This document shows, one piece after another, positions 1 through 64,000 of a DNA stretch of 64,000 nucleotides (position 1 is the first letter of the stretch; each line of letters starts with the position of its first letter). The notes beneath the pieces were generated by a model. It did no database searches, was not told the DNA's origin, and saw only the letters and a list, made by a program, of their open reading frames with translations. The DNA comes from an uncultured Selenomonadaceae bacterium. GTDB lineage: Bacteria > Bacillota > Negativicutes > Selenomonadales > Selenomonadaceae. The stretch spans positions 3,740 to 67,739 of the forward strand of contig CALELM010000046.1 of assembly GCA_937902665.1 (NCBI GenBank), read 5' to 3'. The translations under genes were made by a program, and so were the position numbers.

Positions 1-1
1 T

Positions 2-1075
2 GCCATTTGGACGAATCCGGAAGCCCTCAGCGTTATCTATGACGAGATGTGCGCGGATGCTGGCGTGGAGGTTCTTTATCATACCGTGCTGGTTGACATT
101 ATCAAGGAGGGGACGGAGATTTCCTGTTGTGTGGTGCAGACGATTGCCGGCTTGCGGGCAGTGAGGGCAAAGACCTTTATTGATTGCTCTGGCGATGCGA
201 TTCTTGCCCGCACGGCAGGTGTCCCGTGCGAGCGCGGTTTTGAGAAAACAGGCAAGAACCAGCCGATGTCCTTTCGCTTTGAGATGGCAGGCATTGATAT
301 CGACAGGCTCTACCAGCATGTGGCAGTGGAACTGGGGGATACTTTCTGCCTGACCAAGCCACCATATTTTGAGATTGGCGAGGCAAGGCATCGGGCAAGG
401 AAGTATGTTCTGGAAAAGTTCATGATGGACGGGGTTGCATCGGGAGAACTGACGGAAGCAGATGCGGAGTACATGCAGGCGTATGTCATTATCGGAAAGC
501 CGGGTTGTATGTCGATGAACTGTCCGGAGCTTCCTTTGGAATACAGTGCGACGGATCCGATTTCCTACAGTCGAGGCGTGCGTGTCGGCAGGCAGATGAT
601 GCGCCGCATCAGCCAGTATTTCATCAAGCACATGCCGGGCTTTGAGCATGCATATCTTGCCAAGGAAGCCTCTATGCTTGGTGCGCGTGAATCATGGCGC
701 ATCAAGGGCAAGTTCTACATGACGGAGGACGACTATCATAACCAAAGCCGTTTTCCGGATGCAGTGGCAAGGACGGCATGGTTCATTGATGCGCATGGCG
801 AAAAGGTCACGGAGAAGCTGCCGAAGGGGGCTTATTACGAAATCCCGTACCGTGCGCTTGTTGCAAAAGAAGTACCGAACCTCATCACGGCAGGGCGGTG
901 CATCAGTGCAAGCTTTATCTTGCAGGCATCCATGCGAATCCAGTTGACCTGCATGAGCATCGGAGAGGCCGCTGGCATCGCGGCGGCGTGGGGACTGCGC
1001 CATCAAGTGCCTGCTGGTGAGATAGCATGGGAAAGCTTGCCCAAGAGCGAGAGAAGTTATGTGACCAGTGGTTGA
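2..1075 (+). CDS. FAD-dependent oxidoreductase (5' end lies outside the window)
   Basis: The frame is open from base 2 with no upstream stop. The 342-aa tracked ORF has a C-terminal ITAGRCISAS...GEAAGIAAA pattern typical of FAD_oxidored-type flavoproteins. It ends at TGA 1073-1075. Confidence 0.65.
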   Translation, partial: AIWTNPEALSVIYDEMCADAGVEVLYHTVLVDIIKEGTEISCCVVQTIAGLRAVRAKTFIDCSGDAILARTAGVPCERGFEKTGKNQPMSFRFEMAGIDIDRLYQHVAVELGDTFCLTKPPYFEIGEARHRARKYVLEKFMMDGVASGELTEADAEYMQAYVIIGKPGCMSMNCPELPLEYSATDPISYSRGVRVGRQMMRRISQYFIKHMPGFEHAYLAKEASMLGARESWRIKGKFYMTEDDYHNQSRFPDAVARTAWFIDAHGEKVTEKLPKGAYYEIPYRALVAKEVPNLITAGRCISASFILQASMRIQLTCMSIGEAAGIAAAWGLRHQVPAGEIAWESLPKSERSYVTSG

Positions 1076-1086
1076 AGAAAGATATC
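1058..1086 (+). repeat. Left copy of a 29-bp direct repeat (att-like); it carries the last 5 codons and stop of the oxidoreductase
   Basis: TATGTGACCAGTGGTTGAAGAAAGATATC matches 2156-2184 at 27/29 positions. Confidence 0.8.
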
Positions 1087-1117
1087 ATTATGTCGTGACA
1101 TAGCATCTCATTATTGA

Positions 1118-1309
1118 TATAAGCCGGATGAGCTTCCCGGCAAGTCCATAAAGGAGAAGCGAGGCGGCATTGACCCTGACGACATAGCGCCTACGCTTGT
1201 TGCTATGGATGCGTCAAAACTTGGCGTAATTGATGGCACGGGCATAAGACGCTTGACCATACGGGAGTGCCAGAGGCTGTGCGGATACCCTCATGAAATT
1301 AACAGCTAG
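1118..1309 (+). pseudogene. DNA (cytosine-5) methyltransferase fragment (end of the target-recognition domain plus motif IX only)
   Basis: An open frame with no start codon reads ...DDIAPTLVAMDASKLGVIDGTGIRRLTIRECQRLCGYPHEINS*. The RRLTxRECxRLxGxP signature is C5-MTase motif IX. Motifs I-VIII and motif X (GNAV) are absent. Confidence 0.7.
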
Positions 1310-1332
1310 AGAAGTATTTGACAAGCTGATAA

Positions 1333-1635
1333 ATGACGAAAAATTCTGCACAGGAAGGCACAATAAAATTTTTCCTTGGAAGCGTGGACATTATCGTTAA
1401 GCAACGTGATGTCGTAGGCAACATCATGCAAGAGTGGCTGGAAGGATGGCTAAAAAAGAATGGCGTGGAGTATGCAGTAAGTGAAAATACCCAGATGCCA
1501 CCGGACTTTTTCCTTGACAAGGAGAACCGCACAAAGGCTCTGCTGGAGATTAAGGCATTCGAAAAAAAGTCTGAACAGCTGTGTACACTAAAAGAACAAA
1601 TGGCAAAGTATATTAACGAAACGGGCGATTTTTAA
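1333..1635 (+). CDS. Putative truncated PD-(D/E)XK type II restriction endonuclease
   Basis: The 100-aa ORF contains PPDFFLD...LLEIKAF, which fits a PD...ExK nuclease core. It sits between the MTase remnant and vsr. It is short for a restriction enzyme, so it is probably a remnant. Confidence 0.4.
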   Translation: MTKNSAQEGTIKFFLGSVDIIVKQRDVVGNIMQEWLEGWLKKNGVEYAVSENTQMPPDFFLDKENRTKALLEIKAFEKKSEQLCTLKEQMAKYINETGDF

Positions 1636-1638
1636 TAA

Positions 1639-2046
1639 ATGGGTTATTTAACGAAGGAACAGCGCAGCCACATAATGAAAAGCATACATTCGCATGACAC
1701 GGCTTCCGAGGTCATGCTCCGCAAGGCGCTTTGGCATCGTGGGCTGCGTTATCGCAAAAATTACAAGGGACTGCCCGGTTCGCCAGATATTGTCCTGACA
1801 CGCCAAAAAATCGCCATCTTTGTAGACGGCGATTTTTGGCACGGCAAAGGGCATCTCGACAATCCGGGCGAACAGATTGGCACCAATAAATCCTATTGGC
1901 AGGCAAAGCTGCAACGCAATGTCGAGCGTGACAAGGAAAACAATGACGACTTGACGCAGGCAGGCTGGCTGGTGCTGCGTTTTTGGGAGTCCGAGGTCAA
2001 AAAAGATTTGGATGGGTGCATAGAAAGAATATTTGCCTACCTTTGA
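1639..2046 (+). CDS. vsr: Very short patch repair endonuclease Vsr
   Basis: 135 aa. SHIMKSIHSHDTASEVMLRKALWHRGLRYRKN...PGSPDIVLTRQKIAIFVDGDFWHG is the canonical Vsr signature. The start lies 3 nt after the upstream stop. Confidence 0.9.
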   Translation: MGYLTKEQRSHIMKSIHSHDTASEVMLRKALWHRGLRYRKNYKGLPGSPDIVLTRQKIAIFVDGDFWHGKGHLDNPGEQIGTNKSYWQAKLQRNVERDKENNDDLTQAGWLVLRFWESEVKKDLDGCIERIFAYL

Positions 2047-2155
2047 GCCGGCAGTTTTGTTCAAGATGATATGAACTGTCAGTTCCGTTCAATGTTCCGG
2101 ATATTCCGGATTGTCGTGCGACAACAAAGACAGGCGCATGATGCAGGCATGGCGC

Positions 2156-2184
2156 TATGTAACCAGTGGCTGAAGAAAGATATC
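2156..2184 (+). repeat. Right copy of the 29-bp direct repeat
   Basis: TATGTAACCAGTGGCTGAAGAAAGATATC also reads Y-V-T-S-G-stop. The two mismatches to the left copy are synonymous. Confidence 0.8.
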
Positions 2185-2211
2185 TTGAAAACGGAATGGG
2201 AGCAAAACCCC

Positions 2212-2255
2212 AAAGAGCCGAGAGACTGTCGGTTTCGACAGTCTCTCGGCTCTTT
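2212..2255. terminator. Bidirectional intrinsic terminator
   Basis: A perfect 20-bp stem (AAAGAGCCGAGAGACTGTCG / CGACAGTCTCTCGGCTCTTT) has a GTTT loop. A T-run follows on the + strand. It lies directly downstream of the minus-strand HD-GYP stop codon. Confidence 0.8.
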
Positions 2256-2256
2256 T

Positions 2257-3330
2257 TTATTTGGAATTGTATTCGATGATTTTCAGCTCTGGGTGGTTAT
2301 CGAGGGAAATGATTTCCGTAGAAGAAACGCTGATGATTGGACGGGCGGCAAATCCTTGCGGATAGGCGGCGACTTTTCCGGAAAGGCCATTGTTGAGCGT
2401 GACCTGCGACCCTAAAAAGGCATCCTTGATGTGCGTTAGGACAGGAATGCAGACCATCGGTTCGAGTGTCGTGTAAAGGTGTTTTGTGATATATTCAATG
2501 GCATCGAATGGAGTCCGCTTCATGAAGCCTTCCCGTTCTGTCGTGATATTGTCATAGAGGTCTGCTATGGAAATAATGCTTGCATGGAGAGCAATGTCCT
2601 TGCCTTGCGAGCCAAACGGGAATCCGGAACCGTCCACCCGCTCATGATGCTGCATGACAGCAAGCTTGATGTTGCTTGAGATGCCCGGCATTCTTCCTAA
2701 GATCTGCTGCCCGTCCACGGTATGGCGGATATATGCCTCATAGTCCTCGCCCTTTAGCTTTGCAGGATCTTTGTGCAGGAGGTGCTGCGGCATTCTTGTT
2801 TTTCCGATATCGTGGAGAAAGCCTGCCAGCATGACCTCCTTGCGTTCCGCTTGCGGAAGCTTCATCCATTTGGCAATGACACCTGCGAGTATGGACACTC
2901 GGAGCGAATGCTGGTAAATATCATTGGCAAGATGGCTCATCTCAAAGAGATAGTCGATGGCACCGCTGTTCTTGGAAAGTGGCGCTATGGAATCGCTGAC
3001 CATGTTTTGTGCTTTCTGCACCTCAGCAGGGTTTCCGGTGCTGATCTTGTCAAAAACCTCATGCGCCGTATTCACAACAGACTCATAATCCCGAACGAAG
3101 GTATTGCCCCGATTGAATACGGAGGAAACCGCGCGGTAAGTACGGCTCAGCTCGTAGACATCTTTGATATAGACGACAGCGACGTTCAAGTACCGAAGTC
3201 TGGTGATATGCGCTTGCGTGAGCTTCGTATCCTCAGAGAGAATGACAATCATATCGTCATTTACCAAAGATCTCGCCAGCACCATGCCGGGCTTTAGGTC
3301 ATCCACGGAAACAGCTTTCAAATTTAACAC
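2257..3330 (-). CDS. HD-GYP domain protein (putative c-di-GMP phosphodiesterase)
   Basis: 357 aa with FLHDIGK and HHERVDGSGFPFG motifs. The GYP position reads GFP. Confidence 0.85.
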   Translation of the reverse strand: MLNLKAVSVDDLKPGMVLARSLVNDDMIVILSEDTKLTQAHITRLRYLNVAVVYIKDVYELSRTYRAVSSVFNRGNTFVRDYESVVNTAHEVFDKISTGNPAEVQKAQNMVSDSIAPLSKNSGAIDYLFEMSHLANDIYQHSLRVSILAGVIAKWMKLPQAERKEVMLAGFLHDIGKTRMPQHLLHKDPAKLKGEDYEAYIRHTVDGQQILGRMPGISSNIKLAVMQHHERVDGSGFPFGSQGKDIALHASIISIADLYDNITTEREGFMKRTPFDAIEYITKHLYTTLEPMVCIPVLTHIKDAFLGSQVTLNNGLSGKVAAYPQGFAARPIISVSSTEIISLDNHPELKIIEYNSK

Positions 3331-3625
3331 TCCAATCTTAAGAAAACACTAACTACAGATAAGGTTCGCCGTTTTTAGGGAAAAATCCTGCTTGTGCATG
3401 AAAATAACTCTTTGCCTCGCAAAGAGAAAGGCTTGCACGTTATTTTTGAAAGTCCATTGGCTGGTATAAATGCAGGAAATCATGTATAATTGCAGGAAAG
3501 GACAGTAATATGCTTGGAAACGGATTGCTTAAGCCGGGTTCTTTCCTTAACCTTGTCAAAACGGGTGAGTGGCTTTAGCTTTTCATTGTGGCATATCAAC
3601 CTATTTCGTGCGAGGAGAGAACAAT

Positions 3626-4903
3626 ATGGCATTTGACAAGAAAAGGTTCGAGGAAATTATTTCTGAGTTTACGATGGGCACGGAGGAATTGCAAAGGACG
3701 GCAGAAGCATTCCAAAGGGAAATTCGCATTGGCTTGGAGGATGCAGGAAAATCTTCCCTCCAGATGCTCAGATCTTATGCTGGATTGCCCACGGGCAAGG
3801 AAACAGGAGAGTATCTTGCGCTGGACTTTGGCGGAACGAACGTGCGGGTCCTCCGTATCCGATTGGAGGGCGGCGGCAGGTTTGAGATTGCAGGCAGGTC
3901 GGCAAGACCGCTTCGTGCGGAAGGCGAGTACGATTACATTTGCTCGGAAGCCAAAGCGGAGGAAATGTTTGATTTTCTTGCTGGGTTGATCGAGGAGGCT
4001 GTGGAAGGTGATCGGGAAAAGAAATATTTTCTCGGACATACGTTTTCCTTTCCGTCGGAGCAGACAAATCTTTACAATGCAAGGCTTATCGCATGGACCA
4101 AGGAATTTGCAACACAGGGCGTTGAGGGCAAGGTAGTCAATGACCTCTTGAAGGAGGCACTGGCAAGGAAGGGGCTGTCCAATGTCGAGCCGGTAGCTGT
4201 CATCAACGATACGGTTGCTGTCCTTCTCTCGGCTGCGTACAAGCAGGAAGGAGTCTATATCGGCTCCATTTATGCAACGGGACACAATACTTGCTACCTT
4301 GAACCTCATGCAGATGCCGAGGGCAGGGCAATGATCCTGAACCTTGAGGCAGGAGGCTTTGACAAGGTTTCCAGAAATCGGTTTGACGAGAAGGTGGATG
4401 CATTATCAGAGCGGCCAGGGACGCAACGGTTGGAAAAAATGGTTTCCGGCCGATATATGGGAGAGCTGCTTGGCATTGCCTTGGGCAGCCTCTACGAAAT
4501 GGATGAAATAGATTACGGCTTTACGAGCATTGATATGTCAGAGATGCTTCAAAGTGAAGGCTCTGTTGAGGGGATTGTCTCCAAGAAGCTGGGGAAGGTA
4601 CCGGATATGGAGGAATGCAGGGCTGTTCAGTGTTTGGCACGGGTGATTGCGGAGCGTTCCGCCCGTCTTGTAGCAGCAACGTTTGTCGGCACGATGCGGC
4701 AGCTTTCTGGCGAGGAACCTATAAAAAGGCAGCATATCGCCGTAGATGGATCTGTTTACGAAAAAATGCCGGGAGTCAAGGCATGTATGGAAAGCGCCTT
4801 TCTTGAGCTTCTTGGCGAGGAAGCGGGCAAGGTGGATACAGTCTTGGATTGTGGTGGTTCTGGACTTGGCGCTGCCATTGCGGCAGTTGTTTCTAAGCAG
4901 TAA
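3626..4903 (+). CDS. Hexokinase-family sugar kinase
   Basis: LALDFGGTNVRVLRI phosphate-1 motif plus hexokinase-like architecture. I prefer the ATG at 3626, preceded by GAGGAGAGA, over the tracked GTG at 3569. Confidence 0.85.
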   Translation: MAFDKKRFEEIISEFTMGTEELQRTAEAFQREIRIGLEDAGKSSLQMLRSYAGLPTGKETGEYLALDFGGTNVRVLRIRLEGGGRFEIAGRSARPLRAEGEYDYICSEAKAEEMFDFLAGLIEEAVEGDREKKYFLGHTFSFPSEQTNLYNARLIAWTKEFATQGVEGKVVNDLLKEALARKGLSNVEPVAVINDTVAVLLSAAYKQEGVYIGSIYATGHNTCYLEPHADAEGRAMILNLEAGGFDKVSRNRFDEKVDALSERPGTQRLEKMVSGRYMGELLGIALGSLYEMDEIDYGFTSIDMSEMLQSEGSVEGIVSKKLGKVPDMEECRAVQCLARVIAERSARLVAATFVGTMRQLSGEEPIKRQHIAVDGSVYEKMPGVKACMESAFLELLGEEAGKVDTVLDCGGSGLGAAIAAVVSKQ

Positions 4904-4941
4904 AAGCTCCATGAGGGCTGCATAGAAGTTTCTATGGCATG

Positions 4942-4981
4942 GCACAGGTGCTTCATCAAAGAGAAGCCCTGTGCTTTTTTA
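4942..4981 (+). terminator. Intrinsic terminator after the hexokinase gene
   Basis: GCACAGGtGCTTC...GAAGCcCCTGTGC stem (12 bp with one bulge) followed by TTTTTT. Confidence 0.7.
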
Positions 4982-5045
4982 TCAGGAGGTTGGCAGCCAC
5001 TGGGAGAATGGGCGGTATTCTGCTTGGCTGGAAAATAAGAAAGGG

Positions 5046-5086
5046 CAACAAAAAGCGAGCTTGCAACATACCACTGCAAGCCCGCT
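5046..5086 (-). terminator. Intrinsic terminator of the orphan minus-strand transcript
   Basis: On the minus strand: GCGGGCTTGCA-loop-TGCAAGCTCGC (10/11 bp) followed by TTTTTGTTG. Confidence 0.6.
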
Positions 5087-5606
5087 TCACTCGTTATAAA
5101 CCATGTAACGAAAACCCCTATTCTTTTGTCTGTATGCGAACTTCTTAAGCAGCACCGCACACGAAGATACGAAAACCGTTTAGCTAAACATGAACACCAC
5201 GCACGCAACGCCCGCAAGCTCACCGCCATCGGCAGGCAACAAGAACCCAACGAAAAACGAAGCAAACCAGACAACCGCATGCAACACAAGAAATGGAAAA
5301 CCGCCACAAACTAGTGGAATAGCGCCAGCCACTGCCAACAGATGACAATGCACACGAGAATCCACGGATGACTCGAGTTCGCATGACGCCCAAGCAACAT
5401 TGCGACTCCCTGCATTCCAATGGAAAAGTCTCACTTCATAAGCTGCACTCATCAATCAGCCAGAAGGCATTCCAGTTGAAATAACCAATACGCAACCACC
5501 CTTCCTGACAAGTACCTAAGTACAAAGGAGGCCTGTTTCGGCTGCCAAGCGGTTTGGAACTCACCTCGCAAGATTCGTGCCACCTGCTTGCCCATCTCCC
5601 TTTCAT
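5047..5606 (-). ncRNA. Candidate ~560-nt non-coding or leader transcript (unclassified)
   Basis: It is bounded by a near-consensus promoter and an intrinsic terminator. The sense strand is conspicuously A-poor and G/U-rich. The overlapping ORFs lack convincing ribosome-binding sites or homology. Confidence 0.35.
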
Positions 5607-5612
5607 GTTCTC

Positions 5613-5641
5613 ATTATAGCACACTGTTTGACGGTTTGCAA
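5613..5641 (-). promoter_or_regulatory. Sigma-70-type promoter with an extended -10
   Basis: The minus strand reads TTGCAA-17 nt-(TGc)TATAAT. The predicted transcription start is near 5606. Confidence 0.65.
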
Positions 5642-5823
5642 GATTCTGAAAATGAAAATTGAATGAAAATTAAAATAAATTTATGGATTTCAGCGTGATA
5701 CAAAATGCGAAGCTGAAAATATCTGTGTTTTTTGCAAAAAAAGAAGGGGAAAAAGAAGATGCGTGGAATATATATGGTATGTTGACTGATTGTTTAGGGG
5801 GTGACGGTACTGTGGAAGAAAAA

Positions 5824-7500
5824 ATGGTAATGCTGGTCGTTGACGATGAGGAGAGCGAACGTTTGATTCTGAAACAGTCCTTCCAAGAAGATTTTGAGAT
5901 TGTTGAAGCTGAAAATGGGGCAATGGCATTGGAGATTTTGGAGTCACAGCCCATAAATATCGTGCTGACAGATATTTCCATGCCGGTAATGGACGGTCTT
6001 GCTTTGCTGGGGACGATGCAGGAATCACGGAAGTTTTCCGAAATCCCTGTGATCGCTATGACCATGTACAATGACAGGGACAAGGAGGAAAAGGCGATCG
6101 AGCTAGGTGCAGCAGATTTTCTGACGAAGCCTGTCCGCAGGAAGCTGGCACATGCCAGAGTGAGCAATGTTTTGGGCAGAAGGGAGAACGAGTGGCGAAG
6201 GCAGGCAAGGAAGGCAGGGGAACAGGAAATGGTTTCCATGCGAAACCATATTGAGACGGATGCCTTGACAGGTCTTTGCAACAGGGAGAGCTTTTATCGT
6301 CAGGCAGGGGCTATGATGCGCAGCAACAGCGAGGTACTGCATGATATTGTGTATTTTAACATTCATAAATTCAAGACGATCAATGAGCTTTTTCATAGGG
6401 AAACAGGAAATAGCATACTAAAGACGGCAGCAAGGTATTTTCAGGATATTTTTGGGGAACGTGGCGTTTGTGCCCGTTTGGAAGCGGATCGGTTCGTGAT
6501 ATGTGTTTCAGACGAGTTTTTGGATATGGAGCAGCTTTTCGAAGGCTTGAATGGCACGATCAAGTCATTGGGAATCAATTATGACATTCAGTTTTTTGCA
6601 GGCGTTTATCCTGTGGATAATGTGTTTCTTCCTGTCAGCAAGATGTGTGACAGGGCAAGAATGGCACTTGAGAAAATAAGGAGCGGCAGCAATGTGCGCT
6701 ATGTGCGTTACGATGAGGAAATGAGCCGCCTTCTCATGGAAGAGCAGGTGATTCTCCGTGATATGGAACGGGCGCTTTATGAGAAGCAGTTTTGCATTTA
6801 CTTGCAGCCTGTCTATGACCTGCTGTGCGACAGCATTGTTGGGGCAGAGGCCTTGGTTCGTTGGAACCACCCTCAGGAGGGAATGATTTCGCCGGGGCAT
6901 TTTATTCCCGTGTTTGAGCGCAATGGCTTTATAGCGCGGCTGGATCATTATGTTTGGGATCAGGTTTGCCGTTTTTTGAGGGACGTTAAGGATACCTATG
7001 GTCGTGTGATTCCGATTTCCGTAAATATATCAAAGTTGAATTTTTATGACGCCGACCTGCCGAAGCATTTGATGCGGCTCATTCAAAAATATCATTTGGA
7101 GCCATGGATGCTGAAGCTGGAAATTACGGAAAATGCTTATATGGAAAATCGGCTGCGGGTGATTTCCACAGTTCGGGCGCTTCGGGAGCAAGGTTTTTCC
7201 GTGTTGCTGGATGATTTCGGCAGCGGCTATTCTTCCTTGATGATGCTCAAGGATCTGCCTGTGGACATGCTGAAAATCGATCTGAGGTTTGCGCAGGAGG
7301 CGGCAGGGGATTCTGAAAGGGCAAGGTCTTTGCTGCAGTGTATTCTGCATTTGTCAGAGGAATTGGATATCCGTATTATCATGGAGGGCGTGGAAACGGA
7401 GCAGCAGGCGGACTTCTTCGTGTCGCTGGGCTGTCAGGATTTTCAGGGATATTATTTCTCCTGCCCCGTGCCGACGGATGTGTTCAAGGCTTTGATTTGA
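5824..7500 (+). CDS. Response-regulator receiver, degenerate GGDEF and EAL domain protein (c-di-GMP phosphodiesterase type)
   Basis: MVMLVVDDEE receiver start. The GGDEF position reads LEADRF. The EAL motifs are intact (EALVRW, DDFGSGYSSL, EGVETE). The tracked ORF starts at 5683, but the ATG at 5824 fits a receiver N-terminus and leaves promoter space. Confidence 0.85.
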   Translation: MVMLVVDDEESERLILKQSFQEDFEIVEAENGAMALEILESQPINIVLTDISMPVMDGLALLGTMQESRKFSEIPVIAMTMYNDRDKEEKAIELGAADFLTKPVRRKLAHARVSNVLGRRENEWRRQARKAGEQEMVSMRNHIETDALTGLCNRESFYRQAGAMMRSNSEVLHDIVYFNIHKFKTINELFHRETGNSILKTAARYFQDIFGERGVCARLEADRFVICVSDEFLDMEQLFEGLNGTIKSLGINYDIQFFAGVYPVDNVFLPVSKMCDRARMALEKIRSGSNVRYVRYDEEMSRLLMEEQVILRDMERALYEKQFCIYLQPVYDLLCDSIVGAEALVRWNHPQEGMISPGHFIPVFERNGFIARLDHYVWDQVCRFLRDVKDTYGRVIPISVNISKLNFYDADLPKHLMRLIQKYHLEPWMLKLEITENAYMENRLRVISTVRALREQGFSVLLDDFGSGYSSLMMLKDLPVDMLKIDLRFAQEAAGDSERARSLLQCILHLSEELDIRIIMEGVETEQQADFFVSLGCQDFQGYYFSCPVPTDVFKALI

Positions 7501-7583
7501 CGCAAGCTCTGCGTCCGATTGCTTTTGTGGAGTAGGACGGAAAAAGAAGATGGCATGGATGCCTTTAGGATTGAGGTGATGGT

Positions 7584-8243
7584 TTGGAAGCTTTTATCTT
7601 TGATATGGATGGGGTTATTGTCGAGAGCGAGCTGCTTCATGCACGCATAAAAATGGAAACCTTTCGGCATTTTGGGATTCCTTTTGATGAGGAGAGGTTG
7701 AACCGGTATATGGGACGTGCCAGCAAGGAGCTTTTTGCGGAGGTTCTGCAGGAGCAGGGGAAAAAGGAGCTTTCGGCACAGGAAATGGCAGTGTATAAGC
7801 ACCAAAGGTATCTGGAGGTCTTGGAGCAGGGGGATTCCTTGCCGCAGGTGCCCGGAACCCTGCAGCTGATTCAGTGCTTGAAAAATGCAGGGGCAAGGAT
7901 TGCGCTTGCCACATCGTCACAGCCAAAGGCGGCAGAGTTTGTCCTGCACCAGTTTGGACTGGAGACTGCGTTTGAGTCCGTGCTGACGTGCGCGGATGTG
8001 ACTGAGACAAAGCCAAATCCTGAAATTTATTTGCTGGCGGCGGAACGGTTGGAAGTCTCTCCAGTGGACTGTGTTGTCTTGGAGGACTCGCAAAATGGTG
8101 TTGCGGCAGCAAAGGCGGCTGGAATGACTTGCATTGGTTACCGCAATCCCTATTCCGGCAAGCAAGACCTTGGGCAAGCAGATTTTGTGGTAGATGCGAT
8201 TTCGGATATTGACATAGCGGAGTTTGGATGGCAGAAGAAATGA
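7584..8243 (+). CDS. HAD-superfamily hydrolase (beta-phosphoglucomutase-like subfamily)
   Basis: FIFDMDGVIVESE motif I, TSS motif II, and a C-terminal EDSxNG motif. TTG start. Confidence 0.75.
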   Translation: MEAFIFDMDGVIVESELLHARIKMETFRHFGIPFDEERLNRYMGRASKELFAEVLQEQGKKELSAQEMAVYKHQRYLEVLEQGDSLPQVPGTLQLIQCLKNAGARIALATSSQPKAAEFVLHQFGLETAFESVLTCADVTETKPNPEIYLLAAERLEVSPVDCVVLEDSQNGVAAAKAAGMTCIGYRNPYSGKQDLGQADFVVDAISDIDIAEFGWQKK

Positions 8244-8268
8244 TGCATGCTTTAAAGGAGGTGGAGCT

Positions 8269-9213
8269 ATGGCGCTTATCAGGAAGGAGTCGTTTGGCAG
8301 GATTCGTGATGGGAGGGAGTCCTTCCTTTATATACTGAGAAATACGAAGGGAACGGAAGTCGCTGTCACGAACTACGGAGCGAGGCTGGTTTCATGGAAG
8401 ATTCGGGACAGGGCGTTCCAAAAGGTGAATGTCCTGCTGGGATTTTCGGAGGCGGCAGGCTATGAAAAAGAAAAGTCGCTTTTGTGTGCGGCAGTTGGAC
8501 AGGATACTGGCGATGCATTGGCGCTTTCTGCGAAGCTGTGGGAGGCAAGCGAGGAAGGCGGCAGGTTGCGCTTGACGTGTGCGGGCGAAAACGGCGGAGA
8601 GGATACGGTGAAGATAACGTATGCACTTTCCAATGATAATGAGCTGAGCATTCGTTATGCGTGGAAGCCTGTGCCAAGTGCTGTGAATGAAATGACGCAT
8701 CGCGCATGCTTTCATTTGGATGGGAGCGCATCCGATTCCTTGGAGAAGCAGAAGGTAAAAATTTTTGCAGATACATTTTGCCGGCAGGAGGACCGCTTGG
8801 CAGGACAGGAGTTTCTTCCCGTGGAAGGAACGTCCATGGATTTTGGGGAGCTTTCAGAGATTGGGACACGCATGAGCGAGTTCGGCGGAGATGGGATTGC
8901 TTACTGTATTCGGGATGAGAAGCCAGTCGTGGAAATGGAACTTGGCATGTTTGGCTATGACATTTTTTGCCCCATTGATTACAATGACGGCGGGTTGAGG
9001 CAGGCAGTTCTTGCCGAGAGCGCAGAGTCAGGCATTTCTCTTGCTGTGTATACGACACTCCCGACCATGATTTTCCGTGCAGGGGATTGCCTGCAGGGGA
9101 GCGGAAAGCAAAAAGGGCTTTGCTTGGAAACTCATTTCGGTGAGGAGCTTCTGCCGGAGGAAAAGGGTACAGTGCGGGAGGCACAGCTGGTATATGCCTT
9201 GAAGGTTCGGTGA
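8269..9213 (+). CDS. Aldose 1-epimerase (mutarotase)-like protein
   Basis: VTNYGARLVSWKI N-terminal pattern. ATG at 8269 is preceded by AAAGGAGGTGGAG. Confidence 0.55.
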   Translation: MALIRKESFGRIRDGRESFLYILRNTKGTEVAVTNYGARLVSWKIRDRAFQKVNVLLGFSEAAGYEKEKSLLCAAVGQDTGDALALSAKLWEASEEGGRLRLTCAGENGGEDTVKITYALSNDNELSIRYAWKPVPSAVNEMTHRACFHLDGSASDSLEKQKVKIFADTFCRQEDRLAGQEFLPVEGTSMDFGELSEIGTRMSEFGGDGIAYCIRDEKPVVEMELGMFGYDIFCPIDYNDGGLRQAVLAESAESGISLAVYTTLPTMIFRAGDCLQGSGKQKGLCLETHFGEELLPEEKGTVREAQLVYALKVR

Positions 9214-9364
9214 TTTTTCTGGATGTGCCAAGAAAATACGGGGCATGGAAGGGATGTCCTTGGGCTGTGGGATAATTCCGTGCGGTATTGCAGTTGAATT
9301 TGTTGATCAGGGGAATCCATAGAAGGAATTCTCTTTTGATAGCCAATATTAGGGAGGCGTGAGG

Positions 9365-10558
9365 ATGAATATTCATGAATATCAGAGCAAGCAGATCCTG
9401 AAATCCTACGGGGTCAATGTGCCGAATGGAATGCCGGCATTCACGGTGGAGGAAGCCGTGGAAAATGCAAAGAAGCTGGGGAGTGCCGTTACAGTCGTAA
9501 AGGCACAGATCCATGCCGGCGGACGAGGAAAGGCTGGCGGGGTCAAGATTGCAAAAAGTATCGAAGATGTTGAGAAGTATGCAAAAGAGATTCTCGGCAA
9601 GACGCTGGTAACGCACCAGACAGGACCGGAGGGAAAGAAGGTAGGTCGCCTTTTGATAGAGGAAGGCTCTGCTATCAAAAAGGAATACTACCTTTCCTTT
9701 GTCATTGATCGCCAGACGGCTCGCGTGGTCATGATGGGTTCCGAAGAAGGCGGCATGGAGATTGAGAAGGTAGCGGCTGAGATGCCAGATAAGATTATCA
9801 AGGAATATATTGATCCTGCGATTGGGCTGGCACCGTTCCAAGCAAGCCGCATGGCATACGCTATGAATATCCCGCAACCTGCGATTCGCAAGGCTGCGAA
9901 TTTGATGGGCTGCCTGTATCGTGCATTTATCGGCAAGGACTGTTCTCTTGCGGAGATCAATCCGTTGGTCGTGACGGAGGCGGACGATGTTATTGCGCTG
10001 GATGCAAAGCTCAATTTTGATGACAGCGCACTTTTCCGTCATCCTGACATTGAAGAAATGCGTGATGAGACGGAGGAGGATCCAAAGGAACGTGCCGCAT
10101 CGAAGGCTGACCTCAATTATGTCAATCTGGGAGGGGACGTTGCCTGCATGGTAAACGGTGCCGGTCTTGCTATGGCAACCGTTGATATTATCAAGTATTA
10201 TGGCGGAGAGCCAGCGAATTTCTTGGATGTTGGCGGTGATTCTACACCAGAGAAGATTGCAGCGGCATTCCGCATCATGCTGGATGGCGGGCAATCCAAG
10301 GGAATCTTTGTGAACATCTTCGGCGGCATCAATAAGTGCGATTTGGTGGCTGAGGGCATTGTGGAGGCTGCAAAGATTATCTCCGAGGATGGGAAGTCCA
10401 TTCCTGTTCCCGTTGTGGTTCGTCTGGAAGGAACGAATGTGGAACGGGGGAGGGAGATTCTCAAAAACACACCAATCAAGAACGTCATTATGGCTCCAAC
10501 CATGGAAGGCGGCGCGGAACAGATTGTTAAGCTCGTTAAAGAAGCGGAAAATGCCTAA
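9365..10558 (+). CDS. sucC: Succinate--CoA ligase (ADP-forming) beta subunit
   Basis: [20 protein letters not shown] start and ATP-grasp architecture. ATG at 9365 follows AGGGAGG. Confidence 0.95.
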
Positions 10559-10572
10559 GGAGGCCTGTCGAG

Positions 10573-11478
10573 ATGGGAATTTTAGTAAATAAAGATACAA
10601 AGGTTATTGTTCAGGGGATTACTGGCAAGGCAGCAACGTTTCATACGAAGCAAATGCTGGAGTATGGAACGAAAATCGTGGCAGGCGTGACTCCGGGAAA
10701 GGCCGGCCAATGTGTGGAGGGCGTGCCTGTCTACAATACGGTGAAGGATGCTGTGGAAGCAACTGGGGCTACAGCTTCTGTCGTCTATGTGCCTGCTCGC
10801 TTTGCAGCCGATTCCATTATGGAAGGCGTAGATGCGGGACTTGACTTGGTTGTCTGCATTACGGAGCATATTCCTGTGCAGGACATGGTAAAGGTTTGCC
10901 GTTACATGGAAGGGAAGAAAACACGTTTAATTGGGCCGAACTGCCCCGGTATTTTGACTGCAGATGAGTGCAAGCTTGGTATTATACCGGGATATATTTA
11001 CAAGAAAGGCCATGTAGGGGTAATCTCTCGTTCCGGGACCTTGACCTATGAGGCAAGCTTTCAACTGTCTGCGGCAGGCATCGGGCAGACGACTGCTATC
11101 GGCATTGGCGGTGACCCTGTCAAGGGGACGGACTTCATTGATGCGCTGGAACTTTTCAAGAACGATCCTGAAACGAAAGCTGTCTTGATGATTGGCGAGA
11201 TTGGCGGCACGGCGGAAGAGGATGCAGCAAAGTGGATCGCCGAGAACATGAAGGATAAGCCGGTCGCTGCCTTCATAGCTGGTCGGCAAGCGCCTCCGGG
11301 CAAGCGTATGGGACATGCCGGCGCCATCATTGCAGGGGGCAAGGGAACGGCTGCTGACAAGATTAAGGCGCTGAATGCAGTGGGCATCGAGGTTGCAGAT
11401 ACGGTTGCCCATATCGGTGAAACGGTAGTCAATACACTCAAGAAGGCAGGAATTTATGAGGAATGCCATACCTGCTGA
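10573..11478 (+). CDS. sucD: Succinate--CoA ligase alpha subunit
   Basis: [18 protein letters not shown] and GHAGAII motifs. Confidence 0.95.
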
Positions 11479-11545
11479 GAAGAGCGCTCTTGGGTGAAAT
11501 GAAACTTTCGAGAAGGAAATTCGGAAAATATGGAGAAGCTACTAC

Positions 11546-11694
11546 TATAACGAAGCTAAGATGTCCCCTTCTTCAACAGCTTGCTGTAAGTGGGGAAGCC
11601 AAATTTTAACAAGCGGTGAGCAAACTTTCGCTTCGTTGAAACGCAAATTGGAGGGAAAATGCTTATGGCATTTTCTTGAACAATGGCGTTATAA
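11546..11694 (+). repeat. ~150-bp intergenic repeat element, copy 1 (MITE/REP-like)
   Basis: TATAACGAAGCTAAGATGTCCCC...GAAAATGCTTATGGCATTTTCTTGAACAATGGCGTTATAA. Terminal inverted TATAACG/CGTTATA. Nearly identical to copies at 12243-12392 and 24731-24881. Confidence 0.85.
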
Positions 11695-11745
11695 GGGTAT
11701 GGCTGGTGAAGAGGTTTCAGGAATTTTGAGGTAGGCGAAGTCGAT

Positions 11746-12192
11746 ATGGTCATGATGAAGCCACAACAAAAAATAAAGAATTGCTCCATTTGTGGGAAGC
11801 CCTTCGTGGATATCAGCGGTCGGAGGCTTTGCAGGGACTGTTATGCGAAGGAAGAGGAAATAGCAACGGAGGTCATTCACTATGTCAGGGATCATCCGCA
11901 TGCGACGCAGCAGGAGGTTATCGAGGCAACGGGTGCGACCCTTCCGCTTTTGAGGCAGATGATCCGTGAGGGACGATTCGAGACGATGGAGTTTCAGGTC
12001 AGCTATCCGTGCAGCGTGTGCGGTGCTCCGATTGTTAAGGGGAAGCTTTGCATAAAATGCACGAACACCATGCAGAGCCGTCTGCATCGTGCGGCAAGTG
12101 CCATCATGGCGAAGCAGAAACAGGCAGAGCTGGAGAAAGCGCGTATGTTTGTTTCGCGATTGAATGAAACAAACAAAAAAAATCCAAAATAG
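11746..12192 (+). CDS. YvyF-like flagellar-operon zinc-ribbon protein, isolated paralog
   Basis: 148 aa with CxxC...CxxC pairs at both ends and a central VIHYVRDHP...EVIEATGA...MIREGRF segment. By-eye identity to the ORF at 29632-30048 upstream of flgM is roughly half. Confidence 0.7.
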   Translation: MVMMKPQQKIKNCSICGKPFVDISGRRLCRDCYAKEEEIATEVIHYVRDHPHATQQEVIEATGATLPLLRQMIREGRFETMEFQVSYPCSVCGAPIVKGKLCIKCTNTMQSRLHRAASAIMAKQKQAELEKARMFVSRLNETNKKNPK

Positions 12193-12203
12193 AAATAAGA
12201 GAA

Positions 12204-12241
12204 AGCGGATTCGTGTGATTGCTGCACGAATCCGCTTTTTG
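12204..12241 (+). terminator. Intrinsic terminator after the yvyF-like gene
   Basis: AGCGGATTCGTG-loop-CACGAATCCGCT perfect 12-bp stem followed by TTTTT. Confidence 0.75.
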
Positions 12242-12242
12242 C

Positions 12243-12392
12243 ATAACGAAGCTAAGATGTCCCCTTCTTCAACAGCTTGCTGTAAGTGGGGGAAGCCAAA
12301 TTTTAACAAGCGGTGAGCATATCTCCCGCTTCGTTGAAACGCAAATTGGAGGGAAAATGCTTATGGCATTTTCTTGAACAATGGCGTTATAA
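12243..12392 (+). repeat. ~150-bp intergenic repeat element, copy 2
   Basis: Same orientation as copy 1. It differs mainly in an ~8-nt central patch. Confidence 0.85.
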
Positions 12393-12419
12393 AAAAGCAG
12401 AGGCAATCTCTGCCTCTGC
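12391..12419 (-). terminator. Intrinsic terminator of ldh
   Basis: GCAGAGGCA-ATCTC-TGCCTCTGC perfect 9-bp stem, followed on the minus strand by TTTTTT. Confidence 0.7.
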
Positions 12420-12441
12420 GAAAAAATCGACCATTTGAAAA

Positions 12442-13398
12442 TTATTTGATGCCTGCGCCGTCAAGTGCGGAACGAACGCTCTTTGCTGCTGCGTGGAGTG
12501 CTTCGAGCTCTGCATCCGTGAGATTGATCTCAAAGGAACGCATGATGCCATCCGCGCAAACCATGCGAGGGATAGAAAGCGCTACATCGTGGATTCCATA
12601 CTCGCCATCGAGGACAGCGGAGCAAGGGAGGATCGTATGCTCATCATAAAGCACAGATTTGATGAAGCGGCATGCTGCCATTGCGATTCCCGTGTTCGTG
12701 AAGCCCTTGCGGTTGATGACATCATAAGCAACCTGCACCAGCTCATTTTCGATAGCCTTCTTGTCAAGAGGCTCTGTCTTGTGGAAATACTGGTCGAGAA
12801 GCTCAATCGGGAAGCCGGCACAGCCAGTCGTTGACCAAGCAACAAAGGCGTTGTTGCCATGCTCGCCGAGAACATAGCCGTTGATGTTCTTCGGATCTAC
12901 TTGGTACTTATCAGCGAGGATGCGGCGGAACCTGTAGGTTTCGAGCATCGTGCCAGTGCCGAGGATAAGGTTGCGCGGATAATCAAACTGGGTGGAGACG
13001 ACATAGGTTGCAACGTCAAGAGGATTCGTGATCATGATGATCATGGCTTCCTTCGTGCGCTTTGCAATCTCACCGAAGACGGACTGCATGATCTTTGCAT
13101 TCGTTCCGGCAAGCTTCAAGCGGTCAGGCGTTTCGCCCGGACGAATGGAAGGGCCTGCGGTGATGACGATGATATTAGCGTCCTTGCAGTCATCATAGTC
13201 GCCAAGGTAGAACTTGATGTTTGTGCTGTAAACGCAGCTGGTAGCATGGCTGGAGTCCTTTGCTTCGCCCCATGCCTTGTCCGTGTTGAGGTCAATGAGT
13301 GCAACTTCCGTTGCGAGCTGGAAGTCTGCAATCTTGTTTGCGACGGCAGAGCCGACATTGCTGGCACCGATAACGACGATTTTTCTTCTGTTGTTCAT
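12442..13398 (-). CDS. ldh: L-lactate / L-2-hydroxyacid dehydrogenase
   Basis: KIVVIGASNVGSA Rossmann start, ITAGPSIRPGETPDRL and GEHGNNAF motifs. ATG at 13398 follows AGGGGG. Confidence 0.85.
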   Translation of the reverse strand: MNNRRKIVVIGASNVGSAVANKIADFQLATEVALIDLNTDKAWGEAKDSSHATSCVYSTNIKFYLGDYDDCKDANIIVITAGPSIRPGETPDRLKLAGTNAKIMQSVFGEIAKRTKEAMIIMITNPLDVATYVVSTQFDYPRNLILGTGTMLETYRFRRILADKYQVDPKNINGYVLGEHGNNAFVAWSTTGCAGFPIELLDQYFHKTEPLDKKAIENELVQVAYDVINRKGFTNTGIAMAACRFIKSVLYDEHTILPCSAVLDGEYGIHDVALSIPRMVCADGIMRSFEINLTDAELEALHAAAKSVRSALDGAGIK

Positions 13399-13688
13399 GT
13401 TGCTTTTACCCCCTGAGAATGAATTGATAGAGATGTAACCCCTAGATATCACCATCGTAACATTTTCTGAGGAGAACTGTCAATGTAAATTGCAAAAGGA
13501 AAGCTTTAAAAATTCGTTGTATTCAAATTTTTTAGGCTTTTTTTCCGGATGGAAGCAAGATTGCATGGGATACGGGAGCTTTTTCAAGTATTTGTGAAAT
13601 AGGACGGAAATAAAAAGCATGATGGATGGAAGCAGCTTTATGGAGATGCGCAAAAGAAGAAAGCTGAAAGGAAAAGCATGTTTTGGTA

Positions 13689-13717
13689 TTGTCATGCGGT
13701 GGGTTTTATTATATATT
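13689..13717 (+). promoter_or_regulatory. Possible sigma-70 promoter of the mbl-flg operon
   Basis: TTGTCA-17 nt-TATATT, about 75 nt upstream of the mreB/mbl start. Confidence 0.35.
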
Positions 13718-13791
13718 ATCTGTGTGGGAGATTCTTCTCTTGCAGGTTTGTTTGGCATGGGTTGTGTTTCGGAAGGGGATTGTTTTTTCTT

Positions 13792-14817
13792 ATGTTTGGG
13801 ATGAACATGGATATAGGTATAGATTTGGGAACGGCGAATGCCATTGTTTATGTGAAGGGCAAGGGCATCGTGCTTCGTGAGCCGTCTGTTGTTGCGATTG
13901 ACAAGGATACGAACCGAGTGCTTGCCATTGGCGAGGAAGCAAGGCAGATGATCGGCCGTACGCCGGGAAACATCGTGGCGATTCGTCCGCTTCGCGAGGG
14001 TGTTATCGCAGATTATGATGTTACGGAGCGGATGCTCCGCCATTTCATCGAAAAGGTAGTAGGAAAGAGCTTTGTGTTTCGGCCCCGCATCATGATCTGT
14101 ATTCCATCAGGCGTTACGATGGTGGAGCAGCGCGCGGTGCAGGAGGCTGCCGAGCAGGCAGGGGCAAGAAGTACGCAGTTGATAGAAGAGCCACTGGCAG
14201 CGGCACTTGGCGCAGGGCTGGACATTTCGGAGCCTTATGGCTCGATGGTCGTGGATATTGGCGGAGGAACGACAGACATTGCGGTGATCAGCTTGGGCGG
14301 GATTGTCATGAGTGCCAGCCTGCGTATCGCAGGAGATCGTTTTGATTCGGACATCATCGCTTATGTGAAGCGTGAATTCAATGTGATGATTGGAGAACGC
14401 ACGGCAGAAAATATCAAGATAAGTGTCGGAGCAGCATTTCAAGATGCACGCAATGAGGTAATGGAGGTACGTGGAAGGGACTTGCTTTCCGGATTGCCCA
14501 AGGTCATCCATGTTACGACCGCACAGGCTTCGGAGGCCATGTCGCTGTCTGTGGAAAGCATCATTGCATGCGTGAAGAAGGTGCTGGAGGAGACACCGCC
14601 GGAGCTGGCTGCGGATATCATGGATCGCGGAATCGTTATGACAGGCGGTGGTGCAATGCTTTATGGGCTGGATGAACTGATCCGCAGGGAAACAGAGATT
14701 CCAACATCGGTTGCAGAGGATGCTCTCTCTTGCGTGGCTCTTGGTTGCGGCAAGGCATTGGATGTGTTCTCTGGATTTGACGGGAAGGCAACAAATACGA
14801 AGTTCAAGCGCAAGTGA
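13792..14817 (+). CDS. mreB: MreB/Mbl actin-like rod-shape protein
   Basis: DIGIDLGTANAIVYVKGKGIVLREPSVVA and DIGGGTTD motifs. Its position before two rod genes mirrors B. subtilis mbl-flhO-flhP. Confidence 0.9.
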   Translation: MFGMNMDIGIDLGTANAIVYVKGKGIVLREPSVVAIDKDTNRVLAIGEEARQMIGRTPGNIVAIRPLREGVIADYDVTERMLRHFIEKVVGKSFVFRPRIMICIPSGVTMVEQRAVQEAAEQAGARSTQLIEEPLAAALGAGLDISEPYGSMVVDIGGGTTDIAVISLGGIVMSASLRIAGDRFDSDIIAYVKREFNVMIGERTAENIKISVGAAFQDARNEVMEVRGRDLLSGLPKVIHVTTAQASEAMSLSVESIIACVKKVLEETPPELAADIMDRGIVMTGGGAMLYGLDELIRRETEIPTSVAEDALSCVALGCGKALDVFSGFDGKATNTKFKRK

Positions 14818-14844
14818 TACTTGATGAATATGAGGTGACAGGTT

Positions 14845-15648
14845 ATGTGGCGTGGCTTGTATACGGCTGCTTCCGGCATGATTGCGGAGACGCATCGCAC
14901 AGATACGATCGCAAATAATTTGGCAAATTCCGGCACGGCAGGATTCAAGAAGGATGTGGCAATCAGCAAGGAGTTTGAGCCGATGCTGATTCGTCGAATC
15001 AATGACGATGATCCGAGGACAAAGGTTACGTCCTTCAAGGGCTTCCATCTTGGGAGCAAGGCACCGGCTGTTGGCACGTTGGGGCTTGGTTCTGCCATTG
15101 CCGAGGTAGCGCCGGATCATGAGCAGGGAGCTTTTCAGACAACGGGAAACCCATTGGACGTAGCAATTTCCGGCGATGGTTATTTTGGGGTACAGACACC
15201 GCAGGGGATTCGGTACACGAGGGATGGTTCTTTTTATCGCGCTGCATCGGGGCAGCTGCAGACACGCAAGGGACAGCCGGTGCTTAATACGCAGGGACGT
15301 CCGATTGCGATTCCGCCGGATGCAACGAGCATTAGCATTGGGGCTGATGGGAGCATTACGTCAGAGGGACAGCAAATCGGCAGGCTGATGCTGGTTTCCT
15401 TTGGGGACAATTATAGGGCAATGCGCAAGCAGGGCGATAATCTTTGGGTGCCGCAAGAAGGTGCTGAACCCCGTCCAGCGGCAGGAGAAATACAGCAGGG
15501 CTGTTTGGAAAGATCCAATTCCAATGTAGTGACAGAGATGGTGAACCTGATTGCGAATCAACGTATTTATGAGGCTGGTTCCAAGGCCGTTGTCACACAG
15601 GATGCGATGCTGGAGAAATCGGTTACTGAGGTTGGTGCGGCTCGATAG
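14845..15648 (+). CDS. flgF: Flagellar basal-body rod protein (FlgF/FlhO type)
   Basis: MWRGLYTAASGM...IANNLANSGTAGFK N-terminus and a conserved rod C-terminus (MVNLIANQRIYEA). Confidence 0.85.
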   Translation: MWRGLYTAASGMIAETHRTDTIANNLANSGTAGFKKDVAISKEFEPMLIRRINDDDPRTKVTSFKGFHLGSKAPAVGTLGLGSAIAEVAPDHEQGAFQTTGNPLDVAISGDGYFGVQTPQGIRYTRDGSFYRAASGQLQTRKGQPVLNTQGRPIAIPPDATSISIGADGSITSEGQQIGRLMLVSFGDNYRAMRKQGDNLWVPQEGAEPRPAAGEIQQGCLERSNSNVVTEMVNLIANQRIYEAGSKAVVTQDAMLEKSVTEVGAAR

Positions 15649-15756
15649 GATAGACAGACGTTGAAGCAGTTAAGTTTTTTTGGATAAATTCGATATATTT
15701 TTGATGGATACGAAAATTTATGGGCCAATGATGGCAGGAATAGGGGAAGTTGCTTT

Positions 15757-16551
15757 ATGATGAGAGCAATGTGGTCGGCAGCATCGGGCATGGTCGGCCA
15801 GCAGAAGCATATTGATGTAATTGCGAACAATATCGCCAATGTAAATACCTACGGCGGCAAGCAGGTTCGGACGGAATTTCAGGATCTGGTCTACCAGAAT
15901 CTTCGGGGAGCAGGTGCGGAGAGCGGTGCGGATTCCCAGTACCCTACGGGACTGGCGATTGGCCTTGGCACGAGAGTAGCGGCAACGCAGCGCGTCTTTG
16001 CGCAGGGACCTGTGCAGACGACAGCGAACCCGACTGATGTTGCGATTGAGGGAGAAGGTTTCTTTCGAATAGAGATGCCGGATGGCACGACTGCTTATAC
16101 GAGAGACGGCACGTTCAAGCTGGATTCCAATCGGCGGATGGTTACGACAGATGGCTATCCTTTGGCCGATGGCATTACCTTGGACGAAACGGCACCGAGC
16201 GATACCATTACGATTTCCTCGGACGGGCGTGTTTCCTGCAAGCCGGCAGGCAGTGACCAGCCGCAGCAGGTCGGGCAGATTACGTTGGCCCGTTTTGTCA
16301 ATCCTGCGGGGCTTGAGGCGATTGGAAAGAATCTTTATCGGGTTACGGCGGCTTCGGGAGATGCAATCGAGGGCAATCCGGGCGAGGAAGGCGCAGGAAC
16401 TCTGATTCAGAGCGCATTGGAGATGTCATCGGTTCAGATTGTTGAGGAAATGGTTGACATGATTGTTGCGCAGCGTGCGTATGAGTCCAATTCCAAGGCG
16501 GTTACGACAGCGGATTCCATGCTGGAAACGGCAAATGGGCTGAAGCGATGA
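15757..16551 (+). CDS. flgG: Flagellar distal rod protein FlgG
   Basis: MRAMWSAASGMVGQQKHIDVIANNIANVNT and EEMVDMIVAQRAYESNSK termini. Confidence 0.9.
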   Translation: MMRAMWSAASGMVGQQKHIDVIANNIANVNTYGGKQVRTEFQDLVYQNLRGAGAESGADSQYPTGLAIGLGTRVAATQRVFAQGPVQTTANPTDVAIEGEGFFRIEMPDGTTAYTRDGTFKLDSNRRMVTTDGYPLADGITLDETAPSDTITISSDGRVSCKPAGSDQPQQVGQITLARFVNPAGLEAIGKNLYRVTAASGDAIEGNPGEEGAGTLIQSALEMSSVQIVEEMVDMIVAQRAYESNSKAVTTADSMLETANGLKR

Positions 16552-17279
16552 TGAAAAAAATAATGGCAGCCATTCTGTGCTTTTTGCTGGGTGGCTGTTT
16601 TTTCCTTCCCATGGCATGGGCGGCGCAGTATTCCCAGGTTTTGCCATCGAGCCAAATGGTAGAGATTGCAAAGGCAGGCTTGGAGGAGGAACTCCAGAAT
16701 ATAGGAGAGAACAGGCGGCATGAAATTGTATTGATGCGTGCACCCAAGGACTTGCTTCATCCTTATGGGGAAATCACTTGCGAGGTAAGCTTTCCGAAAA
16801 GGATTGAGTATGGTGCATTGATTCCTGCTCATATCAATGCCTTTTTGGACGGCAAGCATTTTAGGAGAACAATTTGCTATTTCCGGCTGAAGGTTTACGA
16901 GCAGGTGCTGGTAGCAAAAAAAGACTTGTTTCTGGAGCATCCCATTGGGAACGATGACGTGCATTTAGAGGAGGTTGAGCTTGTTCATCGAGGCGCAGAT
17001 TATCTGACAAGCGTGCAGGATGCTATCGGGCAGGTACCAGCAAGGGCAATCCGTTCGGGGACTTTGCTGACGAAGCGAATGCTGCAAACGCCTGTGGTTA
17101 TGGACGTGGGGTCATCTATTACCATGATAGCAGAGCATCATGGGGTACGGGTCAGCATGGAAGGCGTTGCTATGGAACGGGGGCGTATTGGGCATGTGAT
17201 TCGTGTCCGCAATGCGGTCTCCAGAAAGATATTGCGAGGCAGGGTAGTGGATGCGTCGACCGTGGAATTGATTTCGTAG
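16548..17279 (+). CDS. flgA: Flagellar P-ring assembly chaperone FlgA
   Basis: Signal peptide plus a C-terminal SAF-type segment (GHVIRVRNAVSRKILRGRVVDASTVEL). Its start overlaps the flgG stop. Confidence 0.8.
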   Translation: MMKKIMAAILCFLLGGCFFLPMAWAAQYSQVLPSSQMVEIAKAGLEEELQNIGENRRHEIVLMRAPKDLLHPYGEITCEVSFPKRIEYGALIPAHINAFLDGKHFRRTICYFRLKVYEQVLVAKKDLFLEHPIGNDDVHLEEVELVHRGADYLTSVQDAIGQVPARAIRSGTLLTKRMLQTPVVMDVGSSITMIAEHHGVRVSMEGVAMERGRIGHVIRVRNAVSRKILRGRVVDASTVELIS

Positions 17280-17319
17280 GAAATACGGATGAGTTGCTGT
17301 ATACAAAGAGGTGAGGGAT

Positions 17320-17916
17320 ATGAAAAACATAAAGGCAGGAAGGTTGCTGGTTTTGGCGTTGGCAGGCTCGTTGGCTGCTATGCCGGCGGCTTCCGCACAG
17401 TCGCTCTGGACGGACAATGATGGGCAGATGTGGAGCGTTTTTGCAGATCGCAAGGCGCATAACGTGGGAGACATTTTGACGATCGTGATCAGCGAAACTA
17501 CGTCCCTGTCGGCTGCCAAGACGAATTCCAACAAGAAGTCCGGCAACCAGAGCTTGAGTGCAGGTACGGGAATCTTTGGCTTTTTGGCGGCGGCTTCGGC
17601 AAGCGGCTCGGATTCCTTTAAGGCAGATGGCTCGGCAACGGATACGAACCGGGTCAAGGCAAACTTGACTGTGACGGTCGTGGAGGTTCAGCCAAACGGC
17701 AATATGGTGGTCGAGGGAACGCAGTCCATTTGGCAGAACAAGGATGAGCACAAGATTACCCTTCGGGGCATTGTGCGGCAGGACGATGTGAGCTCGGGCA
17801 ATACGGTGCTGTCCACGCAGGTGGCGGATGCCACGGTGCATTTTGATGGAAAGGGCCCACTCAATGCAAAGCAGAGGCAGGGAATCCTGACGCAAATATT
17901 CAATATCTTGTTCTGA
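17320..17916 (+). CDS. flgH: Flagellar L-ring protein FlgH
   Basis: SLWTDNDGQMWSVFADRKAHNVGDILTIVISE core. The signal peptide ends in ASA. The protein has no cysteine anywhere. Confidence 0.9.
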   Translation: MKNIKAGRLLVLALAGSLAAMPAASAQSLWTDNDGQMWSVFADRKAHNVGDILTIVISETTSLSAAKTNSNKKSGNQSLSAGTGIFGFLAAASASGSDSFKADGSATDTNRVKANLTVTVVEVQPNGNMVVEGTQSIWQNKDEHKITLRGIVRQDDVSSGNTVLSTQVADATVHFDGKGPLNAKQRQGILTQIFNILF

Positions 17917-17929
17917 TGAGGGAGAAATT

Positions 17930-19042
17930 ATGAAAAAAATTATTGCAATCGCTTCCATTGCTGTGTGCCTTTTGGGCGTGAACCTGACACCTGCTTTTGC
18001 GGATTCTGCGGTTACGCGCATCAAGGATATCTCCAGAGTGCAGGGTGTTCGCTCCAATCAGCTGATGGGATACGGCTTGGTTGTCGGTCTTAACGGTACG
18101 GGAGATTCCAACAAGACGACGGAAACGATTCAGTCCGTTGTCAATATGCTGAAAAGCTATGGCGTTTCCATTGAGGCGGCAACGCTCAAGCCCAAGAATG
18201 TTGCGGCAGTCATGGTGACAGCGACGCTTCCCCCATTTGTGAGAGAAGGCGATGCGCTGGACGTGACGGTATCCTCCATTGGCGATGCCAAGAGCGTGCA
18301 GGGCGGAACTCTTTTGCAGACACCGCTTCGCGCAGGCAACGGGACGGTCTATGCGGTTGCGCAGGGAGCCGTTTCAACGGGTGGCTTCATGGCAGGAAAT
18401 GGCGGCCAGGGCGTACAGAAGAACTTTCCAACGGTTGGGCTGACACCGAATGGGGCTATTGTGGAACGTACGGTAGAGGATGATATCGGGACGAATGGCA
18501 ACTTGTCTATTTCGCTTGCCAAGGCGGATTTCACGACAGCGGCACGAGTTGCTTCTGCCATCAATGCGCAGTATGGGGGGATTGCAAGGGCAACGAATCC
18601 CGGACGTATCGACGTAGCGATTCCGTCCTATTATCGGGGCAATGTAGTTGGCTTCGTGGCAAGCATTGAGGAACTTCCAGTAACGCCTGACAATATTGCC
18701 AAGGTCGTCATCAATGAGAGGACAGGTACCGTGGTCATGGGCGGAAATGTCTCAGTGGATTACTGCTCTATCACGCAGGGGGGACTCACTATCAAGGTTG
18801 CCCAGTCAGAGGATGCAAATCAGCCGGCACCGTTTTCTTATGGCACGACGGTAGTGACCAAGGCAACCGATACGGAGGCATCGGAGGATAATGCAAAGAC
18901 GATTGTCATGGAATCAACGACAAATGTTGCGGATATCGTAGGCGCATTGAATTCCGTAGGGGCTACGCCGCGCGACATGATTTCCATTTTGCAGGCAATG
19001 AAGGCCGCAGGTGCAATCCATGCAGATCTGGAGATTATTTAA
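17930..19042 (+). CDS. flgI: Flagellar P-ring protein FlgI
   Basis: RIKDISRVQGVRSNQLMGYGLVVGLNGTGD and a C-terminal ILQAMKAAGAIHADLEII. Confidence 0.95.
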   Translation: MKKIIAIASIAVCLLGVNLTPAFADSAVTRIKDISRVQGVRSNQLMGYGLVVGLNGTGDSNKTTETIQSVVNMLKSYGVSIEAATLKPKNVAAVMVTATLPPFVREGDALDVTVSSIGDAKSVQGGTLLQTPLRAGNGTVYAVAQGAVSTGGFMAGNGGQGVQKNFPTVGLTPNGAIVERTVEDDIGTNGNLSISLAKADFTTAARVASAINAQYGGIARATNPGRIDVAIPSYYRGNVVGFVASIEELPVTPDNIAKVVINERTGTVVMGGNVSVDYCSITQGGLTIKVAQSEDANQPAPFSYGTTVVTKATDTEASEDNAKTIVMESTTNVADIVGALNSVGATPRDMISILQAMKAAGAIHADLEII

Positions 19043-19054
19043 GGAGGGATTTTC

Positions 19055-19495
19055 ATGCAGGTTGGTGCTGTTGGCGTAGCGGGATTTCCCACGAACAACA
19101 GTTATGACTCGGCAGCCATGGCGGCGGAATCGGCGGATTTTTCCAAAATGCTGGAGGAAGCGCAGAGGAAGCTGGCAACGGAGCATGGGACGAATCATAT
19201 CGTAAATACGGCAAATATCAACGAGCAGGACAAGCAGCTCAAGGAAGCCTGCAAGGGCTTTGAGACGATGTTTCTGCAGATGATGTACCGTCAGATGAGG
19301 AAGACCGTTCCGGAGAATGCGATGTTCAAGAAGTCGAATGCAATGAACATCTTTGAGGATATGCGGGACTCGGAGCTGATGAAGCAAACCGCAGACGGTG
19401 GCGGCGTAGGGCTTGCTGACCTGATTTACAAGCAGCTTGCACCGTCTGTGCTTCAGCAGGATGCGATGGAACGTGCGCAACATTTGAAAAAATGA
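19055..19495 (+). CDS. flgJ: FlgJ-like rod-binding protein (no peptidoglycan hydrolase domain)
   Basis: 146 aa. The GFETMFLQMMYRQMRKT...GGGVGLADLIYKQL rod-binding signature is the only domain. Confidence 0.8.
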   Translation: MQVGAVGVAGFPTNNSYDSAAMAAESADFSKMLEEAQRKLATEHGTNHIVNTANINEQDKQLKEACKGFETMFLQMMYRQMRKTVPENAMFKKSNAMNIFEDMRDSELMKQTADGGGVGLADLIYKQLAPSVLQQDAMERAQHLKK

Positions 19496-19504
19496 TAGAA
19501 AATG

Positions 19505-19539
19505 GCGGAATATGGTGATATTCCGCTGTTTTATTTTTC
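19505..19539 (+). terminator. Intrinsic terminator after flgJ
   Basis: GCGGAATAT-GGTG-ATATTCCGC stem followed by a T-rich run. Confidence 0.65.
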
Positions 19540-19644
19540 TTGAAATATGATATACTAGTGTACGTCTTATTTAGTGTTGTTGTGTTCGATGCATTCTGCC
19601 TGCATTGCAGAGTGCCGTTGTTGTGATTTGGAGGTCTTGCTTTG

Positions 19645-21108
19645 ATGAAGTTTTTTTCCAAGAGGAATCTCGTATTGGGTACGGTATTGGGGTGTTGCTT
19701 TCAGGCATCTGCTTTTGCGGCATCGCCTTCGATGATATCCAATGTCCGTTTTCACGCGGGTGAGGAGCATGACCGCATTGTTTTTGATATGGATCGCATG
19801 CCGTCTTCCTATGAGGCAAGGACGGCAGAGGATGGCAGGGAGATTGTTCTCGAAATGAAAGGAGTTTCCGCTAAGAAGCTCAAGAAGGATACGATTCGCA
19901 ATGATATGATTGAAAATGTTGCTTACGAGGAAAAAAGGAACAATCTTCAAGTCAGGATAGCGCTGAAGGAAGCTGCGGAGTACAAGGTGGAAAAGCTGCA
20001 GCACCCCGCGAGAGTTTATATTGATGTTTTGAAAAGGTCTCAGAATCCGAGTGCCTTGGAGATGGATGAGAGCCTTTTGGGGGTCAGCATGCCTGGACCG
20101 ACGAGGGATTTTACGCAGATTCAGCTGGCTCCCGGACTCAAAAAGACGATTTATTCGAGATGGAACAGCGATGGGCCGGTGACGGCTTACTTCATTGAAG
20201 CAGATCGCAGCAAATACAAGCTTCAGCCGGCTCTTGATGATGGGCAGGTTCCAGGCTTGGGGACGGTCAGCTATATTGCAGACGAATATGAAGCGGTAGC
20301 GGGTGTCAACGCCAGCTATTTTGCAGGCAACGGAGATATCCTTGGCAATCTCAAGATTGATGGGCTGATTGCGGGGACAACTTATATTTCTCGAACGGCA
20401 ATGGGGATCATGCAGGATGGATCGGTTATTTTCGGAAAACCGAATTACAGCGGAATGGTAACAATTGGAGATGTATCTTGGCCTGTCGGCGGCGTGGATG
20501 CCGAGAGAGGTGCAGACAGCTTGGTTGTTTACAATCGTTTTTACGGGCCTGCAACGAGGACGAACGAGTATGGGCGGGAATACATTGTAAAGGATGGCAA
20601 GGTTGTGGATATCGGGATAGGCAATACGCCGATTCCGGAGGATGGCATGGTGATTTCCGTTCATGGCGCAGCAAAGGAAGCCTTTGATACTGTGGTAATC
20701 GGTGACGATGTGACGGTGGAGCAGGATCTTGGGAATGTATGGAACCAAGCGGAGCAGGTCATGGGGGCAGGGCCTAGGCTGCTGGATCATGGAAATGTGC
20801 ATGTGACAGCGGAAACGGAGGAATTTCCGTCGGATATTCGCCACGGACGCGCACCGCGCAGCGCGTTTGGTGTCACAAAGGAAGGGAATTATGTTCTGGC
20901 TGTTGTAGATGGCAGGCAGGCGAGCAGCCATGGCTGTTCCCTTACGGAGTGGGCAAGCCTCTTGAAGCAGTATGGTTGCGTGGATGCCATGAATTTTGAC
21001 GGCGGTGGATCCAGTGAGCTGGTGGTCGAAGGCACGGTGCAAAATTCTCCTTCGGATGGAGGAGAACGGCGGGTAGGAAGTGCTTTGCTGATACTTCCGA
21101 AGGAATGA
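19645..21108 (+). CDS. Secreted AMIN-domain / phosphodiester glycosidase (NAGPA, DUF2233-like) protein
   Basis: Signal peptide. N-terminal ISNVRFHAGEEHDRIVFDM...EIVLEMKGV is AMIN-like. C-terminal RAPRSAFGVTKEGNYVLAVVDGRQ...AMNFDGGGSS is NAGPA-like. Confidence 0.6.
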   Translation: MKFFSKRNLVLGTVLGCCFQASAFAASPSMISNVRFHAGEEHDRIVFDMDRMPSSYEARTAEDGREIVLEMKGVSAKKLKKDTIRNDMIENVAYEEKRNNLQVRIALKEAAEYKVEKLQHPARVYIDVLKRSQNPSALEMDESLLGVSMPGPTRDFTQIQLAPGLKKTIYSRWNSDGPVTAYFIEADRSKYKLQPALDDGQVPGLGTVSYIADEYEAVAGVNASYFAGNGDILGNLKIDGLIAGTTYISRTAMGIMQDGSVIFGKPNYSGMVTIGDVSWPVGGVDAERGADSLVVYNRFYGPATRTNEYGREYIVKDGKVVDIGIGNTPIPEDGMVISVHGAAKEAFDTVVIGDDVTVEQDLGNVWNQAEQVMGAGPRLLDHGNVHVTAETEEFPSDIRHGRAPRSAFGVTKEGNYVLAVVDGRQASSHGCSLTEWASLLKQYGCVDAMNFDGGGSSELVVEGTVQNSPSDGGERRVGSALLILPKE

Positions 21109-21144
21109 TGATAATTACAAAGGTGAGAAAATTTTTCGTCTAGT

Positions 21145-23313
21145 ATGGAGGTGAATTTTTTGCGTAAGAGATGGAGAAAGGCATTGTTTGCCGGTATGAT
21201 GGCAGCTTTTTTGGAAATGCAGGTAACGCCGGCAAGTGCAATGCCTCCAATCATGCCGGTCAGTGATGTTTACAAGGGCATGACGGGGACGGCTTATACG
21301 GTCATGGATGAGACTGGCGAGCTTCGTTCCTTTGATGTGGAGATTATCGGCATTTCCCGTTCCGGTACGTCTATGCCGTATATTATGGTTCGGGCGTATG
21401 GCCCATTGATGGAGGAAAACGGGGGAATTTTGCAAGGGATGAGCGGTAGCCCTGTTTATGTAGATGATTATTTGGTGGGTGCCGTGTCCATTGGCTTCAA
21501 GGATATGAAGAGAACGACCTTCTTCCTTACGCCGGCAGAGGAAATGGTAAAGCTTTGGGATATGCCGGATGATAAAAACAAGGCAAGAAAGCCCTTGATT
21601 GACCTCAAGGCAGTTGCTGAGAAAAAACGCGCGGACGAGGAAAAAGAGCGGAAGGAAAAGAAGGAAAAAGAAGCTGCAGGCACTGAAAGTAAGCAGGAAG
21701 AAGCAAAGCCATTAGAGGAGGGTACCGGGAAAAAGGAAGTGCCTGCCGAGGAAAAGGAAGCAGCACCTGAGGAAAATGTGTCTGCTGAAGAAAAAGCACC
21801 TGCAGAGGAAAAGGAAGCTTCTGTTGAGGAAGGCTCTGCGGGTGGAGAGGAATCCCAAGTGGATTCGACAGAAAAACCTTCGGGAGAGGAACCTTCGGAG
21901 GACGAGGCTTCGGCTGAGAAAATCGCAGTGGAACTTCCTGAGCAGAAAGCAGAGGAGGAAACGTCTCCTGTGGGTGTTCAGGCAGATGGACAGTTGGAGG
22001 AAAAAGCTGTATTCACGGTTTCCGGATTTGATAATGCCGGCATGAACTATTTGAAGGAGCATGTGTTTCAGCATAATGAGAGTTTGACGGATGCTGTGCT
22101 TCTGGGAGGCTCTGGTTCGGAGAATACGGAATTTGCAGGATTGGTGCCGGGAAGCCCTGTTGGTGTTGCACTTGCCTGCGGAGATTATAATGTCGGTGCA
22201 ACAGGAACCGTTACGGCGGTAGATGGGAACAGAGTCTTAGCTTTTGGGCATTCCTACATGCATACGGGAAACGTCAGTTATTTCATGACGGACGCAACTG
22301 TTTTGGGTGGCATGTCTGGACCGACAGCCGGTATGAAGATGTCAAATATCGGTCGAGTTATTGGGAGAGTCAGCCAAGACAGAACGGCGGGCATTGCAGG
22401 TGAGATTGGCGTATATCCCGTGGCAATTCCCGTGAATGTTCATGTGAAGGATAATACGCTTGGTGTGGAAAGGACGTATGGAACTCGCATTGTCTATGAT
22501 GAGACATTGCTTCCGCAGCTTAGCGCGAGCATGGCATATTCGTCTATGAGCCAGGTTTCCGATGGGCTTAGCGGATGCTCGGCAGATGTCAGCTTCTCCA
22601 TTCGTACAGATGCAGCGGAAAATGGCATGGCAAAGCGCAGGAATATTTTCTACAATGCAACGGATGTTGGTCAGGTTGCGGTATTGGATCTCATTCAGGC
22701 GATGAACATTTTATGCTCGGATGCAGAAAAAGAATCTGAGATTGTTGGTGTGCAGGTGGACGTTACGATGGCAGCGGAGCGAAGGACTGCGGCATTGATT
22801 TCAGCAACGCCGGACAAGCCTAGCGTAAAGCCGGGAGAAACCGTGAACTTCAAGACAGTCATTCATCCTTATCGAAAGGAAAATGAAACTCTGACGATTC
22901 CTTATACAGTACCTAAGAATCAGCTTCCAGGTACTCTGCACTTAGATATTCGAGGGGGAGGACTGATTCCTGTGGCACAGCTTGCAGCACAAAATGCGGG
23001 AGCTTTGCTGGCAGAGGATGGTGCGCCTGTATCGACGAAGGAAAAGCTGAGGGAGTTCCTTCAGACGGGAAGCAACAATGAGATTATCATATCTCCTGGA
23101 GCCCCTGCTGTTCCATTGAGCGAAAAGGAGCAAAAGAAGGCAATCAAGGCAGCAATCAAGGCGGCAAAGGAGAATCCTGCGCAGGAGGAACGCAAGGTGA
23201 ACCTTTTGGGAACGAAAAAGGAAACGGTTTCCAAGGAAACGCGGTTCGCAACAGACTATATCATTGAAAATGTAGTTCATTCTGTTTTGCAGGTAGAAAA
23301 AACTGGAGACTAA
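21145..23313 (+). CDS. Secreted S55 (SpoIVB)-like serine peptidase domain protein with an acidic low-complexity linker
   Basis: Signal peptide. GGILQGMSGSPVYVDDYLVGAVS matches the SpoIVB active-site serine segment. A later segment, GTVTAVDGNRVLAFGHS, resembles the SpoIVB histidine segment. Confidence 0.55.
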   Translation: MEVNFLRKRWRKALFAGMMAAFLEMQVTPASAMPPIMPVSDVYKGMTGTAYTVMDETGELRSFDVEIIGISRSGTSMPYIMVRAYGPLMEENGGILQGMSGSPVYVDDYLVGAVSIGFKDMKRTTFFLTPAEEMVKLWDMPDDKNKARKPLIDLKAVAEKKRADEEKERKEKKEKEAAGTESKQEEAKPLEEGTGKKEVPAEEKEAAPEENVSAEEKAPAEEKEASVEEGSAGGEESQVDSTEKPSGEEPSEDEASAEKIAVELPEQKAEEETSPVGVQADGQLEEKAVFTVSGFDNAGMNYLKEHVFQHNESLTDAVLLGGSGSENTEFAGLVPGSPVGVALACGDYNVGATGTVTAVDGNRVLAFGHSYMHTGNVSYFMTDATVLGGMSGPTAGMKMSNIGRVIGRVSQDRTAGIAGEIGVYPVAIPVNVHVKDNTLGVERTYGTRIVYDETLLPQLSASMAYSSMSQVSDGLSGCSADVSFSIRTDAAENGMAKRRNIFYNATDVGQVAVLDLIQAMNILCSDAEKESEIVGVQVDVTMAAERRTAALISATPDKPSVKPGETVNFKTVIHPYRKENETLTIPYTVPKNQLPGTLHLDIRGGGLIPVAQLAAQNAGALLAEDGAPVSTKEKLREFLQTGSNNEIIISPGAPAVPLSEKEQKKAIKAAIKAAKENPAQEERKVNLLGTKKETVSKETRFATDYIIENVVHSVLQVEKTGD
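21620..21969 (+). repeat. E/K/A-rich low-complexity coding tract
   Basis: It encodes KRADEEKERKEKKEKEAAG...AEEKEAAPEENVSAEEKAPAEEKEASVEE...; only imperfect GAGGAAAAGGAAGC-like reiterations occur at the DNA level. Confidence 0.7.
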
Positions 23314-23409
23314 TCCTGTCTTTTGACTTGTCAGTTTGCTGGTATGATGGTAAACTAGTTCATAATGCTTTATTTAGTTTGATATGCTTGGGAGGATATC
23401 GGGCGCAGA

Positions 23410-24675
23410 ATGGAAAAGTTGATTATAAATGGTGGTCGTCGTTTAGAAGGGCGCGTAAGAATCAGCGGGGCAAAGAATGCAGTGCTTCCTATCATTGCAG
23501 CCGCTCTTTTGGGGCAGGATAAGCCAAGTGTTTTAGATGATGTGCCGGCACTTGAGGACGTGTATACCATCACTGAGGTTTTGAAAAAGTTGGGAATAGA
23601 TGCCGTGTTTCATGAGGAGGAGCGGCAGCTGTTCGTAGACAGTACGAATATTGCTTGCTGTGAGGCACCCTATGACCTTGTGAGAAAGATGCGGGCGTCC
23701 TTTCTCATCATGGGACCGCTTTTAGCGCGTTGCGGGAAGGCGAAGATTTCTTTGCCCGGCGGCTGTGCGATTGGCACAAGGCCTATTGATCTTCATTTAA
23801 AGGGATTCGAGGCTCTTGGTGCAGAAATTCGCAGCGGTCATGGCTATATCGAGGCAGTTGCACCGAATGGATTGAAGGGTGCAAAGATTTATTTGGATTT
23901 TCCGAGTGTTGGTGCCACGGAGAATATCTTGATGGCGGCTTCTATGGCAGAGGGTGTCACTTTGCTGGAAAATCCGGCGCAGGAGCCGGAAATCGTGGAT
24001 CTTGCCAATTATCTCAATGTTATGGGGGCAAAGATTCGTGGTGCGGGAACGAATGTTATCAAGATCGAAGGCCGTCCGAAGCTAGTAGGACGCAGCTATG
24101 CGATTATTCCTGACCGCATCGAGGCAGGCACATATATGGTGGCTGCGGCAATGACGCAGGGTGATGTGTACATCGAGAATGCCATCAGCGAGCATTTGAA
24201 GCCTGTGATTGCAAAGCTGAAGGAAGCTGGTGCGCAGATAGAAGAAAATGTTGATGGGATTCGGGTGAAATGCGCCGGACGCATGAAGGCAGTAGATATC
24301 AAGACACTGCCGTATCCAGGATTCCCAACAGACATGCAGGCACAGTTTATGGCAATGATTGCTGTGGCAAATGGGACTGGCATGGTGACAGAAACTGTTT
24401 TCGAGAATCGGTTTATGCATGTAGACGAGCTGAAGCGGATGGGCGCACATATCAAGATAGATGGGCGTACTTCCATTGTGGAAGGCGTTGATGGCCTGAC
24501 TGGATGCCAAGTCAAGGCTACAGATCTCCGTGCCGGTGCTGCTATGGTGCTGGCGGGCTTGGTAGCAGAGGGAGAGACGCAGATTGGCTATATCCATCAT
24601 ATTGACCGTGGCTATGATTGCCTTGTGGACAAACTGGTGGGGCTTGGTGCAGATATTCGGCGTGTCGATCAATAG
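23410..24675 (+). CDS. murA: UDP-N-acetylglucosamine 1-carboxyvinyltransferase
   Basis: [34 protein letters not shown] and full-length MurA architecture. Confidence 0.95.
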
Positions 24676-24730
24676 CCATGAGGTGAAAGGGGCGCCTAGA
24701 AAAGGGCTTGCGTTGAAATGGCAAAGCCGT

Positions 24731-24881
24731 TATAACGAAGCTAAGATGTCCCCTTTTTCAACAGCTTGCTGTAAGTGGGGGAAACCAAATTTAAACAAGC
24801 GGTGAGCATATATCCCGCTTCGTTGAAATGCGAATTGGAAGGAAAATGCTTATTGCATTTTCTTGAACAATGGCGTTATAA
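24731..24881 (+). repeat. ~150-bp intergenic repeat element, copy 3
   Basis: Same element and orientation as 11546-11694 and 12243-12392, with scattered substitutions. It lies just downstream of murA. Confidence 0.85.
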
Positions 24882-25052
24882 GATTCTGCTGTGGCAATTT
24901 GGGGCAGTGAACGTTTTGCGTGTAAATACTATGGGAAAAAACTAAAAAAATCTATTGTTTTGTAAACTTTTTTTTAAAAACGATTGCAGGGGAGGGCAAT
25001 GCTTGCTACAATGAATCGTGCAGTAGTGTTTTGGCAGGGAGGGACGTTCTTG

Positions 25053-26957
25053 ATGATCAGAGGGCATCGAAGCAAGGAAAAGATCGAGGCTTACTATCGA
25101 AGCTTTGTAGAGGATGGCATTTTGGATCCGAACGTGCATCCGTGGGTAGCGTCCTCTTGGAGAAGGAGTCAGGAGCTTGGAATTGCTTCCAATGTGATGA
25201 ACCTGTCGCATCGTTTTTGGGACAAGGAGCTGGAAAGACTTCAGGGAAAGCATGCAGGTGCGATTCGTTACCTTGAGAGCATTTGTGAGGGAATTAAGGA
25301 TTTTTTTCGGAAATACAGTGTGGGGCTTTTTTTGCTGGACGCGGATTGCGTGGTGCTGAAGGGGTATGCCCAGCCATTTTATCGAGTGCCTGCCAGTGAT
25401 ATGGAGGGTGTGCGTATTGGAATGGAGGAGATTGGCACCTCAAGTATCAGCATTGCGTTGGAACAGAAGGCTCCCTTTTGGCTGTTTGGGACTGAGATGT
25501 GGGTAAGGGAATGCCAGTGCGGTGATTCCTGTTCCGTACCGGTTTTCGCAGGTGGGAAATGCCGATATCTTATTTCTATGGTTTCGACGGGACAGGGAGA
25601 TATGCCGCAGGATGCGTTGATATCGCTGCTCCTTACGATGCGTACCTCTATGGAGAAGCATTTGGAGGATACCCTTTTGCTTCGGGCGAAGGAAGCAATT
25701 CTAAGTGCAACGCCGTTTGCTGCCTATCATGTGATGTCTGGTGGTGAAGTCGCTTATGCCAATCAGATGGGAAGGACTCGCTTGGAGCAGTTTGGCGAAG
25801 TGGCAGGTGAGCCGGCGAATCTGAAAAATGTTATTATGAATTATAAGCATACGCCGATAAACAAGGGGTTTCGTGGAATTCCTTCCTACAATAAAGAGGT
25901 GACATGGATTACCCAGTCCAAGACCTATGAGGACATCATGACGGTAGTTCCTCTCGAACATGATGGCATGCAGGGCGCAAAGAGCGTGGCTGTGGTGTCT
26001 ATGCCAATCGAGGAGCTTCGTACATTGGTGGCACATGCGGCAGGATATACGGCAAAGTACACGCTGGGTTCTATGGTGGGCGAAGGAATGAATTTCGCAA
26101 GCGTTCGGGACAAGGCGGCACGCGTGGCAAAGAACAGGAATCATGTCCTGATTCAGGGAGAGGCCGGCACAGGCAAGCAGCGTATGGCACATGGAATCCA
26201 TCAGGCAAGTCCTCGTGCGGCAGGGCCCTTGATTTCTCTTCGTTGCGGTGATGTTACGCCTGAGCGTCTGGAGCAGGAGCTTTTTGGAGCTGTGCTTACG
26301 CAGGAGAACAGCCAGCAGGGAAGGCTGGAGCTTGCTTCGGGCGGTACCTTGTTTTTAGATGAGGTGGAAAAAATGCCCAGAGCCATTGCGGACAAGCTGG
26401 CAAAGATTTTGCTTTCCGGCAAGACAAGACGGAATGGGGAGCGCATGGAGCGTTCTGTGGATGTACGCATCATTGCGGCATGTGACAGCGATTTAAAGCG
26501 GCTGGTGGAGAGAGACCTTTTTTCCAAGGACTTGTATGATGTGGTTTCTAAAAGCGTGATTCGCATGCCGTCGCTCAGAAGCAGGCGGGAGGATATTCCC
26601 CGTCTTGCCGTGCATATCGTTTCGGAGCTTGCGGAACAGCATCAGATGGCAGCCAAGGAGATCCTTCCTGAGACAATCGAAATGCTGAAGGACTATGATT
26701 GGCCAGGGAATATCAAGCAACTGCAAAATGTTTTGGAGTATGCTTTCTTTCATACCTCGGATACGGTGATCCGTCCGGCGGATGTCAATGTTATGGGGGA
26801 CGTGAAGCCGGACAACAAGTGGAAGGAGAATCGCGAGGTGTTCTTGAAGGCGTGGAAGGCAGCCGGCGGAAACGTGACGAGGTTGGCAAGCCTTTTGGAT
26901 GTGAGCCGCGTGACGCTCTACCGTTACTTGAAAAAATATGGATTGGAAAAGAAATAG
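25053..26957 (+). CDS. AAA+ enhancer-binding-protein-family regulator (AcoR-like N-terminus, Fis-type HTH) lacking the GAFTGA loop
   Basis: Walker A GEAGTGKQ, Walker B TLFLDEV, and a C-terminal GGNVTRLASLLDVSRVTLYRYLKKYGL. ELFG is followed by AVLTQENSQQG instead of HEKGAFTGA. ATG at 25053 follows GGGAGGGA. Confidence 0.8.
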   Translation: MIRGHRSKEKIEAYYRSFVEDGILDPNVHPWVASSWRRSQELGIASNVMNLSHRFWDKELERLQGKHAGAIRYLESICEGIKDFFRKYSVGLFLLDADCVVLKGYAQPFYRVPASDMEGVRIGMEEIGTSSISIALEQKAPFWLFGTEMWVRECQCGDSCSVPVFAGGKCRYLISMVSTGQGDMPQDALISLLLTMRTSMEKHLEDTLLLRAKEAILSATPFAAYHVMSGGEVAYANQMGRTRLEQFGEVAGEPANLKNVIMNYKHTPINKGFRGIPSYNKEVTWITQSKTYEDIMTVVPLEHDGMQGAKSVAVVSMPIEELRTLVAHAAGYTAKYTLGSMVGEGMNFASVRDKAARVAKNRNHVLIQGEAGTGKQRMAHGIHQASPRAAGPLISLRCGDVTPERLEQELFGAVLTQENSQQGRLELASGGTLFLDEVEKMPRAIADKLAKILLSGKTRRNGERMERSVDVRIIAACDSDLKRLVERDLFSKDLYDVVSKSVIRMPSLRSRREDIPRLAVHIVSELAEQHQMAAKEILPETIEMLKDYDWPGNIKQLQNVLEYAFFHTSDTVIRPADVNVMGDVKPDNKWKENREVFLKAWKAAGGNVTRLASLLDVSRVTLYRYLKKYGLEKK

Positions 26958-26983
26958 ATTGAGGAATCTGCAAGCAAAGGAGA

Positions 26984-27640
26984 ATGGTCGTGCGTTTGAG
27001 AAGAAAACCGTGGGTGGATGAAGCCATTCATGCATACGATGCATTTGTAATTTCCAAGGATCAGCCTCTGGGAGAGGAAAAGAAGGGAGGCTGGAGCAGT
27101 TTGTTTGGACGTGAGGCGGCTCTCCATGTGGAGCTCGGCACGGGCAAGGGCGATTTCATCAGCCAGCTGGCGGAGCGATGCCCAGAGGTGAATTTCATCG
27201 GCATTGAGGCACAGCAGGACGTGCTTTACTCTGCGGCGAAGAAGATTGCGGCAAAGGAGCTTTCCAACGTAAGGCTTTTGGTCTTTGATATCAATTATAT
27301 TGAAAATATCTTTGCCCATGGCGAGGTGGACAGGTTTTATGTCAATTTCTGCGACCCGTGGCCGAAGAAACGCCATGCGAAGCGGAGGCTGACGCATGCT
27401 GGGTTTCTTGAAAAGTACCGCAGGCTTTTGAAGCCGTCAGGGGAGCTTCATTTCAAGACGGACAATCGGCCACTGTTTGATTTTTCCTTGGAACAGTTTG
27501 AGGAGGCAGGGCTTGCGGTGCGGGATGTTTCCTTTGACCTTCATGCGGAGAATCGTTCCGACAATATCATGACGGAGTATGAGCGGAAATTCAGCGGATT
27601 TGGGGAAAAAATCAACCGCTGCGAGGTTGTTTTTCCATGA
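26984..27640 (+). CDS. trmB: tRNA (guanine-N7)-methyltransferase
   Basis: HVELGTGKGDFISQLA, NFCDPWPKKRHAKRRL motifs. Confidence 0.9.
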   Translation: MVVRLRRKPWVDEAIHAYDAFVISKDQPLGEEKKGGWSSLFGREAALHVELGTGKGDFISQLAERCPEVNFIGIEAQQDVLYSAAKKIAAKELSNVRLLVFDINYIENIFAHGEVDRFYVNFCDPWPKKRHAKRRLTHAGFLEKYRRLLKPSGELHFKTDNRPLFDFSLEQFEEAGLAVRDVSFDLHAENRSDNIMTEYERKFSGFGEKINRCEVVFP

Positions 27641-27652
27641 GGGGGAACGTGC

Positions 27653-28816
27653 GTGATTGTTAGGAAAAAATTCTGGAACAGTGATGTTGAGGCGTTGCTC
27701 GCTATTACGGGGATTCTCATCGTGATAGGAATGGTCAATGTGTTCAGTTCCAGCTTCATCTTGGCAGAGACTGATTTTGCGACACCATACTTTTTTTTGA
27801 AAAAACAGGCGATCAACGTGGTCGTCGGATTTGTGGCTTTCCTAATCTGCTTGCGGGTGGACTATCACTGGTGGAAAAAGAAAATGTCCTTTTTGACGAT
27901 TCTCATGATCGTTCTTTTAATAGTAGTTTTGATGGTTGGCGTTGTTGTCAATGGTTCCAGAAGATGGCTGCCGGTTGTTTCCATGCAGCCATCCGAGATG
28001 GCGAAGCTGGTTGGGATCCTGCTGGAGGCGGCTTATTTGTCAACCGTTGCCAAAAAGGGGAAGAAGATCACGCCACTCAATGTGCCGTTTGCCTTAATTA
28101 TTGTCATGGCGGCGCTGGTCGAGATGGAGCCGGACATGGGAACGGCTGCCATTATTTTGGGTGTTCCGTTTTTGATGATGGTTCTTGCAGGTCTGTCGAT
28201 GAAGTTTGTAGGATGGAGTGCAGTGATAATGGCTGTGGCGGTTGCTGGCCTGTGTGTCCTGCAGCCTTATCGACTGGTGCGCATAACTTCCTTTATGAAC
28301 CCTTGGGCAGATCCACAGAATACGGGATACCAGCTGGTGCAATCCTTGTCTGCGATTGGCTCCGGAGAGCTGTGGGGCATGGGGCTTGGCGTTGGCGTGA
28401 GCAAGTACGAGTACCTTCCTGAGGCGCATACGGACTTTGCGTTTGCTATTTTTTGCCAAGAAAACGGATTTATCGGAGCGCTTCTCGTCTTTTTCCTGTT
28501 TGGCATTTTCATGGTTTATGCAATGCGTGTTGCCAATCGGGCGCAGGATTTTTACGGACAGATTCTAGCATTGGGAATCCTTATCCTGATTGTGGGCCAA
28601 GCGATTGCCAACCTGTTCATGGTAGCAGGCATGTTTCCCGTGGTTGGCGTTCCGCTTCCATTTATCAGCTATGGAGGCACGTCACTCATGGTTACGATGG
28701 GGGCGGTTGGTATTCTCCTGAATATAGGTTTGCATGGGGAACGCAGGGAAAGCAAAATTTCCTCGGGAACGCAGGCAAAGCAGGAAGCCCCGTCTTTGCG
28801 CTTGGTAAAGAAATAG
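27653..28816 (+). CDS. FtsW/RodA/SpoVE-family peptidoglycan polymerase
   Basis: 387-aa polytopic membrane protein with the PEAHTDFAFAIFCQENGFIGA and LPFISYGGTS signatures. Confidence 0.9.
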   Translation: MIVRKKFWNSDVEALLAITGILIVIGMVNVFSSSFILAETDFATPYFFLKKQAINVVVGFVAFLICLRVDYHWWKKKMSFLTILMIVLLIVVLMVGVVVNGSRRWLPVVSMQPSEMAKLVGILLEAAYLSTVAKKGKKITPLNVPFALIIVMAALVEMEPDMGTAAIILGVPFLMMVLAGLSMKFVGWSAVIMAVAVAGLCVLQPYRLVRITSFMNPWADPQNTGYQLVQSLSAIGSGELWGMGLGVGVSKYEYLPEAHTDFAFAIFCQENGFIGALLVFFLFGIFMVYAMRVANRAQDFYGQILALGILILIVGQAIANLFMVAGMFPVVGVPLPFISYGGTSLMVTMGAVGILLNIGLHGERRESKISSGTQAKQEAPSLRLVKK

Positions 28817-28840
28817 GAATTGGCTGGAGAAAGAATGAGA

Positions 28841-28876
28841 CGGGAGGATGTCCATTGGACATCCTCCCGTTTGTTT
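28841..28876. terminator. Bidirectional intrinsic terminator between convergent genes
   Basis: CGGGAGGATGTCC-ATT-GGACATCCTCCCG perfect 13-bp stem followed by TTTGTTTC. Confidence 0.7.
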
Positions 28877-28881
28877 CTTGT

Positions 28882-29331
28882 TTATGCGTTTTTCTTCTTT
28901 TTTCGCTCTTTTGCATTTTTTTCTTTTGCCTGCTGTTTCTTGTCAAGCTCCTTTTGCTGTTTTTGCTTGGCGTACTCCACGCCCATGCCCATGAGGAAAT
29001 GCTTGAATGCCATCATGGGATGCGAGAAGAACATGCTACGCTGCGTGGAACTCATGATTTCCAGAAATTCCTTGGTCGGTGCTGTTCCAAAGCAAGGACG
29101 GTCGCAACGGTCGCAAATCGGCTTTGTGATACCGTAGGGGCAACGGTTCATCTTCGTCATGACCGTTGCCAGAAGCGCCGTGCATTTCGGGCAGAGCGTC
29201 CCTTTTTCGGTATTGTGGTGCTTGTTGCAGTAAAGCCCAAAGGTTTTTTTGATATTTTTCTTCTCATTGGGAATGTTGTTTTTGATTTCTGCAGGCTTGC
29301 GTTTCGGTAGAAATTTTGAAAAGAATCCCAT
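28882..29331 (-). CDS. YgbA-like 'nitrous oxide-stimulated promoter' family Cys-rich protein
   Basis: YCNKHHN...LCPKC...CPYGITKPICDRCDRPCF cysteine pattern with a K/E-rich tail. The second ATG (29331) has the better SD spacing. Confidence 0.5.
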   Translation of the reverse strand: MGFFSKFLPKRKPAEIKNNIPNEKKNIKKTFGLYCNKHHNTEKGTLCPKCTALLATVMTKMNRCPYGITKPICDRCDRPCFGTAPTKEFLEIMSSTQRSMFFSHPMMAFKHFLMGMGVEYAKQKQQKELDKKQQAKEKNAKERKKKKNA

Positions 29332-29631
29332 GTAAACCATCCTTTATCTTATATAATGCTTGTTGCTTGGCAAATGTCCGTGCCTTTTGAGAGGCACACA
29401 ACTATTATAGCACATTGCGATTGAAATTGCTCTGCCTTTGCCTATTTTCCTTTGGCAACTTGATTTGTTCCGCTGGCTTATGGATTTTTTGGTTTTCTTT
29501 TTTGTACGAAAAAGAGGAAATTGGAATTTTTTGGTGAAATATATACAAGAGAAAGCTTCATGCACTGGGAGCGTCTTGATAGGCGGGCAGAAGGTGCGTA
29601 CAAGGATTTTTTGGAAAGGATAGTGAGGAAA

Positions 29632-30048
29632 ATGGCTGGCAAAATCAAGAACTGCCCAGTTTGCGGAAAGCTTTATGCGGAGATGGGCAGGAAAATGTGT
29701 CCGGATTGCTACGAGAAGTATCAGGAGAAGGAACATGAGGTTCTGGAATATGTGCGGGATCATAAGGGTGCCAAGATAACGGAAATCGTGGAGGCAACCG
29801 GAGCATCGGAGAAGATGATCAATCGAATGATCCGCGAGGGACGCTTTGAGCAAGTGGGCGTAAGAGTAGGGTATCCGTGCGAGAAATGCGGAACGATGAT
29901 CTATACGGGCAAGATCTGCATGACCTGCCAAGAAAAAATTCGTGACGAGCTTCAGGCAACGCAGGCAAAGGTAGTGGCAAAAGCGGCTGCTGCTCCGAGC
30001 AAGCCAGCCAGCAAAAAGGGCGGGATGTACACGACAAGGAACTTTTAA
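29632..30048 (+). CDS. yvyF: YvyF-like flagellar-operon zinc-ribbon protein
   Basis: KIKNCPVCGK...CPDCY...YVRDHKGAKITEIVEATGA...MIREGRF...YPCEKCG...CMTC. It lies immediately upstream of flgM, as in B. subtilis. ATG at 29632 follows AGTGAGGAAA. Confidence 0.75.
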   Translation: MAGKIKNCPVCGKLYAEMGRKMCPDCYEKYQEKEHEVLEYVRDHKGAKITEIVEATGASEKMINRMIREGRFEQVGVRVGYPCEKCGTMIYTGKICMTCQEKIRDELQATQAKVVAKAAAAPSKPASKKGGMYTTRNF

Positions 30049-30128
30049 TCTTATCGGCGAAATGCCAATAAGGGGAGAAAAACAGGGATATTTGCAGAAA
30101 ACAGAAGACAAGCATGGAAAATTTTTAA

Positions 30129-30159
30129 AAGCGAGAGTTAAGTCTCTTGCTTTTTTTTT
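30129..30159 (+). terminator. Intrinsic terminator after yvyF
   Basis: AAGCGAGAG-TTAAGT-CTCTTGCTT stem (one G-U pair) followed by T9. Confidence 0.55.
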
Positions 30160-30165
30160 CGATAA
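30138..30165 (+). promoter_or_regulatory. Possible sigma-28-type promoter for flgM, overlapping the terminator
   Basis: TTAAG-N17-CGATAA resembles the TTAA-N15-TCCGATAT elements upstream of fliC, but the -10 is only a partial match. Confidence 0.25.
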
Positions 30166-30249
30166 ATAGTTAGAAGGATAGGGAAGTCCTGTTGAAGTTG
30201 AGCAAGGAATGGCAGCAAAAATCAGGAAAATGAGTGGGTGGTGAGGATC

Positions 30250-30534
30250 ATGCATATCAATAGCAATATACAAGCAATAGCAGGAGCATATACAGTAAAT
30301 GCATCACATTCCATGAAACGCATGTCTGCAATGGGCAGGACAGACGTAAGGGATGAAGTACATATTTCCAGTGATGGGCAGAGCTTCAGCAGTATGCTGA
30401 AGAAATTGAAGGGAATGGATGATGCGCGTCCGGACAAGGTGGAATTTTACACGAAGGCAATCGAGGATGGGACATATGACGTTTCCTCGGCAAATATCGC
30501 AAGCAGGATGCTTGGCTTTCCGGTCGGCTATTGA
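30250..30534 (+). CDS. flgM: Anti-sigma-28 factor FlgM
   Basis: Small protein with the C-terminal VEFYTKAIEDGTYDVSSANIASRML signature. ATG at 30250 follows GGTGAGGA. Confidence 0.8.
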   Translation: MHINSNIQAIAGAYTVNASHSMKRMSAMGRTDVRDEVHISSDGQSFSSMLKKLKGMDDARPDKVEFYTKAIEDGTYDVSSANIASRMLGFPVGY

Positions 30535-30545
30535 TGGAGGACACT

Positions 30546-31028
30546 ATGTGGCAGGAATTCATGGGGATTTTGCAGCAGATGGTTTCCATTTATGAGGAAC
30601 TGGAGACCTTGGGCAGGAAAAAGCGAGAGCATCTTGTGGTGCTGAATCTTGCGGCACTGGACAAGATTTTGGAGAAGGAGAACGTTTGCGCAAGGAAAAT
30701 TGCCGGACTGGAAAAGGAAAGGCAAAAGGTTTTCTTGAAGCTGGCGTGTGCAGAAAAACGGCTGCGCCCCAATATGAAGATGAGTGATATGCTGGAGCTT
30801 GTTCCTGCTGATTTGCAGGAACGGTTTTCGTCTCTGCAGGAAGCCTTGACCTCGGCAGTCGATCGGGTGAAAAAGGATGAGAAGGAAACCTCCCTTCTGG
30901 TGCATGGTGCGTTGGATGCTGTCAATATTCAGCTGAACCGCATTGGCGGGACAAGGGTGGAGCCTGCCTACGGGAGCGGCGGGCAGGATGTTGTGTCACA
31001 TCGAAAAAATTTTGAGTTTCGTGCATAG
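30546..31028 (+). CDS. flgN: FlgN-family flagellar export chaperone
   Basis: Helical protein in the flgM-flgN-flgK position. ATG at 30546 follows GGAGGA. An alternative ATG at 30534 overlaps the flgM stop. Confidence 0.65.
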   Translation: MWQEFMGILQQMVSIYEELETLGRKKREHLVVLNLAALDKILEKENVCARKIAGLEKERQKVFLKLACAEKRLRPNMKMSDMLELVPADLQERFSSLQEALTSAVDRVKKDEKETSLLVHGALDAVNIQLNRIGGTRVEPAYGSGGQDVVSHRKNFEFRA

Positions 31029-31087
31029 CATGAGGGCTTGTTGGAGATAGGTGCCAGCAAGTCTGGGACAGATATGGGGATATTGCA

Positions 31088-31558
31088 ATGAAGGATGCTG
31101 TCAAGGTTATTCGGAGAGAGATGCTTTTGCTCTGTCAGCTGGGCAAGGTTATGGATGGATTGAACGAGGCACTGCTTCGGCGGGCGGATGCGGCAGGTGT
31201 GAGGAATTCCGTGAGGCAGATGGAGGCAATGCTGTCTGAGCTGGGACAAGCAGAAAAGGATCAGCGACAGTTTTTGGAGACGAAGTCGCAGAATGATATG
31301 CATGGCTTTGTGAAGGCGCAGCCCGCTTCTCAGGAAAAAGATGCGGTCGAGCGCCTTCTTTTGCAGGTGGGCAACCTGCAAAATGACCTGAAAAGGAAAC
31401 GTGCGGAAATAGAGAAGTTGTTGAAGAACGAAAAGAAATTCGTGGATTATAATATCAACGTGATGAATCAGACGCAGGCAGGGAGTATTTACGGGCCTCC
31501 GGGAGGCTCGTCCGTGGAGCTGATGCGGGGAAGAAAGATGTTTGAGGCAGATGTCTGA
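31088..31558 (+). CDS. Second FlgN-like coiled-coil protein
   Basis: 156 aa. Its C-terminal pattern NINVMNQTQAGSIYGPPGG...RKMFEADV parallels NIQLNRIGGTRVEPAYGSGG...RKNFEFRA of the upstream FlgN. Confidence 0.45.
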   Translation: MKDAVKVIRREMLLLCQLGKVMDGLNEALLRRADAAGVRNSVRQMEAMLSELGQAEKDQRQFLETKSQNDMHGFVKAQPASQEKDAVERLLLQVGNLQNDLKRKRAEIEKLLKNEKKFVDYNINVMNQTQAGSIYGPPGGSSVELMRGRKMFEADV

Positions 31559-31594
31559 AGGGTTCATGCGCAGTAAGGGAAATGAGGGAGAAAA

Positions 31595-33268
31595 ATGAGT
31601 TCAACGTTTGGCGGATTCAATACGGTAGTGCGAGGAATCGCAGGCAATCAGCTTTCATTAAATACAGTAGGGCATAACCTGTCGAATGCGGCAACAGAGG
31701 GGTATTCCAGACAGAGCGTAAATCTCATATCGGTGAGCGGGCAAAAGGTCTCAACGGCTTATGGCGAGGCTATTTTGGGGAATGGCGTGGATTCCATGTC
31801 CATTACGCGTGCGAGAAATATCTATGCGGATCGCCAATATTGGGATGAGAGTTCCACGAAAAGCTATTATGAGACCACGCAGGTGAATTATGACAAGCTG
31901 GAATCCATTTTCAATGATACGGACAAGACCGGTCTCAAGCAGGCAATGGAGGAATTTTACCAGTCATGGGTATCGCTTTCCAATGCGGCAAGCGATGGTC
32001 CGACCCGCACGACTGTTGTAGAAAAAGGTACGACGGTAATCGACCGCTTGCAGACGGCTGTGGCGCAGTTGCAGGATCAGATTGTTGCAAACTACAAGGA
32101 CTTGCAGAATTATACGCAAAAAACAAACGAGCTTGCGGGGCAGGTGGTGCTGCTTAACCGCAATATCATGATGGCTGAGTCGAGCGGCGGATCGGCAAAT
32201 GACCTTCGGGATCAGAGGGATGCCGTCATTGATGAGCTTTCGCAGTATGTGGACGTGACGGTCTATGAGGATGACAGGGGCATGTATTCCGTTGTTTCCA
32301 ATGGCGTTTCCTTGGTGAACGGAATCAGCAAGCTGACCTTGAAGATATCGGATCCCATCAACAATGTGAAATATGGCATCACGGACTATAATGTGGAAAT
32401 CGTGGAATCGGGCATCAACTTCCGTTCGGAAAACGGGAAATTGCGAGCCTTGACGGATACGATTGCAGAGGACAAGGGATATATTGACAACATGGTTGAT
32501 ATAGCGGCAACCTTGATGACGACCTTTAATGAGCAGCATCAGAGAGGTGCCGGCATGGACGAGGCTCGCACGGGGGGCATCAACTTCTTTGGGGATGAGC
32601 AGATGACCTACCGATGGGACAATGACAAGCAGTGTATCATGGCTGTGCCAACGAGGATTTCCCAAACGGCTGTGCCGGATCCTGCAGACAGCAAAATTAC
32701 GAACTACACAATCACGAAGACCTTCGATCCAGCAAAGGAAGAGCAGATTTCAGGCGTTTCCATTGTCAATGCACTTTGCATATCAAGACAGATTTCAGAG
32801 GTGGGCGGGCAGTTCAAGATTGCTGCTAGCACGATTGAAAACTTGATGGCGCCGACCGTATCGGGAAATACGGAAACCTATACCTATACCTCCGATGATT
32901 TGGGCGGTACCGGTGATGGCACGAATGCAGTTGACATCAGCCTCTTGTTCAATACGGCACAGGCCTCAACCAAGATTCCGGAGAACACAAGAGCGATTGG
33001 GACGGTGTCCCTGAACAACTATTATCAGGCAATCATGTCCAAGCTGGGGGCAGATTCGGAAGCTATGGACACCAAGGCAGAGGCACAGGACAAGCTGATT
33101 ACGCAAATCACGACATGGCGTTCGGAAACGGCGGGCGTTGACTGGAACGAGGAGCTGACGCACATGATTATGTTCCAGCAGGGCTACAGCGCATGCTCGC
33201 GCTGCCTGACAACGATGGACGAGATGCTGGACAAGCTGATTAACGGCACAGGCACGGTAGGCAGGTAA
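31595..33268 (+). CDS. flgK: Flagellar hook-associated protein 1 FlgK
   Basis: MSSTFGGFNTVVRGIAGNQLSLNTVGHNLSNAATEGYSRQ N-terminus and conserved C-terminus (EELTHMIMFQQGYSACSR). Confidence 0.95.
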   Translation: MSSTFGGFNTVVRGIAGNQLSLNTVGHNLSNAATEGYSRQSVNLISVSGQKVSTAYGEAILGNGVDSMSITRARNIYADRQYWDESSTKSYYETTQVNYDKLESIFNDTDKTGLKQAMEEFYQSWVSLSNAASDGPTRTTVVEKGTTVIDRLQTAVAQLQDQIVANYKDLQNYTQKTNELAGQVVLLNRNIMMAESSGGSANDLRDQRDAVIDELSQYVDVTVYEDDRGMYSVVSNGVSLVNGISKLTLKISDPINNVKYGITDYNVEIVESGINFRSENGKLRALTDTIAEDKGYIDNMVDIAATLMTTFNEQHQRGAGMDEARTGGINFFGDEQMTYRWDNDKQCIMAVPTRISQTAVPDPADSKITNYTITKTFDPAKEEQISGVSIVNALCISRQISEVGGQFKIAASTIENLMAPTVSGNTETYTYTSDDLGGTGDGTNAVDISLLFNTAQASTKIPENTRAIGTVSLNNYYQAIMSKLGADSEAMDTKAEAQDKLITQITTWRSETAGVDWNEELTHMIMFQQGYSACSRCLTTMDEMLDKLINGTGTVGR

Positions 33269-33295
33269 TTTCGGAAAGGGACAGGGGGAAGAAGG

Positions 33296-34615
33296 ATGGC
33301 AGTACGCGTAGCAAGCACGCAGATGGTATATGGGTACCAGCATTCACTGAACACGGCAAACAATTTGCAGGAGGATCTCCTTCAGCAGGGAGACGGGAGC
33401 AAGCTGCATAATCCATCGGACAATTCAGTGGATTATACGAAGTACATGCGGTATATGACATCTGCCAATGAGAACGATCAATACCAAAAGAATGTCAAGG
33501 CAGCAATTTCATGGATGAAGCAGTCGGATGCGGCGATGGTCAACATGACGGACATCATGCAGACCTTCATGGAAAAAACGACAGCTGCTGCGAACGATAC
33601 GAACAACGTGGATGACTTTGCGGCAATCTCCAAGGAAATGCTGGCAGAGATTCAGGAATTGGTATCTCTCGGCAATACGCAGCAGGGTGACCGTTACGTT
33701 TTTGCAGGGCAGTCGGATACGACACAGCCGTTTTCCATTTCCACAGACCTGATTCAGCGCGGACTGACCAAGACACTGGACGAGAATCAGGCACGTTTTT
33801 TCACGACAGCGGATTCCTCAGGCGTGCTTTCCCAGATGCTGGAGCTTAAGGATGATGCAGGGGAAACGTATTACCTCAGCACGACAACTGGCAAGGTATA
33901 TACAAAGCAGTTCATGGATTCCGGCTACAAGGATGTCTTGGCAACGGGTGCAACCAAGGTGCGCGATCAGGATGCTGTCGGGACTGTGGCGGATTTTGCG
34001 TCCGGGACGAAAAAGGTGTCGGATTATTTCAAGAATACCGGAGAAATCAAGGATCTTGCAAGCAGCCTGTCCATGACAACGGCGAGCGGAGATGTGACAT
34101 TGAAATTTGCTACGCTGGGACAGCAGGTCGTTACTTTTACTGGCGATGAGAAGTATATTTCCATGGTCAAGCAGAACGGGACGACAGATCCCTCCTCTGA
34201 TACAGTCAATGCAACGGCACAGGAGCTTTTTGGATCGGATATTTTCGATGATGCAAATTCTGGCAACAGGGTATCGGGATCGGCAATGCTGAACAATTTG
34301 CTTACGGTTTGCGCAAAGACCAAGGCGATGGACACGAGCTGGCTTTCTTCGGATGGGATGACGGTTTCGGACAAGACCCATGCAACGACAATCAATGCAG
34401 AGACGAAAATGGGAGCGCGCAACCAGCTGTATTCGGCAGTTTCGACCATGCTGGACAATCAGGCGGAGATTATCACGGCAGATATTACGGAGGTCAGTGC
34501 TGCGGACGTGGCAAAGCTTTCCGTGAACCTGATGGAGGCACAGACGGTATTCAACCTCATGCTGTCCTTTGGTTCCCGTATTTTGCCGCAGTCTCTGGCG
34601 GATTATCTGCACTGA
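33296..34615 (+). CDS. flgL: Flagellar hook-associated protein 3 FlgL
   Basis: MAVRVASTQMVYGYQHSLNTANN N-terminus, a flagellin-like C-terminus, and its position after flgK. Confidence 0.9.
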   Translation: MAVRVASTQMVYGYQHSLNTANNLQEDLLQQGDGSKLHNPSDNSVDYTKYMRYMTSANENDQYQKNVKAAISWMKQSDAAMVNMTDIMQTFMEKTTAAANDTNNVDDFAAISKEMLAEIQELVSLGNTQQGDRYVFAGQSDTTQPFSISTDLIQRGLTKTLDENQARFFTTADSSGVLSQMLELKDDAGETYYLSTTTGKVYTKQFMDSGYKDVLATGATKVRDQDAVGTVADFASGTKKVSDYFKNTGEIKDLASSLSMTTASGDVTLKFATLGQQVVTFTGDEKYISMVKQNGTTDPSSDTVNATAQELFGSDIFDDANSGNRVSGSAMLNNLLTVCAKTKAMDTSWLSSDGMTVSDKTHATTINAETKMGARNQLYSAVSTMLDNQAEIITADITEVSAADVAKLSVNLMEAQTVFNLMLSFGSRILPQSLADYLH

Positions 34616-34705
34616 GGATTGGCGGAGAATGGATTTTTTCGTGCCTTTTTGATAAAATATAGGCAGTGGGAAAATTCGGAATTCTTTTAGGAAGGGGGGC
34701 TTGCG

Positions 34706-35290
34706 ATGGAGATACCTCGCTTGAACATACGGCATACATTGCCTCAAATCGGAATCAATATGCACCTTGGCAAGCTGGAAACGACACCGATTCAGCCGGT
34801 GTATCACGGGTCATTCAAGCAGGCGAGGTGCAATCAGGGCGTAACCCTTTCCAAGCTGGAGATTGATTCCTACCCGAGCCGCAAGGCTTACGGGCATTTG
34901 AGCGATGATGACTTTGCCAAAAAGTATGGGCAGCAGGGCTTCGAGGATTTAAAGAAGACTACGTCAGCGCATACGCAGCAGGCATGGGACAATATTGACA
35001 ATGCCGCAAAGCCGGGGAGCGGCAGGCCGATGAACATTTATGACCAGAAGCTTGCAGAGGAAATCAACAAGCAGCAGTACATGGCAACACAGATCATACC
35101 GGATCCCATTATCCATTTTACCCCGTGCCAAGTGAAGGGTGACATGGACTTGGCGAAGGAGACTACGGACATCGAGGTGCAGCCTAAGGCGGAGTCACAC
35201 TTTACGCCGGGGCAGGTGGAGACCTACCTGAAGCAAAAAGGGGACATTCAGCGCTGGGTGTCACAGGGCGAGTATGATATTTATGCTTAA
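34706..35290 (+). CDS. YviE-like protein (DUF6470-type)
   Basis: 194 aa in the flgL-yviE-fliW-csrA position seen in B. subtilis. N-terminus MEIPRLNIRHTLPQIGI. Confidence 0.55.
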   Translation: MEIPRLNIRHTLPQIGINMHLGKLETTPIQPVYHGSFKQARCNQGVTLSKLEIDSYPSRKAYGHLSDDDFAKKYGQQGFEDLKKTTSAHTQQAWDNIDNAAKPGSGRPMNIYDQKLAEEINKQQYMATQIIPDPIIHFTPCQVKGDMDLAKETTDIEVQPKAESHFTPGQVETYLKQKGDIQRWVSQGEYDIYA

Positions 35291-35354
35291 TTTGTTTGGG
35301 AAGGCTTCTTGTGTTTGCTAGGAAAAAATACATGAAAACTGGAGGGGAGTTTTG

Positions 35355-35801
35355 ATGCAGAAACTCAGTACCGCAAGATTTGGCGAGATTGAAGTGAAGG
35401 AATCGGAGATCGTTCATTTTGAAAATGGGATACCTGCTTTTGAGCAAGAGCATGAGTTTGTGATTATTCCATACGAAAAGGAAAGTCCGTATGTGTTCCT
35501 GCAATCCGTGCAGACTGCCGATTTGGCGTTCTTGATGACGAATCCGTTCCTGTTCTTTCCGGAGTACGAGTTTGAACTGGAGGATGCGGTTCAGGAAAAT
35601 CTCGGAATTACCAAACAGGAGGATTTGTGTATCTATGTTTTGCTGACGATTCCAGCCGGCAAGGTCAGCGAAATGACAGCAAATCTGATGGCTCCCATCG
35701 TTATTCATGTTGAGAACCACAAGGCAAGCCAGATAGTGCTGGAACGCAGCCACTACACAACGAAGCACAGGCTTTTTCCTGAAGTGAAGGAGGGTGCGTG
35801 A
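35355..35801 (+). CDS. fliW: Flagellar assembly factor FliW
   Basis: TARFGEIEVKESEIVHFENGIPAFE...FVIIP...FLQS pattern. Its stop overlaps the csrA start (TGATG). Confidence 0.9.
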   Translation: MQKLSTARFGEIEVKESEIVHFENGIPAFEQEHEFVIIPYEKESPYVFLQSVQTADLAFLMTNPFLFFPEYEFELEDAVQENLGITKQEDLCIYVLLTIPAGKVSEMTANLMAPIVIHVENHKASQIVLERSHYTTKHRLFPEVKEGA

Positions 35802-36025
35802 TGCTCGTTCTGACTAGAAAGCCACGTCAGCAGATCATGATAGGGGATAATATCGTGATCAATGTTGTGGAGGTACAGGGAGACAATGTGCGCATTGCCA
35901 TTGAGGCCCCAAGGGAAGTGAAGATTTATCGAGGTGAGATCTATCGGGAGATTCAGGAGGAGAACCAAAAGGCAGCTGCCTTCGTTCCGAAGGAACTGGA
36001 TCTCAGTCAGGCTCTTCCACGCTGA
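35801..36025 (+). CDS. csrA: Carbon storage regulator CsrA (flagellar, FliW-partner type)
   Basis: MLVLTRKPRQQIMIGDNIVINVVEVQGDNVRIAIEAPREVKIYRGEIY. Confidence 0.95.
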   Translation: MLVLTRKPRQQIMIGDNIVINVVEVQGDNVRIAIEAPREVKIYRGEIYREIQEENQKAAAFVPKELDLSQALPR

Positions 36026-36094
36026 AGCGGGATGCGGAGCGTTTTGGAGGGAGTTTCGTTAGGGAAAACAAGACATATCTATGGAGGGATTATT

Positions 36095-36529
36095 ATGGTA
36101 GGCAAAATCGGTGATATGGTGTCTGCGGCAGTTGTGATTGGGGCAACCGAGCGGGCAGGCAGTGCCAGCACGGAAAATACGCAGAGCATGAATGCAGAGA
36201 ATTACACAAGGGCAGAGAATGCAAATGAAGTGGATCTTCGGAAGATCGAGGAAAGCAACGAAGCAGATGCTGCCCAAGATGAAGAGCAGGACGAGGAACC
36301 CATGAGCGAGGAATCCGTCAGCCTCATGACGGATGAGCTGAATGAGCTGATGAGCCGCATCAACTGCAACCTCCACTTCAAGTATCACAAGGAGGTCAAT
36401 ATGCTTTCCGTCAAGATGATTGACAAGGGGACGGGAGAGCTGATCAAGGAAGTGCCGCCGGAGAAGATGATCAAGCACATGATCAAGGCGCAGGAGTGGC
36501 TAGGCGCATTCCTGGACAAGAAAGGGTAA
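36095..36529 (+). CDS. flaG: Flagellar protein FlaG
   Basis: C-terminal LHFKYHKEVNMLSVKMIDKGTGELIKEVPPEKM FlaG signature. ATG at 36095 follows GGAGGGA. Confidence 0.8.
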   Translation: MVGKIGDMVSAAVVIGATERAGSASTENTQSMNAENYTRAENANEVDLRKIEESNEADAAQDEEQDEEPMSEESVSLMTDELNELMSRINCNLHFKYHKEVNMLSVKMIDKGTGELIKEVPPEKMIKHMIKAQEWLGAFLDKKG

Positions 36530-36617
36530 TCCGTGACGGGCAGGAGAAACGCTGGCGGGTTTCCTGTTTCGGCATGGATAAGACATTTTATTGGCAGGAA
36601 AGGTTAGGGTGAAATCA

Positions 36618-38312
36618 ATGAGTGTGAATGGTATCTACGGCTTGTCTGGTTCCGGCATGGACATTGATTCAATGGTCAAGGCAGGCATGCTGACGAAGCA
36701 GAACCAGTATGACAAGCTATACAAGACAAATACGAAAAACGAGTGGATGAAGGAAGCATATACAAATGTCTACAGTGACATGAACAAGTTTGCTATGTCC
36801 ACGTTGTCGGATTTCAAGATGTCCTCTTTTACGGCCCCAATGACGGTCAGCACGTCCAATGCGGGCGTAGTGACGGCAACGGCAAATGCCGATGCCGCGC
36901 AGATGGCACATACGGTGGAGGTCGAGAGCCTTGCATCGAATGCTTACCTGATGACGACAGACCATGTGCAGCGGGCAAAAGAAAATGCGGTTGGCTTTTC
37001 TTTGAAGGACGTGCTCTTTACTGAGGCGGAGCAGGCAGACTTGCTTGCAAAACTCAATGATGGGACGCTTGACGGAGATGAAACGGCAATCAGCTTTCAT
37101 GTTTCCTTGGGCGAGAATGCGACAGCTTCCTTGGATGCTGAGGGAAATCCCCTGCCGACGGAAACAACGATTTCTTTCAGCTACAAGGATTTGCTTACCA
37201 GTGAGCAGACGATGAATGATTTGGCAGATGCGTTCAATCAGAGCGGGATTGGGCTGAAGGCATCCTATGATGCAACGAATGACTCGTTTTCCATCTACCA
37301 GAAGAATGGCGGCAGCAAGAATAAGATTGAGCTTACGCTGAACGACACGGATTCGGATGCTGTGAAGGGGAATGCGACAAAGCTTCTGGACAACCTGCAT
37401 TTGGGCAAGGTGACGCAGGAGTCAACAACGACTGGCTTGTCGAGCAAACTCTCAGATCCTTTGACGATTGCTGGTGGTATCAAGGCGGAAGGTACGGATG
37501 GCGTGGTGAAGGTTGACGGCAGGACGTACACGACGGAAACAAGCAAGATCTCCGTTGGCAATGTCCAGTACTCGCTGCTTGCGAAGGGAAGCTCTACCGT
37601 CAATATTTCGCAGGATACGGACAAGCTGGTAGACAACGTGAAGACCTTTGTTGAGGAATACAACAAGATGATGGATTCCCTGATTGCCAAGTACAACGAG
37701 ACGCAGTACAAGGACTATGGCGTGCTGACGAAGGCACAGGAAGAGGGCATGACGCAGGAGCAGATCACGAAGTGGAATGAGAAAGCAAAATCCGGTCTCC
37801 TGTACCATGACCAGAGACTGAGCAAGCTGATGACGCAGATCCGCGAGGCTTTCTATACGCCAGTGGAGGGTACGGGAAGCAAGTACAATACGATGATGTC
37901 CATTGGTCTTACATCATCCACGGATCAGGGGCATATCAAGCTGGACGAGGACAAGCTGAGGAAGGCCTTGGCAGCAGATCCGGATTGCGTCAGGAAGATT
38001 TTTACTGCCACGGGCGATGTGAATGTCAATGGGAAGCTGGAAACGGATTATGCCAAAGAGGGCGTGCTGAACCGCATGCAGGACAAGATTTTCAGCAATC
38101 TCAAGGATTTGAAGTCCTATGCGGGCGATAGCGCAAATGCAGAGGATGGCAGCGCGCTTGGCAAGATGATTATGGACATGCGCACGAAGATGAGCGATTT
38201 CAAGACGATGATGAGTGCCTATGAGACGAAGCTTTATGCGAAGTACGATGCTATGGAGCAGGCGATTGCCCGCATGAGCGGAATGTACAACTATATCATG
38301 GGCGGAAACTAA
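36618..38312 (+). CDS. fliD: Flagellar filament cap protein FliD
   Basis: MSVNGIYGLSGSGMDIDSMVKAGM N-terminus, C-terminal YAKYDAMEQAIARM, and its position before fliS. Confidence 0.9.
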   Translation: MSVNGIYGLSGSGMDIDSMVKAGMLTKQNQYDKLYKTNTKNEWMKEAYTNVYSDMNKFAMSTLSDFKMSSFTAPMTVSTSNAGVVTATANADAAQMAHTVEVESLASNAYLMTTDHVQRAKENAVGFSLKDVLFTEAEQADLLAKLNDGTLDGDETAISFHVSLGENATASLDAEGNPLPTETTISFSYKDLLTSEQTMNDLADAFNQSGIGLKASYDATNDSFSIYQKNGGSKNKIELTLNDTDSDAVKGNATKLLDNLHLGKVTQESTTTGLSSKLSDPLTIAGGIKAEGTDGVVKVDGRTYTTETSKISVGNVQYSLLAKGSSTVNISQDTDKLVDNVKTFVEEYNKMMDSLIAKYNETQYKDYGVLTKAQEEGMTQEQITKWNEKAKSGLLYHDQRLSKLMTQIREAFYTPVEGTGSKYNTMMSIGLTSSTDQGHIKLDEDKLRKALAADPDCVRKIFTATGDVNVNGKLETDYAKEGVLNRMQDKIFSNLKDLKSYAGDSANAEDGSALGKMIMDMRTKMSDFKTMMSAYETKLYAKYDAMEQAIARMSGMYNYIMGGN

Positions 38313-38340
38313 TGTGCGGATGGTCTAGGGAGGACAGAGG

Positions 38341-38751
38341 ATGGTAAACGCAGCAGAAGCCTACAAGAGGCAGCAGATCATGACGGCGACGCCGGAAGCA
38401 TTGACGCTGATGCTTTACAATGGATGCCTTAAATTCATTACGGAAGGCATGGAATACGTTGAGAAAAAGGATTACGAGCAGGCAAACATCACGCTTCAAA
38501 AGGCGCAGAACATCATTTCGGAGTTCCGCGTAACGCTGAAGATGGAATATGATATTGCAAAGCAGCTGATGCCGCTTTACAACTATACCTATGATCGCTT
38601 GGTAGAGGGCAACATGAAGAGCGATCTCAAGCAGCTGCAGGAGGCATACACCATCATCAGGGAGCTTCGGGATGCATGGGTGCTTGCCATGAAGAAGGCA
38701 CGTCAGGAGCAGGGAACGAAGAACGTGCAGGGGAACAGCTATGTCGGATGA
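38341..38751 (+). CDS. fliS: Flagellin-specific chaperone FliS
   Basis: AYKRQQIMTATPEALTLMLYNGCLKF...YTIIRELRDAW signature. Confidence 0.9.
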   Translation: MVNAAEAYKRQQIMTATPEALTLMLYNGCLKFITEGMEYVEKKDYEQANITLQKAQNIISEFRVTLKMEYDIAKQLMPLYNYTYDRLVEGNMKSDLKQLQEAYTIIRELRDAWVLAMKKARQEQGTKNVQGNSYVG

Positions 38752-39088
38752 TGCAATGAAGAGGGCAAAGGAAAACTGGGAGCTTTACTATACGCTGACG
38801 AAGGAGATGCTGAAGTATATCGAGGCTGCTGATATCGAGCAGTTTCTGGAGATAGAGAGGCAGAGGGCAGTCATCGTGGAGCGGATGAAGGAGCTTCCGG
38901 AGACGGAGACCTATCGGCAGACGGAGGAATGCAGGGAACTCGTTCAAGAGATCAAGCCCATTGATATGCAGGTACTCTACAAGGCAAAGACTTGGCTCAA
39001 CAAGAGCCGCCGCCAAAATGCGACGGTACATTCCTATGATCTGCAGCACGTCAACCCTATCGGAAATATTTTAAACAGAAAATACTGA
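38741..39088 (+). CDS. FliT-like helical protein
   Basis: 115-aa helical ORF overlapping the fliS stop, in the fliD-fliS-fliT position. The call rests on synteny only. Confidence 0.45.
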   Translation: MSDDAMKRAKENWELYYTLTKEMLKYIEAADIEQFLEIERQRAVIVERMKELPETETYRQTEECRELVQEIKPIDMQVLYKAKTWLNKSRRQNATVHSYDLQHVNPIGNILNRKY

Positions 39089-39094
39089 AAACGC

Positions 39095-39121
39095 TTAAGG
39101 AAAGCCGGATATCTCCGATAT
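39095..39121 (+). promoter_or_regulatory. Sigma-28 (FliA/SigD)-type promoter, upstream copy
   Basis: CGCTTAA-N15-TCCGATATATGGGTA. The -10 matches the GCCGATAT-type consensus. Confidence 0.55.
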
Positions 39122-39185
39122 ATGGGTAACAGGCGGGAGAGCTTAGGAAAAGCGAAAAGAAAAGCAAAAAAACTAAAAAAACCGC

Positions 39186-39212
39186 TTAACAAAATGGAAA
39201 ATACTCCGATAT
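39186..39212 (+). promoter_or_regulatory. Sigma-28 (FliA/SigD)-type promoter, downstream copy
   Basis: CGCTTAA-N15-TCCGATATATGGGTA, with the same spacing and the same 15-nt -10 block as the upstream copy. Confidence 0.6.
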
Positions 39213-39330
39213 ATGGGTATAAGGTTCTCAAAGGTATTCCAAAGGTAATCAGCAGGCTTCTTGGAAGTTCAGGGATGGTCAGCTAGCAGCCGGACAGGGG
39301 CGGACATCAGCTTGCTATTATAAAGTCAGT

Positions 39331-39382
39331 AACGGTCAAGGAAGGCCGTTAGAAAATATTAACAACTGTTTATCAGGGAGGA
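39331..39382 (+). promoter_or_regulatory. Putative CsrA binding sites in the fliC leader
   Basis: The hairpin AACGG-TCAAGGAAGG-CCGTT presents AAGGA in its loop (39331-39350). A second GGA motif lies in the SD AGGGAGGA (39375-39382). Confidence 0.5.
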
Positions 39383-39389
39383 ATTTATC

Positions 39390-40718
39390 ATGGCAATGGT
39401 AGTAAAGAACAACATGGCTGCAATCAGCACGCTGAACACTTTGAACAAGAACTCCAGCGCATTGACGAAGAGCTTGGCAAAGGTATCTTCCGGCATGAAA
39501 ATCAACAATGCAGCAGATGATGCTTCCGGTTATGCAATTTCCGAGCGTATGCGCGTTCAGATCCGTTCCTTGGATCAGGCAAACCAGAACACGCAGAACG
39601 GTAACAGCATGATGAAGGTTGCAGAAGGCGCTGTTTCCAGCACGGTCGAGATTCTCAAGACCTTGAAGGAAAAGGTTATCAACGCAGCGAACGATACCAA
39701 CACGGATTCTGACCGTGCTCAGATCCAGAAGGAACTTGACCAGAGCATTGACCAGATCAATGACAATGCAAACATCACTTACAATGGCAAGTACCTTGTG
39801 GATGGTTCCCACAACAACAAGGTTACGGCTACTTGCACGGCACTCACGAACGAGAGCATGTTCTCCTCTACGGTGGGTGGTTCTGCATTGACAAGCCTGA
39901 AGAGCCGCAGCGGTGAGTCCCTCAATATCCACAGCACGGATAATGTGACGATTTCCTTCGTAAAGCAGGGCAGGACTTACACGACGACGTTCTCAATTGG
40001 TACCTGCACGTTGCAGAATGTTGTGGATGCTTCTTCAACAGGTAAGTGTGGCACGGAGACTCTTAGCACTGCAGCTCTTGTACTTACACAGACTGGTTCG
40101 CTCATTGGCAAGGATGGTTCTGGCAACTCTGTTTATACGGCAGACAATGGCCCGGCAGTGACGATTGCAGCAGCTGGCACTGGTACGAACAACCAGATTT
40201 CCGGTATCACGATCAGCATCACGAACAATCAGGGTGCAATCAACAAGTCCGCAAACGCAGCTTTGGATGCATTTGAGGAGAAGATTCGCGCACAGAACAC
40301 TTCGGATGACAATGCTATCGTCCTGCAGGTTGGCACGAAGGCAAATCAGGCAATCAAGATTGGCTTGACGGACATGCGTGCTGAGGCACTCGGTCTCAAG
40401 GGTACGGATGGTTCCACCCTCAACATCGCTACGCAGAAGAATGCAAATGCTGCTATCAACGTTCTTGACAGCGCAATCCAGAAGGCTCTTGACCAGCAGA
40501 CGACAATCGGTTCTGTAGAAAGCCGCTTGAGCTACACGAGCAGCAACTTGACGACAGCTTCTGAGAACGTTCAGGCTGCAGAGTCCACGATTCGCGATGC
40601 AGACATGGCAAAGGAAATGACGGAATACACGAAGAACAACGTTCTTCTTCAGGCAGCTCAGTCGATGCTGTCTCAGGCAAACCAGAACAGCTCCGCTGTA
40701 CTCAGCTTGCTCCAGTAA
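39390..40718 (+). CDS. fliC: Flagellin
   Basis: Canonical flagellin N-terminus (NNMAAISTLNTLNKNSSALTKSLAKVSSGMKINNAADDASGYAISERM) and C-terminus (LLQAAQSMLSQANQNSSAVLSLLQ). The central domain is Ser/Thr-rich. Confidence 0.95.
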   Translation: MAMVVKNNMAAISTLNTLNKNSSALTKSLAKVSSGMKINNAADDASGYAISERMRVQIRSLDQANQNTQNGNSMMKVAEGAVSSTVEILKTLKEKVINAANDTNTDSDRAQIQKELDQSIDQINDNANITYNGKYLVDGSHNNKVTATCTALTNESMFSSTVGGSALTSLKSRSGESLNIHSTDNVTISFVKQGRTYTTTFSIGTCTLQNVVDASSTGKCGTETLSTAALVLTQTGSLIGKDGSGNSVYTADNGPAVTIAAAGTGTNNQISGITISITNNQGAINKSANAALDAFEEKIRAQNTSDDNAIVLQVGTKANQAIKIGLTDMRAEALGLKGTDGSTLNIATQKNANAAINVLDSAIQKALDQQTTIGSVESRLSYTSSNLTTASENVQAAESTIRDADMAKEMTEYTKNNVLLQAAQSMLSQANQNSSAVLSLLQ

Positions 40719-40747
40719 TCCGTTTCGTTTCGTACAAGGTTACTACC

Positions 40748-40780
40748 AAACCCCTCTCCTTTGGGAGAGGGGTTTTTCTT
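40748..40780 (+). terminator. Intrinsic terminator after fliC
   Basis: AAACCCCTCTCC-TTTG-GGAGAGGGGTTT stem followed by TTTTCTT. Confidence 0.8.
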
Positions 40781-40807
40781 GAATAAAAATGAGAAAGGGA
40801 CGTTCCT

Positions 40808-43800
40808 ATGAAAATTACTGCCTGCTATATTACGAAGAACGAAGAAGAGAACCTGCCAAGCTCCTTGGAATCCATACGGGAGGTGGCAGATGAAATCATC
40901 GTAGTAGATACTGGTTCGGTGGACAGGACGGTGGAGATTGCGCAATCGTATGGGGCAGCAGTGTATCGCCATCCATGGCAGGATGATTTTTCAGAGCCGA
41001 GAAATGTAGCTTTGGAACATGCGAGCGGAGAATGGATCTTGTTTTTGGATGCGGATGAATCCTTCCTGCATGTGGAGCATTTGCGTGAGGCAATGGAACG
41101 GATGATGGAGGAAAAGCCTTCGGTGGAGGTTTGGCTTGTTCCTTCTTTTCATGTGGACAAGAGAAATTTGGAGCGTGTGCAAAGCATTTCGTATGTCACG
41201 AAATTGTTTCGGAACAGGAAGGATATACGATACCATGGCCGCATCCATGAGAATATCCGAAAGGATGGCGGAGAGCTGGAGCTGGGATATGCGAGTGAAG
41301 CATTAGCCATTCGGCATACGGGATATTCTGCTTCCTTGTCCAAGGAAAAGGCATTGCGAAATTTGAGGATCTTGGAACAGGAGATAGAGCGGTACGGCAA
41401 GCTTCCGGGTTATGATTATTATTTAGCAGACTGCTACTATTCCTTGGAACGCTATGAGGAGGCACTTTCCTGCGCAAAGAGCCAAGCAATGGGAGATGTG
41501 CGAATGATTGGTCATGAGAGCCATGCGCATCACCTTGCCTTGGAGTGCATGAGAAAGCTAAAGACTCCGCTTGACGAGCAGCTGGCGTGGGTGGAGCAGG
41601 CGAAGGAGGAGTATCCCTTGCTGCCGGACTATTATGCGGAGCGTGGGATGCTCCTGAGCAGCATGGGACGGCTGGAGGAAGCAGAGAAGGAATTCTTGGA
41701 GGCATTGCTTCGCTACGAGGGAAAGGAATATCCCCCCTGCCAAGGGAGTATTTTTACGGAGCAGGTGGCGGCGAGAGCGAGTGTAAGGCTTGGTGAGATT
41801 GCTTCCCGTCTTGGAAAGAGGGAGGAAGCGAAGCAGTATTTTGCAATAGCGGGGAGGTATGATGCTTTGGATGGGGAAGTAGCTAGGAAAAGGAAGGAAT
41901 GTCTTGGCGTAGAACGGAGAGCGGACGGGATCCGGATCTCTGCTTGCTATATGGTGAAGAACGAGGCGGACAACTTAAAGCGCTCTATCGAGAGCATCAG
42001 GGAGGAAGTCGATGAGATCATCGTGGTAGATACCGGCTCGACGGATGGGACGGTGGAGATGGCGCAATCGTATGGGGCAGAGGTTTATTTTCTTCCTTGG
42101 GCGGATGATTTTTCTGCACCGAGGAATGAGGCGCTTTCCCATGCCACGGGAGACTGGATTATTTTCTTGGATGCGGATGAGTATTTTACGGAGGAAACGA
42201 AGGGGAATCTCCGCAGGGTTGTCGCATCAGAAAAAAAGGGAAATCTCTTGCTGGTTCCTGCTGAGCAATATGACAGCACGACTGGACGGCGGCAGATTGT
42301 CATCTATTCGCCGCGAATCTTGCGATGCCAGGAGGGACTGCATTATGTTGGCAGGATCCATGAGGAGATTCGCGCTTGCGGCCGCATTGTGCTGCCGGTA
42401 TGCCAGCTGGCTCCTGCGGACTTGAAATTGATCCATACTGGATATTCCAGCTCGCTGACGCAGAAGAAGGCAGAACGGAATTTGAAGATCTTGCTGCAGG
42501 AGCTGGAGGACACGGACGATGAGGAGCGGCGCAATCGGCTCTATATGTATTTGGCAGAAACCTATGCAGGATTGGACAAGAACGAACTGGCAAAGTATTA
42601 TGCGAGGAAGGACATTGCCTTGGGGCGGCAGCCTATTGTATATGCGAGCCGTTCCTATCGGATCCTGCTGCACTGCTTGGCACAGGAGAAGGATGCAGGA
42701 AAGGAACGTTTGAGGGTTTCGGAGAAAGCAACGGAGGATTTTCCGGAGGTGCCGGATTTCCATGCAGAATTGGCACAGTGCCTAGCGGATGATCTCCAGT
42801 ATGAGAAGGCGGTCAGGGAAGCGGAAAAGGCTCTTTCTTCGGTGAAGGATTACTGCTGGATCGAGCCGATGGAGATGGATGAGGAGGCTTTGCGCCTCTT
42901 GACACACAGGAAAGAAGTATGGGAAAGGATACAGGAGAGAGCAAGTCATATCAAGGTATCTGCGTGCCTTATTGTGAAGGATGGGGGAGAGGATTTCAAG
43001 CTTTGGAACAAGAATGCGGATGCCTATGCTTTTGAGAAGATCGTGGTGGACACTGGCTCAACGGATGGAACGGCAGAGCTTGCGGCTGCTTGCGGCTGCA
43101 AGGTATATCCGATGGAATGGCATGGGGACTTTGCGGCGGCGAGAAATGAGGCGCTTTTCCATGCGACAGGGGACTGGGCAGCTGTGCTTGATGCAGATGA
43201 GGAGTTCATAGAGCCGGAGAAGGTACGCCCGTACCTTGCCCGCATGGAGCTTAGTTATGGGAAAGCGGATGCTGTTATGGTGCCGATCATTCACATTGAT
43301 ACGGATGACGGGAATCGAGAGATCAAGCGAGCTCCCTATACAAGGCTTCTTCGCATGGGGAGGGGACTGCATTACCAAGGGAGAGTGCATGAGAGACTGG
43401 TAAAGCAGGTCGGTGAGGTATGCCTTTTTGCAGAAGAGGAAAAACTGGCGATTCGTCATACGGGGTATTCCTCCGGACGTATCTTAGGGAAGCTGCAGAG
43501 AAATTTGGAACTGCTGCAAAGAGAAATCGCAGAGCATGGAAAGAAGCCCCAGCATGACAGGTATTTGGCGGATTGCTATTATGGCATGGGAGATTACGCA
43601 AAGGCTTTGGAGCATGCGCAGATGGCTTTGGGAGGAGCGGTATCCCTTGGGGCGCAGAGCGATTTGTGCAGGATGCTTCTTTCCTGCATGAAGGAGTTGG
43701 AGACTCCGAAAGAGGAGCAGATTGCTGTTGCACGGCAGGCGGTGGAGAACTATCCCGATTTGCCGGATTTTTATGGCTTGCTGGGACTCTTGCTTTTGGA

Positions 43801-44773
43801 AAGCGACAGGGAGCAGGCAGTCTCCCTCTTGGAACAGGCAATCAATCTTTTTGAGAATTCAGCTTCCAGTGGGGAGGCAAGCCAGTTTGCCGATTTTGCA
43901 GATGAGGTATTTGCGGCATTGGCGGAAGTATGCCTGCCTGACCAGAAAGCATGGGAGCTTGCTAAAAAGGCACTGCACTGGAATCCAAGAAATGAGAATG
44001 CCTTGGATGTGATCTGTACCTGCAAGGAAGGGACATCGGATGGGGAACTATTGGAGCTTCTTCAGGAAATGCTGGGAAGAGACGAAAAACAAGTGAGATA
44101 CTTGGCAAGGTTTGCAGAAAGCTATGGAAGGATTGGGCTTTTGGAAGAGGCGGAGCGAGTGTTGCGTGAGGAATTCCAGCAGGATGCCTGCCTGACGGAA
44201 ACCTATCAGAGATGGAAGGAAAACGGAGAGGCTGCTTTAGGGGAATGCTTTACGTTTGCTGCAGAAAATATCAAGAAGCTGCCGCCTGTCATGGTGTGCT
44301 TGGAGCAGGAAAAAACGATGCCTGCGAGGAAGCTCTTAAAAGAAGCAGAGAAGCAGCTGCCGCCTTCGATGCAGGTGCTTTGGAGGTGCTACAGGGAAGG
44401 TGAGGTGCCGGATTCCTTCAACAGGCAGGATGGATTTGATTTTTTCATGGAGGCTTTTCTGGACTGGGGAACAGAGGAACAGCTGGAGCGGTTCCTGTCA
44501 CTGGCCGGTGCTTTGGAGGAGCAGGACGTTTGGGAGCTTGGAACAGCTCTCTTTGTGCGCAGGCGGTGGCAGGGCGTGATTGCCCTGCAGTCCATGTTCC
44601 CTGCGGATTCTCCGTTGGCAAATGAAGAATTTTGGTATCGGCTCGGCGTATGCTTTTATGAGCTTGGCGAGGAGGAAACGGCACAGGAGTGCATGGAAAA
44701 GGCGCTTTCCATGTGCGAGGATCATGCAGGAGCAATTTCCTATATGGCATGGATGAGAGGTGAGAGAGCATGA
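40808..44773 (+). CDS. Tri-modular GT2-TPR glycosyltransferase (three tandem GT2 catalytic domains, each followed by TPR-like helical repeats)
   Basis: Three reiterations of the I(S/T)ACY..KNE...EIIVVDTGS.D.TVE.A...G..V....W..DF...RN.AL.HA.G.W...LDADE block start near 40808, 41930 and 42950. Each is followed by an (I)(R/H)HTGYS..L...KA.RNL segment. Confidence 0.85.
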   Translation: MKITACYITKNEEENLPSSLESIREVADEIIVVDTGSVDRTVEIAQSYGAAVYRHPWQDDFSEPRNVALEHASGEWILFLDADESFLHVEHLREAMERMMEEKPSVEVWLVPSFHVDKRNLERVQSISYVTKLFRNRKDIRYHGRIHENIRKDGGELELGYASEALAIRHTGYSASLSKEKALRNLRILEQEIERYGKLPGYDYYLADCYYSLERYEEALSCAKSQAMGDVRMIGHESHAHHLALECMRKLKTPLDEQLAWVEQAKEEYPLLPDYYAERGMLLSSMGRLEEAEKEFLEALLRYEGKEYPPCQGSIFTEQVAARASVRLGEIASRLGKREEAKQYFAIAGRYDALDGEVARKRKECLGVERRADGIRISACYMVKNEADNLKRSIESIREEVDEIIVVDTGSTDGTVEMAQSYGAEVYFLPWADDFSAPRNEALSHATGDWIIFLDADEYFTEETKGNLRRVVASEKKGNLLLVPAEQYDSTTGRRQIVIYSPRILRCQEGLHYVGRIHEEIRACGRIVLPVCQLAPADLKLIHTGYSSSLTQKKAERNLKILLQELEDTDDEERRNRLYMYLAETYAGLDKNELAKYYARKDIALGRQPIVYASRSYRILLHCLAQEKDAGKERLRVSEKATEDFPEVPDFHAELAQCLADDLQYEKAVREAEKALSSVKDYCWIEPMEMDEEALRLLTHRKEVWERIQERASHIKVSACLIVKDGGEDFKLWNKNADAYAFEKIVVDTGSTDGTAELAAACGCKVYPMEWHGDFAAARNEALFHATGDWAAVLDADEEFIEPEKVRPYLARMELSYGKADAVMVPIIHIDTDDGNREIKRAPYTRLLRMGRGLHYQGRVHERLVKQVGEVCLFAEEEKLAIRHTGYSSGRILGKLQRNLELLQREIAEHGKKPQHDRYLADCYYGMGDYAKALEHAQMALGGAVSLGAQSDLCRMLLSCMKELETPKEEQIAVARQAVENYPDLPDFYGLLGLLLLESDREQAVSLLEQAINLFENSASSGEASQFADFADEVFAALAEVCLPDQKAWELAKKALHWNPRNENALDVICTCKEGTSDGELLELLQEMLGRDEKQVRYLARFAESYGRIGLLEEAERVLREEFQQDACLTETYQRWKENGEAALGECFTFAAENIKKLPPVMVCLEQEKTMPARKLLKEAEKQLPPSMQVLWRCYREGEVPDSFNRQDGFDFFMEAFLDWGTEEQLERFLSLAGALEEQDVWELGTALFVRRRWQGVIALQSMFPADSPLANEEFWYRLGVCFYELGEEETAQECMEKALSMCEDHAGAISYMAWMRGERA

Positions 44774-46242
44774 AGATTTCGGCAGTAACGATTGCAAGGA
44801 ATGAGGCAGAAAATCTTCCGCAATGGCTAAAGAGCGTAAAGCAATATGCCGATGAAATTATTGTCGTGGATACCGGTTCAGAGGATGCTACGGTGGAGAT
44901 TGCGAGAGAAGGCGGCGCAAGGGTGGAGTTTTTTGCATGGTGCAATGATTTTGCGGCGGCAAAGAATTTTGGCATTGAGCAGGCAAGCGGAGACTGGATT
45001 GCCTTCTTGGATGCGGATGAGTATTTTGATGATACGGATGCGCCAAAGGTGCGTTCCTTGCTGTCGACATACCACAACCAGCCGAGGGTGGTTGCGATTA
45101 CTTTGAAGCTTGTCAATATTGACAAGGACACGGGAAGGAACATGGGGACCTCCTTTCCCTGCACGAGACTGTTTCGGAACGTGCCGTGGATTCGTTACGT
45201 CGGTTCGATTCATGAGAACCTGAGAAACATAACTCCTGAGAAGGAGGCAGAAATGAAGCTCGTTTCGTGGCTTCGGATCTACCATACGGGATATTCCGCC
45301 TCGGTCATCAAGCTAAAATCAAAACGGAATTTGGACATGATTTTGGACAGGCAGAAAAGGATAGGTTTCCAGCCCTTGGACGATTATCATCTTATGGACA
45401 GCTATTATTCCCTTGCTGATTATGAGAAGGCAATCTATCATGCCAAGCGGGCGGCCGCAGATCGCTATCAGCCGCTTGGCACGGAGCAGCGTATTTATAT
45501 GGTGTGGCTGCAATGCATGATGCTGATAAACGCACCAGCAGACGAATTTGAGGAGATCTTGAGGGAGGCAAGGGAAAAATTTCCGCAGGCAGCCGCCTAT
45601 TGGTTCTTGGCAGGTTCTGCGAAGTGGAAAAGCAAGGATTATCTGGGTGCAGAGCGTGAATTCATGGAAGGGTTGCTGCTCTATGAGCGCAATGGGTGCG
45701 AGGACGATTCGGCAGAGCGGCTTTTGCCCATGACTTATGAGTATTTGGGAGAGATTTGCTATATGCAGCATCGCTTTGAGGATGCGAAGGCATTTTTGAT
45801 GGAGGGCTTGCGCTGGAAGAAGCAAAGCTCCCACATGCTATGGATGTTGCTGGGACTTTGGCAGGGCGATGCAGAGGTGGAGATAATCCAGCGGCTGAAC
45901 AAGCTTTATGACAGGACGCAGGATGCCGAGTTCCTTGTGCAGGTGCTGAGTCGGACAACACTTTATCAAGCGACCTTGTATTATGACCGCTTGGCGGGCA
46001 ATGTTCTCGGAGACGTTGGGCGATATCTGCGCTCTGGGCATGCAAATGCCGCTGTCGCAGGTCTTGTCACGGAATTGGAGCGTTCTTATGTGGCAGGACA
46101 TTCGCTGGCAGGAATTCTTCAGGGGCAAACGGCATCGCTCATGGAGTATCTTTTGCCGCCGGTTTATCGGCAGGAGGGAGAAGCTTCTTCTGCGCGCATG
46201 CGGAAGCGTTTGGAACGGATGAGAAAATATTGGATGGATTAG
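44770..46242 (+). CDS. Single-module GT2-TPR glycosyltransferase
   Basis: MKISAVTIARNEAENLPQWLKSVKQYADEIIVVDTGSEDATVEIA...GDWIAFLDADEYF...YHTGYSASV is the same module as in the 1321-aa ORF. The start overlaps the upstream stop (ATGA). Confidence 0.85.
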   Translation: MKISAVTIARNEAENLPQWLKSVKQYADEIIVVDTGSEDATVEIAREGGARVEFFAWCNDFAAAKNFGIEQASGDWIAFLDADEYFDDTDAPKVRSLLSTYHNQPRVVAITLKLVNIDKDTGRNMGTSFPCTRLFRNVPWIRYVGSIHENLRNITPEKEAEMKLVSWLRIYHTGYSASVIKLKSKRNLDMILDRQKRIGFQPLDDYHLMDSYYSLADYEKAIYHAKRAAADRYQPLGTEQRIYMVWLQCMMLINAPADEFEEILREAREKFPQAAAYWFLAGSAKWKSKDYLGAEREFMEGLLLYERNGCEDDSAERLLPMTYEYLGEICYMQHRFEDAKAFLMEGLRWKKQSSHMLWMLLGLWQGDAEVEIIQRLNKLYDRTQDAEFLVQVLSRTTLYQATLYYDRLAGNVLGDVGRYLRSGHANAAVAGLVTELERSYVAGHSLAGILQGQTASLMEYLLPPVYRQEGEASSARMRKRLERMRKYWMD

Positions 46243-46257
46243 GACGGTTGGAGCGGT

Positions 46258-49200
46258 ATGGAGCTACGGGACAGGATTTATCAGGCATTGGATGCAAGGC
46301 AGTTTGCCTCGGCACGGGAGGCGATTGCGGAACTGAAAGCAGAAGCACCTGCGGAGGCAGCGGGGCTTTTGGTGGCACTGGAGATTGAGGACGGCTGTTT
46401 GGATGAGGCGGCTGTTTCCTTGGAGGAGTTGCGTCAGCTGTCGCCGCAGGATATTTATACGAGGTTCTTGGAGGCAAGGCTTGCTTTTTCCCTTCATGAG
46501 TACCAAAAGGCAAGGCACATTTTGGAAGAGTTGCTGGCAGGTGATATGCCCGCCATATACTTGGAAAAGGTGCTGAACCTTTACGGTCAGTGCTGCAGGC
46601 TCTTCGGGGATTGCAGGGGGGCAGCAGAGAGCTATCGCTTGGCATCCGAGGTCGTTCCGTCACGGGAGCTGAAGGCACTGGAATACAGTGATTATCTGTT
46701 TAACCTGCACTATCTTCCGCAATCGCTTTGGGAGCAGAAACGGGAAGCCATCGGTTTTGGCAGGCTTTTTTCGGATGTCCCATGGTTTTTGCAAGGGTTT
46801 CCCGTGCGGGAGAAAAAACTTCGGATTGGGTATCTTTCGGGCGATTTTCGGAATCATGTGGTGCTTCGGTTTGTCTATGCCTTTTTTTTGCAGGTGGATA
46901 AGGAGCGGTTTGAGGTCTATGCTTATGCGAACCATTTGGAGGATGCATACAGCGAGCATCTAAAAACTCTGGTGGATGGCTGGAGAAATATCTATGGCAT
47001 TTCGGATGAGGAAGCGGCACGACTGATTTACGAGGACGAGATTGATATCCTTGTCGATTTTTCAGGGCATACGAAGGGAAACCGCCTGCCTGTTCTTGCG
47101 AGAAAGCCTGCGCCCGTGCAGATATCAGGGGTTGGTTATTTTGCTTCGACTGGGCTTCCTTCGATGGATTATTTTTTGAGCGATGCTTTTTTGGCAGAGG
47201 GAAATGCGCAGGATGGGTTTGCAGAGGAGCTTCTGGTCTTGCCGCAGAGCCATTTTTGCTATACTCCCATGCAGGAGGAAAACCTTCCGTGCATGGCACC
47301 GTTCGAGAAAAATGGATATGTTACCTTTGGAAGCTTTAATAATTTTGCGAAGGTCAATGATGAGGTTCTGCTGGTGTGGAGCAAGTTGCTTCGGGAGATG
47401 CCGACGGCAAGGCTCCTTCTCAAGGCGGATGCCTTTGCTTTTGAGGATACGAAAGCTGCGGCGTTGGAGAGATTGGTGCAGGCAGGGCTGGATATGCGTC
47501 GGGTAGAATGCCGTGCATGGTCTGAGGAATATCTTGCTGAGTACGGGGATATGGATATTGCATTGGATCCATGGCCGTATCCAGGGGGCGGAACGACCTG
47601 CGATGCGCTCTATATGGGTGTTCCCGTGGTGACGATGACGGGAGCAAGCCAAGGGGAACGCTTTGGGGCGAGCCTTTTGCAGAATCTCGGGCTTGCAGAG
47701 CTTGTAGCGAAAGATACGGCAGAGTATGCAAGTATTGCACTGGCACTGGCAGAGGATCGGGAGGCACTGTCGATGCTTCGCAAGAACCTTCGAGACATGA
47801 TGCAAAATTCGCCGTTGATGGATGTTTCGGGGTATCAGGAGAGCTTGGCAGCTGCGTATCAAATGGTGTGGCATCATTATTGCGATACGCAGGAGGAACT
47901 TACCTATGCAGAGCAGAGGATCTTGCTCTCCCGTATCGAGAAATGGCAGGAGCAGGGCGATCGGAGGCAGGCTGTCTCTGGAATGTCAAGGATCTTGGCA
48001 GGCTCCCAAAATCTGAGCCTTTTGTTTCGGCTGGCGGAGATCGCTATAGATGGCAAGGAAATTTCTATCGTGGAGGAAACTGCAAGGCAGATGGAGCAGT
48101 GCGGTCCAAGGCAGGGGGCAACGCTTCTGGTGCAGGCATATTTATGTTCCATGAAGCATGAAGCGGAGAAGGCACTGCTGTTTTCTGAAAGGGCAAGAAA
48201 TGCCGGCACGCTGGATAATGTGCAGATGGGAATGGCATGGCATTTGACGGCAAGCCTGCAAAAAGAGCAGGGAAAGAGAGCCCTTGCGGCACATTCCTAT
48301 TTGGAATCGAGCCGCTGGCAGGCAGCAAAGGAAAATGCTTTGGCAGAATACAGCAATTATCTTCTGAACCTGCATTACGGCGGTGAACGGGAGATATTCA
48401 GAACTGCGGCAGAGGGATATGGGATCTTGCTTGCAGATGTGAAGCGGTATTCTCACGACATGGCACGGCATAGGCATGCGAGACTTCGCATAGGATATAT
48501 TTCTCCTGATTTTTGCCGTCATGTGGCGGCATGCTTTGCAGGCGTGTTTTTTGCATCGGCAGATTCGCAGGTGTTTTCGGTCTATGCTTATTCGCTCTCC
48601 ATGGAGACGGATGCTGTGACGGAGGAGTTCCGTTCCCGTGCAGAGCATTTTATCGACCTTTCCGGCATGGATGCAGAGAAAGCGGCAAGGCGCATTTACG
48701 AGGATGAGATTGATATTTTGGTGGATCTTTCCGGACACACAGGAGGAAATGCGCTTCCCATTTTGGCAAGAAAGCCTGCTCCCGTGCAGGTTTCCGGCAT
48801 TGGTTATTTTGCGACTACGGGACTTTCAGCGGTGGATTATTTTCTGTCAGATGTTTCTTTGGCAGAGGCTGGCGCGCAGAGGGATTTTGTGGAACGGTTG
48901 CTGGTCCTTCCGCAGAGCCATTGGTGCTACCGCCCTGTGGCTGGGATGGAGCGTCCTGCAGGACCTGCACCGTTTCGGAAAAATGGATACATTACCTTTG
49001 GCAGCTTGAGCCATTGGGACAAGATTACGGATGAAATGCTCCTTGCGTGGGCAGAGATCTTGAACCGTGTGCAGGGGGCAAGGCTTTTCTTGAAATGCGG
49101 GGTATATTCCAATGAGGAACGGCTGCCAGAGGTTAAGAGACGCTTGCAGGAGGCAGGGATTCCACTGAAAGCCGTGACCTTGGAGGGGCGGACGGAGGAA

Positions 49201-51240
49201 TATCTTTCTGCTTATGACCGCATAGACATTGCACTCGATACTTGGCCGTATCTCGGCGGAGGAACGACCTGCGATGCCCTGTATATGGGAGTTCCCGTGG
49301 TTGCACGAAGGGATGTCACGCATCATGGCCGCTTTGCCTGCAGTATGCTGAAGCAGGCAGGGCTGGCGGAGCTTTGCGCAGATACGCTGGAAGGATATGT
49401 TCGTGAAGCCGTTCTTTTGGCAGGGAATCGGGAAAAGCTTGCAAGACTGCACCAGACGCTCCGGCGTACGTTGCGGCAGACGGCACTCATGGATGGCGAA
49501 CGGTATATGGCAGGCTTGGAAGATGCCTATCGGACGATTTGGCGCAGTTATTGCGAGGAAAACGGTTCGCCCTTGGATGAGGGGCGCTTGCAGAAGGAGT
49601 TTCTTGCAGCAAGGCAGGAAGGACATGCAGAAAAGGAGCAGCGCAGCTCTTTTTGGCTGACGAACCTTCCTGAAAGGCAGTTGGAGGCGGAACGGGTTTG
49701 TGCTTTTTCCTACTATAGAAGGAAACTGTACCGCAGGGCGTATGGTCTAGCTTCCCGTTGCGTGAGGCTGGATGCTGGCGATGAGGCTATGCTTTACGTT
49801 GCGATGGATTCCTTGGACAAGCTTGGCGAGCTTTCCAAGGTGCTGGAGGGGTGCGATACCTATTTCAGGACGCATGGTTCTCCTTATTCGGAATATGGGA
49901 AGAAACTTTTGCTCCTTCGTGCGTTTGTGGCATCGAAATTGGGCAGGGAATCGGCAGCGCAGTATTACAGGGAAGTTTATGAGAATGATCCTTCGGATAC
50001 GGATGCTTATGGATCGTGGCTCTTGGCGCACAATGGCTTTCCTGTGGACGAAGGAAGGTTTTTTGAGCTGTCCAAGGGGTTTGGCAGGCTGTTTGAGGGA
50101 ATCCAGCCCTATACGCATGAGGGGCATCCTGTGCATGAGAAGCTTCGTATCGGATATATTTCTCCGGATTTTCGGATTCATGTTATGTTTCACTTTTATA
50201 TCGCCATGTTTTTGGCGTATGATGCAGAAAAATTTGAAATCTATGGCTATCATTTGGGCGGGAAGACGGATGAGATTACGAAGCGGCTTGCAGGTCTGGC
50301 GAAGGGATGGCGCATGGTGCATGGCTGTTCCCCCAAGGAAATCGCTCAAATGATTCGGGACGATGAAATTGATATCCTGTTTGATTTGGCAGGGCATACG
50401 ATGGAGGGGGGGCTTCCTGTGCTTGCCTGCAAGCCTGCGCCTGTGCAGATTTCGGGACTTGGCTATATGGCAACAACGGGACTTCCTGCGGTCGATTATT
50501 TTCTGACGGATTCGTATGTAGATCCAGTGGGAATGACGGAAAGATACTTCACGGAGCGGTTGCTACGCCTAACGAGCCAGTTCTGCTACGCTGCTCCCTT
50601 TGGGACTGCGCTGGAAGCCTCGCAGGGAGCGCCCTGCAGGCAGCGTGGGTGGGTACTCTTTGGCGTGTTCAATGCTTATCGGAAGTATCGGGACGAAATG
50701 CTTTTGCTGTGGAAGAAGATACTGGAACGTGTTGCAGGCTCGAAAATCTTGCTGAAGTCGCAGGTGCTGTTCAGTCCTGCCATGCAGGAGGAAGCCTTTG
50801 AACGATTTGCTTCGCTTGGCTTTGATATGGATCGCGTGATTTTTGAGCCGGCAACGACCGATTACATGCAGCGTTATCTGGATGTGGATATTTCCTTGGA
50901 TACTTATCCCTATCCAGGGGGAGGAACGACCTGTGATTCCCTGTACATGGGCGTGCCAGTCATAGCCAAGTACGGGACGAGGCACAGCAGCCGCTTTACC
51001 TACAGCATTTTGGCAAATGTCGGTTTGGGGAGTCTTGCCGTGCAGACAGATGAGGAATATGTGGAAAGAGCCGTGCTGTTGGCAGAGGATAAGGAACTTT
51101 TGGATGCCTTGCATCGAAAGCTTCGCAGAATGATGGAGAAATCGAGCGTGATGGATACGGATGCCTATATGAGAGAGCTGGAGGAAGCATATCAGCGGAT
51201 TTGGAAGGAATATCAGGAAGGGACAGGGAGTCGGGTATGA
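46258..51240 (+). CDS. Tri-modular TPR-GT41 (O-GlcNAc-transferase/SPINDLY-like) glycosyltransferase
   Basis: Three ~550-aa reiterations. Each has helical repeats, then LRIGY(L/I)S.DF..HV, PAPVQ(I/V)SG.GY.A(S/T)TGL...DYFL(S/T)D, and YPGGGTTCD(A/S)LYMGVPV. The LRIGY blocks lie near 46818, 48484 and 50143. Confidence 0.85.
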   Translation: MELRDRIYQALDARQFASAREAIAELKAEAPAEAAGLLVALEIEDGCLDEAAVSLEELRQLSPQDIYTRFLEARLAFSLHEYQKARHILEELLAGDMPAIYLEKVLNLYGQCCRLFGDCRGAAESYRLASEVVPSRELKALEYSDYLFNLHYLPQSLWEQKREAIGFGRLFSDVPWFLQGFPVREKKLRIGYLSGDFRNHVVLRFVYAFFLQVDKERFEVYAYANHLEDAYSEHLKTLVDGWRNIYGISDEEAARLIYEDEIDILVDFSGHTKGNRLPVLARKPAPVQISGVGYFASTGLPSMDYFLSDAFLAEGNAQDGFAEELLVLPQSHFCYTPMQEENLPCMAPFEKNGYVTFGSFNNFAKVNDEVLLVWSKLLREMPTARLLLKADAFAFEDTKAAALERLVQAGLDMRRVECRAWSEEYLAEYGDMDIALDPWPYPGGGTTCDALYMGVPVVTMTGASQGERFGASLLQNLGLAELVAKDTAEYASIALALAEDREALSMLRKNLRDMMQNSPLMDVSGYQESLAAAYQMVWHHYCDTQEELTYAEQRILLSRIEKWQEQGDRRQAVSGMSRILAGSQNLSLLFRLAEIAIDGKEISIVEETARQMEQCGPRQGATLLVQAYLCSMKHEAEKALLFSERARNAGTLDNVQMGMAWHLTASLQKEQGKRALAAHSYLESSRWQAAKENALAEYSNYLLNLHYGGEREIFRTAAEGYGILLADVKRYSHDMARHRHARLRIGYISPDFCRHVAACFAGVFFASADSQVFSVYAYSLSMETDAVTEEFRSRAEHFIDLSGMDAEKAARRIYEDEIDILVDLSGHTGGNALPILARKPAPVQVSGIGYFATTGLSAVDYFLSDVSLAEAGAQRDFVERLLVLPQSHWCYRPVAGMERPAGPAPFRKNGYITFGSLSHWDKITDEMLLAWAEILNRVQGARLFLKCGVYSNEERLPEVKRRLQEAGIPLKAVTLEGRTEEYLSAYDRIDIALDTWPYLGGGTTCDALYMGVPVVARRDVTHHGRFACSMLKQAGLAELCADTLEGYVREAVLLAGNREKLARLHQTLRRTLRQTALMDGERYMAGLEDAYRTIWRSYCEENGSPLDEGRLQKEFLAARQEGHAEKEQRSSFWLTNLPERQLEAERVCAFSYYRRKLYRRAYGLASRCVRLDAGDEAMLYVAMDSLDKLGELSKVLEGCDTYFRTHGSPYSEYGKKLLLLRAFVASKLGRESAAQYYREVYENDPSDTDAYGSWLLAHNGFPVDEGRFFELSKGFGRLFEGIQPYTHEGHPVHEKLRIGYISPDFRIHVMFHFYIAMFLAYDAEKFEIYGYHLGGKTDEITKRLAGLAKGWRMVHGCSPKEIAQMIRDDEIDILFDLAGHTMEGGLPVLACKPAPVQISGLGYMATTGLPAVDYFLTDSYVDPVGMTERYFTERLLRLTSQFCYAAPFGTALEASQGAPCRQRGWVLFGVFNAYRKYRDEMLLLWKKILERVAGSKILLKSQVLFSPAMQEEAFERFASLGFDMDRVIFEPATTDYMQRYLDVDISLDTYPYPGGGTTCDSLYMGVPVIAKYGTRHSSRFTYSILANVGLGSLAVQTDEEYVERAVLLAEDKELLDALHRKLRRMMEKSSVMDTDAYMRELEEAYQRIWKEYQEGTGSRV

Positions 51241-53693
51241 GAAAATTGAGAATCGGCTATCTTTCGGATGGCTTTTGCCAAGGAGAGCAAAAGGATTTTT
51301 TGGCAGTGTATTTTACGGCAAAGGACAAATACTGCTTTGAGGTTTACGGGTATCAGGCAGGAAACGCAGATGCAGTTACAAAGCTGTTTGAGGAATCCGC
51401 AGATGGCTGGAACAACCTGCAGGGGAAATCCTCTTTGCAGGCGGTAAAGGAGATTCGGAAGGATAAGCTGGATTTGTTGGTGATTCTGGGAAATCCGTCC
51501 TGCACGGAGCTTATAGCGGAGCTTGCGGGGAAGAATGTGGCGGGATATATCCTGCAGGAGAAGTTTGACAGGTTCTGCTATACGCCCTTTGCCAAGGTGA
51601 GGAATTACGCCGTATATGCTCCTCTTTTGGACAGGGGCGATTTGACGATTGACTACTTGGACGGCAGGACGATGGAGGAGATCCCTTATCAGGAACTGGA
51701 TATAGGGCTTTATCGGCATACCCCCTCGCTGGCTGAGCTGTGCCATGCCATGGATAACGGGCTGCCTGTTGTGGTTTGCGATGAGGAAAAAAACGAGGGT
51801 ATCCGCTACATGATGGAGGAATTGGGGCTTGCCGGATGCTATGCGGTTACGGAGGTGGATTTTGCAAGGGCAGTGCTGAACCTGTCGGAACAACGGGAGG
51901 AAATTTGCAGGCTGCACCGAGAACTTCATGCAAGGCTTCATGCGTCAAAGCTTATGGATATCGGTCACTATATCATAGAGCAGGAAAGGAAATATTTCCA
52001 GATTGCTTATGGGGAGAAAAAGGAAAATGTGAAGAAGTTGCTTTCTGAGCTGGAGAAGCTGCAGGAAAAAAAGAATTGGAAGGAATATGTCCGCCTGCAC
52101 GGGAAATTGGTGGGAATGGAGGCTGTTCCAACGGAAAAGCTCCTGATTGGGGCATGGGCATATAATTTCTTGCAGGTTCCCATGCGAACCCTCCACTGGG
52201 CAAGGAAGGCAGAGGAGCATCATGCAGAAAAGCTTGCTACACAGCTGTATCTGCAGGCAAAGGCATTATGGGAAGAGGGACACTGGGCAGAGCTTGGCAA
52301 GGTCTGCCAAAGGATCTTGGATCTGGAAGAAGCCGGCAAGGAATTGCTCTCGGAAATCCGATTTGACGCATGGCGTTATATGGCATTTGTTTTTATTCGT
52401 TTGGGTGATGCAAGAACAACGATGGCATACCGAAAAGTCAGCGAGCTTTCGTCCAATGAAGTGGATCGGCGCGGTTTTTTCAGTGCCAGCTTGTTGTCCT
52501 ATAATTTTCAGGAGGTCTCCTTGCAGAAGCTGTATGAGGAACATGTTTCCTATAACCAGTTTTTTACGGGAATTGAGCCTTATACGAAGTGGCAGCACCA
52601 GAGCGGGGAAAAGCTGCGGATTGGCTATATTTCCCCTGATTTCCGCAATCATGTAATGAGTACCTTTTGCTGGCCCTTTTTGGCGAGCTTCAATCGTGAG
52701 AAATTTGAGGTTTATGCCTACAACATCAAGGGAAAGGATGATTATGCCAAAATTTTTTCTTCGCTCGTGACTTGCTGGCGTGATGTGAAGGGTAAGACGT
52801 GTGAGGAAATAGCACATCAGATTCATGAGGATGGCATTGACATTTTAGTAGATCTGGCAGGCCATACCTCAGATTCCGGGCTTCCTGCACTTGCATGGAA
52901 GCCTGCCCCGATTCAGGTATCGGGGCTTGGCTACATGACGACAACGGGACTTTCTGCCGTGGATTACTTTTTTACCGATAGCTTTGTGGATCCTGTGGGA
53001 CTGAATGAGGCATATTTTTCAGAACGCTTTTTGCGGCTCAAGAGCCAGTTCTGCTATAATGCGAACCTGAATCTCGCACCTTCGGAAGGAACGCCGGCAA
53101 GGGATCGGGGATGGATTCTCTTTGGTGTTTTCAATCAATATGTGAAGATTACGGATGAAATGGCTCTCGCATGGAAGGAGATTATGGAGCGTGTGCCAAG
53201 ATCGAGACTGCTCATCAAGAATGGAGCCTTTGCGGATGAGAGGGCGGTTCTGCTTGCCTATCGCAGACTGGAGGCACTGGGGATGGATATGAACCGCATT
53301 TATTTGGAGCCACCTTCCAAGGATTACATGGAGCGGTATTTGGAAGTGGATATTGCACTGGATACCTATCCGTATCCGGGGGGAGGAACGACCTGTGATG
53401 CGCTCTATATGGGAGTACCTGTGATTTCCCGTTACAGCAATCGCCACAGTGCACGGTTTACCTATGGCATGTTGTCGGTTGTCGGCTTGGAGGATTTGGC
53501 ATCGGATACAAGAGAAGGATATGTGGAAAAGGCTGTGGAGCTGGCGCATGATATGGAGCTTTTGGATGGGTTGCACAGGAATCTCAGAACGATGATGAAG
53601 GCTTCCAGACTGATGGATCCTGTGAAGTACATCGAAGATGTGGAGGAAAATTACTGCAGGATTTGGAAGGAATATCAGGAGGGAAAAGCGTGA
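51237..53693 (+). CDS. TPR-GT41-like glycosyltransferase with an N-terminal degenerate GT41-like pseudo-module
   Basis: The N-terminal ~260 aa keep LRIGYLSDGF and the overall outline but lack the PAPVQ and GGGTT blocks. The C-terminal module (LRIGYISPDFRNHV near 52611) is intact. The start overlaps the upstream stop (ATGA). Confidence 0.8.
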   Translation: MRKLRIGYLSDGFCQGEQKDFLAVYFTAKDKYCFEVYGYQAGNADAVTKLFEESADGWNNLQGKSSLQAVKEIRKDKLDLLVILGNPSCTELIAELAGKNVAGYILQEKFDRFCYTPFAKVRNYAVYAPLLDRGDLTIDYLDGRTMEEIPYQELDIGLYRHTPSLAELCHAMDNGLPVVVCDEEKNEGIRYMMEELGLAGCYAVTEVDFARAVLNLSEQREEICRLHRELHARLHASKLMDIGHYIIEQERKYFQIAYGEKKENVKKLLSELEKLQEKKNWKEYVRLHGKLVGMEAVPTEKLLIGAWAYNFLQVPMRTLHWARKAEEHHAEKLATQLYLQAKALWEEGHWAELGKVCQRILDLEEAGKELLSEIRFDAWRYMAFVFIRLGDARTTMAYRKVSELSSNEVDRRGFFSASLLSYNFQEVSLQKLYEEHVSYNQFFTGIEPYTKWQHQSGEKLRIGYISPDFRNHVMSTFCWPFLASFNREKFEVYAYNIKGKDDYAKIFSSLVTCWRDVKGKTCEEIAHQIHEDGIDILVDLAGHTSDSGLPALAWKPAPIQVSGLGYMTTTGLSAVDYFFTDSFVDPVGLNEAYFSERFLRLKSQFCYNANLNLAPSEGTPARDRGWILFGVFNQYVKITDEMALAWKEIMERVPRSRLLIKNGAFADERAVLLAYRRLEALGMDMNRIYLEPPSKDYMERYLEVDIALDTYPYPGGGTTCDALYMGVPVISRYSNRHSARFTYGMLSVVGLEDLASDTREGYVEKAVELAHDMELLDGLHRNLRTMMKASRLMDPVKYIEDVEENYCRIWKEYQEGKA

Positions 53694-55150
53694 TGGGGGA
53701 TTTTGAGCGTTCCTACGACAAGATGAAAAAGGCGTATGACAAGAAAAAATATGAGAAAGCACTGCAACTTTTGTCGAGAATGTGGGAGGAGAATGGGATT
53801 CCTGCGCAAAAGGAATGGATGTGCCATAATGCGGCAGGGCTGTCGTACTTTTTTCTGGGAGATATGAAGCGTTCCCTGCCGCACCTGAAGGCGGCGTGGG
53901 AAAATCCGGGAGATGCGGATCCTGCCACCTTGCGAAGAATCTACAGCAATTATTTGATGTACCTGCACTACCTTCCTGCGGTGACGGATGAGGAATTGGC
54001 GAAGGCACATTTTCACTATGCGGACTTCTTTTCGGATGTGACGAGATACATGCACAGGAAAAGGGAAAAGGAGAAGCTGAGGATAGGCTATATTTCTCCT
54101 GATATCGTGGATCATGTCGTGCTGAATTTTTCTATTCAGCTGTTTGCTTGCTATGATCGCAAACGCTATGAGGTGATTCTCTACAGCACAGGGAAGCGGA
54201 CGAATGAGGTGACGGACTGGGTCGCTTCCATGGTGAATGGCTTTCGTGATTTGTCGGGACTCCCTGCGGAGGATGTGGCAAAGAGGATCTACGAGGACGA
54301 GGTGGATATTCTCGTGGATTTGTCGGGACATTGCGAGGGTGGTTTTACGCTGGAGGCAGCTGCTTACAAGCCTGCGCCTGTGCAGATTTGCGGGATTGGG
54401 TATTTTGATACGACAGGACTTTCCGACTTTGATTACTTTTTGTCAGATGTTTATTGCGATCCTGCGGAAAATGACAGGCTCTTTTCCGAGAAGCTGCTTC
54501 GTTTGCCGCACAGTCACCTTTGCTTTACGCCATCGGAGCGTTTTCGGGATTTTGAGCGGAGCTATCAGGTTCACGATCCCATTGTGTTTGGCAGTTTCAA
54601 TAATTTTGCAAAAATTACGGATGAAATGCTTTTGGCATGGAAGGAAATTCTTGGGAGGGTTTCAGGGAGCAGGCTTCTTCTGAAGAACGTCATTCCCAGC
54701 AAAGGACCAATGGAGAGAATGAAAAAGCGAGCTATTTCTTTAGGCTTTCAAGAGTGCCAGCTGGATCTCAGGCCAGCGACACCGGATTACTTGAAGGATT
54801 ATATGGATGTGGATATCGTGTTGGATACCCACCCTTACCCGGGGGGCGGAACGACCTGTGAGGCTCTTTATATGGGAGTTCCTGTCGTTAACCTGCGCGG
54901 GACGAGGCACGGCGCAAGATTTGGGTATTCCCTGCTAAAAAATATGGGGCTTGAGGAGCTTTCGGCGTCCTCAATTGCGGAATATATTGATCTGGCCGTG
55001 GGACTTGCAGAAGATAAGGAGACTCTTGAGGCATTGCATGCGAGCCTTCGGGAAATGATGAAAAAATCTCCCGTGATGAATGCAAGGCAGTATGCTTGCG
55101 AGGTGGAGCAGGCGTATGAAATGGCATGGCAGGAATGGATGAAAAGCTAG
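53693..55150 (+). CDS. Single-module TPR-GT41-like glycosyltransferase
   Basis: LRIGYISPDIVDHV, PAPVQICGIGYFDTTGLSDFDYFLSD, HPYPGGGTTCEALYMGVPVV. The start overlaps the upstream stop (TGATG). Confidence 0.85.
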   Translation: MGDFERSYDKMKKAYDKKKYEKALQLLSRMWEENGIPAQKEWMCHNAAGLSYFFLGDMKRSLPHLKAAWENPGDADPATLRRIYSNYLMYLHYLPAVTDEELAKAHFHYADFFSDVTRYMHRKREKEKLRIGYISPDIVDHVVLNFSIQLFACYDRKRYEVILYSTGKRTNEVTDWVASMVNGFRDLSGLPAEDVAKRIYEDEVDILVDLSGHCEGGFTLEAAAYKPAPVQICGIGYFDTTGLSDFDYFLSDVYCDPAENDRLFSEKLLRLPHSHLCFTPSERFRDFERSYQVHDPIVFGSFNNFAKITDEMLLAWKEILGRVSGSRLLLKNVIPSKGPMERMKKRAISLGFQECQLDLRPATPDYLKDYMDVDIVLDTHPYPGGGTTCEALYMGVPVVNLRGTRHGARFGYSLLKNMGLEELSASSIAEYIDLAVGLAEDKETLEALHASLREMMKKSPVMNARQYACEVEQAYEMAWQEWMKS

Positions 55151-55257
55151 CAGGAATTTTTCCGTTGCTGTCGAATGTAAAAGTTGAACGTAAATGTGAA
55201 AAGTATTGATTGAAAAGTTATCGTATGATAATTGTCGCTTGAATGGAGGCTTTTGAA

Positions 55258-56163
55258 ATGGAAATTGAGATTACAGATGATATGTATCCGGGATATACCT
55301 TTGCAGAGAAGAAGGTATTGGCAGTGATGGACAGGCAGCTGTATACAGAGGCATTGAACTATATGCCGGATGTTTTGCAGCAGGAGGTGATGAAGCCGGA
55401 ATTCTTTTATCGTACTGCGTATTGTTATTTTATGCAGGGAGATTATGGAAGAGCGTCTAAATGGATAGATGATGCCCTTGGTGCTATGCCGGGAGATATC
55501 CAAACGTTGCTTTTGCTTGCAAAGATCTGCACGCTGTGCAATCGGAGTGAGGATGGTCTTGCTGTGCTTGATATGGTGGTAAAGAATGCAAAGGAACAGC
55601 TCAGTGGTACGCAGCAGGAAGAAATCAGGGATTGCTCTCTTGCGTTCCTGCGCAGGGACAAGGAGGCTGCAAGAAAGAATTATCCATCACTTGCAGAGTT
55701 CGTCCTGTCAGCGGAGGATGGTGCTGACGGAAAGAGTGCCAAGGCAATCCTGACGGCATTGAAGCAAAAGCTTGCTGCATCGAAGGAGCGGGAGGGCGAA
55801 GTCCCTGCGGAAAAGGTTGCTCCTGCGGAGAAAAAAGAAGCATGCACAGAGGAAGAAGCATGCCAACCAGAAGAAAAGAATGGTTGCGCTGCACAGGCAA
55901 AGGCAGATCAGATTCTTTCCATGGATCTTCCAGTAAAGGATAAGATTCGTCTTTTGAATCAGTTTGCGGGTGCTTTTTATTTCCAAGGCGATGCAAGGAG
56001 CGCAAAGGTACTGCTGACGGCTTCCTTGAAGCTGGATGCAGGGGATGGCACGTTGCGAAACATGGCGCTTGTTCTGGCAGAGCTTGGCGACAAGGAAAAG
56101 GCAATGCAGTTTGCGGCACAGATGAAGGAAACCAATTTCATGCTGTTGAAGTCGCTTCGTTGA
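55258..56163 (+). CDS. TPR-repeat protein with an acidic central linker
   Basis: Helical repeat pattern (FYRTAYCYFMQGDYGRASKWIDDAL...) and no catalytic motif seen. ATG at 55258 follows GGAGG. Confidence 0.55.
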   Translation: MEIEITDDMYPGYTFAEKKVLAVMDRQLYTEALNYMPDVLQQEVMKPEFFYRTAYCYFMQGDYGRASKWIDDALGAMPGDIQTLLLLAKICTLCNRSEDGLAVLDMVVKNAKEQLSGTQQEEIRDCSLAFLRRDKEAARKNYPSLAEFVLSAEDGADGKSAKAILTALKQKLAASKEREGEVPAEKVAPAEKKEACTEEEACQPEEKNGCAAQAKADQILSMDLPVKDKIRLLNQFAGAFYFQGDARSAKVLLTASLKLDAGDGTLRNMALVLAELGDKEKAMQFAAQMKETNFMLLKSLR

Positions 56164-56191
56164 TTCATTTTTTTATGGGAATGAAAAGCTT

Positions 56192-57466
56192 GTGCAGATA
56201 GTACAGAGTGATTGGGAGGTGAATGGGTTGGCAGGCTACATTACGGAACTGGCAGATTTTTTGCATGAAAATAAAAAAGAAATTTTACGGGCAGATGGCT
56301 TGAGGAAAAAAGAAATTCTGGAGGATTTGAGGAACTGCTTGGAGGCATTGCCTATAGAGTCCCTGCGATTGCTGCAGGCAGGAAATCCGGAAAGGGCATA
56401 TACCATGCTTAATGACTGGTATGATATATGTGAATCCTATCTGGGGAATGTTTCGTTTATTTATGGAAAATTGATTATTCCGGTGACTGTGGCACTTTCA
56501 CGGTATGAGAGTGCGGAACGGTATTGCAGGGCATGGATTGAGCATAGGTTAAGAGACGATGAAAATATATGGTTTTACTTGGGAAACGCTTATGCCGGAT
56601 GGGGCAAGAGACAAGAGGCGGTTTCAGCATATCAGGAAGCTTTGAAGCTGAAGGAAAACTTTAGGGAAGCGAGGGAAAACTTGCATGCTGTGCAGGAAAA
56701 TATGAAAGCAAGGCACTTTTTTCCGCAAGAGAACATACTTCGCTTCCAGCCAGAGGATTATCGCTCGATTCCAATTTTTATCAACTCAAGAGATCGAGTG
56801 GAATGTCTCCGCAAGCTGGTGGACTGGCTCTTGGAGGCAAGGTATGCGAATATTATTTTGCTGGACAATGCCTCGACCTATCCGCCTTTGCTTCGCTACT
56901 ATGATGAGATTTGCGCTCTGCCGCAGGTCAGGTGCATTCGTTTCCATGAGAATTTAGGTCATACTGCGCTATGGGATTCCGGCATTTTGGAGCAGATGCA
57001 GATTCATACGCCATACGTTTATACGGATTCAGATGTTTTGCCCGTGGAGGATTGCCCAAAGGAAATTCTTAGGGATATGGTTGGCATATTGAAACAGCAT
57101 CCGTATTTAGACAAGGTAGGACTGGGACTGAGAATAGACGATATTACTTACTATGATGCAGGGCGCAAGCAGGCATGGGAAAAGCAATTCTATCGCTTTC
57201 CGATGGAGGATGGGCTGGTATTCGCTCCTGTAGATACCACGTTTGCGCTTTACCAAAACATGCGTCACTATTCTTTATATGTTGCAGCACGAACAACAGG
57301 CAGGAGGATGGCAAGGCATTTGCCGTGGTATTATGACTACGATCATCTTCCTGAAGATGAAGCATATTACATGAAGCATGCAAATTCTTCGTCTACCTTG
57401 TCAAAGGAGGCAGGAAACAAATCGGAAGATCCGCTTAAAAATTACAGGTGGGTAGGATTCTTTTGA
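56192..57466 (+). CDS. TPR plus GT-A-like (DxD) putative glycosyltransferase, paralog A
   Basis: IPIFINSRDRVECLRKLVDWLLEARYANIILLDNASTYPPLLRYYDE...YVYTDSDVLP...ARHLPWYYDY. The fold assignment is inferred. The start codon is uncertain (tracked GTG). Confidence 0.5.
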   Translation: MQIVQSDWEVNGLAGYITELADFLHENKKEILRADGLRKKEILEDLRNCLEALPIESLRLLQAGNPERAYTMLNDWYDICESYLGNVSFIYGKLIIPVTVALSRYESAERYCRAWIEHRLRDDENIWFYLGNAYAGWGKRQEAVSAYQEALKLKENFREARENLHAVQENMKARHFFPQENILRFQPEDYRSIPIFINSRDRVECLRKLVDWLLEARYANIILLDNASTYPPLLRYYDEICALPQVRCIRFHENLGHTALWDSGILEQMQIHTPYVYTDSDVLPVEDCPKEILRDMVGILKQHPYLDKVGLGLRIDDITYYDAGRKQAWEKQFYRFPMEDGLVFAPVDTTFALYQNMRHYSLYVAARTTGRRMARHLPWYYDYDHLPEDEAYYMKHANSSSTLSKEAGNKSEDPLKNYRWVGFF

Positions 57467-57574
57467 AGAAATACCGAAAAAGTGGAATACAGAAAATGTG
57501 TAGGAACGAAGTAAGACGATTGTTCGTGGAATGTGAGTGACGGGACTAGTGAAATGGCATGAGGGGAAAAGTGC

Positions 57575-58825
57575 ATGGAAAACTATGACGAAGCTTTTGT
57601 TAACTGCCTGTGGGAGCAGGGAATGTTTCGCAGGGAGGATATTGCAGGGAAGGATTGTTTGGTGATTGGAGGCGAATATTGCTTAGGCAATGAGTCGTTT
57701 CCGGCGGAGATGAACAGGAGGTTGTTGCGTCTGGGGGCAAAGAATTGCCACAATTTAGTTTTGTTCAGTCATTTGCATATGGAGTCTTATTTGGATCTGA
57801 CGGATGTGCAGGAAGCCGTTGGCGGGGTGCGGTACGATTTTCTTGTGGTTTTGAGCGGTATGGAAACAACGAGAAATATTGTGGATGGGGTTCGGAAGCT
57901 GGGCAGAATATGCACCCCTGCTGCAAAAATCTTGGTGATTGCCCGTACCCCAAAGGATATCTCCACGAAGCATAAGCTGGCATGGTACGAGGACTGCTGG
58001 CGTTTTGATGCAAAGGATTTGGAACGTATTTTCAGCGGTGCGATGGGGCTTTTGTGTGCAGAGGACGAAGCAGGCGAGTATGTTGCCATGCTTTTGGAAG
58101 TGCCGTCCAACGGGTGTATTCTCCCTGCGGAATCGCAATGCCTGTACTATGTGCCGGCAGGGGAAAGAATGCTGACAGGGGATATGGGAAAGTATGGCTT
58201 TTTTCGAGATGAATCCCATCTGGATTGTGTCGGAATTAGATATCGTACGGACAAGTGCAGCTTGGACCACAACTATTTAAAGAAATATGAGCTTTTTTTG
58301 GAACGTTATCGGACGAAACAGATTCGTTTGCTGGAACTTGGAGTGTTCATGGGAAGCAGCTTGCAGATGTGGAAGGAATACTATCCGCAAGGTGAGATTT
58401 ATGGCGTGGATATCATGGACTTCTGCAAGCAATTCGATGGGGAGCGGATTCATGTCCTGCAAAGGGATTTGTCAAAGCCGGATGAGGTAGCAGCTTTGAG
58501 GGAGATTCATCCGGATATCATTGTGGATGATGCGTCGCATGTCACAAGCCATCAGATTTTGGCATTGTTTACGTTGTTTGATTGTCTGCCGAGTGGTGGA
58601 ATTTATATTATCGAAGATATGGAAACATCATTGAATATAAATCTTTTTCCGGGATATGTTGATACGGAGCTGACGGCTTATGAGGTCTGTTCGAGGATTG
58701 CAGAAATCGTGGCACGGAAGAGTCCTGTGATGGAGGGACCATACAGCGAGGAGATCAACCGCATTGGAATGATGACGGAGATGGTATCCATCATGAAGGG
58801 AAGCTGCATTTTTATTAAGCGGTAA
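57575..58825 (+). CDS. Class I SAM-dependent methyltransferase (sugar O-methyltransferase-like) with an extra N-terminal Rossmann-like half
   Basis: The C-terminal half has DKCSLDHNYLKKYE...IRLLELGVFMGSSLQMWKEYYPQGEIYGVDI...DIIVDDASH. The SD is GAGGGGAA. Confidence 0.6.
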   Translation: MENYDEAFVNCLWEQGMFRREDIAGKDCLVIGGEYCLGNESFPAEMNRRLLRLGAKNCHNLVLFSHLHMESYLDLTDVQEAVGGVRYDFLVVLSGMETTRNIVDGVRKLGRICTPAAKILVIARTPKDISTKHKLAWYEDCWRFDAKDLERIFSGAMGLLCAEDEAGEYVAMLLEVPSNGCILPAESQCLYYVPAGERMLTGDMGKYGFFRDESHLDCVGIRYRTDKCSLDHNYLKKYELFLERYRTKQIRLLELGVFMGSSLQMWKEYYPQGEIYGVDIMDFCKQFDGERIHVLQRDLSKPDEVAALREIHPDIIVDDASHVTSHQILALFTLFDCLPSGGIYIIEDMETSLNINLFPGYVDTELTAYEVCSRIAEIVARKSPVMEGPYSEEINRIGMMTEMVSIMKGSCIFIKR

Positions 58826-58923
58826 GAGATGGTGAGTGGGGTGCTTAACATATCTTTTGTGACAAGTGAAAATTGCGTTGTTCGGGCGTGGTGGGCGGAA
58901 AGCAATACAGAGGAGGGAGAAGG

Positions 58924-60075
58924 ATGGAGAAACTGGCGCTGGAGGATTTGAGGCAGGCGTATGAGCTGGCAGAGAAAAACTATGATATTGAAGGACGTGC
59001 TGCTTGCATGCTGGCGGCGTTTGAGATGGTTTTGGAAGATCCTTCTCTGGAGGCTTTGGATGCGGGGAAATTTTTTTCGGAGCGGGTGAAGGTTTTTTTG
59101 TTAGCTGCCTTGGATTATCTGCAAAAAGGGAATGGAAGGCTGGCCCGTTACTATCTTTCACAAATGGATGAGGAGGTCTTGGCTGGTTCGGCATGGTTTC
59201 CGTGCTATGCATTTTATTTGGCGTGGGCATACGACCTTCTGGGCAAGGAGGAGACCGCCAAGGACTATTTGGAGAAGTACCTAAACGCTTTTCCAAAGGA
59301 TGTACTGGCGATGCAGAACAGAAGGCTCTTTCAGCAGAGAGAGCAGAGGCAGTGGCAGAGAAGCTTGTCTTTGGAGCATGCAAAAACAGCCTATCGTGAG
59401 ATACCTATTTTTATCAATTCAAGGGATCGTTTGGCATGCTTGCAGGAGCTTGTTTGCTGGCTTGTGGAAGCAGGTTATCGGTACATCATTATTTTGGATA
59501 ATGCATCCACATACGCTCCGCTTTTGCGCTATTATGAGGAAATTCAAAAGCTGGGAATCAATGTGGTTTTGCTGGAAAATCTTGGGCATCGGGCAATTTG
59601 GGAAAGCGGTATTCTGGATCAGTTGGATATTCAGGGACCATACGTCTATACGGATTCGGATGTTGTGCCGGGTGATGCATGCCCTAAGGATTTTCTGCGA
59701 AAGTTTTTGGAAATTTTAAAGCGTTATCCGTATCTGCAAAAGGTAGGGAATGGGCTGTTCTATGAGGACGTGACCTATTTTGATCGGGAAGCCACGAAAA
59801 AAATTGAGTCGAAGCACTATAAGATTCCTTTGGAACAGGAGGTCTTTTTTGCGGACGTAGATACGACGATGGCACTTTATCGAAATGCAAGGCATTACCT
59901 GCGAGGACCTGCGGCAAGGGTGGCAGGAGACTGTCGGGCAAGGCATCTGCCGTGGTATTATGACTATGGGAATCTTCCCGAGGATGAGCGATACTATATG
60001 GAGCATGCCGGCAATTCTTCCTCCATGAAGGAACTTAGCTGGAAGGCATGGAAAGCGAGACAGGAAAATGGATGA
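58924..60075 (+). CDS. TPR plus GT-A-like (DxD) putative glycosyltransferase, paralog B
   Basis: IPIFINSRDRLACLQELVCWLVEAGYRYIIILDNASTYAPLLRYYEE...YVYTDSDVVP...ARHLPWYYDY, collinear with 56192-57466. Confidence 0.5.
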   Translation: MEKLALEDLRQAYELAEKNYDIEGRAACMLAAFEMVLEDPSLEALDAGKFFSERVKVFLLAALDYLQKGNGRLARYYLSQMDEEVLAGSAWFPCYAFYLAWAYDLLGKEETAKDYLEKYLNAFPKDVLAMQNRRLFQQREQRQWQRSLSLEHAKTAYREIPIFINSRDRLACLQELVCWLVEAGYRYIIILDNASTYAPLLRYYEEIQKLGINVVLLENLGHRAIWESGILDQLDIQGPYVYTDSDVVPGDACPKDFLRKFLEILKRYPYLQKVGNGLFYEDVTYFDREATKKIESKHYKIPLEQEVFFADVDTTMALYRNARHYLRGPAARVAGDCRARHLPWYYDYGNLPEDERYYMEHAGNSSSMKELSWKAWKARQENG

Positions 60076-61489
60076 TGAGGGAATGAAAACAGATTGGCGG
60101 CAGATGGCTCGGCAGGCAGAGGAGGCCGGCCGCTACGGCTTGGAGGAACTTTTTTTTCAGCAGGCATTGACTTTTGGCTCGCAGGAGCAGGAGCTTTTGG
60201 AAGCGTATGGGGAGTTTCACGCAAGACAGGAACGGGAGAGCTGCGTTTTTTTGCAAGCAATCTATGAGGAGCTGGATGCTTGCTTGGACGGCTCGAACCT
60301 GCAGCTGCTGTTGGAGGCATACACTGCCTGCAATGCCTTGCTGAACAGGAATGTGTCTGCTGTCCGCTTGACAGAGGATTGGGATCCCGTGACCAAGGCT
60401 CTGTATGATGAATTGCAGAGACTGGAACGGTTGATTTTTTATTTGGCAGGGACGAAGGAGTGGTCGCTCCTGCCGCAGGAGCTGGAGAACTTTCCGGAGG
60501 ATGAGCAGGAACTTTGGCAGGCTTTGCGGGACAGCAGGAGGGAGAAGATCCTTCGGCAGATGAATATGGTACAGGTTGCTGAGCAGCCATTGGTCAGCAT
60601 TATGATACCGACCTATAACTTGCCGGAAGTCTTTGAAAGGACGATGCGTAGTGCCGCCATACAGGATTATCCCAATCTGGAGATCCTCGTAGCAGACAAC
60701 AGCACTAACGAGGAAACGGCGGAGCTGATGAAGTCATACGAGGGAGATGCCAGAGTCCGCTATCTTCGGAATCCGTCTGCAAGGAGCAAGGAAGAGAATT
60801 TTGCTGTTTTTGAGAAGATGGCAAGAGGAGAGTACCTGCAATGGCTGATGCATGACGACATTCTTTTTCCGGGCAAGGTTCGCAGGATGGCGGCAATTCT
60901 CCGTGACAATCCGCAGGTTTCCTTGGTTGCTTCCCAGCGTGCCGTGATCGATGGGCGAGGAATGGTGATGGATTGTTCCAAAATTTTTCCGGAAATTGCG
61001 ATTGCCGGTGAATGTCAGTCCTTTGCGGGTGAGGAGCTTGGCGCAAAGATGCTTGGCATGGCAGTCAATGTGATAGGGGAGCCATCCGCCGTATTGTTCC
61101 GCAGAAGGGATTTGCAGAACCATTACTGGCATGCGGGGTGCAAGGGCTATGTCGTGATTTCAGATGTTGCTATGTGGCTGGAGCTTTTGGGAAAAGGTGA
61201 TGCGGCAATCTTCAAGGAGTCACTGAGCGGTTATCGAAGGCATGGGGCGCAGGAGGGGCAGAGGGCGGATATTTGCCTGCTGAGCCGTTTGGAGTGGTAT
61301 CGTTTGATGCAGGAATGCTTGCAGGAAAAAAGGATTCTTTCCTCATGGAAGCAGTGTATTCCTGCGATGGATTCGTTTATCAAAGAGTACGATGTATTTC
61401 ATATGTTCAGCTTGTGTGTTGGCGGTGCGTTGTCCGAGGAATACGAGAACATGATGGAGGAAATACGGAAGCTGAGGGCGACCTTGTGA
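60068..61489 (+). CDS. GT2-family glycosyltransferase with an N-terminal helical extension
   Basis: VSIMIPTYNLPEVFERTMRSAAIQDYPNLEILVADNSTNEET...WLMHDDILFPG. Confidence 0.8.
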   Translation: MDDEGMKTDWRQMARQAEEAGRYGLEELFFQQALTFGSQEQELLEAYGEFHARQERESCVFLQAIYEELDACLDGSNLQLLLEAYTACNALLNRNVSAVRLTEDWDPVTKALYDELQRLERLIFYLAGTKEWSLLPQELENFPEDEQELWQALRDSRREKILRQMNMVQVAEQPLVSIMIPTYNLPEVFERTMRSAAIQDYPNLEILVADNSTNEETAELMKSYEGDARVRYLRNPSARSKEENFAVFEKMARGEYLQWLMHDDILFPGKVRRMAAILRDNPQVSLVASQRAVIDGRGMVMDCSKIFPEIAIAGECQSFAGEELGAKMLGMAVNVIGEPSAVLFRRRDLQNHYWHAGCKGYVVISDVAMWLELLGKGDAAIFKESLSGYRRHGAQEGQRADICLLSRLEWYRLMQECLQEKRILSSWKQCIPAMDSFIKEYDVFHMFSLCVGGALSEEYENMMEEIRKLRATL

Positions 61490-61508
61490 AGCTGTGGGGA
61501 GTGAGAGA

Positions 61509-62735
61509 ATGATTCATGTTTGCTATGCGTTATGCGATCGAAAGGGGACGTACAGCAAGTTTGCAGGGACGAGCATGTGTTCCTTGCTGTTGAATACGGA
61601 CGCTGAGGTGATGCTTCATCTGCTGCATGACGATACGTTGACGGAGGAGAATCGCCTTTTGTTTGAGAAGCTGGCAAAGGAGCATGGAGCAGAGCTTCGT
61701 TTTTATCCTGTGCAAAGCCTCGCACCAAGGCAGATAGAATTTTTGGAACGGGAGATTGCGGGCTTTTCGGAATCAAGGTTCAGTCCGGCGACTGTTTACC
61801 GGTTGATGGCGGGCATGCTTTTGCCGAAGGAGATCGAGAGATTGATCTACTTGGATGCAGATACGGTTGTGAACTTAAATATTCGGGAGCTGTGGGAACA
61901 GCCCTTGCAGGGTGCGCCCTTGGCGGTTGTTTCGGAGCGGGAGGCAACCCTTGGGTGTCCTGCCCAGCAGTATCTTGTGGATTCCGGCATGGTGCCTGCG
62001 GACAAGTATTTCAATGCAGGGGTACTCCTGCTCGATATGAACGAATTCCGAAAAGCGGAGAATATTTTGCAAGATGGCGTAAGGCTCTTGCAGGAGAATC
62101 CGCAGTGCTTCTGCTACGATCAGGATATCCTGAATTTCTTTTTTGCGAGGGATGCCCGTCTGCTTGGGAGGGAATTCAACGATTTTGTCGTGTCGGAGCG
62201 TTACCGAGGGACAGGAAGGGCAGAACAGCATATTTATCACTACGCAGGCAAGGCAGCAGATGTTTTTGTCATGGATGAATATGTAAAGCTGTTCCTGCAT
62301 TATTTTACCAAAACGCCTTGGTGGAATGGGAAGCTGGCAGAACGGCTGTTTCAAGGTATGGTAGATTCCTTTGAGGCGAGAAAGCAGACGCTGTGCCGCC
62401 AACTGGATTTTGCGGCAGGAAAGCGCAGGATATTTTATGGGGATGCAGGCATGGAGCAACAGTTGAAGGAACGGTTCCGCCTGAACGAAAAGGATCTTTG
62501 CCGCAATATAGTAGGAGCGGAAGGAAGCTTGGATGTAGGATCTCTTTTGCGGTGGATGAGCGAGCAGGAAAATGCGGTGCATATTTTTTTCTTGGATATC
62601 TATGATGATCTGAAGCCGTATCTTGAACGAAAGGGATATCAGGAGGATATCGACTTTGTGGACGGCAGGCAGTACCTTTTGGCAGGAGATGGCGGCTGGC
62701 AGCTTTGTGGCGTGGAGTTTTTCGAGGATCTGTGA
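61509..62735 (+). CDS. GT8-family glycosyltransferase (LPS glucosyl/galactosyltransferase-like)
   Basis: IHVCYALCDRKGTY..., RLIYLDADTVVNLNIRELW, KYFNAGVLLLDMNEFR. Confidence 0.85.
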   Translation: MIHVCYALCDRKGTYSKFAGTSMCSLLLNTDAEVMLHLLHDDTLTEENRLLFEKLAKEHGAELRFYPVQSLAPRQIEFLEREIAGFSESRFSPATVYRLMAGMLLPKEIERLIYLDADTVVNLNIRELWEQPLQGAPLAVVSEREATLGCPAQQYLVDSGMVPADKYFNAGVLLLDMNEFRKAENILQDGVRLLQENPQCFCYDQDILNFFFARDARLLGREFNDFVVSERYRGTGRAEQHIYHYAGKAADVFVMDEYVKLFLHYFTKTPWWNGKLAERLFQGMVDSFEARKQTLCRQLDFAAGKRRIFYGDAGMEQQLKERFRLNEKDLCRNIVGAEGSLDVGSLLRWMSEQENAVHIFFLDIYDDLKPYLERKGYQEDIDFVDGRQYLLAGDGGWQLCGVEFFEDL

Positions 62736-62866
62736 CGGAATTTTGGGAGAGCTGGGAAAGCATTTGCGCGTTGCGATGACGAAATATTTTCGGATGGATA
62801 GAAAATTTCATGCACATGGGGTAAAATGGCTGTAGGAAAACTGATGGAAGGATGCGATGAAAGAAA

Positions 62867-64000
62867 ATGGATCATGGCAGTGATTTGATGCGCAGTTGCG
62901 AGAAATATCTCAGCCAAACGCTGATGGGACGATCGTTTGACGAGGTGAGGTTTTTAGAGTATATGGAGCCTGTGTTCAAGCGGTTGGGGTATCGGGTACT
63001 GGACCGCACGAAAAGGGAGTGTATTCTGGTCATTCGATTGGATGGGCTCACGGGGGCAGTGCTGACTACGGGATTTTTGCGTGAGCTTCGGCAGAACAAA
63101 CCTCAGGCATGCATTGTACTGGTCACAGATGAGAATTCTGCTTCTTTGATGGAGCAGTGTCCCTACATTGACGAGATGCATAGTTTTTCCCTCAAGAGGA
63201 ATATGGCATTTCAGGAAATGTTTCGCTTTGTGTATCATTTTTGCCAAAAATATCTTTGGAACAGGAACTATGATTTGTGCCTGCTTCCGAAATGGGGGGA
63301 TTCCTCTGTTGGGACAATCCTGCTTGCCTATTTGAGCGGCGCGAGGGAACGCATTGGTTTTGCAAGCGTGGAACTGAGCCAAAAATCGAGCCTGAACAGG
63401 AATCTCGATGTCTTTTTGACGGAGGTGCTGGAGGCACCGGCTGATGTCATTCATGAAACTGCCCGTGGATACTATTTGCTTCAAAGGGCAGGAATGAAGA
63501 TTGCGCATGATGAGCTGGAGCTGTGGACGGCAGCGCATGTCCAAGAAAAGGTAGAACGTTTTTTGAGCAATCACCTTTATGGGAGACCGTTTATTGCCGT
63601 GGGGATCGGCGCTTCTCAGGCAAGCTGCAAGTATCCCGTGGATAAATACCTGAAGGCATTCCAAAAAATAGCGGAGACTGGTATGCAGTTCGTGCTTCTG
63701 GGCGGCGCAGAGCTTGATCTGGAGGGGCAGTTCTTCCTTCGCCAAATGCCGAGAGGCTCTGTTATCAACCTGATAGGGCAGACAAGGCTGCCCATCTTGG
63801 CAGCTGTTCTTTCCAAAGCAATGCTTTATATTGGAAATGAGAATGATCTGGTTGCTATGGCGGCAGCCTGCGAGATTCCTGTGATCGAGCTGCTGGCAGA
63901 GGCAGAAGACAAGATGGACGAGCCAGCTGTCTACAGCAGCTACGAGAGGTTCTTCCCGTGGAAGACACCGTCTATCATACTTCGTCCGACCAAGGCACTT
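62867..64000 (+). CDS. GT9-family (heptosyltransferase-like) glycosyltransferase, 3' end outside the window
   Basis: The frame is open to the window edge. ILVIRLDGLTGAVLTTGFLRELRQNKPQACIVLVTDE... and ...LIGQTRLPILAAVLSKAMLYIGNENDLVAMAAACEIPVIEL. Confidence 0.75.
   Translation, partial: MDHGSDLMRSCEKYLSQTLMGRSFDEVRFLEYMEPVFKRLGYRVLDRTKRECILVIRLDGLTGAVLTTGFLRELRQNKPQACIVLVTDENSASLMEQCPYIDEMHSFSLKRNMAFQEMFRFVYHFCQKYLWNRNYDLCLLPKWGDSSVGTILLAYLSGARERIGFASVELSQKSSLNRNLDVFLTEVLEAPADVIHETARGYYLLQRAGMKIAHDELELWTAAHVQEKVERFLSNHLYGRPFIAVGIGASQASCKYPVDKYLKAFQKIAETGMQFVLLGGAELDLEGQFFLRQMPRGSVINLIGQTRLPILAAVLSKAMLYIGNENDLVAMAAACEIPVIELLAEAEDKMDEPAVYSSYERFFPWKTPSIILRPTKAL

Follow-up and report, generated by a model that had tools for sequence, protein, structure and literature searches.

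A conserved structured RNA family of the Selenomonadaceae and a probable divergent 557-nt member, with palindromic loops that may allow self-pairing

Introduction

Large, intricately folded RNAs are rare in bacteria. Those known include the ribosome, RNase P, group I and group II introns, OLE, ROOL, GOLLD and raiA, and they either do basic biochemistry or, as was shown in 2025, form unexpected RNA-only assemblies. OLE RNA (RF01071) is about 600 nt long, folds into many helices, is encoded by a stand-alone gene in anaerobic Firmicutes and forms a homodimer (PMC12286853). ROOL (RF03087) and GOLLD (RF01998) are large ornate RNAs whose first discovery came in part from rumen metagenomes; they assemble as RNA-only homo-oligomers through kissing loops, and their conserved fold contains a linker that is variable and unstructured. 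In OLE and GOLLD, the switching of one palindrome for another served as evidence of intermolecular pairing (PMC12286853). The raiA motif RNA (RF03072), an orphan structured ncRNA found in Firmicutes, has a promoter and a terminator of its own; it is highly expressed and its function is unknown. In HIV-1, the DIS hairpin has a stable stem whose 8-9-nt apical loop presents a purine-flanked 6-nt palindrome, and it forms a loop-loop kissing dimer.

The window analysed in this work is the whole stretch of 64,000 nucleotides of DNA from an uncultured Selenomonadaceae bacterium. An earlier note, made from the sequence alone, had described in it an orphan promoter-to-terminator unit as a candidate large ncRNA or leader. 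We propose that this unit very likely encodes a full-length, divergent representative of a family of conserved structured ncRNAs that is confined to the Selenomonadaceae. The family resembles OLE in its size, helices, stand-alone gene and anaerobic Firmicutes hosts, and the switching loop palindrome of OLE resembles the loop of helix H13 described below. However, it has no sequence likeness to OLE, its hosts are diderm Selenomonadaceae from rumen metagenomes, and no oapA-type gene for an OLE-associated protein was noticed among the family neighbours examined. The G/U-rich segment of the window RNA is possibly comparable to the linker of ROOL and GOLLD; in contrast to those RNAs, oligomerisation is only inferred here, and the family is found not on phages or plasmids but on the chromosome, once per genome and beside gene neighbours that are conserved in part. 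The raiA motif differs in size (about 200 nt) and fold, and the resemblance to DIS is an analogy of mechanism only, as DIS is an element of a viral genome and not a bacterial ncRNA. None of the OLE, ROOL, GOLLD, HEARO and raiA covariance models was matched by the window RNA.

Results

Promoter, terminator and parts of the RNA

The minus strand carries the promoter TTGCAA-17-TGcTATAAT (5641-5613), which scored 10/12 in a consensus scan. Such a promoter alone is at chance level, with 2 sites per 3 kb against 2.9 +/- 1.7 in shuffles. Almost all homologues examined have a promoter of this type, equally spaced. The terminator (minus strand, 5086-5046) consists of the stem AGCGGGCUUGCA / UGCAAGCUCGCU with a 9-nt loop, followed by UUUUUGUU, and was missed by an automated scan only because the loop limit of the scan was 8. 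The 3' segment containing it folds with z = -3.35. The fold energy of the whole transcript was no better than that of shuffles (z = -1.2) and is uninformative. The 5' end of the RNA was inferred at about 7 nt past the -10 element, and the 3' end within the terminator U-run. Positions 5606-5050 of the minus strand, with no credible ORF between promoter and terminator, very likely represent a stand-alone gene for a 557-nt structured ncRNA; this is inferred from the sequence, and there are no expression data. The transcript contains 17.6% A, against 26.5% genome-wide, and this poverty is regional rather than global, since it is concentrated in transcript nt 262-417, where A falls to just 6% (10/156).

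The promoter and the stem-loop with its T-run had been claimed by the earlier note and held, the first by the consensus scan and its recurrence in homologues and the second by folding. The hairpins GCAAG...CUUGC and GUAC-UUAG-GUAC that it listed are present, and so is the divergent c-di-GMP phosphodiesterase gene (REC-GGDEF-EAL), although this link is not conserved across the family. Its description of the transcript as strikingly A-poor held only in part, given the confinement mainly to nt 262-417. The parts of the window RNA are listed below.

5636..5641, minus strand: -35 hexamer TTGCAA, from the consensus scan; same relative position in nearly all members checked
5613..5621, minus strand: extended -10 TGcTATAAT; every promoter listed for the family reads TGnTAnnnT
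5050..5606, minus strand: RNA gene, 557 nt, bounds from promoter and terminator; transcription itself not shown
5596..5601, minus strand: H1 5' strand AGGGAG, partner CUCCUUU at 5530-5524
5586..5592, minus strand: H2 5' strand GGCAAGC, partner GCUUGGC at 5550-5544
5524..5550, minus strand: H2 3' strand (5550-5544), H3 (5543-5530) and H1 3' strand (5530-5524)
5512..5523, minus strand: GUAC-UUAG-GUAC hairpin, genus-specific, within a variable linker
5485..5505, minus strand: conserved core GGAAGGGUGGUUGCGUAUUGG; family consensus GAAAGGAUGUG..UUAUUGA
5445..5453, minus strand: H6/H7 5' strands GAUGA-GUGC, partner GCAU..UCAUC at 5351-5341
5341..5351, minus strand: H7/H6 3' strands, with covariation in the long class
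5375..5408, minus strand: H9/H10 hairpin GAGUCGCA...UGCGAACUC, including the AGGGAG read as a Shine-Dalgarno sequence (SD) and the start of the 29-aa ORF
5190..5338, minus strand: G/U-rich, A-poor central segment, genus-specific, not alignable to other genera
5178..5189, minus strand: H11 GUUUAGCUAAAC, perfectly palindromic over 12 nt, either a hairpin or an intermolecular duplex
5132..5162, minus strand: H13 hairpin with 8-nt apical loop GCUUAAGA (5150-5143), from folding
5115..5131, minus strand: conserved 3' motif AGACAAAAGAAUAGGGG; family consensus GCAGACAAAUGAAUA.GAAGG
5050..5086, minus strand: intrinsic terminator (H14) with 12-bp stem, 9-nt loop and U-run, from folding

Distribution of the family

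The conserved core at 5485..5505 was the block that led to the first distant homologue, and blastn gave a match of 76% in one other genus, where the genomic surroundings are different. Profile R1, seeded with the window genus and one other genus, detected members in 16 genera with E values down to 1e-31. With profile R2, 82 of the 262 Selenomonadaceae genomes were positive, covering 19 of 40 genera with one copy per genome; the window copy, which belongs to the R2 seed alignment, scored E = 4e-23 in this comparison of the 5' domain. The carriers found in the present search come mainly from rumen samples. Family copies are 325-600 nt long, and the homology of the window RNA with the 560-600-nt class extends over its whole length, its own 557-nt form being limited to two species. 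Nearly every member checked has its own strong sigma-70 promoter with an extended -10 (TGnTAnnnT), located 30-65 nt before profile position 1, and most members end in a detectable intrinsic terminator. The window copy satisfies both features.

Matches outside the Selenomonadaceae (class Negativicutes) were discarded as false positives, as they were at chance level, inside coding genes and without promoters. Phage and plasmid collections yielded no copy of the family, and no paralogues or targets of the window RNA were found in the same genome. A search of 100 hexokinase loci by blastn, nhmmer and tblastx returned no homologues nearby, which is explained by the location of the RNA elsewhere in other genera; the extra contigs reached via the hexokinase cluster belonged to the same species (99.6-100% identity), and an exact-pattern scan of all species genomes recovered only the two genomes already known. 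Rfam 15 at E <= 10 gave nothing but noise on the window locus and nothing relevant on a 590-nt member, and in gathering mode there was no hit on the whole window or on 18 homologous loci. A description of the family was not found in the literature searched either. A divergent RNase P RNA or tmRNA is not indicated, as the genome appears to have both elsewhere: the tmRNA lies on contig C11, and contig C74 carries what we take to be a type A RNase P RNA from its GAGGAAAGUCC and ACAAAACUCGGCUUAU motifs, recognised by eye without a model.

Secondary structure and covariation

A MAFFT alignment of 21 long members supported 76 base pairs. Across these, 92.5% of the paired cells could pair, compared with 42-44% in slid controls, and 39 pairs had changed on both sides; the slid controls gave 16-19 such pairs, and none of 500 shuffles reached 39. 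These figures are somewhat inflated, because the structure was predicted and counted on the same alignment. H1 was paired in 99.1% of cases over 38 sequences of all size classes, with both-side changes in four of its six pairs, and the GCC/GGC pairs of the H3 hairpin (AGCC-GAAACA-GGCC) were invariant in 38 of 38. In the long class, H2 covaries (five of eight pairs changed on both sides), as do H6, H7, H9 and H10. All five H6 pairs showed both-side changes, and between classes this helix reads CUGAC/GUCAG, CUGAUGA/UCAUCAG or GAUGA/UCAUC. The H13 stem covaries, and so do the terminator stems (helix 14) across the family. The GUAC-UUAG-GUAC hairpin is missing or replaced in other genera.

When added to the alignment, the window RNA retains H1-H3, H6, H7, H9, H10, H12 and the terminator helix H14; the pairs formed are 5/6 in H1, 6/8 in H2, 3/4 in H3, 4/5 in H6, 4/4 in H7, 6/6 in H9 and 6/7 in H10. 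Its H13 hairpin is shown by folding and not by the added alignment. RNAalifold on the two species with the 557-nt form found no compensatory pairs, with no statistical power to do so. Most of the central segment (5345-5200) is no more stable than shuffles (z = 0.24). The stretch 5338-5190 occupies the place that in other long members belongs to a central domain with a second palindrome, and comparative support for this window-specific segment is lacking because only two species have the 557-nt form.

Selection between sister species

The transcript differs from that of the sister species at 20 of 561 sites (3.6%), whereas third codon positions differ by 15.3% in the hexokinase gene and 11.5% in the EAL gene, and the spacer just past the terminator by 23%. 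Fisher tests of the transcript gave p = 6e-11 against the pooled third positions of both genes, 1e-6 against the EAL gene alone and 2e-7 against the spacer. The RNA has therefore diverged 3-6 times less than third codon positions or adjacent spacer, with the boundary exactly at the terminator, and is under purifying selection between the sister species. Pairing was kept in all three substitutions checked in family-supported helices: A5588G in the sister turns an A-U pair of H2 into G-U, G5155A turns a G-U pair of H13 into A-U, and A5061G keeps the terminator pair as U-G. The G/U-rich 149 nt diverge by 4.1%, on a par with the structured domains.

Palindromic loops

A 6-nt palindrome is found in the H13 loop of 38 of the 39 members that have the 3' anchor; the 38 include two that are entered under a different loop of this stretch and one whose fold shows a 4-nt TCGA loop. 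Between members the palindrome alternates among CUCGAG, CUUAAG and UCGCGA. The window has CUUAAG (5149-5144) and conforms to the family arrangement of a 6-nt palindrome in a 7-8-nt loop (5150-5143) followed by the GACAAAnGAAUA motif (5131-5115). At the site of H11, other members read GUUUCAGCUGAAC, UUUAGCUAAA or GUUUGGGCCAAAC. The second palindromic site of the family, with at least nine different palindromes, is the best supported of these elements and is not present in the window: no palindrome of 6 nt or more precedes the GUGAU..AUCAC hairpin in the window or in the sister species. The short classes are also without this second element, which accordingly defines the long class and not the family.

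From these loops, and by analogy, we infer that the RNA may pair with its own copies through the H13 apical loop GCUUAAGA, possibly also through H11, a proposal that at present we regard as no more likely to be right than wrong. The contact would be a loop-loop 'kissing' interaction between RNA copies, as in the OLE, ROOL and GOLLD homo-oligomers.

Alternative explanations

The unit might be an mRNA whose 29-aa or 91-aa ORF encodes a small hydrophobic protein, such as a peptide resembling a type I toxin. ORFs of 91, 66, 183 and 29/34 aa do exist and, as claimed before, are without a recognisable domain (no Pfam match); G/U-rich sequence codes for hydrophobic residues, AGGGAG is positioned 5 nt ahead of an ATG, and the substitutions relative to the sister species show a weak bias of codon phase (12/5/3, chi-square p about 0.035), with 10 of 11 in one phase within 5609-5366. 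However, the 29-aa ORF has accumulated four non-synonymous changes, including W to R, and one synonymous change, and its AGGGAG and ATG are buried in helix H9, within the conserved H9/H10 hairpin, so that a coding role of the earlier candidate is disfavoured. In the sister species, +1 and -1 indels put 50 codons in the middle of the 91-aa ORF out of frame; this is not an assembly error, since the window T-run has the same length in all seven sequences of its species, of which six are separate metagenome contigs. Gene callers pick different ORFs in near-identical copies, and none is shared across the family. A coding interpretation of the phase bias was rejected because three conserved stops (TGA, TAG and TGA) interrupt that frame, and the corresponding frame of the plus strand has stops as well; we treat the bias as chance. 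A type I toxin mRNA was discarded as well, the ORF not being conserved and no plus-strand promoter having been found in the region. The mRNA reading is thus very unlikely. The same is true of a decayed protein-coding gene, which the earlier note had named as a possible refutation, or a non-functional spacer with promoter-like and terminator-like sequences. Composition alone explains the open frames, promoter-like sites are equally frequent in shuffles and the fold energy is unexceptional; yet neither tblastx nor Pfam found a protein relative, the low divergence stops at the terminator, and homologues with the same promoter and helices are conserved in 19 genera.

As for regulatory readings, a cis-acting or antisense regulator of the REC-GGDEF-EAL phosphodiesterase gene (divergent neighbour) or the hexokinase gene (convergent neighbour), such as a c-di-GMP-linked leader, would be suggested by the back-to-back promoters in a common AT-rich region (5610-5800) and by the two c-di-GMP genes near the window copy. 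We hold it to be very improbable, as the transcript is directed away from the EAL gene and ends before the hexokinase terminator, and the c-di-GMP link is not conserved. The neighbours vary between genera: the long class has YqeB and a TatD-associated radical SAM protein, one genus has flagellin, and UBA3796 has a TPR protein. The position between yqeB (divergent) and the TatD-associated radical SAM gene (convergent) is found in several genera only and does not apply to the window copy. A riboswitch or 5' leader was excluded because the gene beyond the terminator is convergent and no riboswitch model matched. A trans-acting regulator working by sequestration or base pairing, either as a sponge of CsrA or a similar protein or as a G/U-rich partner of A/C-rich RNAs, is unlikely, but would be compatible with the explanation that we favour. 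The G/U-rich segment is as conserved between sister species as the structured domains, and csrA and fliW lie within the same window. Against it, the segment is restricted to one genus, no extended complementary target was found in the genome (best match 20 nt, E = 0.31), and GGA is not enriched (6 against 9.6 +/- 2.7 in shuffles), for which reason a CsrB/RsmZ-type sponge, expected to have many GGA that sit mostly in hairpin loops, was rejected.

Discussion

The conclusion that the window RNA belongs to a conserved structured ncRNA family rests on homology in 19 genera, covarying helices kept in the window, the lack of a conserved ORF and purifying selection. Of the proposals in the earlier note, the candidate large ncRNA is supported by a covariation-backed family with its own promoter and terminator; the Rfam search that it suggested matched no family, and the suggested collection of homologues and covariation check gave the 39 doubly changed pairs. 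Other proposals failed: the unit is not an orphan, the partial resemblance to riboswitches found no Rfam family beyond noise, and a leader is contradicted by the terminator facing a convergent gene and by neighbours that differ between genera. The RNA would act as a folded molecule, as an RNA-only or RNA-protein particle, and not as an mRNA, leader or antisense regulator. In the window genus, the central domain that elsewhere holds the second palindromic element is replaced by the G/U-rich, A-poor segment. Membership of the family, which is very likely, is a stronger claim than self-pairing, for which the balance does not tip to either side.

A bolder reading, also inferred and one that we would rather doubt than endorse, is that the family represents a new bacterial class of RNAs building RNA-only homo-oligomers (dimers or larger), like OLE, ROOL and GOLLD, with contacts formed by DIS-like palindromic kissing loops; these would lie in a 3' 'assembly' domain joined to the 5' 'core' domain, which is conserved. 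On this view, the size classes would be natural variants in domain composition: core only at 325-370 nt; core, G/U-rich filler and one or two palindromic loops at 557 nt (the window); and core with a full assembly domain bearing two or three palindromic elements at 560-600 nt. If this were true, the window RNA would be a natural partial-assembly mutant.

This work ties together a family of 325-600-nt RNAs present in about half of the Selenomonadaceae genera, whose loop palindromes allow the quaternary structure to be tested directly in vitro. The window copy shows that a segment of extreme composition can take the place of the central domain, with retention of the core, the 3' motif and one palindromic loop, and in this way it indicates which parts of the RNA are dispensable.

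The transcription unit

Both signals that the earlier note had proposed for the unit, an extended -10 promoter on the minus strand and a stem-loop with a T-run, held:

5641-5613, minus strand: promoter TTGCAA-17 nt-TATAAT with TG before the -10 (consensus scan, 10/12 match)
5086-5046, minus strand: terminator ~555 nt downstream of the promoter, a 12-bp stem (AGCGGGCUUGCA / UGCAAGCUCGCU) with a 9-nt loop, then UUUUUGUU

The terminator scan missed this stem-loop because its loop limit was 8. The description of the transcript as A-poor held only in part: A makes up 17.6% of the transcript and 26.5% of the genome, and falls to 6% in transcript nucleotides 262-417, so that the property is that of the central segment.

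Immediately 5' of the -35 lies a block, TCAGAATC (5642-5655; TCAGAATCTTGCAA), conserved in several rumen genera (promoters compared at loci L126-L129, L149, L190 and L203); an oral-type genus has instead a related word, TCTGA, inside the promoter spacer (TTGCAATnnTCTGA). Judged from sequence alone, the block may possibly be a regulator binding site of the RNA promoter.

A large RNA family in the Selenomonadaceae

The claim that the unit is an orphan failed, as homologues occur in 19 genera of the Selenomonadaceae. In 262 genomes of the family, blastn found a single distant match (76% over transcript nucleotides 97-200, E = 4.5e-12), in a MAG of Selenomonadaceae bacterium UBA3796, where the element has the same promoter and its own terminator but other neighbours, genes for a TPR and a radical SAM protein. 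R1, a sequence-only profile of the core common to both RNAs, matched in 53 genomes of 16 genera; TTGnnn-17-TGnTAnnnT stood at a fixed upstream distance in nearly all matches examined, and a hairpin with a U-run was detectable 325-600 nt downstream in most of those checked. R2, a broader profile built from 38 members and used at E <= 1e-4, was positive in 82/262 genomes (58/140 high-quality ones) and 19/40 genera, with one copy per genome in all but one. Among 401 genomes of the class, all strong matches lay within this one bacterial family; ten weak matches fell outside it (E 0.002-0.01), and the eight inspected look coding and are without a family-type promoter. One genome has two full-scoring copies on separate contigs (G263:C1:226061-226296 and G263:C21:17405-17640); its contamination estimate is 4%, and it is possibly a mixed bin, not a true duplication.

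Members measure 325-370 nt in three genera, about 450 nt in one, 557 nt in the window's genus and 560-600 nt (the long class) in most genera, and the two profiles likely link these classes into one family. The window RNA can be aligned end to end with the long class, its centre excepted, and shares with it the 5' purine run, AGCCGAAACAGGCC, GGAAGGGUGG..UAUUGG, GAUGAGUGC, GUGCAUUGUCAUC, GUUUAGCUAAAC, GCUUAAGA, ACAGACAAAAGAAUAGGGG and the terminator. One species of a mostly 590-nt genus has only a ~400-nt version (L188, G061:C10:28550-29280), in which the core is kept and runs straight to the 3' motif without the palindromic domain; the 3' domain may have been lost here independently.

The Rfam check suggested in the earlier note was run on the locus and the whole window and found no family: Rfam 15 gave noise alone for the window RNA at E <= 10 and no match in the whole window at the gathering score, nor did any entry match the homologous loci tested. 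No copy was found in the phage or plasmid collections searched and no description in the literature searched.

Structure and covariation

For 21 members of the long class, aligned with plain MAFFT, RNAalifold predicted 76 pairs in 14 helices (H1-H14).

Support for the predicted structure
Cells paired: structure 92.5%; slid controls 42-44%; shuffles 84.6%
Pairs changed on both sides: structure 39; slid controls 16-19; shuffles 22.9 +/- 2.3 (0/500 reach 39)
Cells changed on both sides: structure 141; slid controls 21-39; shuffles 44.6 +/- 5.4 (0/500 reach 141)

Prediction and counting used one and the same alignment, which somewhat inflates the figures, but the margin is large. H1, formed by the 5' purine run and CUCUUC after the invariant AGCC-GAAACA-GGCU hairpin, is present in 38/38 sequences, whatever their size class (99.1% paired, 4/6 pairs compensated). 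Once aligned with these members, the window RNA formed most pairs of H1 (5/6), H2 (6/8), H3 (3/4), H6 (4/5), H7 (4/4), H9 (6/6), H10 (6/7), H12 (2/2) and the terminator helix H14 (8/10); its H13 aligned poorly (4/8), and the hairpin was shown by folding. Two hairpins had been singled out earlier: GCAAG...CUUGC corresponds to a family helix in which GCAAGC pairs with the GCUUGGC immediately 5' of the AGCC hairpin, and GUAC-UUAG-GUAC is an insertion specific to the genus. We consider it very likely, without expression data, that the unit encodes a structured RNA.

The A-poor centre (5338-5190) stands in place of the long-class central domain, to which no alignment was possible. Folding gave most of the segment (5345-5200) no stability beyond that of shuffles (z = 0.24); even so, the divergence of the segment from the sister species, the only other species of the genus carrying the RNA, is 4.1%, a conservation equal to that of the structured domains. 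GGA motifs were not enriched, and no long complementary target was found in the genome.

Purifying selection and alternative readings

A whole-genome search found the region in the sister species alone within the genus, at 96% identity; six metagenome contigs reached via the hexokinase cluster belong to the window's own species (99.6-100%). The transcripts of the two species differ at 20/561 sites (3.6%) plus two single-base indels, against 15.3% of third codon positions in the hexokinase gene, 11.5% in the EAL gene and 23% in the 65-nt spacer just past the terminator, and the drop in divergence begins exactly at the terminator. The differences are significant by Fisher tests against the pooled third positions of both genes (p = 6e-11), those of the EAL gene alone (p = 1e-6) and the spacer (p = 2e-7); the unit is therefore under purifying selection. 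Three substitutions checked all kept pairing (H2 A-U to G-U, H13 G-U to A-U, terminator A-U to G-U).

Selection on a protein would be the obvious alternative. All the ORFs listed in the earlier note are present, and none has a Pfam match. The +1 and -1 indels of the sister species shift ~50 codons of the 91-aa ORF, and the T-run length of the window is identical in all seven sequences of its species, including six separate metagenome contigs. The 29-aa ORF shows four non-synonymous changes to one synonymous, and its ATG and supposed Shine-Dalgarno sequence (AGGGAG) lie inside hairpin H9/H10. Gene callers disagree among near-identical copies (61-, 90-, 157- or 177-aa ORFs), and no ORF common to family members was found. 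In favour of coding, substitutions prefer one codon phase (12/5/3 over the whole transcript; 10/11 within 5609-5366), but both frames that would make them silent contain three conserved stop codons; the bias is probably chance, and is otherwise unexplained. It is thus very likely that the selection is not on a protein. A divergent RNase P RNA or tmRNA was excluded, because the genome has both outside the window: a tmRNA on contig C11 and, on contig C74 (about 47750, minus strand), a sequence with GAGGAAAGUCC...ACAAAACUCGGCUUAU, which we take by its motifs to be a type-A-like RNase P RNA. A cis element of c-di-GMP genes would fit the unit's position, divergent, as the earlier note stated, from what proved to be a REC-GGDEF-EAL gene, and convergent with a hexokinase-family gene (3569-4903) that has its own terminator. 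In the long class, the RNA gene lies between yqeB (divergent) and genes for a TatD-associated radical SAM protein and pyridoxamine kinase (convergent), and in one genus it adjoins flagellin; since neighbours differ among genera, the cis reading was rejected in favour of an independent gene.

The 605-aa REC-GGDEF-EAL ORF starts at 5683 without a Shine-Dalgarno sequence, and its receiver domain is reached only near residue 51. An ATG with GGAAGA in front of it lies at about 5824, and other assemblies call the protein 601 or 605 aa. The sequence leaves it possible that the true start is about 5824, in which case a 200-nt AT-rich region would be common to the two divergent promoters. Farther off, same-species contigs vary upstream of the HD-GYP gene (L111:1-2422, L113:378-2436, L108:293-700; window 1058-2184). 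Some encode Vsr and a DNA methylase together with an NgoBV-type restriction enzyme, whose gene is full-length in L111 and is called at only 114 aa in L113. All three genes are missing from L112, which runs directly from a Thi4-like gene, and the window seems to hold only their remains. By inference from these sequences, the region is likely a strain-variable restriction-modification islet.

Palindromic loops and mode of action

The stem of H13 covaries strongly (5/8 pairs compensated), and its 7-8-nt apical loop contains a 6-nt palindrome in 38/39 members having the 3' anchor (in two of the 38 it is listed for another loop of this stretch, and in one the fold gives a 4-nt TCGA loop). The palindrome is CUCGAG in most members, CUUAAG in six genera including the window's (loop GCUUAAGA, 5150-5143) and UCGCGA in one or two; to turn CUCGAG into CUUAAG, two mirror positions must change together. 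A second palindromic site, a few bases 5' of a GUGAU..AUCAC hairpin, holds nine or more different palindromes: GUGUACAC, GUGCAC, GCGCGCGC, GUGCGCAC, GCACGUGC, GUAUAC, GUACGUAC, GAUGCAUC and UGAUAUCA. As adjacent bases of one chain cannot pair and the palindromes switch, pairing between two copies is indicated. The same argument backs the intermolecular bridges of the OLE dimer and the GOLLD cage, and the palindrome-switch evidence in those RNAs is like that found here (PMC12286853). Family copies would in this way join each other through palindromic loops, a testable inference about which we lean slightly towards doubt. It is less certain still for the window RNA, which keeps only part of the apparatus, namely the H13 loop and the 12-nt palindrome GUUUAGCUAAAC (H11), and lacks the second site.

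Overall, the observation in the earlier note was confirmed and its reading as a large ncRNA is supported: very probably, though expression data are lacking here, the unit belongs, as a divergent member, to a family of large structured RNAs that is Selenomonadaceae-wide. By inference, the most likely mode of action is that of a folded RNA particle.

Follow-up and report, generated by a model that had tools for sequence, protein, structure and literature searches.

What is gained by placing several glycosyltransferases of the same kind on one polypeptide, directly behind a flagellin gene? The question arises from a 64,000-nucleotide stretch of DNA of an uncultured Selenomonadaceae bacterium (contig CALELM010000046.1), here called the window, in which a 1321-aa ORF with three GT2-TPR modules (M1 to M3) is followed by a 490-aa ORF with a fourth (M4). 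An initial annotation likened this architecture to that of the Listeria protein GmaR, regarded the triple fusion beside a stand-alone copy as unusual, and suggested an assembly line. It named a GT2 profile search, a phylogeny of the modules, and a survey of fused and split forms among the checks, and an artefactual long ORF among the outcomes that would speak against it.

Gene layout behind flagellin

Both ORFs are present and overlap as had been claimed (Table 1). The flagellin gene, recognized by its Flagellin_N and Flagellin_C domains, ends 89 nt upstream of the longer ORF, in agreement with the earlier placement directly after flagellin. This gap holds a terminator-like hairpin, and no obvious promoter was found between the hairpin and the glycosyltransferase gene; thus, the glycosyltransferase genes are probably expressed by read-through from the flagellin side. 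Because the hairpin lies between the two, co-expression with flagellin is something that we infer. The start of the M4 ORF overlaps the end of the 1321-aa ORF by 4 nt (ATGA), through which M4 is predicted to be translationally coupled to it.

Upstream, the window carries flgK, flgL, DUF6470, ORF 36032-36529, fliD, fliS, and ORF 38741-39088, followed by flagellin and the glycosyltransferases. The two unnamed ORFs correspond to FlaG and FliT, respectively, in relatives. Three genes after M4 encode five SPY/OGT-like GT41 modules (PF13844, E values of 2.2e-125, 3.2e-45, and 1.3e-42), three of which are fused in a 1660-aa protein at residues 116-541, 698-1100, and 1236-1655, as delimited by internal similarity. 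Of these GT41 proteins, only the 1660-aa one gave a TPR_19 match, which lies at its N-terminus. The locus totals nine GT2 and GT41 modules in five polypeptides, which are most likely protein-directed glycosyltransferases. The glycosylation gene block behind flagellin extends over ~22 kb; the initial annotation did not take in the three-module GT41 fusion or the remainder of this block. In the subset of window ORFs scanned against Pfam, genes for nucleotide-sugar biosynthesis were not found.

Table 1. Features of the flagellin and glycosyltransferase region, in window positions
Feature	Position	Strand	Basis or remark
Flagellin gene	39390..40718	+	442 aa; Pfam Flagellin_N 7.9e-36, Flagellin_C 5.5e-23
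Terminator-like hairpin and T-run between flagellin and glycosyltransferase genes	40756..40780	+	sequence
Three-module GT2-TPR polypeptide (M1-M2-M3)	40808..44773	+	ATG start, 1321 aa
M1 GT-A catalytic domain, residues 1-175	40808..41332	+	DAD at 41048-41056
M1 TPR-like helical arm, residues 176-372	41333..41923	+	model helices; match to GmaR TPR domain 7x9r, E 5e-6
M2 GT-A catalytic domain, residues 373-547	41924..42448	+	DAD at 42170-42178
M2 TPR-like helical arm, residues 548-712	42449..42943	+	model helices; 7x9r match, E 2.9e-5
M3 GT-A catalytic domain, residues 713-888	42944..43471	+	DAD at 43190-43198
M3 long helical/TPR extension, residues 889-1321	43472..44770	+	sole canonical TPR at residues 1274-1306
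M4 stand-alone GT2-TPR protein	44770..46242	+	490 aa, ATG start; DAD at 45010-45018
Three fused TPR + GT41 (SPY/OGT-like) modules	46258..51240	+	1660 aa; Pfam PF13844 2.2e-125, 6 stretches
GT41 protein, degenerate N-terminal remnant and one full module	51237..53693	+	818 aa; ATGA-coupled start
Single GT41 module	53693..55150	+	485 aa; top PDB relative SPINDLY (1e-69)
Remainder of tightly packed gene block	55243..62735	+	domain matches, gene spacing
TPR proteins of the remainder	55243-56163, 56192-57466, 58873-60075	+	
Weak FtsJ-like methyltransferase of the remainder	57575-58825	+	
GT2 gene of the remainder	60068-61489	+	
GT8 gene of the remainder	61494-62735	+	

Catalytic modules and their helical arms

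In the profile search, all four modules matched PF00535 (Glycos_transf_2), with three separate stretches in the 1321-aa ORF (E 6e-66) and one in the 490-aa ORF (E 2.6e-21). A module HMM placed them at residues 1-298, 373-674, and 713-1010 of the former and 1-300 of the latter, which corresponds well to the conserved block previously noted at codons ~1, ~375, and ~715 and once more in the shorter ORF. The DAD motif ascribed to every module is there, as DAD-E at residues 81, 455, and 795 of the 1321-aa protein and 81 of the 490-aa protein, and GxIHE, HxGY, and KxxRN are likewise intact in all four. Across 123 orthologs, catalytic residues are 85-100% conserved at each of the three positions in the fusion. 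The nucleotide loop of M1 reads STAG instead of DTGS in 78 of these orthologs, and M1 may therefore be functionally altered in many species; window M1 keeps DTGS. The GT2 modules are under purifying selection: in comparison with an independent assembly, dN/dS is 0.11-0.29 in each GT and helical segment, and M4 has a value of 0.036.

An AlphaFold (AF2) model covering residues 1-1200 of the 1321-aa protein (pLDDT 89.6, pTM 0.65) comprises three units of a GT-A domain and helical repeats. DSSP assigned helices at residues 175-366, 548-714, and 889-1197, that is, behind each GT domain, where TPR-like helices had been anticipated. Pfam TPR matches were mostly weak, with one strong TPR_2 match at residues 1274-1306. 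The GmaR glycosyltransferase domain was the top PDB sequence match of M1 to M4 (phmmer E values of 3e-32, 2e-33, 1e-18, and 3e-27), followed among solved sequence relatives by SunS/ThuS (E about 1e-20). In a Foldseek search, SunS/ThuS (PDB 7msn, 7msk) came first, with an E value of 8.5e-16 and a TM-score of about 0.6-0.7 on the target. By domain, motif, relatives, and predicted fold, the modules appear to belong to the GmaR/SunS-type GT2(GT-A)+TPR protein glycosyltransferases, much as the initial annotation had it. Membership in the SunS family proper was rejected: TIGR04195 was the top NCBIfam match, with 206 bits summed over the three modules of the 1321-aa ORF and 67.8 bits for M4, against an equivalog cut-off of 350 bits.

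GmaR of Listeria monocytogenes is bifunctional, carrying out flagellin beta-O-GlcNAcylation and acting as a thermosensing anti-repressor of MogR (PMC9638930). This raises the possibility that at least one module has lost its enzymatic activity and serves as scaffold or regulator, with a regulatory C-terminal helical extension in M3. The ~430-residue helical tail of M3 has no assigned role, and the altered M1 loop in most orthologs (78/123) would also fit loss of activity. However, the catalytic motifs are intact in the four window modules and conserved at three positions in 123 orthologs, and no GT domain reaches a dN/dS of 0.3. Moreover, chain 7x9r (GmaR 141-637) was matched at E<0.01 only by the helical arms of M1 and M2 (E 5e-6 and 3e-5), and only over chain residues 8-175, read as the GmaR TPR part; M3 and M4 gave no match at this threshold. 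In this sequence search against 7x9r, M1 to M4 showed nothing resembling the linker or anti-repressor domains of GmaR. A GmaR-like anti-repressor function was rejected since the match stops at residue 175 and involves M1 and M2 only, and we regard non-enzymatic modules as improbable.

Fused, split, and lost modules in relatives

The modules are 31-42% identical to each other over ~280-390 aligned aa (E 1e-45 to 1e-68), and DNA similarity between them (~70%) is confined to short conserved stretches. This similarity is far above chance and far below near-identity; thus, the modules are old paralogs, and a duplication introduced by assembly does not explain them. The exact 1321-aa protein and 1323-aa variants recur in several independent NCBI, ENA, and Logan assemblies, and full-length orthologs exist in isolate genomes, including Selenomonas sp. 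F0473, S. infelix, Centipeda periodontii, and Mitsuokella sp. oral taxon 131. With this degree of divergence and an intact ORF in independent assemblies and isolates, artefact and recent duplication were both rejected; that three genes were wrongly joined in assembly or annotation has, in our estimation, a negligible chance of being true.

The view that a triple fusion beside a stand-alone copy is unusual did not hold. More than 100 clusters of triple-fusion proteins of ~1305-1330 aa were found in Selenomonas, Centipeda, Mitsuokella, and Schwartzia, and three modules were counted in 123 of the 130 scanned sequences, a set made up of search matches, members of clusters, and both window ORFs. 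Proteins of two to four modules occupy at least 130 further clusters at 50% identity. The best homologs of the window proteins come from Mitsuokella, Selenomonas, and Schwartzia, and a ~1310-aa triple fusion followed by a 490-aa copy is the standard arrangement in many Selenomonadaceae.

Other arrangements occur as well. The proposed survey of fused and split forms revealed 3+1, 2+1, 1+2+2, and fully split sets (the last in related genomes L019 and L032), as well as GT2-GT41 fusions; S. sputigena ATCC 33150 (L010) has a 2+1 set lacking M1. Fusion of adjacent modules recurs independently in several lineages. In the module phylogeny, neighbor-joining trees, which are without support values, grouped the modules by position, with 55-60% identity within and ~33% between positions, suggesting that the triplication predates the Selenomonadaceae. 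The occurrence of the same modules in fused and split states, some joined to GT41, is Rosetta-stone evidence that they work in one pathway.

The surroundings are conserved along with the modules. The window gene order recurs in loci L001, L003, and L085, and the series flgK-flgL-...-fliD-fliS-fliT-flagellin-GT2TPR(x3 or x2)-GT2TPR-GT41 is kept in Selenomonas sp. F0473 and other assemblies, with 3+1 or 2+1 module sets immediately behind flagellin. Flagellin lies inside the examined flanks at half of the loci (42/84), distant phyla included. With glycosyltransferase genes that adjoin flagellin and the late flagellar genes, in relatives as well, the region qualifies as a flagellin glycosylation island; the locus extends the known picture of such islands and does not change it.

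This context bears on the question of whether the substrate might be something else, be it a peptide of the glycocin type, which SunS modifies, or other surface proteins. Structurally, SunS and ThuS are the nearest relatives, sharing the unusual GT-A + helical-domain fold, and TIGR04195 heads the NCBIfam matches. However, the summed score is far under the cut-off, the 1321-aa gene lies inside a late flagellar gene block, and the position after flagellin is conserved across the family. A substrate other than flagellin is therefore highly improbable. SunS and ThuS differ from the window protein in being single-module homodimers that modify Cys of small secreted peptides and are encoded in another genomic context.

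Division of labour among the modules

We propose, with a probability of roughly 0.7, that the product of the 1321-aa ORF is soluble, resides in the cytoplasm, and O-glycosylates flagellin through three catalytic centres, working with M4 and the GT41 enzymes. Three ancient tandem GmaR/SunS-type GT2(GT-A)+TPR paralogs would have been fused into one reading frame, and the product would cooperate with the coupled M4 and the downstream SPY/OGT-like GT41 multi-module enzymes. The presumed acceptor is the adjacent flagellin, whose central region (residues 146-355) contains 26% Ser+Thr. According to work cited in 10.1101/2024.05.20.594992 and PMC13339959, the flagellin of S. sputigena bears numerous heterogeneous O-glycans that contain rhamnose. 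These are the only glycoproteomic data for the family, and ATCC 33150, with its 2+1 rather than 3+1 set, is not necessarily the strain analysed in that study.

Every module, with its DxD, HE, and H motifs, would act independently as an inverting GT-A enzyme and have a helical arm of its own. By analogy with FlmG, Maf-1, and OGT, this arm may hold the flagellin acceptor. In Caulobacter FlmG, the TPR domain binds flagellin (10.1101/2022.03.25.485807), and FlmG and Maf-1 are similarly modular, with the catalytic domain setting the donor (10.1101/2022.03.25.485807, PMC13317340). They differ in having GT-B or Maf folds, nonulosonic acid donors, and a single catalytic domain, and the TPR part of FlmG is N-terminal. 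Since the modules have kept separate identities from before the Selenomonadaceae diversified, they most likely differ from one another in donor sugar and/or in acceptor, which could be a Ser/Thr site or the growing glycan. The same modules are split in relatives, so covalent fusion seems to be optional; it probably fixes stoichiometry and proximity rather than bringing new chemistry.

In GmaR, too, an N-terminal GT2/GT-A domain directly precedes TPR helices and acts on flagellin, but there is one catalytic domain, adding a single GlcNAc, as opposed to three per chain and a fourth here. The triple fusion is a variant on this known system and not a new kind. Several GT-A domains per chain, adding different sugars, are also found in the two-domain enzymes E. 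coli K4CP and Pasteurella PmHS2, which were weak Foldseek matches with low TM-scores; these are polysaccharide polymerases without TPR arms and are not protein-directed.

An assembly line of modules is plausible, and the evidence fits sequential elongation and parallel action on different sites alike. In its strict form, M1 to M4 and then GT41 would act in fixed order on one glycan, passing intermediates between linked sites. A precedent is Clostridioides difficile, where tandem PF00535 genes also follow fliC (FgtA/CD0240 in type A; GT1-GT2-GT3, CDR20291_0241-0243, in type B). GT1-GT3 of RT027 build the type B glycan sequentially, from GlcNAc through two rhamnoses to a terminal sugar (PMC5207246). 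The likeness is one of PF00535 domain and position, and the C. difficile enzymes are separate polypeptides, in contrast to the window fusion. In Pseudomonas aeruginosa PA1091, the GT2 FgtA is fused to the next pathway enzyme, a CD0244-like phosphotransferase, so that consecutive flagellin-glycan enzymes are joined in one lineage but separate in a second (PMC11833859), although PA1091 joins unlike enzymes and the window protein paralogous ones. In the Pseudomonas Fgt1/FgtA literature on multi-GT domain architectures, this fusion was the only one found. The recurrent, independent fusion of neighbouring modules and a pTM of 0.65, which suggests a partly defined inter-module geometry in the model, would agree with strict hand-over. 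Nevertheless, GmaR, SunS, and ThuS, the close relatives with known biochemistry, all attach sugar to the polypeptide itself rather than to a glycan (PMC9638930, PMC10373908), the fully split sets imply that covalent hand-over is not required, and loss of a module, such as M1 in S. sputigena ATCC 33150, fits independent decorations better. We thus consider a strictly ordered line possible but unlikely.

A bolder and rather doubtful idea is that the GT2-TPR, M4, and GT41 modules form one megacomplex that binds unfolded flagellin before export and decorates it processively. If so, each module would place a defined sugar at a defined position, forming a template-free, NRPS-like line for a protein glycan code; fusion, splitting, and loss of modules would have re-wired the makeup of this line in evolution.

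Glycans on flagellin influence how filaments assemble, how cells move and adhere, and whether TLR5 or lectins recognize the protein. In Selenomonas, whose species are pathobionts of the mouth and gut, O-glycosylation of flagellin is reported to be unusually heavy and heterogeneous, for which nine modules in five polypeptides offer a genetic explanation. Orthologous modules that are fused, split, or lost by genome provide a natural experiment for asking how soluble protein O-glycosyltransferases divide site and sugar specificity, and soluble cytoplasmic GT-A+TPR modules would be attractive parts for glyco-engineering.

Two open reading frames with four GT2-TPR modules

The initial annotation described four GT2-TPR modules directly behind flagellin, three fused in a 1321-aa polypeptide and one in an overlapping 490-aa ORF, each with a DAD motif and followed by TPR-like helices, an architecture likened to Listeria GmaR. 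Our analysis bears out this description. The 1321-aa ORF begins 89 nt after the flagellin gene and shares an ATGA with the start of the 490-aa ORF. PF00535 (GT2) matched three separate stretches of the former (E 6e-66) and one of the latter (E 2.6e-21). With an HMM built from the four window modules, M1, M2, and M3 were delimited at residues 1-298, 373-674, and 713-1010 of the 1321-aa protein, in agreement with the repeat starts annotated at codons ~1, ~375, and ~715, and M4 at residues 1-300 of the 490-aa protein. LDADE occurs at residues 81, 455, 795, and 81, respectively, and GxIHE and HxGY...KxxRN were found in all four modules. Over about 280-390 residues, any two modules share 31-42% identity (E 1e-45 to 1e-68), and their DNA is alike only in brief conserved stretches (about 70% identity). 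Thus, the repeat is real and ancient, and duplication during assembly is ruled out as its source. The exact window protein and 1323-aa variants of it recur in several independent assemblies from NCBI, ENA, and Logan.

For every module, the nearest sequence match of solved structure was the GmaR glycosyltransferase domain (E 3.3e-32, 2.1e-33, 1e-18, and 3.4e-27 for M1 to M4), followed by the glycocin S-glycosyltransferases SunS and ThuS, and the helical stretches of M1 and M2 matched the GmaR TPR domain (chain 7x9r; E 5e-6 and 2.9e-5). An AlphaFold model covering residues 1-1200 of 1321, computed from a 69-sequence ortholog alignment, was confident (mean pLDDT 89.6, pTM 0.65) and comprised three beta/alpha GT-A domains, each leading into a run of helical hairpins (helices 175-366, 548-714, and 889-1197). 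SunS and ThuS were its top Foldseek matches in the PDB (E 8.5e-16 to 1e-14, target TM 0.57-0.71), with TPR scaffolds, OGT/SPY, and the two-GT-A polymerases K4CP and PmHS2 ranking lower. Although SunS and ThuS are closest in fold, the 1321-aa protein scored 206 bits against the 350-bit cut-off of the SunS-family equivalog, and we do not class it as a glycocin enzyme. Likewise, no similarity to the GmaR linker and anti-repressor domains was detected in this protein, and we reject orthology to GmaR as a regulator. Taken together, these matches and mismatches place the predicted protein in the broad GmaR/SunS-type class of GT-A+TPR protein glycosyltransferases.

Features of the window and of fetched relative loci (L-numbers, with positions in the respective locus)
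Feature	Position	Strand	Description
Hexokinase	3569-4903
Response-regulator GGDEF-EAL protein	5683-7500
sucCD	9359-11478
mreB	13678-14817
flgF/flgG-like rod genes	14845-16551
flgI	17930-19042
NAGPA-domain protein	19642-21108
murA-like	23410-24675		EPSP_synthase
Sigma-54 activator	24984-26957
FtsW/RodA protein	27653-28816
ORF	36032-36529		FlaG in related loci
ORF	38741-39088		FliT in related loci
CTCCGATATATGGGTA, two copies	39107-39125; 39203-39220		5' of flagellin gene
Flagellin gene	39390-40718		Pfam Flagellin_N and Flagellin_C
Terminator-like hairpin + T-run	40756-40780		hairpin 40756-40772
Triple GT2-TPR ORF	40808-44773	+	1321 aa; ORF calling, Pfam
M1 nucleotide loop	40907-40927		M1 residues 34-40
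Single GT2-TPR ORF (M4)	44770-46242	+	490 aa; ORF calling, Pfam
GT41 set	46258-55150
First GT41 gene	46258-51240		1660 aa; three fused TPR+GT41 modules; PF13844 2.2e-125, six stretches
Second GT41 gene			818 aa; degenerate remnant + one GT41 module; start ATGA-coupled
Third GT41 gene			485 aa; single GT41 module
TPR protein	56192-57466		TPR matches only
416-aa protein	57575-58825		FtsJ-like match, E 1.4e-4, below cut-off
TPR protein	58873-60075		TPR matches only
GT2-TPR + GT41 fusion	L015 9953-16360		2135 aa; three GT2 + two GT41
GT2-TPR + GT41 fusions	L011 12647-16960; L017 10843-15201; L024 9998-14389; L025 180-4562; L030 9947-14395		about 1450 aa; one GT2-TPR + two GT41
Multi-module GT2-TPR fusions outside Bacillota	L026 9939-13028; L067 10019-12826; L078 9986-12790

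Distribution, descent, and conservation of the modules

The fused layout proved not to be unusual. When about 5.8 billion proteins were searched, over 100 clusters (90% identity) with lengths of about 1305-1330 aa came up; they align end to end at about 40% identity, and their named sources are Selenomonas, Mitsuokella, and Schwartzia. Three modules were present in 123 of the 130 sequences scanned, a set made up of these matches, members of the clusters, and both ORFs of the window. Exhaustive HMMER searching of 1.84 billion representatives yielded 34,675 related clusters for M1 alone (1,893 at E<=1e-30); of the 142 top-ranking proteins new to the list, in a rank order biased toward multi-module proteins, 104 had two modules, 24 three, and 2 four. 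Scanning one genome per GTDB species and counting modules by ORF and HMM gave several layouts, written as modules per polypeptide: 3+1 (Selenomonas sp. F0473, S. infelix ATCC 43532, Centipeda periodontii DSM 2778, Mitsuokella sp. oral taxon 131, and Schwartzia), 2+1 (S. sputigena ATCC 33150, an S. ruminantium MAG, Anaerovibrio, and Selenomonas sp. ND2010), 1+2+2 (one MAG), and five separate single-module genes (loci L019 and L032). Cultured relatives of the 3+1 type are Selenomonas sp. F0473, S. infelix ATCC 43532, C. periodontii DSM 2778, and Mitsuokella sp. W9106. The triple fusion is widespread and lineage-typical.

In neighbour-joining trees, all without support values, modules grouped by position, M1s, M2s, and M3s each together, and the two-module proteins corresponded to M2+M3. 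Identity was 55-60% within one module position and about 33% between positions. A wider genome set resolved four separate Selenomonadaceae clades, M1-M4, irrespective of the fused or split state and distinct from a conserved triad of single-module GT2-TPR genes (500-800 aa) in Paenibacillus, Thalassobacillus, Desulfotomaculum, and Sporomusa (loci L056, L050, L062, and L080). Triad genes 1, 2, and 3 each cluster across genera, so that a three-paralog GT2-TPR set seems to be ancient and widespread among distant Bacillota. The trees also placed multi-module fusions of an Oscillatoriaceae MAG (three modules), deltaproteobacterial MAGs (two modules), and one rumen MAG as independent events; within each of the non-Bacillota fusions, the modules are mutual closest relatives.

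At each of the three positions, the catalytic-motif residues (T35, W57, D60, F61, R65, N66, D81, D83, E84, R132, Y142, G144, H147, E148, H170, G172, Y173, K181, R184, and N185) are 85-100% conserved in 123 orthologs. One exception is the nucleotide loop of M1, which reads STAG, not DTGS, in 78 of these 123. The window M1 retains DTGS, as do M2 and M3 (VVDTGSxD versus VVSTAG). In many oral Selenomonas, M1 with the VVSTAG loop may have switched donor or lost activity. Relative to L085, which was assembled independently and belongs to the same lineage, dN/dS was 0.11-0.29 for all GT and helical segments, and M4 gave 0.036. Considering motif conservation and these ratios, all four modules appear functional as enzymes and subject to purifying selection.

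A putative flagellin glycosylation system

The order of flagellin gene, GT2-TPR set, and GT41 set is conserved in further assemblies, including that of Selenomonas sp. F0473. Upstream of flagellin lie flgK, flgL, DUF6470, the ORF that is FlaG in relatives, fliD, fliS, and the ORF that is FliT in relatives. The GT41 set, absent from the initial annotation, immediately follows the GT2-TPR genes, and its three genes are translationally coupled. The top PDB relative of their products is SPINDLY (1e-69), a plant protein O-fucosyltransferase, followed by bacterial and human OGT. Rosetta-stone fusions joining both module classes argue that GT2-TPR and GT41 modules work together in a single pathway or complex.

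Best supported is a cytoplasmic system for flagellin O-glycosylation with multiple catalytic centres. The analysis establishes its architecture, intact motifs, fold, selection, positional orthology, and synteny, whereas flagellin as acceptor, the donors, and a role of the TPR arms are inferred. Several characterised proteins are relevant here. GmaR O-GlcNAcylates flagellin, and its TPR domain was proposed to recognise this substrate (PMC9638930). In FlmG, the TPR domain binds flagellin and the catalytic domain sets the donor (10.1101/2022.03.25.485807), and Maf-1 achieves site specificity through its TPR (PMC13317340). SunS and ThuS are dimers with an extended peptide cavity (PMC10373908). The central region of the window flagellin contains 54 Ser/Thr in 210 residues. 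According to papers citing the original work, S. sputigena flagellin has 22 distinct glycopeptides bearing rhamnose-containing O-glycans (10.1101/2024.05.20.594992, PMC13339959).

The modules may work in series, by elongation, or in parallel, on different sites or with different sugars. The assembly line initially proposed has precedents in Clostridioides difficile RT027, where three PF00535 enzymes encoded in tandem behind fliC add first GlcNAc, then two rhamnoses, and finally a terminal sugar (PMC5207246), and in Pseudomonas aeruginosa PA1091, where the GT2 FgtA is fused to the next enzyme of the pathway, the two being separate in C. difficile (PMC11833859), and we keep sequential elongation alive as an explanation. 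However, the characterised relatives modify polypeptides directly, fully split module sets occur, and some genomes are devoid of whole modules. For these reasons, we favour modules acting at least partly independently. Of the initial interpretation, the GmaR-like architecture and the tie to flagellin stand, but not the claim of an unusual layout. Flagellin glycosylation islands with GT2+TPR enzymes are a known kind of system, of which this is an uncharacterised variant. What makes it valuable is the density of protein-directed GT modules, nine across five polypeptides, and the fact that fused and split forms occur as a natural series.

Expression signals and further genes of the block

A terminator-like hairpin with a T-run occupies the gap between the flagellin and GT genes, and no sigma-70-like promoter was seen 3' of the hairpin, before the GT genes. 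Expression of the GT block (roughly 22 kb) may rely on incomplete read-through, resulting in a low enzyme-to-flagellin ratio. Upstream of flagellin, CTCCGATATATGGGTA occurs twice and resembles a sigma-28/SigD -10 element (GCCGATAA), which suggests tandem late-flagellar promoters.

Beyond the GT41 genes, the block continues with three TPR proteins, a weak FtsJ-like methyltransferase, a GT2, and a GT8; gaps between genes of the block range from -8 to 108 nt. The 416-aa FtsJ-like protein, flanked by TPR proteins on both sides, is a candidate sugar methyltransferase.

Follow-up and report, generated by a model that had tools for sequence, protein, structure and literature searches.

Next to the flagellin gene of an uncultured Selenomonadaceae bacterium lies an array of GT41-family glycosyltransferase modules, five of them intact and one a conserved degenerate copy, with three fused in a single protein of 1660 aa. 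We interpret this region as one half, the GT41 part, of a flagellin glycosylation island; the bacterium is a diderm Firmicute. The array was analyzed within a continuous stretch of 64 kb, referred to here as the window, from the first letter of which all positions are counted (Table 1). The nearest named relative of the source bacterium was Mitsuokella sp. oral taxon 131, and the source itself is described as rumen or oral.

Table 1. Features of the flagellin glycosylation island and its GT41 array
Feature	Position in window (nt)	Strand	Evidence and remarks
Flagellin, 442 aa, presumed acceptor	39390..40718	+	Pfam Flagellin_N 7.9e-36, Flagellin_C 5.5e-23
Terminator-like hairpin, then a T-run, just 3' of the flagellin gene	40756..40772	+	Consensus scan only
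1321-aa protein, three fused GT2 + TPR modules (GmaR/SunS-like)	40808..44773	+	Pfam Glycos_transf_2 6e-66 in 3 stretches, plus TPR matches
490-aa single GT2 + TPR module	44770..46242	+	Pfam GT2 2.6e-21; ATG overlaps preceding stop (ATGA)
Module 1 of 1660-aa protein (aa 1-548)	46258..47901	+	10-helix arm, then GT41 GT-B core; HMM core aa 187-552
Module 2 of 1660-aa protein (aa 549-1105)	47902..49572	+	Helical arm and GT41 core
Module 3 of 1660-aa protein (aa 1106-1660 and stop codon)	49573..51240	+	Helical arm and GT41 core
Degenerate (pseudo-)GT41 domain, aa 1-262 of 818-aa protein	51237..52022	+	ATG overlaps stop of 1660-aa ORF (ATGA)
11-helix arm and intact GT41 core of 818-aa protein	52023..53693	+	Pfam 3.2e-45
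485-aa single module, shorter helical arm	53693..55150	+	Pfam 1.3e-42; ATG overlaps preceding stop by 1 nt (TGATG)
Downstream part of island	55243..62735	+	Pfam; content differs between strains
TPR proteins downstream of array	55243-56163, 56192-57466, 58873-60075	+	Pfam
Weak FtsJ-like methyltransferase match	57575-58825	+	Pfam
GT2 gene downstream of array	60068-61489	+	Pfam
GT8 gene downstream of array	61494-62735	+	Pfam

The 1660-aa open reading frame (46258-51240) comprises three units, each a helical arm followed by a GT41 core, at spacings of 555 and 553 aa. An initial annotation of this DNA had noticed a three-unit periodicity of about 1.66 kb, and the anchors are indeed 1665 and 1659 nt apart, with LRIGY at aa 188, 743, and 1296, PAPVQ at aa 284, 840, and 1393, and GGGTTC at aa 443, 1000, and 1554. 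The 818-aa frame (51237-53693) begins with the degenerate domain and continues into an intact module, and the 485-aa frame holds a single module. The LRIGY blocks of these two frames, previously placed at 52611 and 54074, were found at nt 52614 and 54077, and motif mapping returned the same count of five intact modules and one degenerate module. The open reading frames lie where they had been described, but the 818- and 485-aa frames more likely start at ATG 51237 and ATG 53693 than at the TTG codons at 51201 and 53663; each ATG overlaps the preceding stop codon, and both agree with the genes called in relatives (818 and 485 aa). The intact modules share 35 to 48% protein identity with one another and the degenerate copy 25 to 31% with the rest. 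Module 3 and the intact 818-aa-protein module were 67% identical in DNA over 891 nt, near the roughly 70% estimated earlier.

The genes lie on one strand in the order FlgN-FlgK-FlgL...FlaG-FliD-FliS-FliT-flagellin-GT2x3-GT2-GT41 array, so that the flagellin-adjacent setting proposed in the initial annotation holds both in the window, where the flagellin gene is upstream, and in relatives with the same order. A gap of 89 nt separates the flagellin gene from the first glycosyltransferase gene, and the glycosyltransferase genes overlap one another (-4, -4, and -1 nt). The central domain of the flagellin is rich in serine and threonine (S+T of 35 to 37.5% in aa 141-220 vs 22% overall). The GT2 cores of the 1321-aa protein, whose gene belongs to the island but lies 5' of the segment first annotated, occupy aa 6-199, 381-569, and 721-908, and this protein matched the NCBIfam SunS family at 6.6e-61, which is under the family cut-off; the best solved relative of the 490-aa module was Listeria GmaR (22ao_A; E = 3.4e-27), with SunS next. 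Downstream cassettes were present or absent differently in the window and in the loci L080 (98% identical) and L001 (92.6% identical). The flagellin-glycosyltransferase order recurred in L001, L080, L020, L018, L006-8, L027, L058, and L073, and the same synteny, with varying fusion state, was found in loci of Selenomonas, Mitsuokella, Megamonas, and Anaerovibrio. This conserved linkage of glycosyltransferase genes to flagellin and late flagellar genes is that of a flagellin island.

Membership in GT41 was found by profile, solved-structure, and fold searches alike. Pfam PF13844 (Glyco_transf_41) matched the 1660-, 818-, and 485-aa proteins at E = 2.2e-125, 3.2e-45, and 1.3e-42, well above chance. 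The scores of 419, 155, and 146 bits compare with a cut-off of 25, and the six stretches matched in the 1660-aa protein correspond to two lobes in each of three modules. In a sequence search of solved structures, the 485-aa module matched SPINDLY (SPY) at 1.1e-69 over ~415 residues, TtOGT at 2.8e-54, and human OGT at ~2e-38; HMW1C/NGT reached only E ~1e-6 with a match confined to the C-lobe, and the NCBIfam NGTferase match to the three-module protein (1.4e-29) fell far under its family cut-off. AlphaFold2 (AF2) models of the intact module of the 818-aa protein (pLDDT 86.6, pTM 0.83) and of Module 1 (pLDDT 90.2) placed 10 to 11 antiparallel paired helices before each GT-B core. A Foldseek search with the former found SPY at 9e-35 and TtOGT at a TM score of 0.82 (normalized to TtOGT; rmsd 4.7 Å over 531 columns), and all of the top 50 matches were GT41 structures (SPY, TtOGT, XcOGT, and human and fly OGT; probability 1.00). 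A TPR-first architecture had been proposed, and a helical arm does precede the core; however, Pfam TPR profiles on the arms all scored under their gathering scores (best TPR_19, 23.8 vs 25 bits, in Module 1) and found nothing in the arms of Module 2 or the 818-aa protein, so that only their predicted structure marks the arms as TPR-like. The cores, of ~365 aa, do not contain the intervening domain of metazoan OGT; human OGT aligned with them in two stretches and SPY and TtOGT in one. No membrane segments were predicted (maximum Kyte-Doolittle score 1.34).

All five intact modules keep both catalytic residues, His and Lys, as well as the GGGTT phosphate loop. Across 13 orthologues, these three features do not vary at any of the three positions: His200, Lys365, and G443-T447 of Module 1 are conserved, and His755, Lys922, and G1000-T1003 of Module 2 and His1308 and Lys1476 of Module 3 are invariant; Module 2 carries a variant Lys motif (FGSLSHWDK) and YLGGGTT. 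SPY H495, K665, and Y744 align with the His, Lys, and Tyr of the array modules, and we take the human OGT counterparts of the catalytic pair to be H498 and K842. Among 290 homologous cores, counted per position with cores lacking a call treated as pattern misses, the His was present in 86 to 92 of 96, the Lys in 77 to 90 of 96, and a Tyr or Trp at the gate in 85 to 92 of 96. The gate position (SPY Y744, human OGT Cys917) is Tyr in all five intact modules and Tyr or Trp in nearly all of the 290 cores, and the small residue expected of a strict OGT was thus not found. How large the donor pocket is depends on the residue at this position (PMC9715652). GlcNAc is therefore not presumed to be the donor, and the Tyr (or Trp) points to a donor more compact than UDP-GlcNAc, for example a hexose or one of the 6-deoxyhexoses rhamnose and fucose, under a single-residue rule drawn from few enzymes, among them TtOGT and XcOGT, whose activity is not confirmed (PMC9715652). 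The 64-kb window contained no nucleotide-sugar biosynthesis genes, and so the donor cannot be read from the gene context. The initial annotation had called the modules OGT-like; they do belong to GT41, but since they resemble SPINDLY and TtOGT more than metazoan OGT and have the SPY-type Tyr gate, the name O-GlcNAc transferase should not be assumed.

The degenerate domain keeps KLRIGYLS but has no catalytic His, PAPVQ..TTGL segment, Lys motif, or GGGTT, and on its own it misses the Pfam threshold (E = 0.079, 11.6 bits). It is nevertheless conserved in orthologues (37 to 54% identity) and under purifying selection (dN/dS 0.10), and the AF2 model retains the Rossmann fold of the N-lobe. This catalytically dead domain is probably a scaffold or an acceptor-binding partner of the module fused to it.

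The three-module layout is common to 96 homologues of 1600 to 1730 aa (full-length coverage, 40 to 54% identity), in which the best match of Module 1 was position 1 in 83, that of Module 2 position 2 in 72, and that of Module 3 position 3 in 92. A module phylogeny and dN/dS had been suggested in the initial annotation, and a neighbor-joining tree recovered position clades holding 81, 78, and all 96 of the 96 sequences for positions 1, 2, and 3. The intact module of the 818-aa protein grouped inside the position-3 clade and is a paralogue of that lineage. Because modules group by position across the 96 homologues, the fusion is old, and this grouping supports the earlier view that the copies are diverged rather than recently amplified. 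Most segments were under purifying selection: dN/dS was 0.14 for the Module 1 core, 0.11 for Module 2, and 0.08 for Module 3, and it ranged from 0.08 to 0.25 in all segments but two, the Module 3 arm (0.40) and the arm of the 818-aa protein, for which a dS of only 0.02 gave no value. These results bear on whether the 1660-aa frame could be an assembly or sequencing artefact joining three separate genes. Some relatives do have the same modules separate or otherwise fused: S. flueggei has a two-module frame, a degenerate-plus-one-module frame, and a single-module frame, and L040 and L043 have three single-module frames. However, the frame is intact in the loci L001, L080, and L081, and every member of a six-member cluster of assemblies from different projects is 1660 aa long; the junctions were modelled as continuous helices (pLDDT ~90), and dN/dS well under 1 throughout, together with the 96 full-length homologues, leaves the artefact effectively refuted, with a probability close to nil.

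We consider it probable that the GT41 modules, together with the GT2 and GT8 enzymes, decorate flagellin, each module performing a distinct step. The five modules would be soluble and cytoplasmic, each a short TPR-like arm that docks the acceptor and a SPINDLY-type GT-B domain that transfers sugar from a nucleotide-sugar donor. They would cooperate with the four GmaR-like GT2-TPR modules upstream and with the GT2 and GT8 enzymes downstream to place heterogeneous O-glycans on the Ser/Thr-rich central domain of flagellin before export. That flagellin is the substrate of the GT41 modules is suggested by the gene neighborhood. A division of labor of this kind between arm and core is known from FlmG, whose TPR arm binds flagellin and whose GT-B domain transfers the sugar (PMC7591256). 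The flagellin of S. sputigena bears heavy O-glycosylation, documented by 22 glycopeptides and including glycans that contain rhamnose (PMC13339959; bioRxiv 10.1101/2024.05.20.594992), and that of S. ruminantium is also reported to be glycosylated. Because the paralogy among the modules is old and each has orthologues specific to its position, each most likely serves a different site, sugar, or linkage. The 1660-aa fusion and the overlapping stop and start codons may mainly enforce co-expression and proximity; since relatives split the same modules differently, fusion is not essential.

It is possible, though rather doubtful, that attachment of the first sugar, on flagellin Ser/Thr, falls to the GmaR-like GT2-TPR modules alone and that the GT41 modules only elongate or branch the glycan. 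GT2 enzymes of the GmaR, CD0240, and FgtA type are experimentally established flagellin initiators, the GT41 member HMW1C also makes hexose-hexose links (PMC9715652), and nine modules for one flagellin would suit oligosaccharide assembly, as would the heterogeneous multi-sugar glycans reported for S. sputigena. However, all characterized GT41 enzymes (OGT, SPY, and HMW1C/NGT) are primarily protein directed, every module retains a predicted TPR-like arm of its own for protein docking, and the flagellin islands of Enterobacteriaceae have either GT41 or GT2 but not both (PMC4875605), implying that GT41 can initiate by itself. We regard it as unlikely that the modules are redundant copies of the same chemistry, kept for dosage or site coverage, or that some intact modules are catalytically silent scaffolds. 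Only one alignment column was at least 85% conserved within each position yet different between positions, and the number of modules per locus ranges from 3 to 5 between species, as redundancy might allow. Redundant copies would be expected to homogenize or decay, whereas these paralogues, at their low mutual identity, have maintained positional orthologues in 96 homologues, each module is under purifying selection with a complete set of catalytic motifs, and the lone copy without catalysis dropped all of its motifs together.

Still less probable is a general cytoplasmic O-glycosylation or signaling system that lies beside flagellar genes by chance and does not have flagellin as its main substrate. 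SPY and OGT do act on many nucleocytoplasmic proteins, and Yersinia HmwC is reported to O-GlcNAcylate multiple proteins. Large GT41 arrays occur in Geobacteraceae, cyanobacteria, and Sedimentisphaerales without a nearby flagellin gene; in other phyla, the biggest such arrays (L010, L012, L015, and L025) had none in the flanks examined, and such arrays are thus not intrinsically flagellar. In Selenomonadaceae, however, the position directly 3' of flagellin and GmaR-like genes is conserved across many genera. The genes show operon-like packing and overlapping stop and start codons, and loci of Burkholderia, Trinickia, Desulfopila, Bryobacteraceae, and Planctomycetota also have flagellin adjoining a GT41 array. 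As an extension of our preferred reading, flagellin decoration in distinct steps, we would raise only as a long shot a co-linear assembly line in which the order of sugar addition to flagellin would be set by the three orthologous modules, in their conserved N-to-C arrangement, along with the single module and the pseudo-GT41-plus-module protein, with the acceptor passed from arm to arm and the dead domain serving as an acceptor holder or as a pairing partner that mimics the SPY/OGT homodimer. If true, NRPS/PKS co-linearity would have a counterpart among glycosyltransferases.

Among known systems, the closest enzyme is Arabidopsis SPINDLY (PDB 7y4i, 8dtf), a GT41 O-fucosyltransferase that was the top solved sequence relative and top fold match and shares the TPR-then-GT-B order, the missing metazoan intervening domain, the conserved H495 and K665, and the Y744 gate. 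SPINDLY has one catalytic domain and 11 TPRs, forms a homodimer, and uses GDP-fucose on nuclear and cytosolic regulators, whereas the array proteins belong to a bacterial flagellar setting, have short arms of ~5 hairpins, carry as many as three catalytic domains in one chain, and have Gly where SPY has T748. TtOGT (Thermobaculum terrenum, 5djs) and XcOGT (Xanthomonas, 2jlb/2vsn) combine a short TPR arm with a GT41 core and a Tyr gate, but they are single-module and not flagellar, and their physiological substrate and activity are unconfirmed. HMW1C/NGT N-glucosyltransferases are distant GT41 relatives that initiate on protein and extend hexose-hexose links, but they have an all-helical non-TPR N-domain and modify Asn in adhesins. 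FlmG (Caulobacter) and GmaR (Listeria) are soluble, act before export, and join a flagellin-binding TPR domain to a sugar-transferring domain. Each has one catalytic domain, FlmG of another GT-B family that transfers pseudaminic acid and GmaR of GT2 (GT-A fold); the GT2 neighbors of the array are true relatives of GmaR, the Listeria flagellin O-GlcNAc transferase. In enterobacterial flagellin islands, GT41/SPINDLY-domain (COG3914) enzymes lie beside flagellin genes, with inferred flagellin glycosylation (De Maayer & Cowan 2016, PMC4875605). Those islands have one to three glycosyltransferases, usually fused to methyltransferase domains, whereas the Selenomonadaceae island has four GT2 modules, five GT41 modules, and a pseudo-GT41 domain, with catalytic domains of the same family fused together.

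The initial annotation considered this not to be a described system. We found no paper on it, and the literature searched held no published genetic link between these enzymes and flagellin glycosylation. However, RefSeq routinely annotates the three-module protein as a "SPINDLY family protein" (e.g., in Mitsuokella sp. oral taxon 131 and Selenomonas ruminantium), GT41 enzymes in flagellin islands have been published (PMC4875605), and proteins with several GT41 modules are common, occurring in several phyla with as many as six cores. We regard the layout as a variant, so far undescribed in its architecture, of a known system; it is old, occurs widely, and already has database annotations.

Translation of the three successive open reading frames of the array recovered in all of them the motifs quoted in the initial annotation. 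The periodicity of about 1.66 kb that had been read in the 1660-aa protein was also confirmed, with LRIGY at amino acids 188, 743, and 1296 (periods of 555 and 553 aa, or 1665 and 1659 nt), PAPVQ at 284, 840, and 1393, and GGGTTC at 443, 1000, and 1554; in the two following frames, the LRIGY blocks lie at nt 52614 and 54077. The probable starts of the second and third genes are the ATG codons at 51237 and 53693, which overlap the preceding stop codons (ATGA and TGATG, respectively). Starting there, the proteins are 818 and 485 aa long, in agreement with the genes called in related assemblies. In an alignment of the six units, the five intact modules share 35 to 48% protein identity in pairwise comparisons, and the sixth, degenerate unit is 25 to 31% identical to the others. 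The two most similar units, module 3 of the 1660-aa protein and the intact one in the 818-aa protein, share 48% identity as protein and, over 891 nt of DNA, 67%, in keeping with the 70% or so that had been estimated by eye.

The assignment of these modules to family GT41 was borne out by profile, solved-structure, and fold searches. Pfam Glyco_transf_41 (PF13844; gathering score, 25 bits) matched the 1660-aa protein in six stretches (E = 2.2e-125) and the 818-aa and 485-aa proteins at 3.2e-45 and 1.3e-42. Among solved structures, the 485-aa module matched Arabidopsis SPINDLY (SPY) first, at 1.1e-69 in a single stretch of ~415 residues, then Thermobaculum TtOGT (2.8e-54), human OGT (about 2e-38), and Xanthomonas XcOGT (1.6e-32), with HMW1C/NGT as a distant match only. 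The human OGT match was broken into two stretches because the modules do not have the metazoan intervening domain. AlphaFold2 models of the 818-aa protein (pLDDT 86.6, pTM 0.83) and of modules 1 and 2 together (pLDDT 90.2, pTM 0.73) both predict that a two-lobe Rossmann GT-B core follows 10 to 11 antiparallel helices in each intact module. Foldseek returned GT41 structures exclusively, with SPY at 9e-35 and with TtOGT at a target-normalised TM score of 0.82 (rmsd of 4.7 Å over 531 columns, the TtOGT TPR arm included). In the models a helical arm precedes the core, as the TPR-first layout proposed initially would have it, but no arm reached threshold with the Pfam TPR profiles; by predicted structure the arms are TPR-like.

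SPY residues H495, K665, and Y744 align with a module His (D-F-x-x-H-V), Lys (F-N-x-x-x-K), and Tyr (P-Y-P-G-G-G-T-T), and SPY T748 aligns with a Gly. The His/Lys/Tyr set is present in all five intact modules, is invariant in 13 three-module orthologues, and was found in the majority of 290 homologous cores; 15 cores from the third (C-terminal) position of three-module proteins have Trp instead of Tyr. Module 2 has the Lys motif FGSLSHWDK, compared with FGSFNNFAK, and YLGGG in place of YPGGG. Judged from their sequences, these are SPY-type GT41 modules, and the array holds five complete SPY-type catalytic centers. In the SPY structure, a gate Tyr (Cys917 in human OGT) was argued to clash with GlcNAc and to select smaller sugars, and TtOGT, XcOGT, and HMW1C, which have Tyr or Phe at the gate, are not demonstrable O-GlcNAc transferases (PMC9715652). 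The modules have the SPY-type gate Tyr and are therefore not classed as O-GlcNAc transferases; the initial "OGT/SPINDLY-like" designation is retained in its SPY-type GT41 part, whereas the O-GlcNAc transferase label is not carried over. The donor sugar may be smaller than GlcNAc, with rhamnose an attractive candidate because the flagellin glycans of Selenomonas sputigena contain it (PMC13339959). Among position-specific residues, only one column (H332/H888 versus Q1441) met an 85% criterion, and no donor assignment is possible from it.

The three-module protein could have been an assembly artifact or the product of recent tandem amplification. The 1660-, 818-, and 485-aa genes occur in identical order in an independent assembly (GCA_045617105.1; 93% protein identity) and in two ENA metagenome assemblies (98% DNA identity), and all six members of the 90% cluster of the large protein are 1660 aa long. 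Three full cores within 1600 to 1730 aa were found in 96 of the best 120 database homologues; others have two cores, four cores, three GT41 cores together with a GT2, or a degenerate core between two intact ones. Some are already annotated as [quoted passage not shown] as in Selenomonas ruminantium, Selenomonas sp. GACV-9, and Mitsuokella sp. oral taxon 131. An artifactual fusion is ruled out by the equal length of the frame in six assemblies and by the 96 full-length homologues. Modules 1, 2, and 3 had their best BLAST matches at the same position of those homologues in 83, 72, and 92 of 96 cases, respectively. The module phylogeny and dN/dS estimates proposed at the outset returned positional clades and low ratios in the cores. 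In a neighbor-joining tree of 290 cores, all 96 position-3 cores fell in one clade, which also takes in the intact module of the 818-aa protein, and the position-1 and position-2 clades held 81 and 78. The modules are thus positional orthologues, indicating that the three-module fusion is older than the split of these lineages and that its positions have been kept separately. This positional orthology, with 35 to 48% protein and about 67% DNA identity, rules out recent amplification, and the earlier reading of the copies as diverged is upheld. Relative to the 93% relative, dN/dS was 0.08 to 0.14 in the catalytic cores and 0.17 to 0.40 in four of the five arms; the fifth, in the 818-aa protein, had too few substitutions (dS 0.02) for a ratio. 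Synonymous divergence from the relative's locus L001 was mosaic, at 0.24 to 0.52 in modules 1 and 2 and the 485-aa gene and 0.02 to 0.09 over module 3 and the 818-aa gene, suggesting recent recombination in a tract between about 49.6 and 53.7 kb.

The degenerate module keeps the N-terminal KLRIGYLS and the Rossmann strands that follow it. In place of the catalytic His it has another residue, deletions have removed the PAPVQ..TTGL segment and the Lys motif, and no GGGTT is left; the AlphaFold2 model shows a folded N-lobe and a reduced C-lobe. The degenerate-plus-intact layout recurs in homologues of 818 to 937 aa at 37 to 54% identity, with matching losses in 12 of 13, and also in Selenomonas flueggei and further loci. 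A decaying pseudogene remnant is ruled out by orthologues with like losses down to 37% identity and by a dN/dS of 0.10. The module is a conserved pseudo-enzyme domain and not debris.

The array was correctly described as flagellin adjacent, since it and the GT2 genes lie 3' of flagellin. Upstream are the flagellar rod and ring genes FlgF/G, FlgA, FlgH, and FlgI, the L- and P-rings fitting a diderm Negativicute, and then two FlgN genes, FlgK, FlgL, FlaG, FliD, and FliS- and FliT-sized frames. A terminator-like hairpin directly follows flagellin, whose central domain is 35 to 37% Ser/Thr, and gaps within the island core are -4, +15, -4, and -1 nt. The best solved relative of the GT2 modules is GmaR (E = 3.4e-27), the flagellin O-GlcNAc transferase of Listeria, with SunS next. 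No hydrophobic segment was found in any glycosyltransferase protein of the island. GC skew was positive in all 2-kb bins (0.11 to 0.30) and annotated genes are mostly on the plus strand; the entire window appears to lie on the leading strand of one replichore, which explains many long spurious antisense frames.

Coordinates of features in the window
Feature	Position	Strand	Description
Hexokinase	3569-4903		Eukaryote-type in a bacterial genome (Pfam Hexokinase_1 1e-52, Hexokinase_2 6e-46)
Region between ring genes and murA	19642-23313		AMIN-like plus NAGPA phosphodiester glycosidase protein; 722-aa protein with SpoIVB peptidase S55 match
FlgN-family paralogue	30531-31028		Chaperone, upstream of flgK
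FlgN-family paralogue	31088-31558		Chaperone, adjacent to the preceding
Flagellin	39390-40718
GT2+TPR genes	40808-46242		1321-aa protein (three modules), then 490-aa protein (one module)
GT41 ORF 1	46258-51240	+	1660 aa; modules 1 to 3
GT41 ORF 2	51201-53693	+	Degenerate domain plus intact module
GT41 ORF 3	53663-55150	+	One module
TPR gene	56192-57466		424 aa; faint GT2-like hit to NCBIfam MftF at aa 187-286 (E = 6e-4)
FtsJ-like gene	57575-58825		416 aa

The order of flagellin, four GT2 modules, and GT41 array recurs in loci assigned to Selenomonas, Mitsuokella, Megamonas, Anaerovibrio, and further Selenomonadaceae. The modules are distributed over successive frames as 3, degenerate plus 1, and 1 in the window and L001; 2, degenerate plus 1, and 1 in S. 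flueggei; 3 and 1 in Megamonas; and elsewhere 2, 1, and 1; 1, 1, and 1; or 1, degenerate plus 1, and 1. Fusion is therefore frequent and not obligatory. Many related loci share four GT2 modules, and in the window these mirror the "three fused plus one separate" pattern of the array. The S. sputigena ATCC 33150 locus (L032) is a different one, in which a short flagellin-like gene and a single GT41 gene sit beside recombinases, and was uninformative; a tblastn search of a GT2 module against plasmids added nothing. Located 3' of the array are genes for TPR proteins, one with a weak match to a methyltransferase, a GT2 gene, and a GT8 gene, and whole-gene cassettes here differ among close strains (window 56196-58856; L080 14962-17621; L001 21203-21206). 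The 98% identical locus L080 is without the 424-aa TPR gene and has an extra 366-aa GT2 gene, and L001 is without the FtsJ-like gene. By its sequence match, the 424-aa protein may be another degenerate TPR-glycosyltransferase module.

Searched against clusters at 50% identity, one module matched 36,365 at E ≤ 1e-3 and 17,064 at E ≤ 1e-30, and every one of the best 150 proteins had 2 to 6 matched stretches, in lengths up to 3855 aa. The fetched loci included a single 4891-aa frame with six cores in a Coleofasciculaceae cyanobacterium, frames of about 3750 aa with six cores in Geobacteraceae, about 15 cores across 13 adjacent frames on a Sedimentisphaerales contig, and three single-module genes adjoining flagellin in Burkholderia diffusa and Trinickia. 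Repetition of GT41 modules is thus nothing unusual among known sequences. No flagellin gene was found in the fetched flanks of the giant arrays (L010 2566-17238, L012 3073-14379, L015 9164-20413, and L025 1-22839). GT41 enzymes occur in enterobacterial flagellin glycosylation islands (PMC4875605), FlmG follows a TPR-plus-GT logic (PMC7591256), and Selenomonas flagellins are reported to be heavily glycosylated (PMC13339959; bioRxiv 10.1101/2024.05.20.594992). FgtA is a GT2 enzyme. Neither fused multi-GT41 proteins nor the Selenomonadaceae island turned up in the literature searched, outside which Rath et al. 2018 (PMC5880101) lies. To that extent the initial view of an undescribed system holds, but such proteins are neither rare nor unannotated in databases and its claim of novelty was overstated. 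The array is no new kind of system and consists of known parts in an unstudied multi-catalytic arrangement. The most fitting description is that of an architectural variant of the flagellin glycosylation island with GT41 and GT2 protein glycosyltransferases, a kind of system already known.

The proteins are soluble, are packed in operon-like fashion straight after flagellin, and have each module conserved separately over a long time. We consider flagellin glycosylation a fairly probable explanation of the array as a whole. We hypothesize that each helical arm, by analogy with the TPR domain of FlmG, binds flagellin in the cytoplasm, with or without glycans already on it, and that its core then attaches a sugar either to Ser/Thr or to a growing glycan. 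Site, sugar, or linkage may vary from module to module, fusion together with translational coupling could keep the modules stoichiometric and near each other, and the pseudo-domain might act as a scaffold or present the acceptor to its fused partner. In a variant that seems to us possible but rather doubtful, the GT41 modules would only elongate glycans begun by the GmaR-like modules.

Although GT41 enzymes abound in bacteria, a substrate or donor is known for almost none of them, and activity is unconfirmed for both of the bacterial "OGTs" with solved structures. The locus described here couples GT41 modules with an obvious, abundant, and easily purified candidate substrate, flagellin, which in the host family is known to bear complex O-glycans. 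The five diverged active sites form a comparison set for donor and acceptor specificity, a pseudo-enzyme domain comes with them, and the fusion versus fission between genera amounts to a set of natural experiments. The island is a good experimental entry point to the largely uncharacterized bacterial GT41 family. If the array does act in flagellin glycosylation, it would provide the missing genetic basis of Selenomonas flagellin glycan heterogeneity and a tractable system for the choice of sugar and site by SPY-type enzymes.
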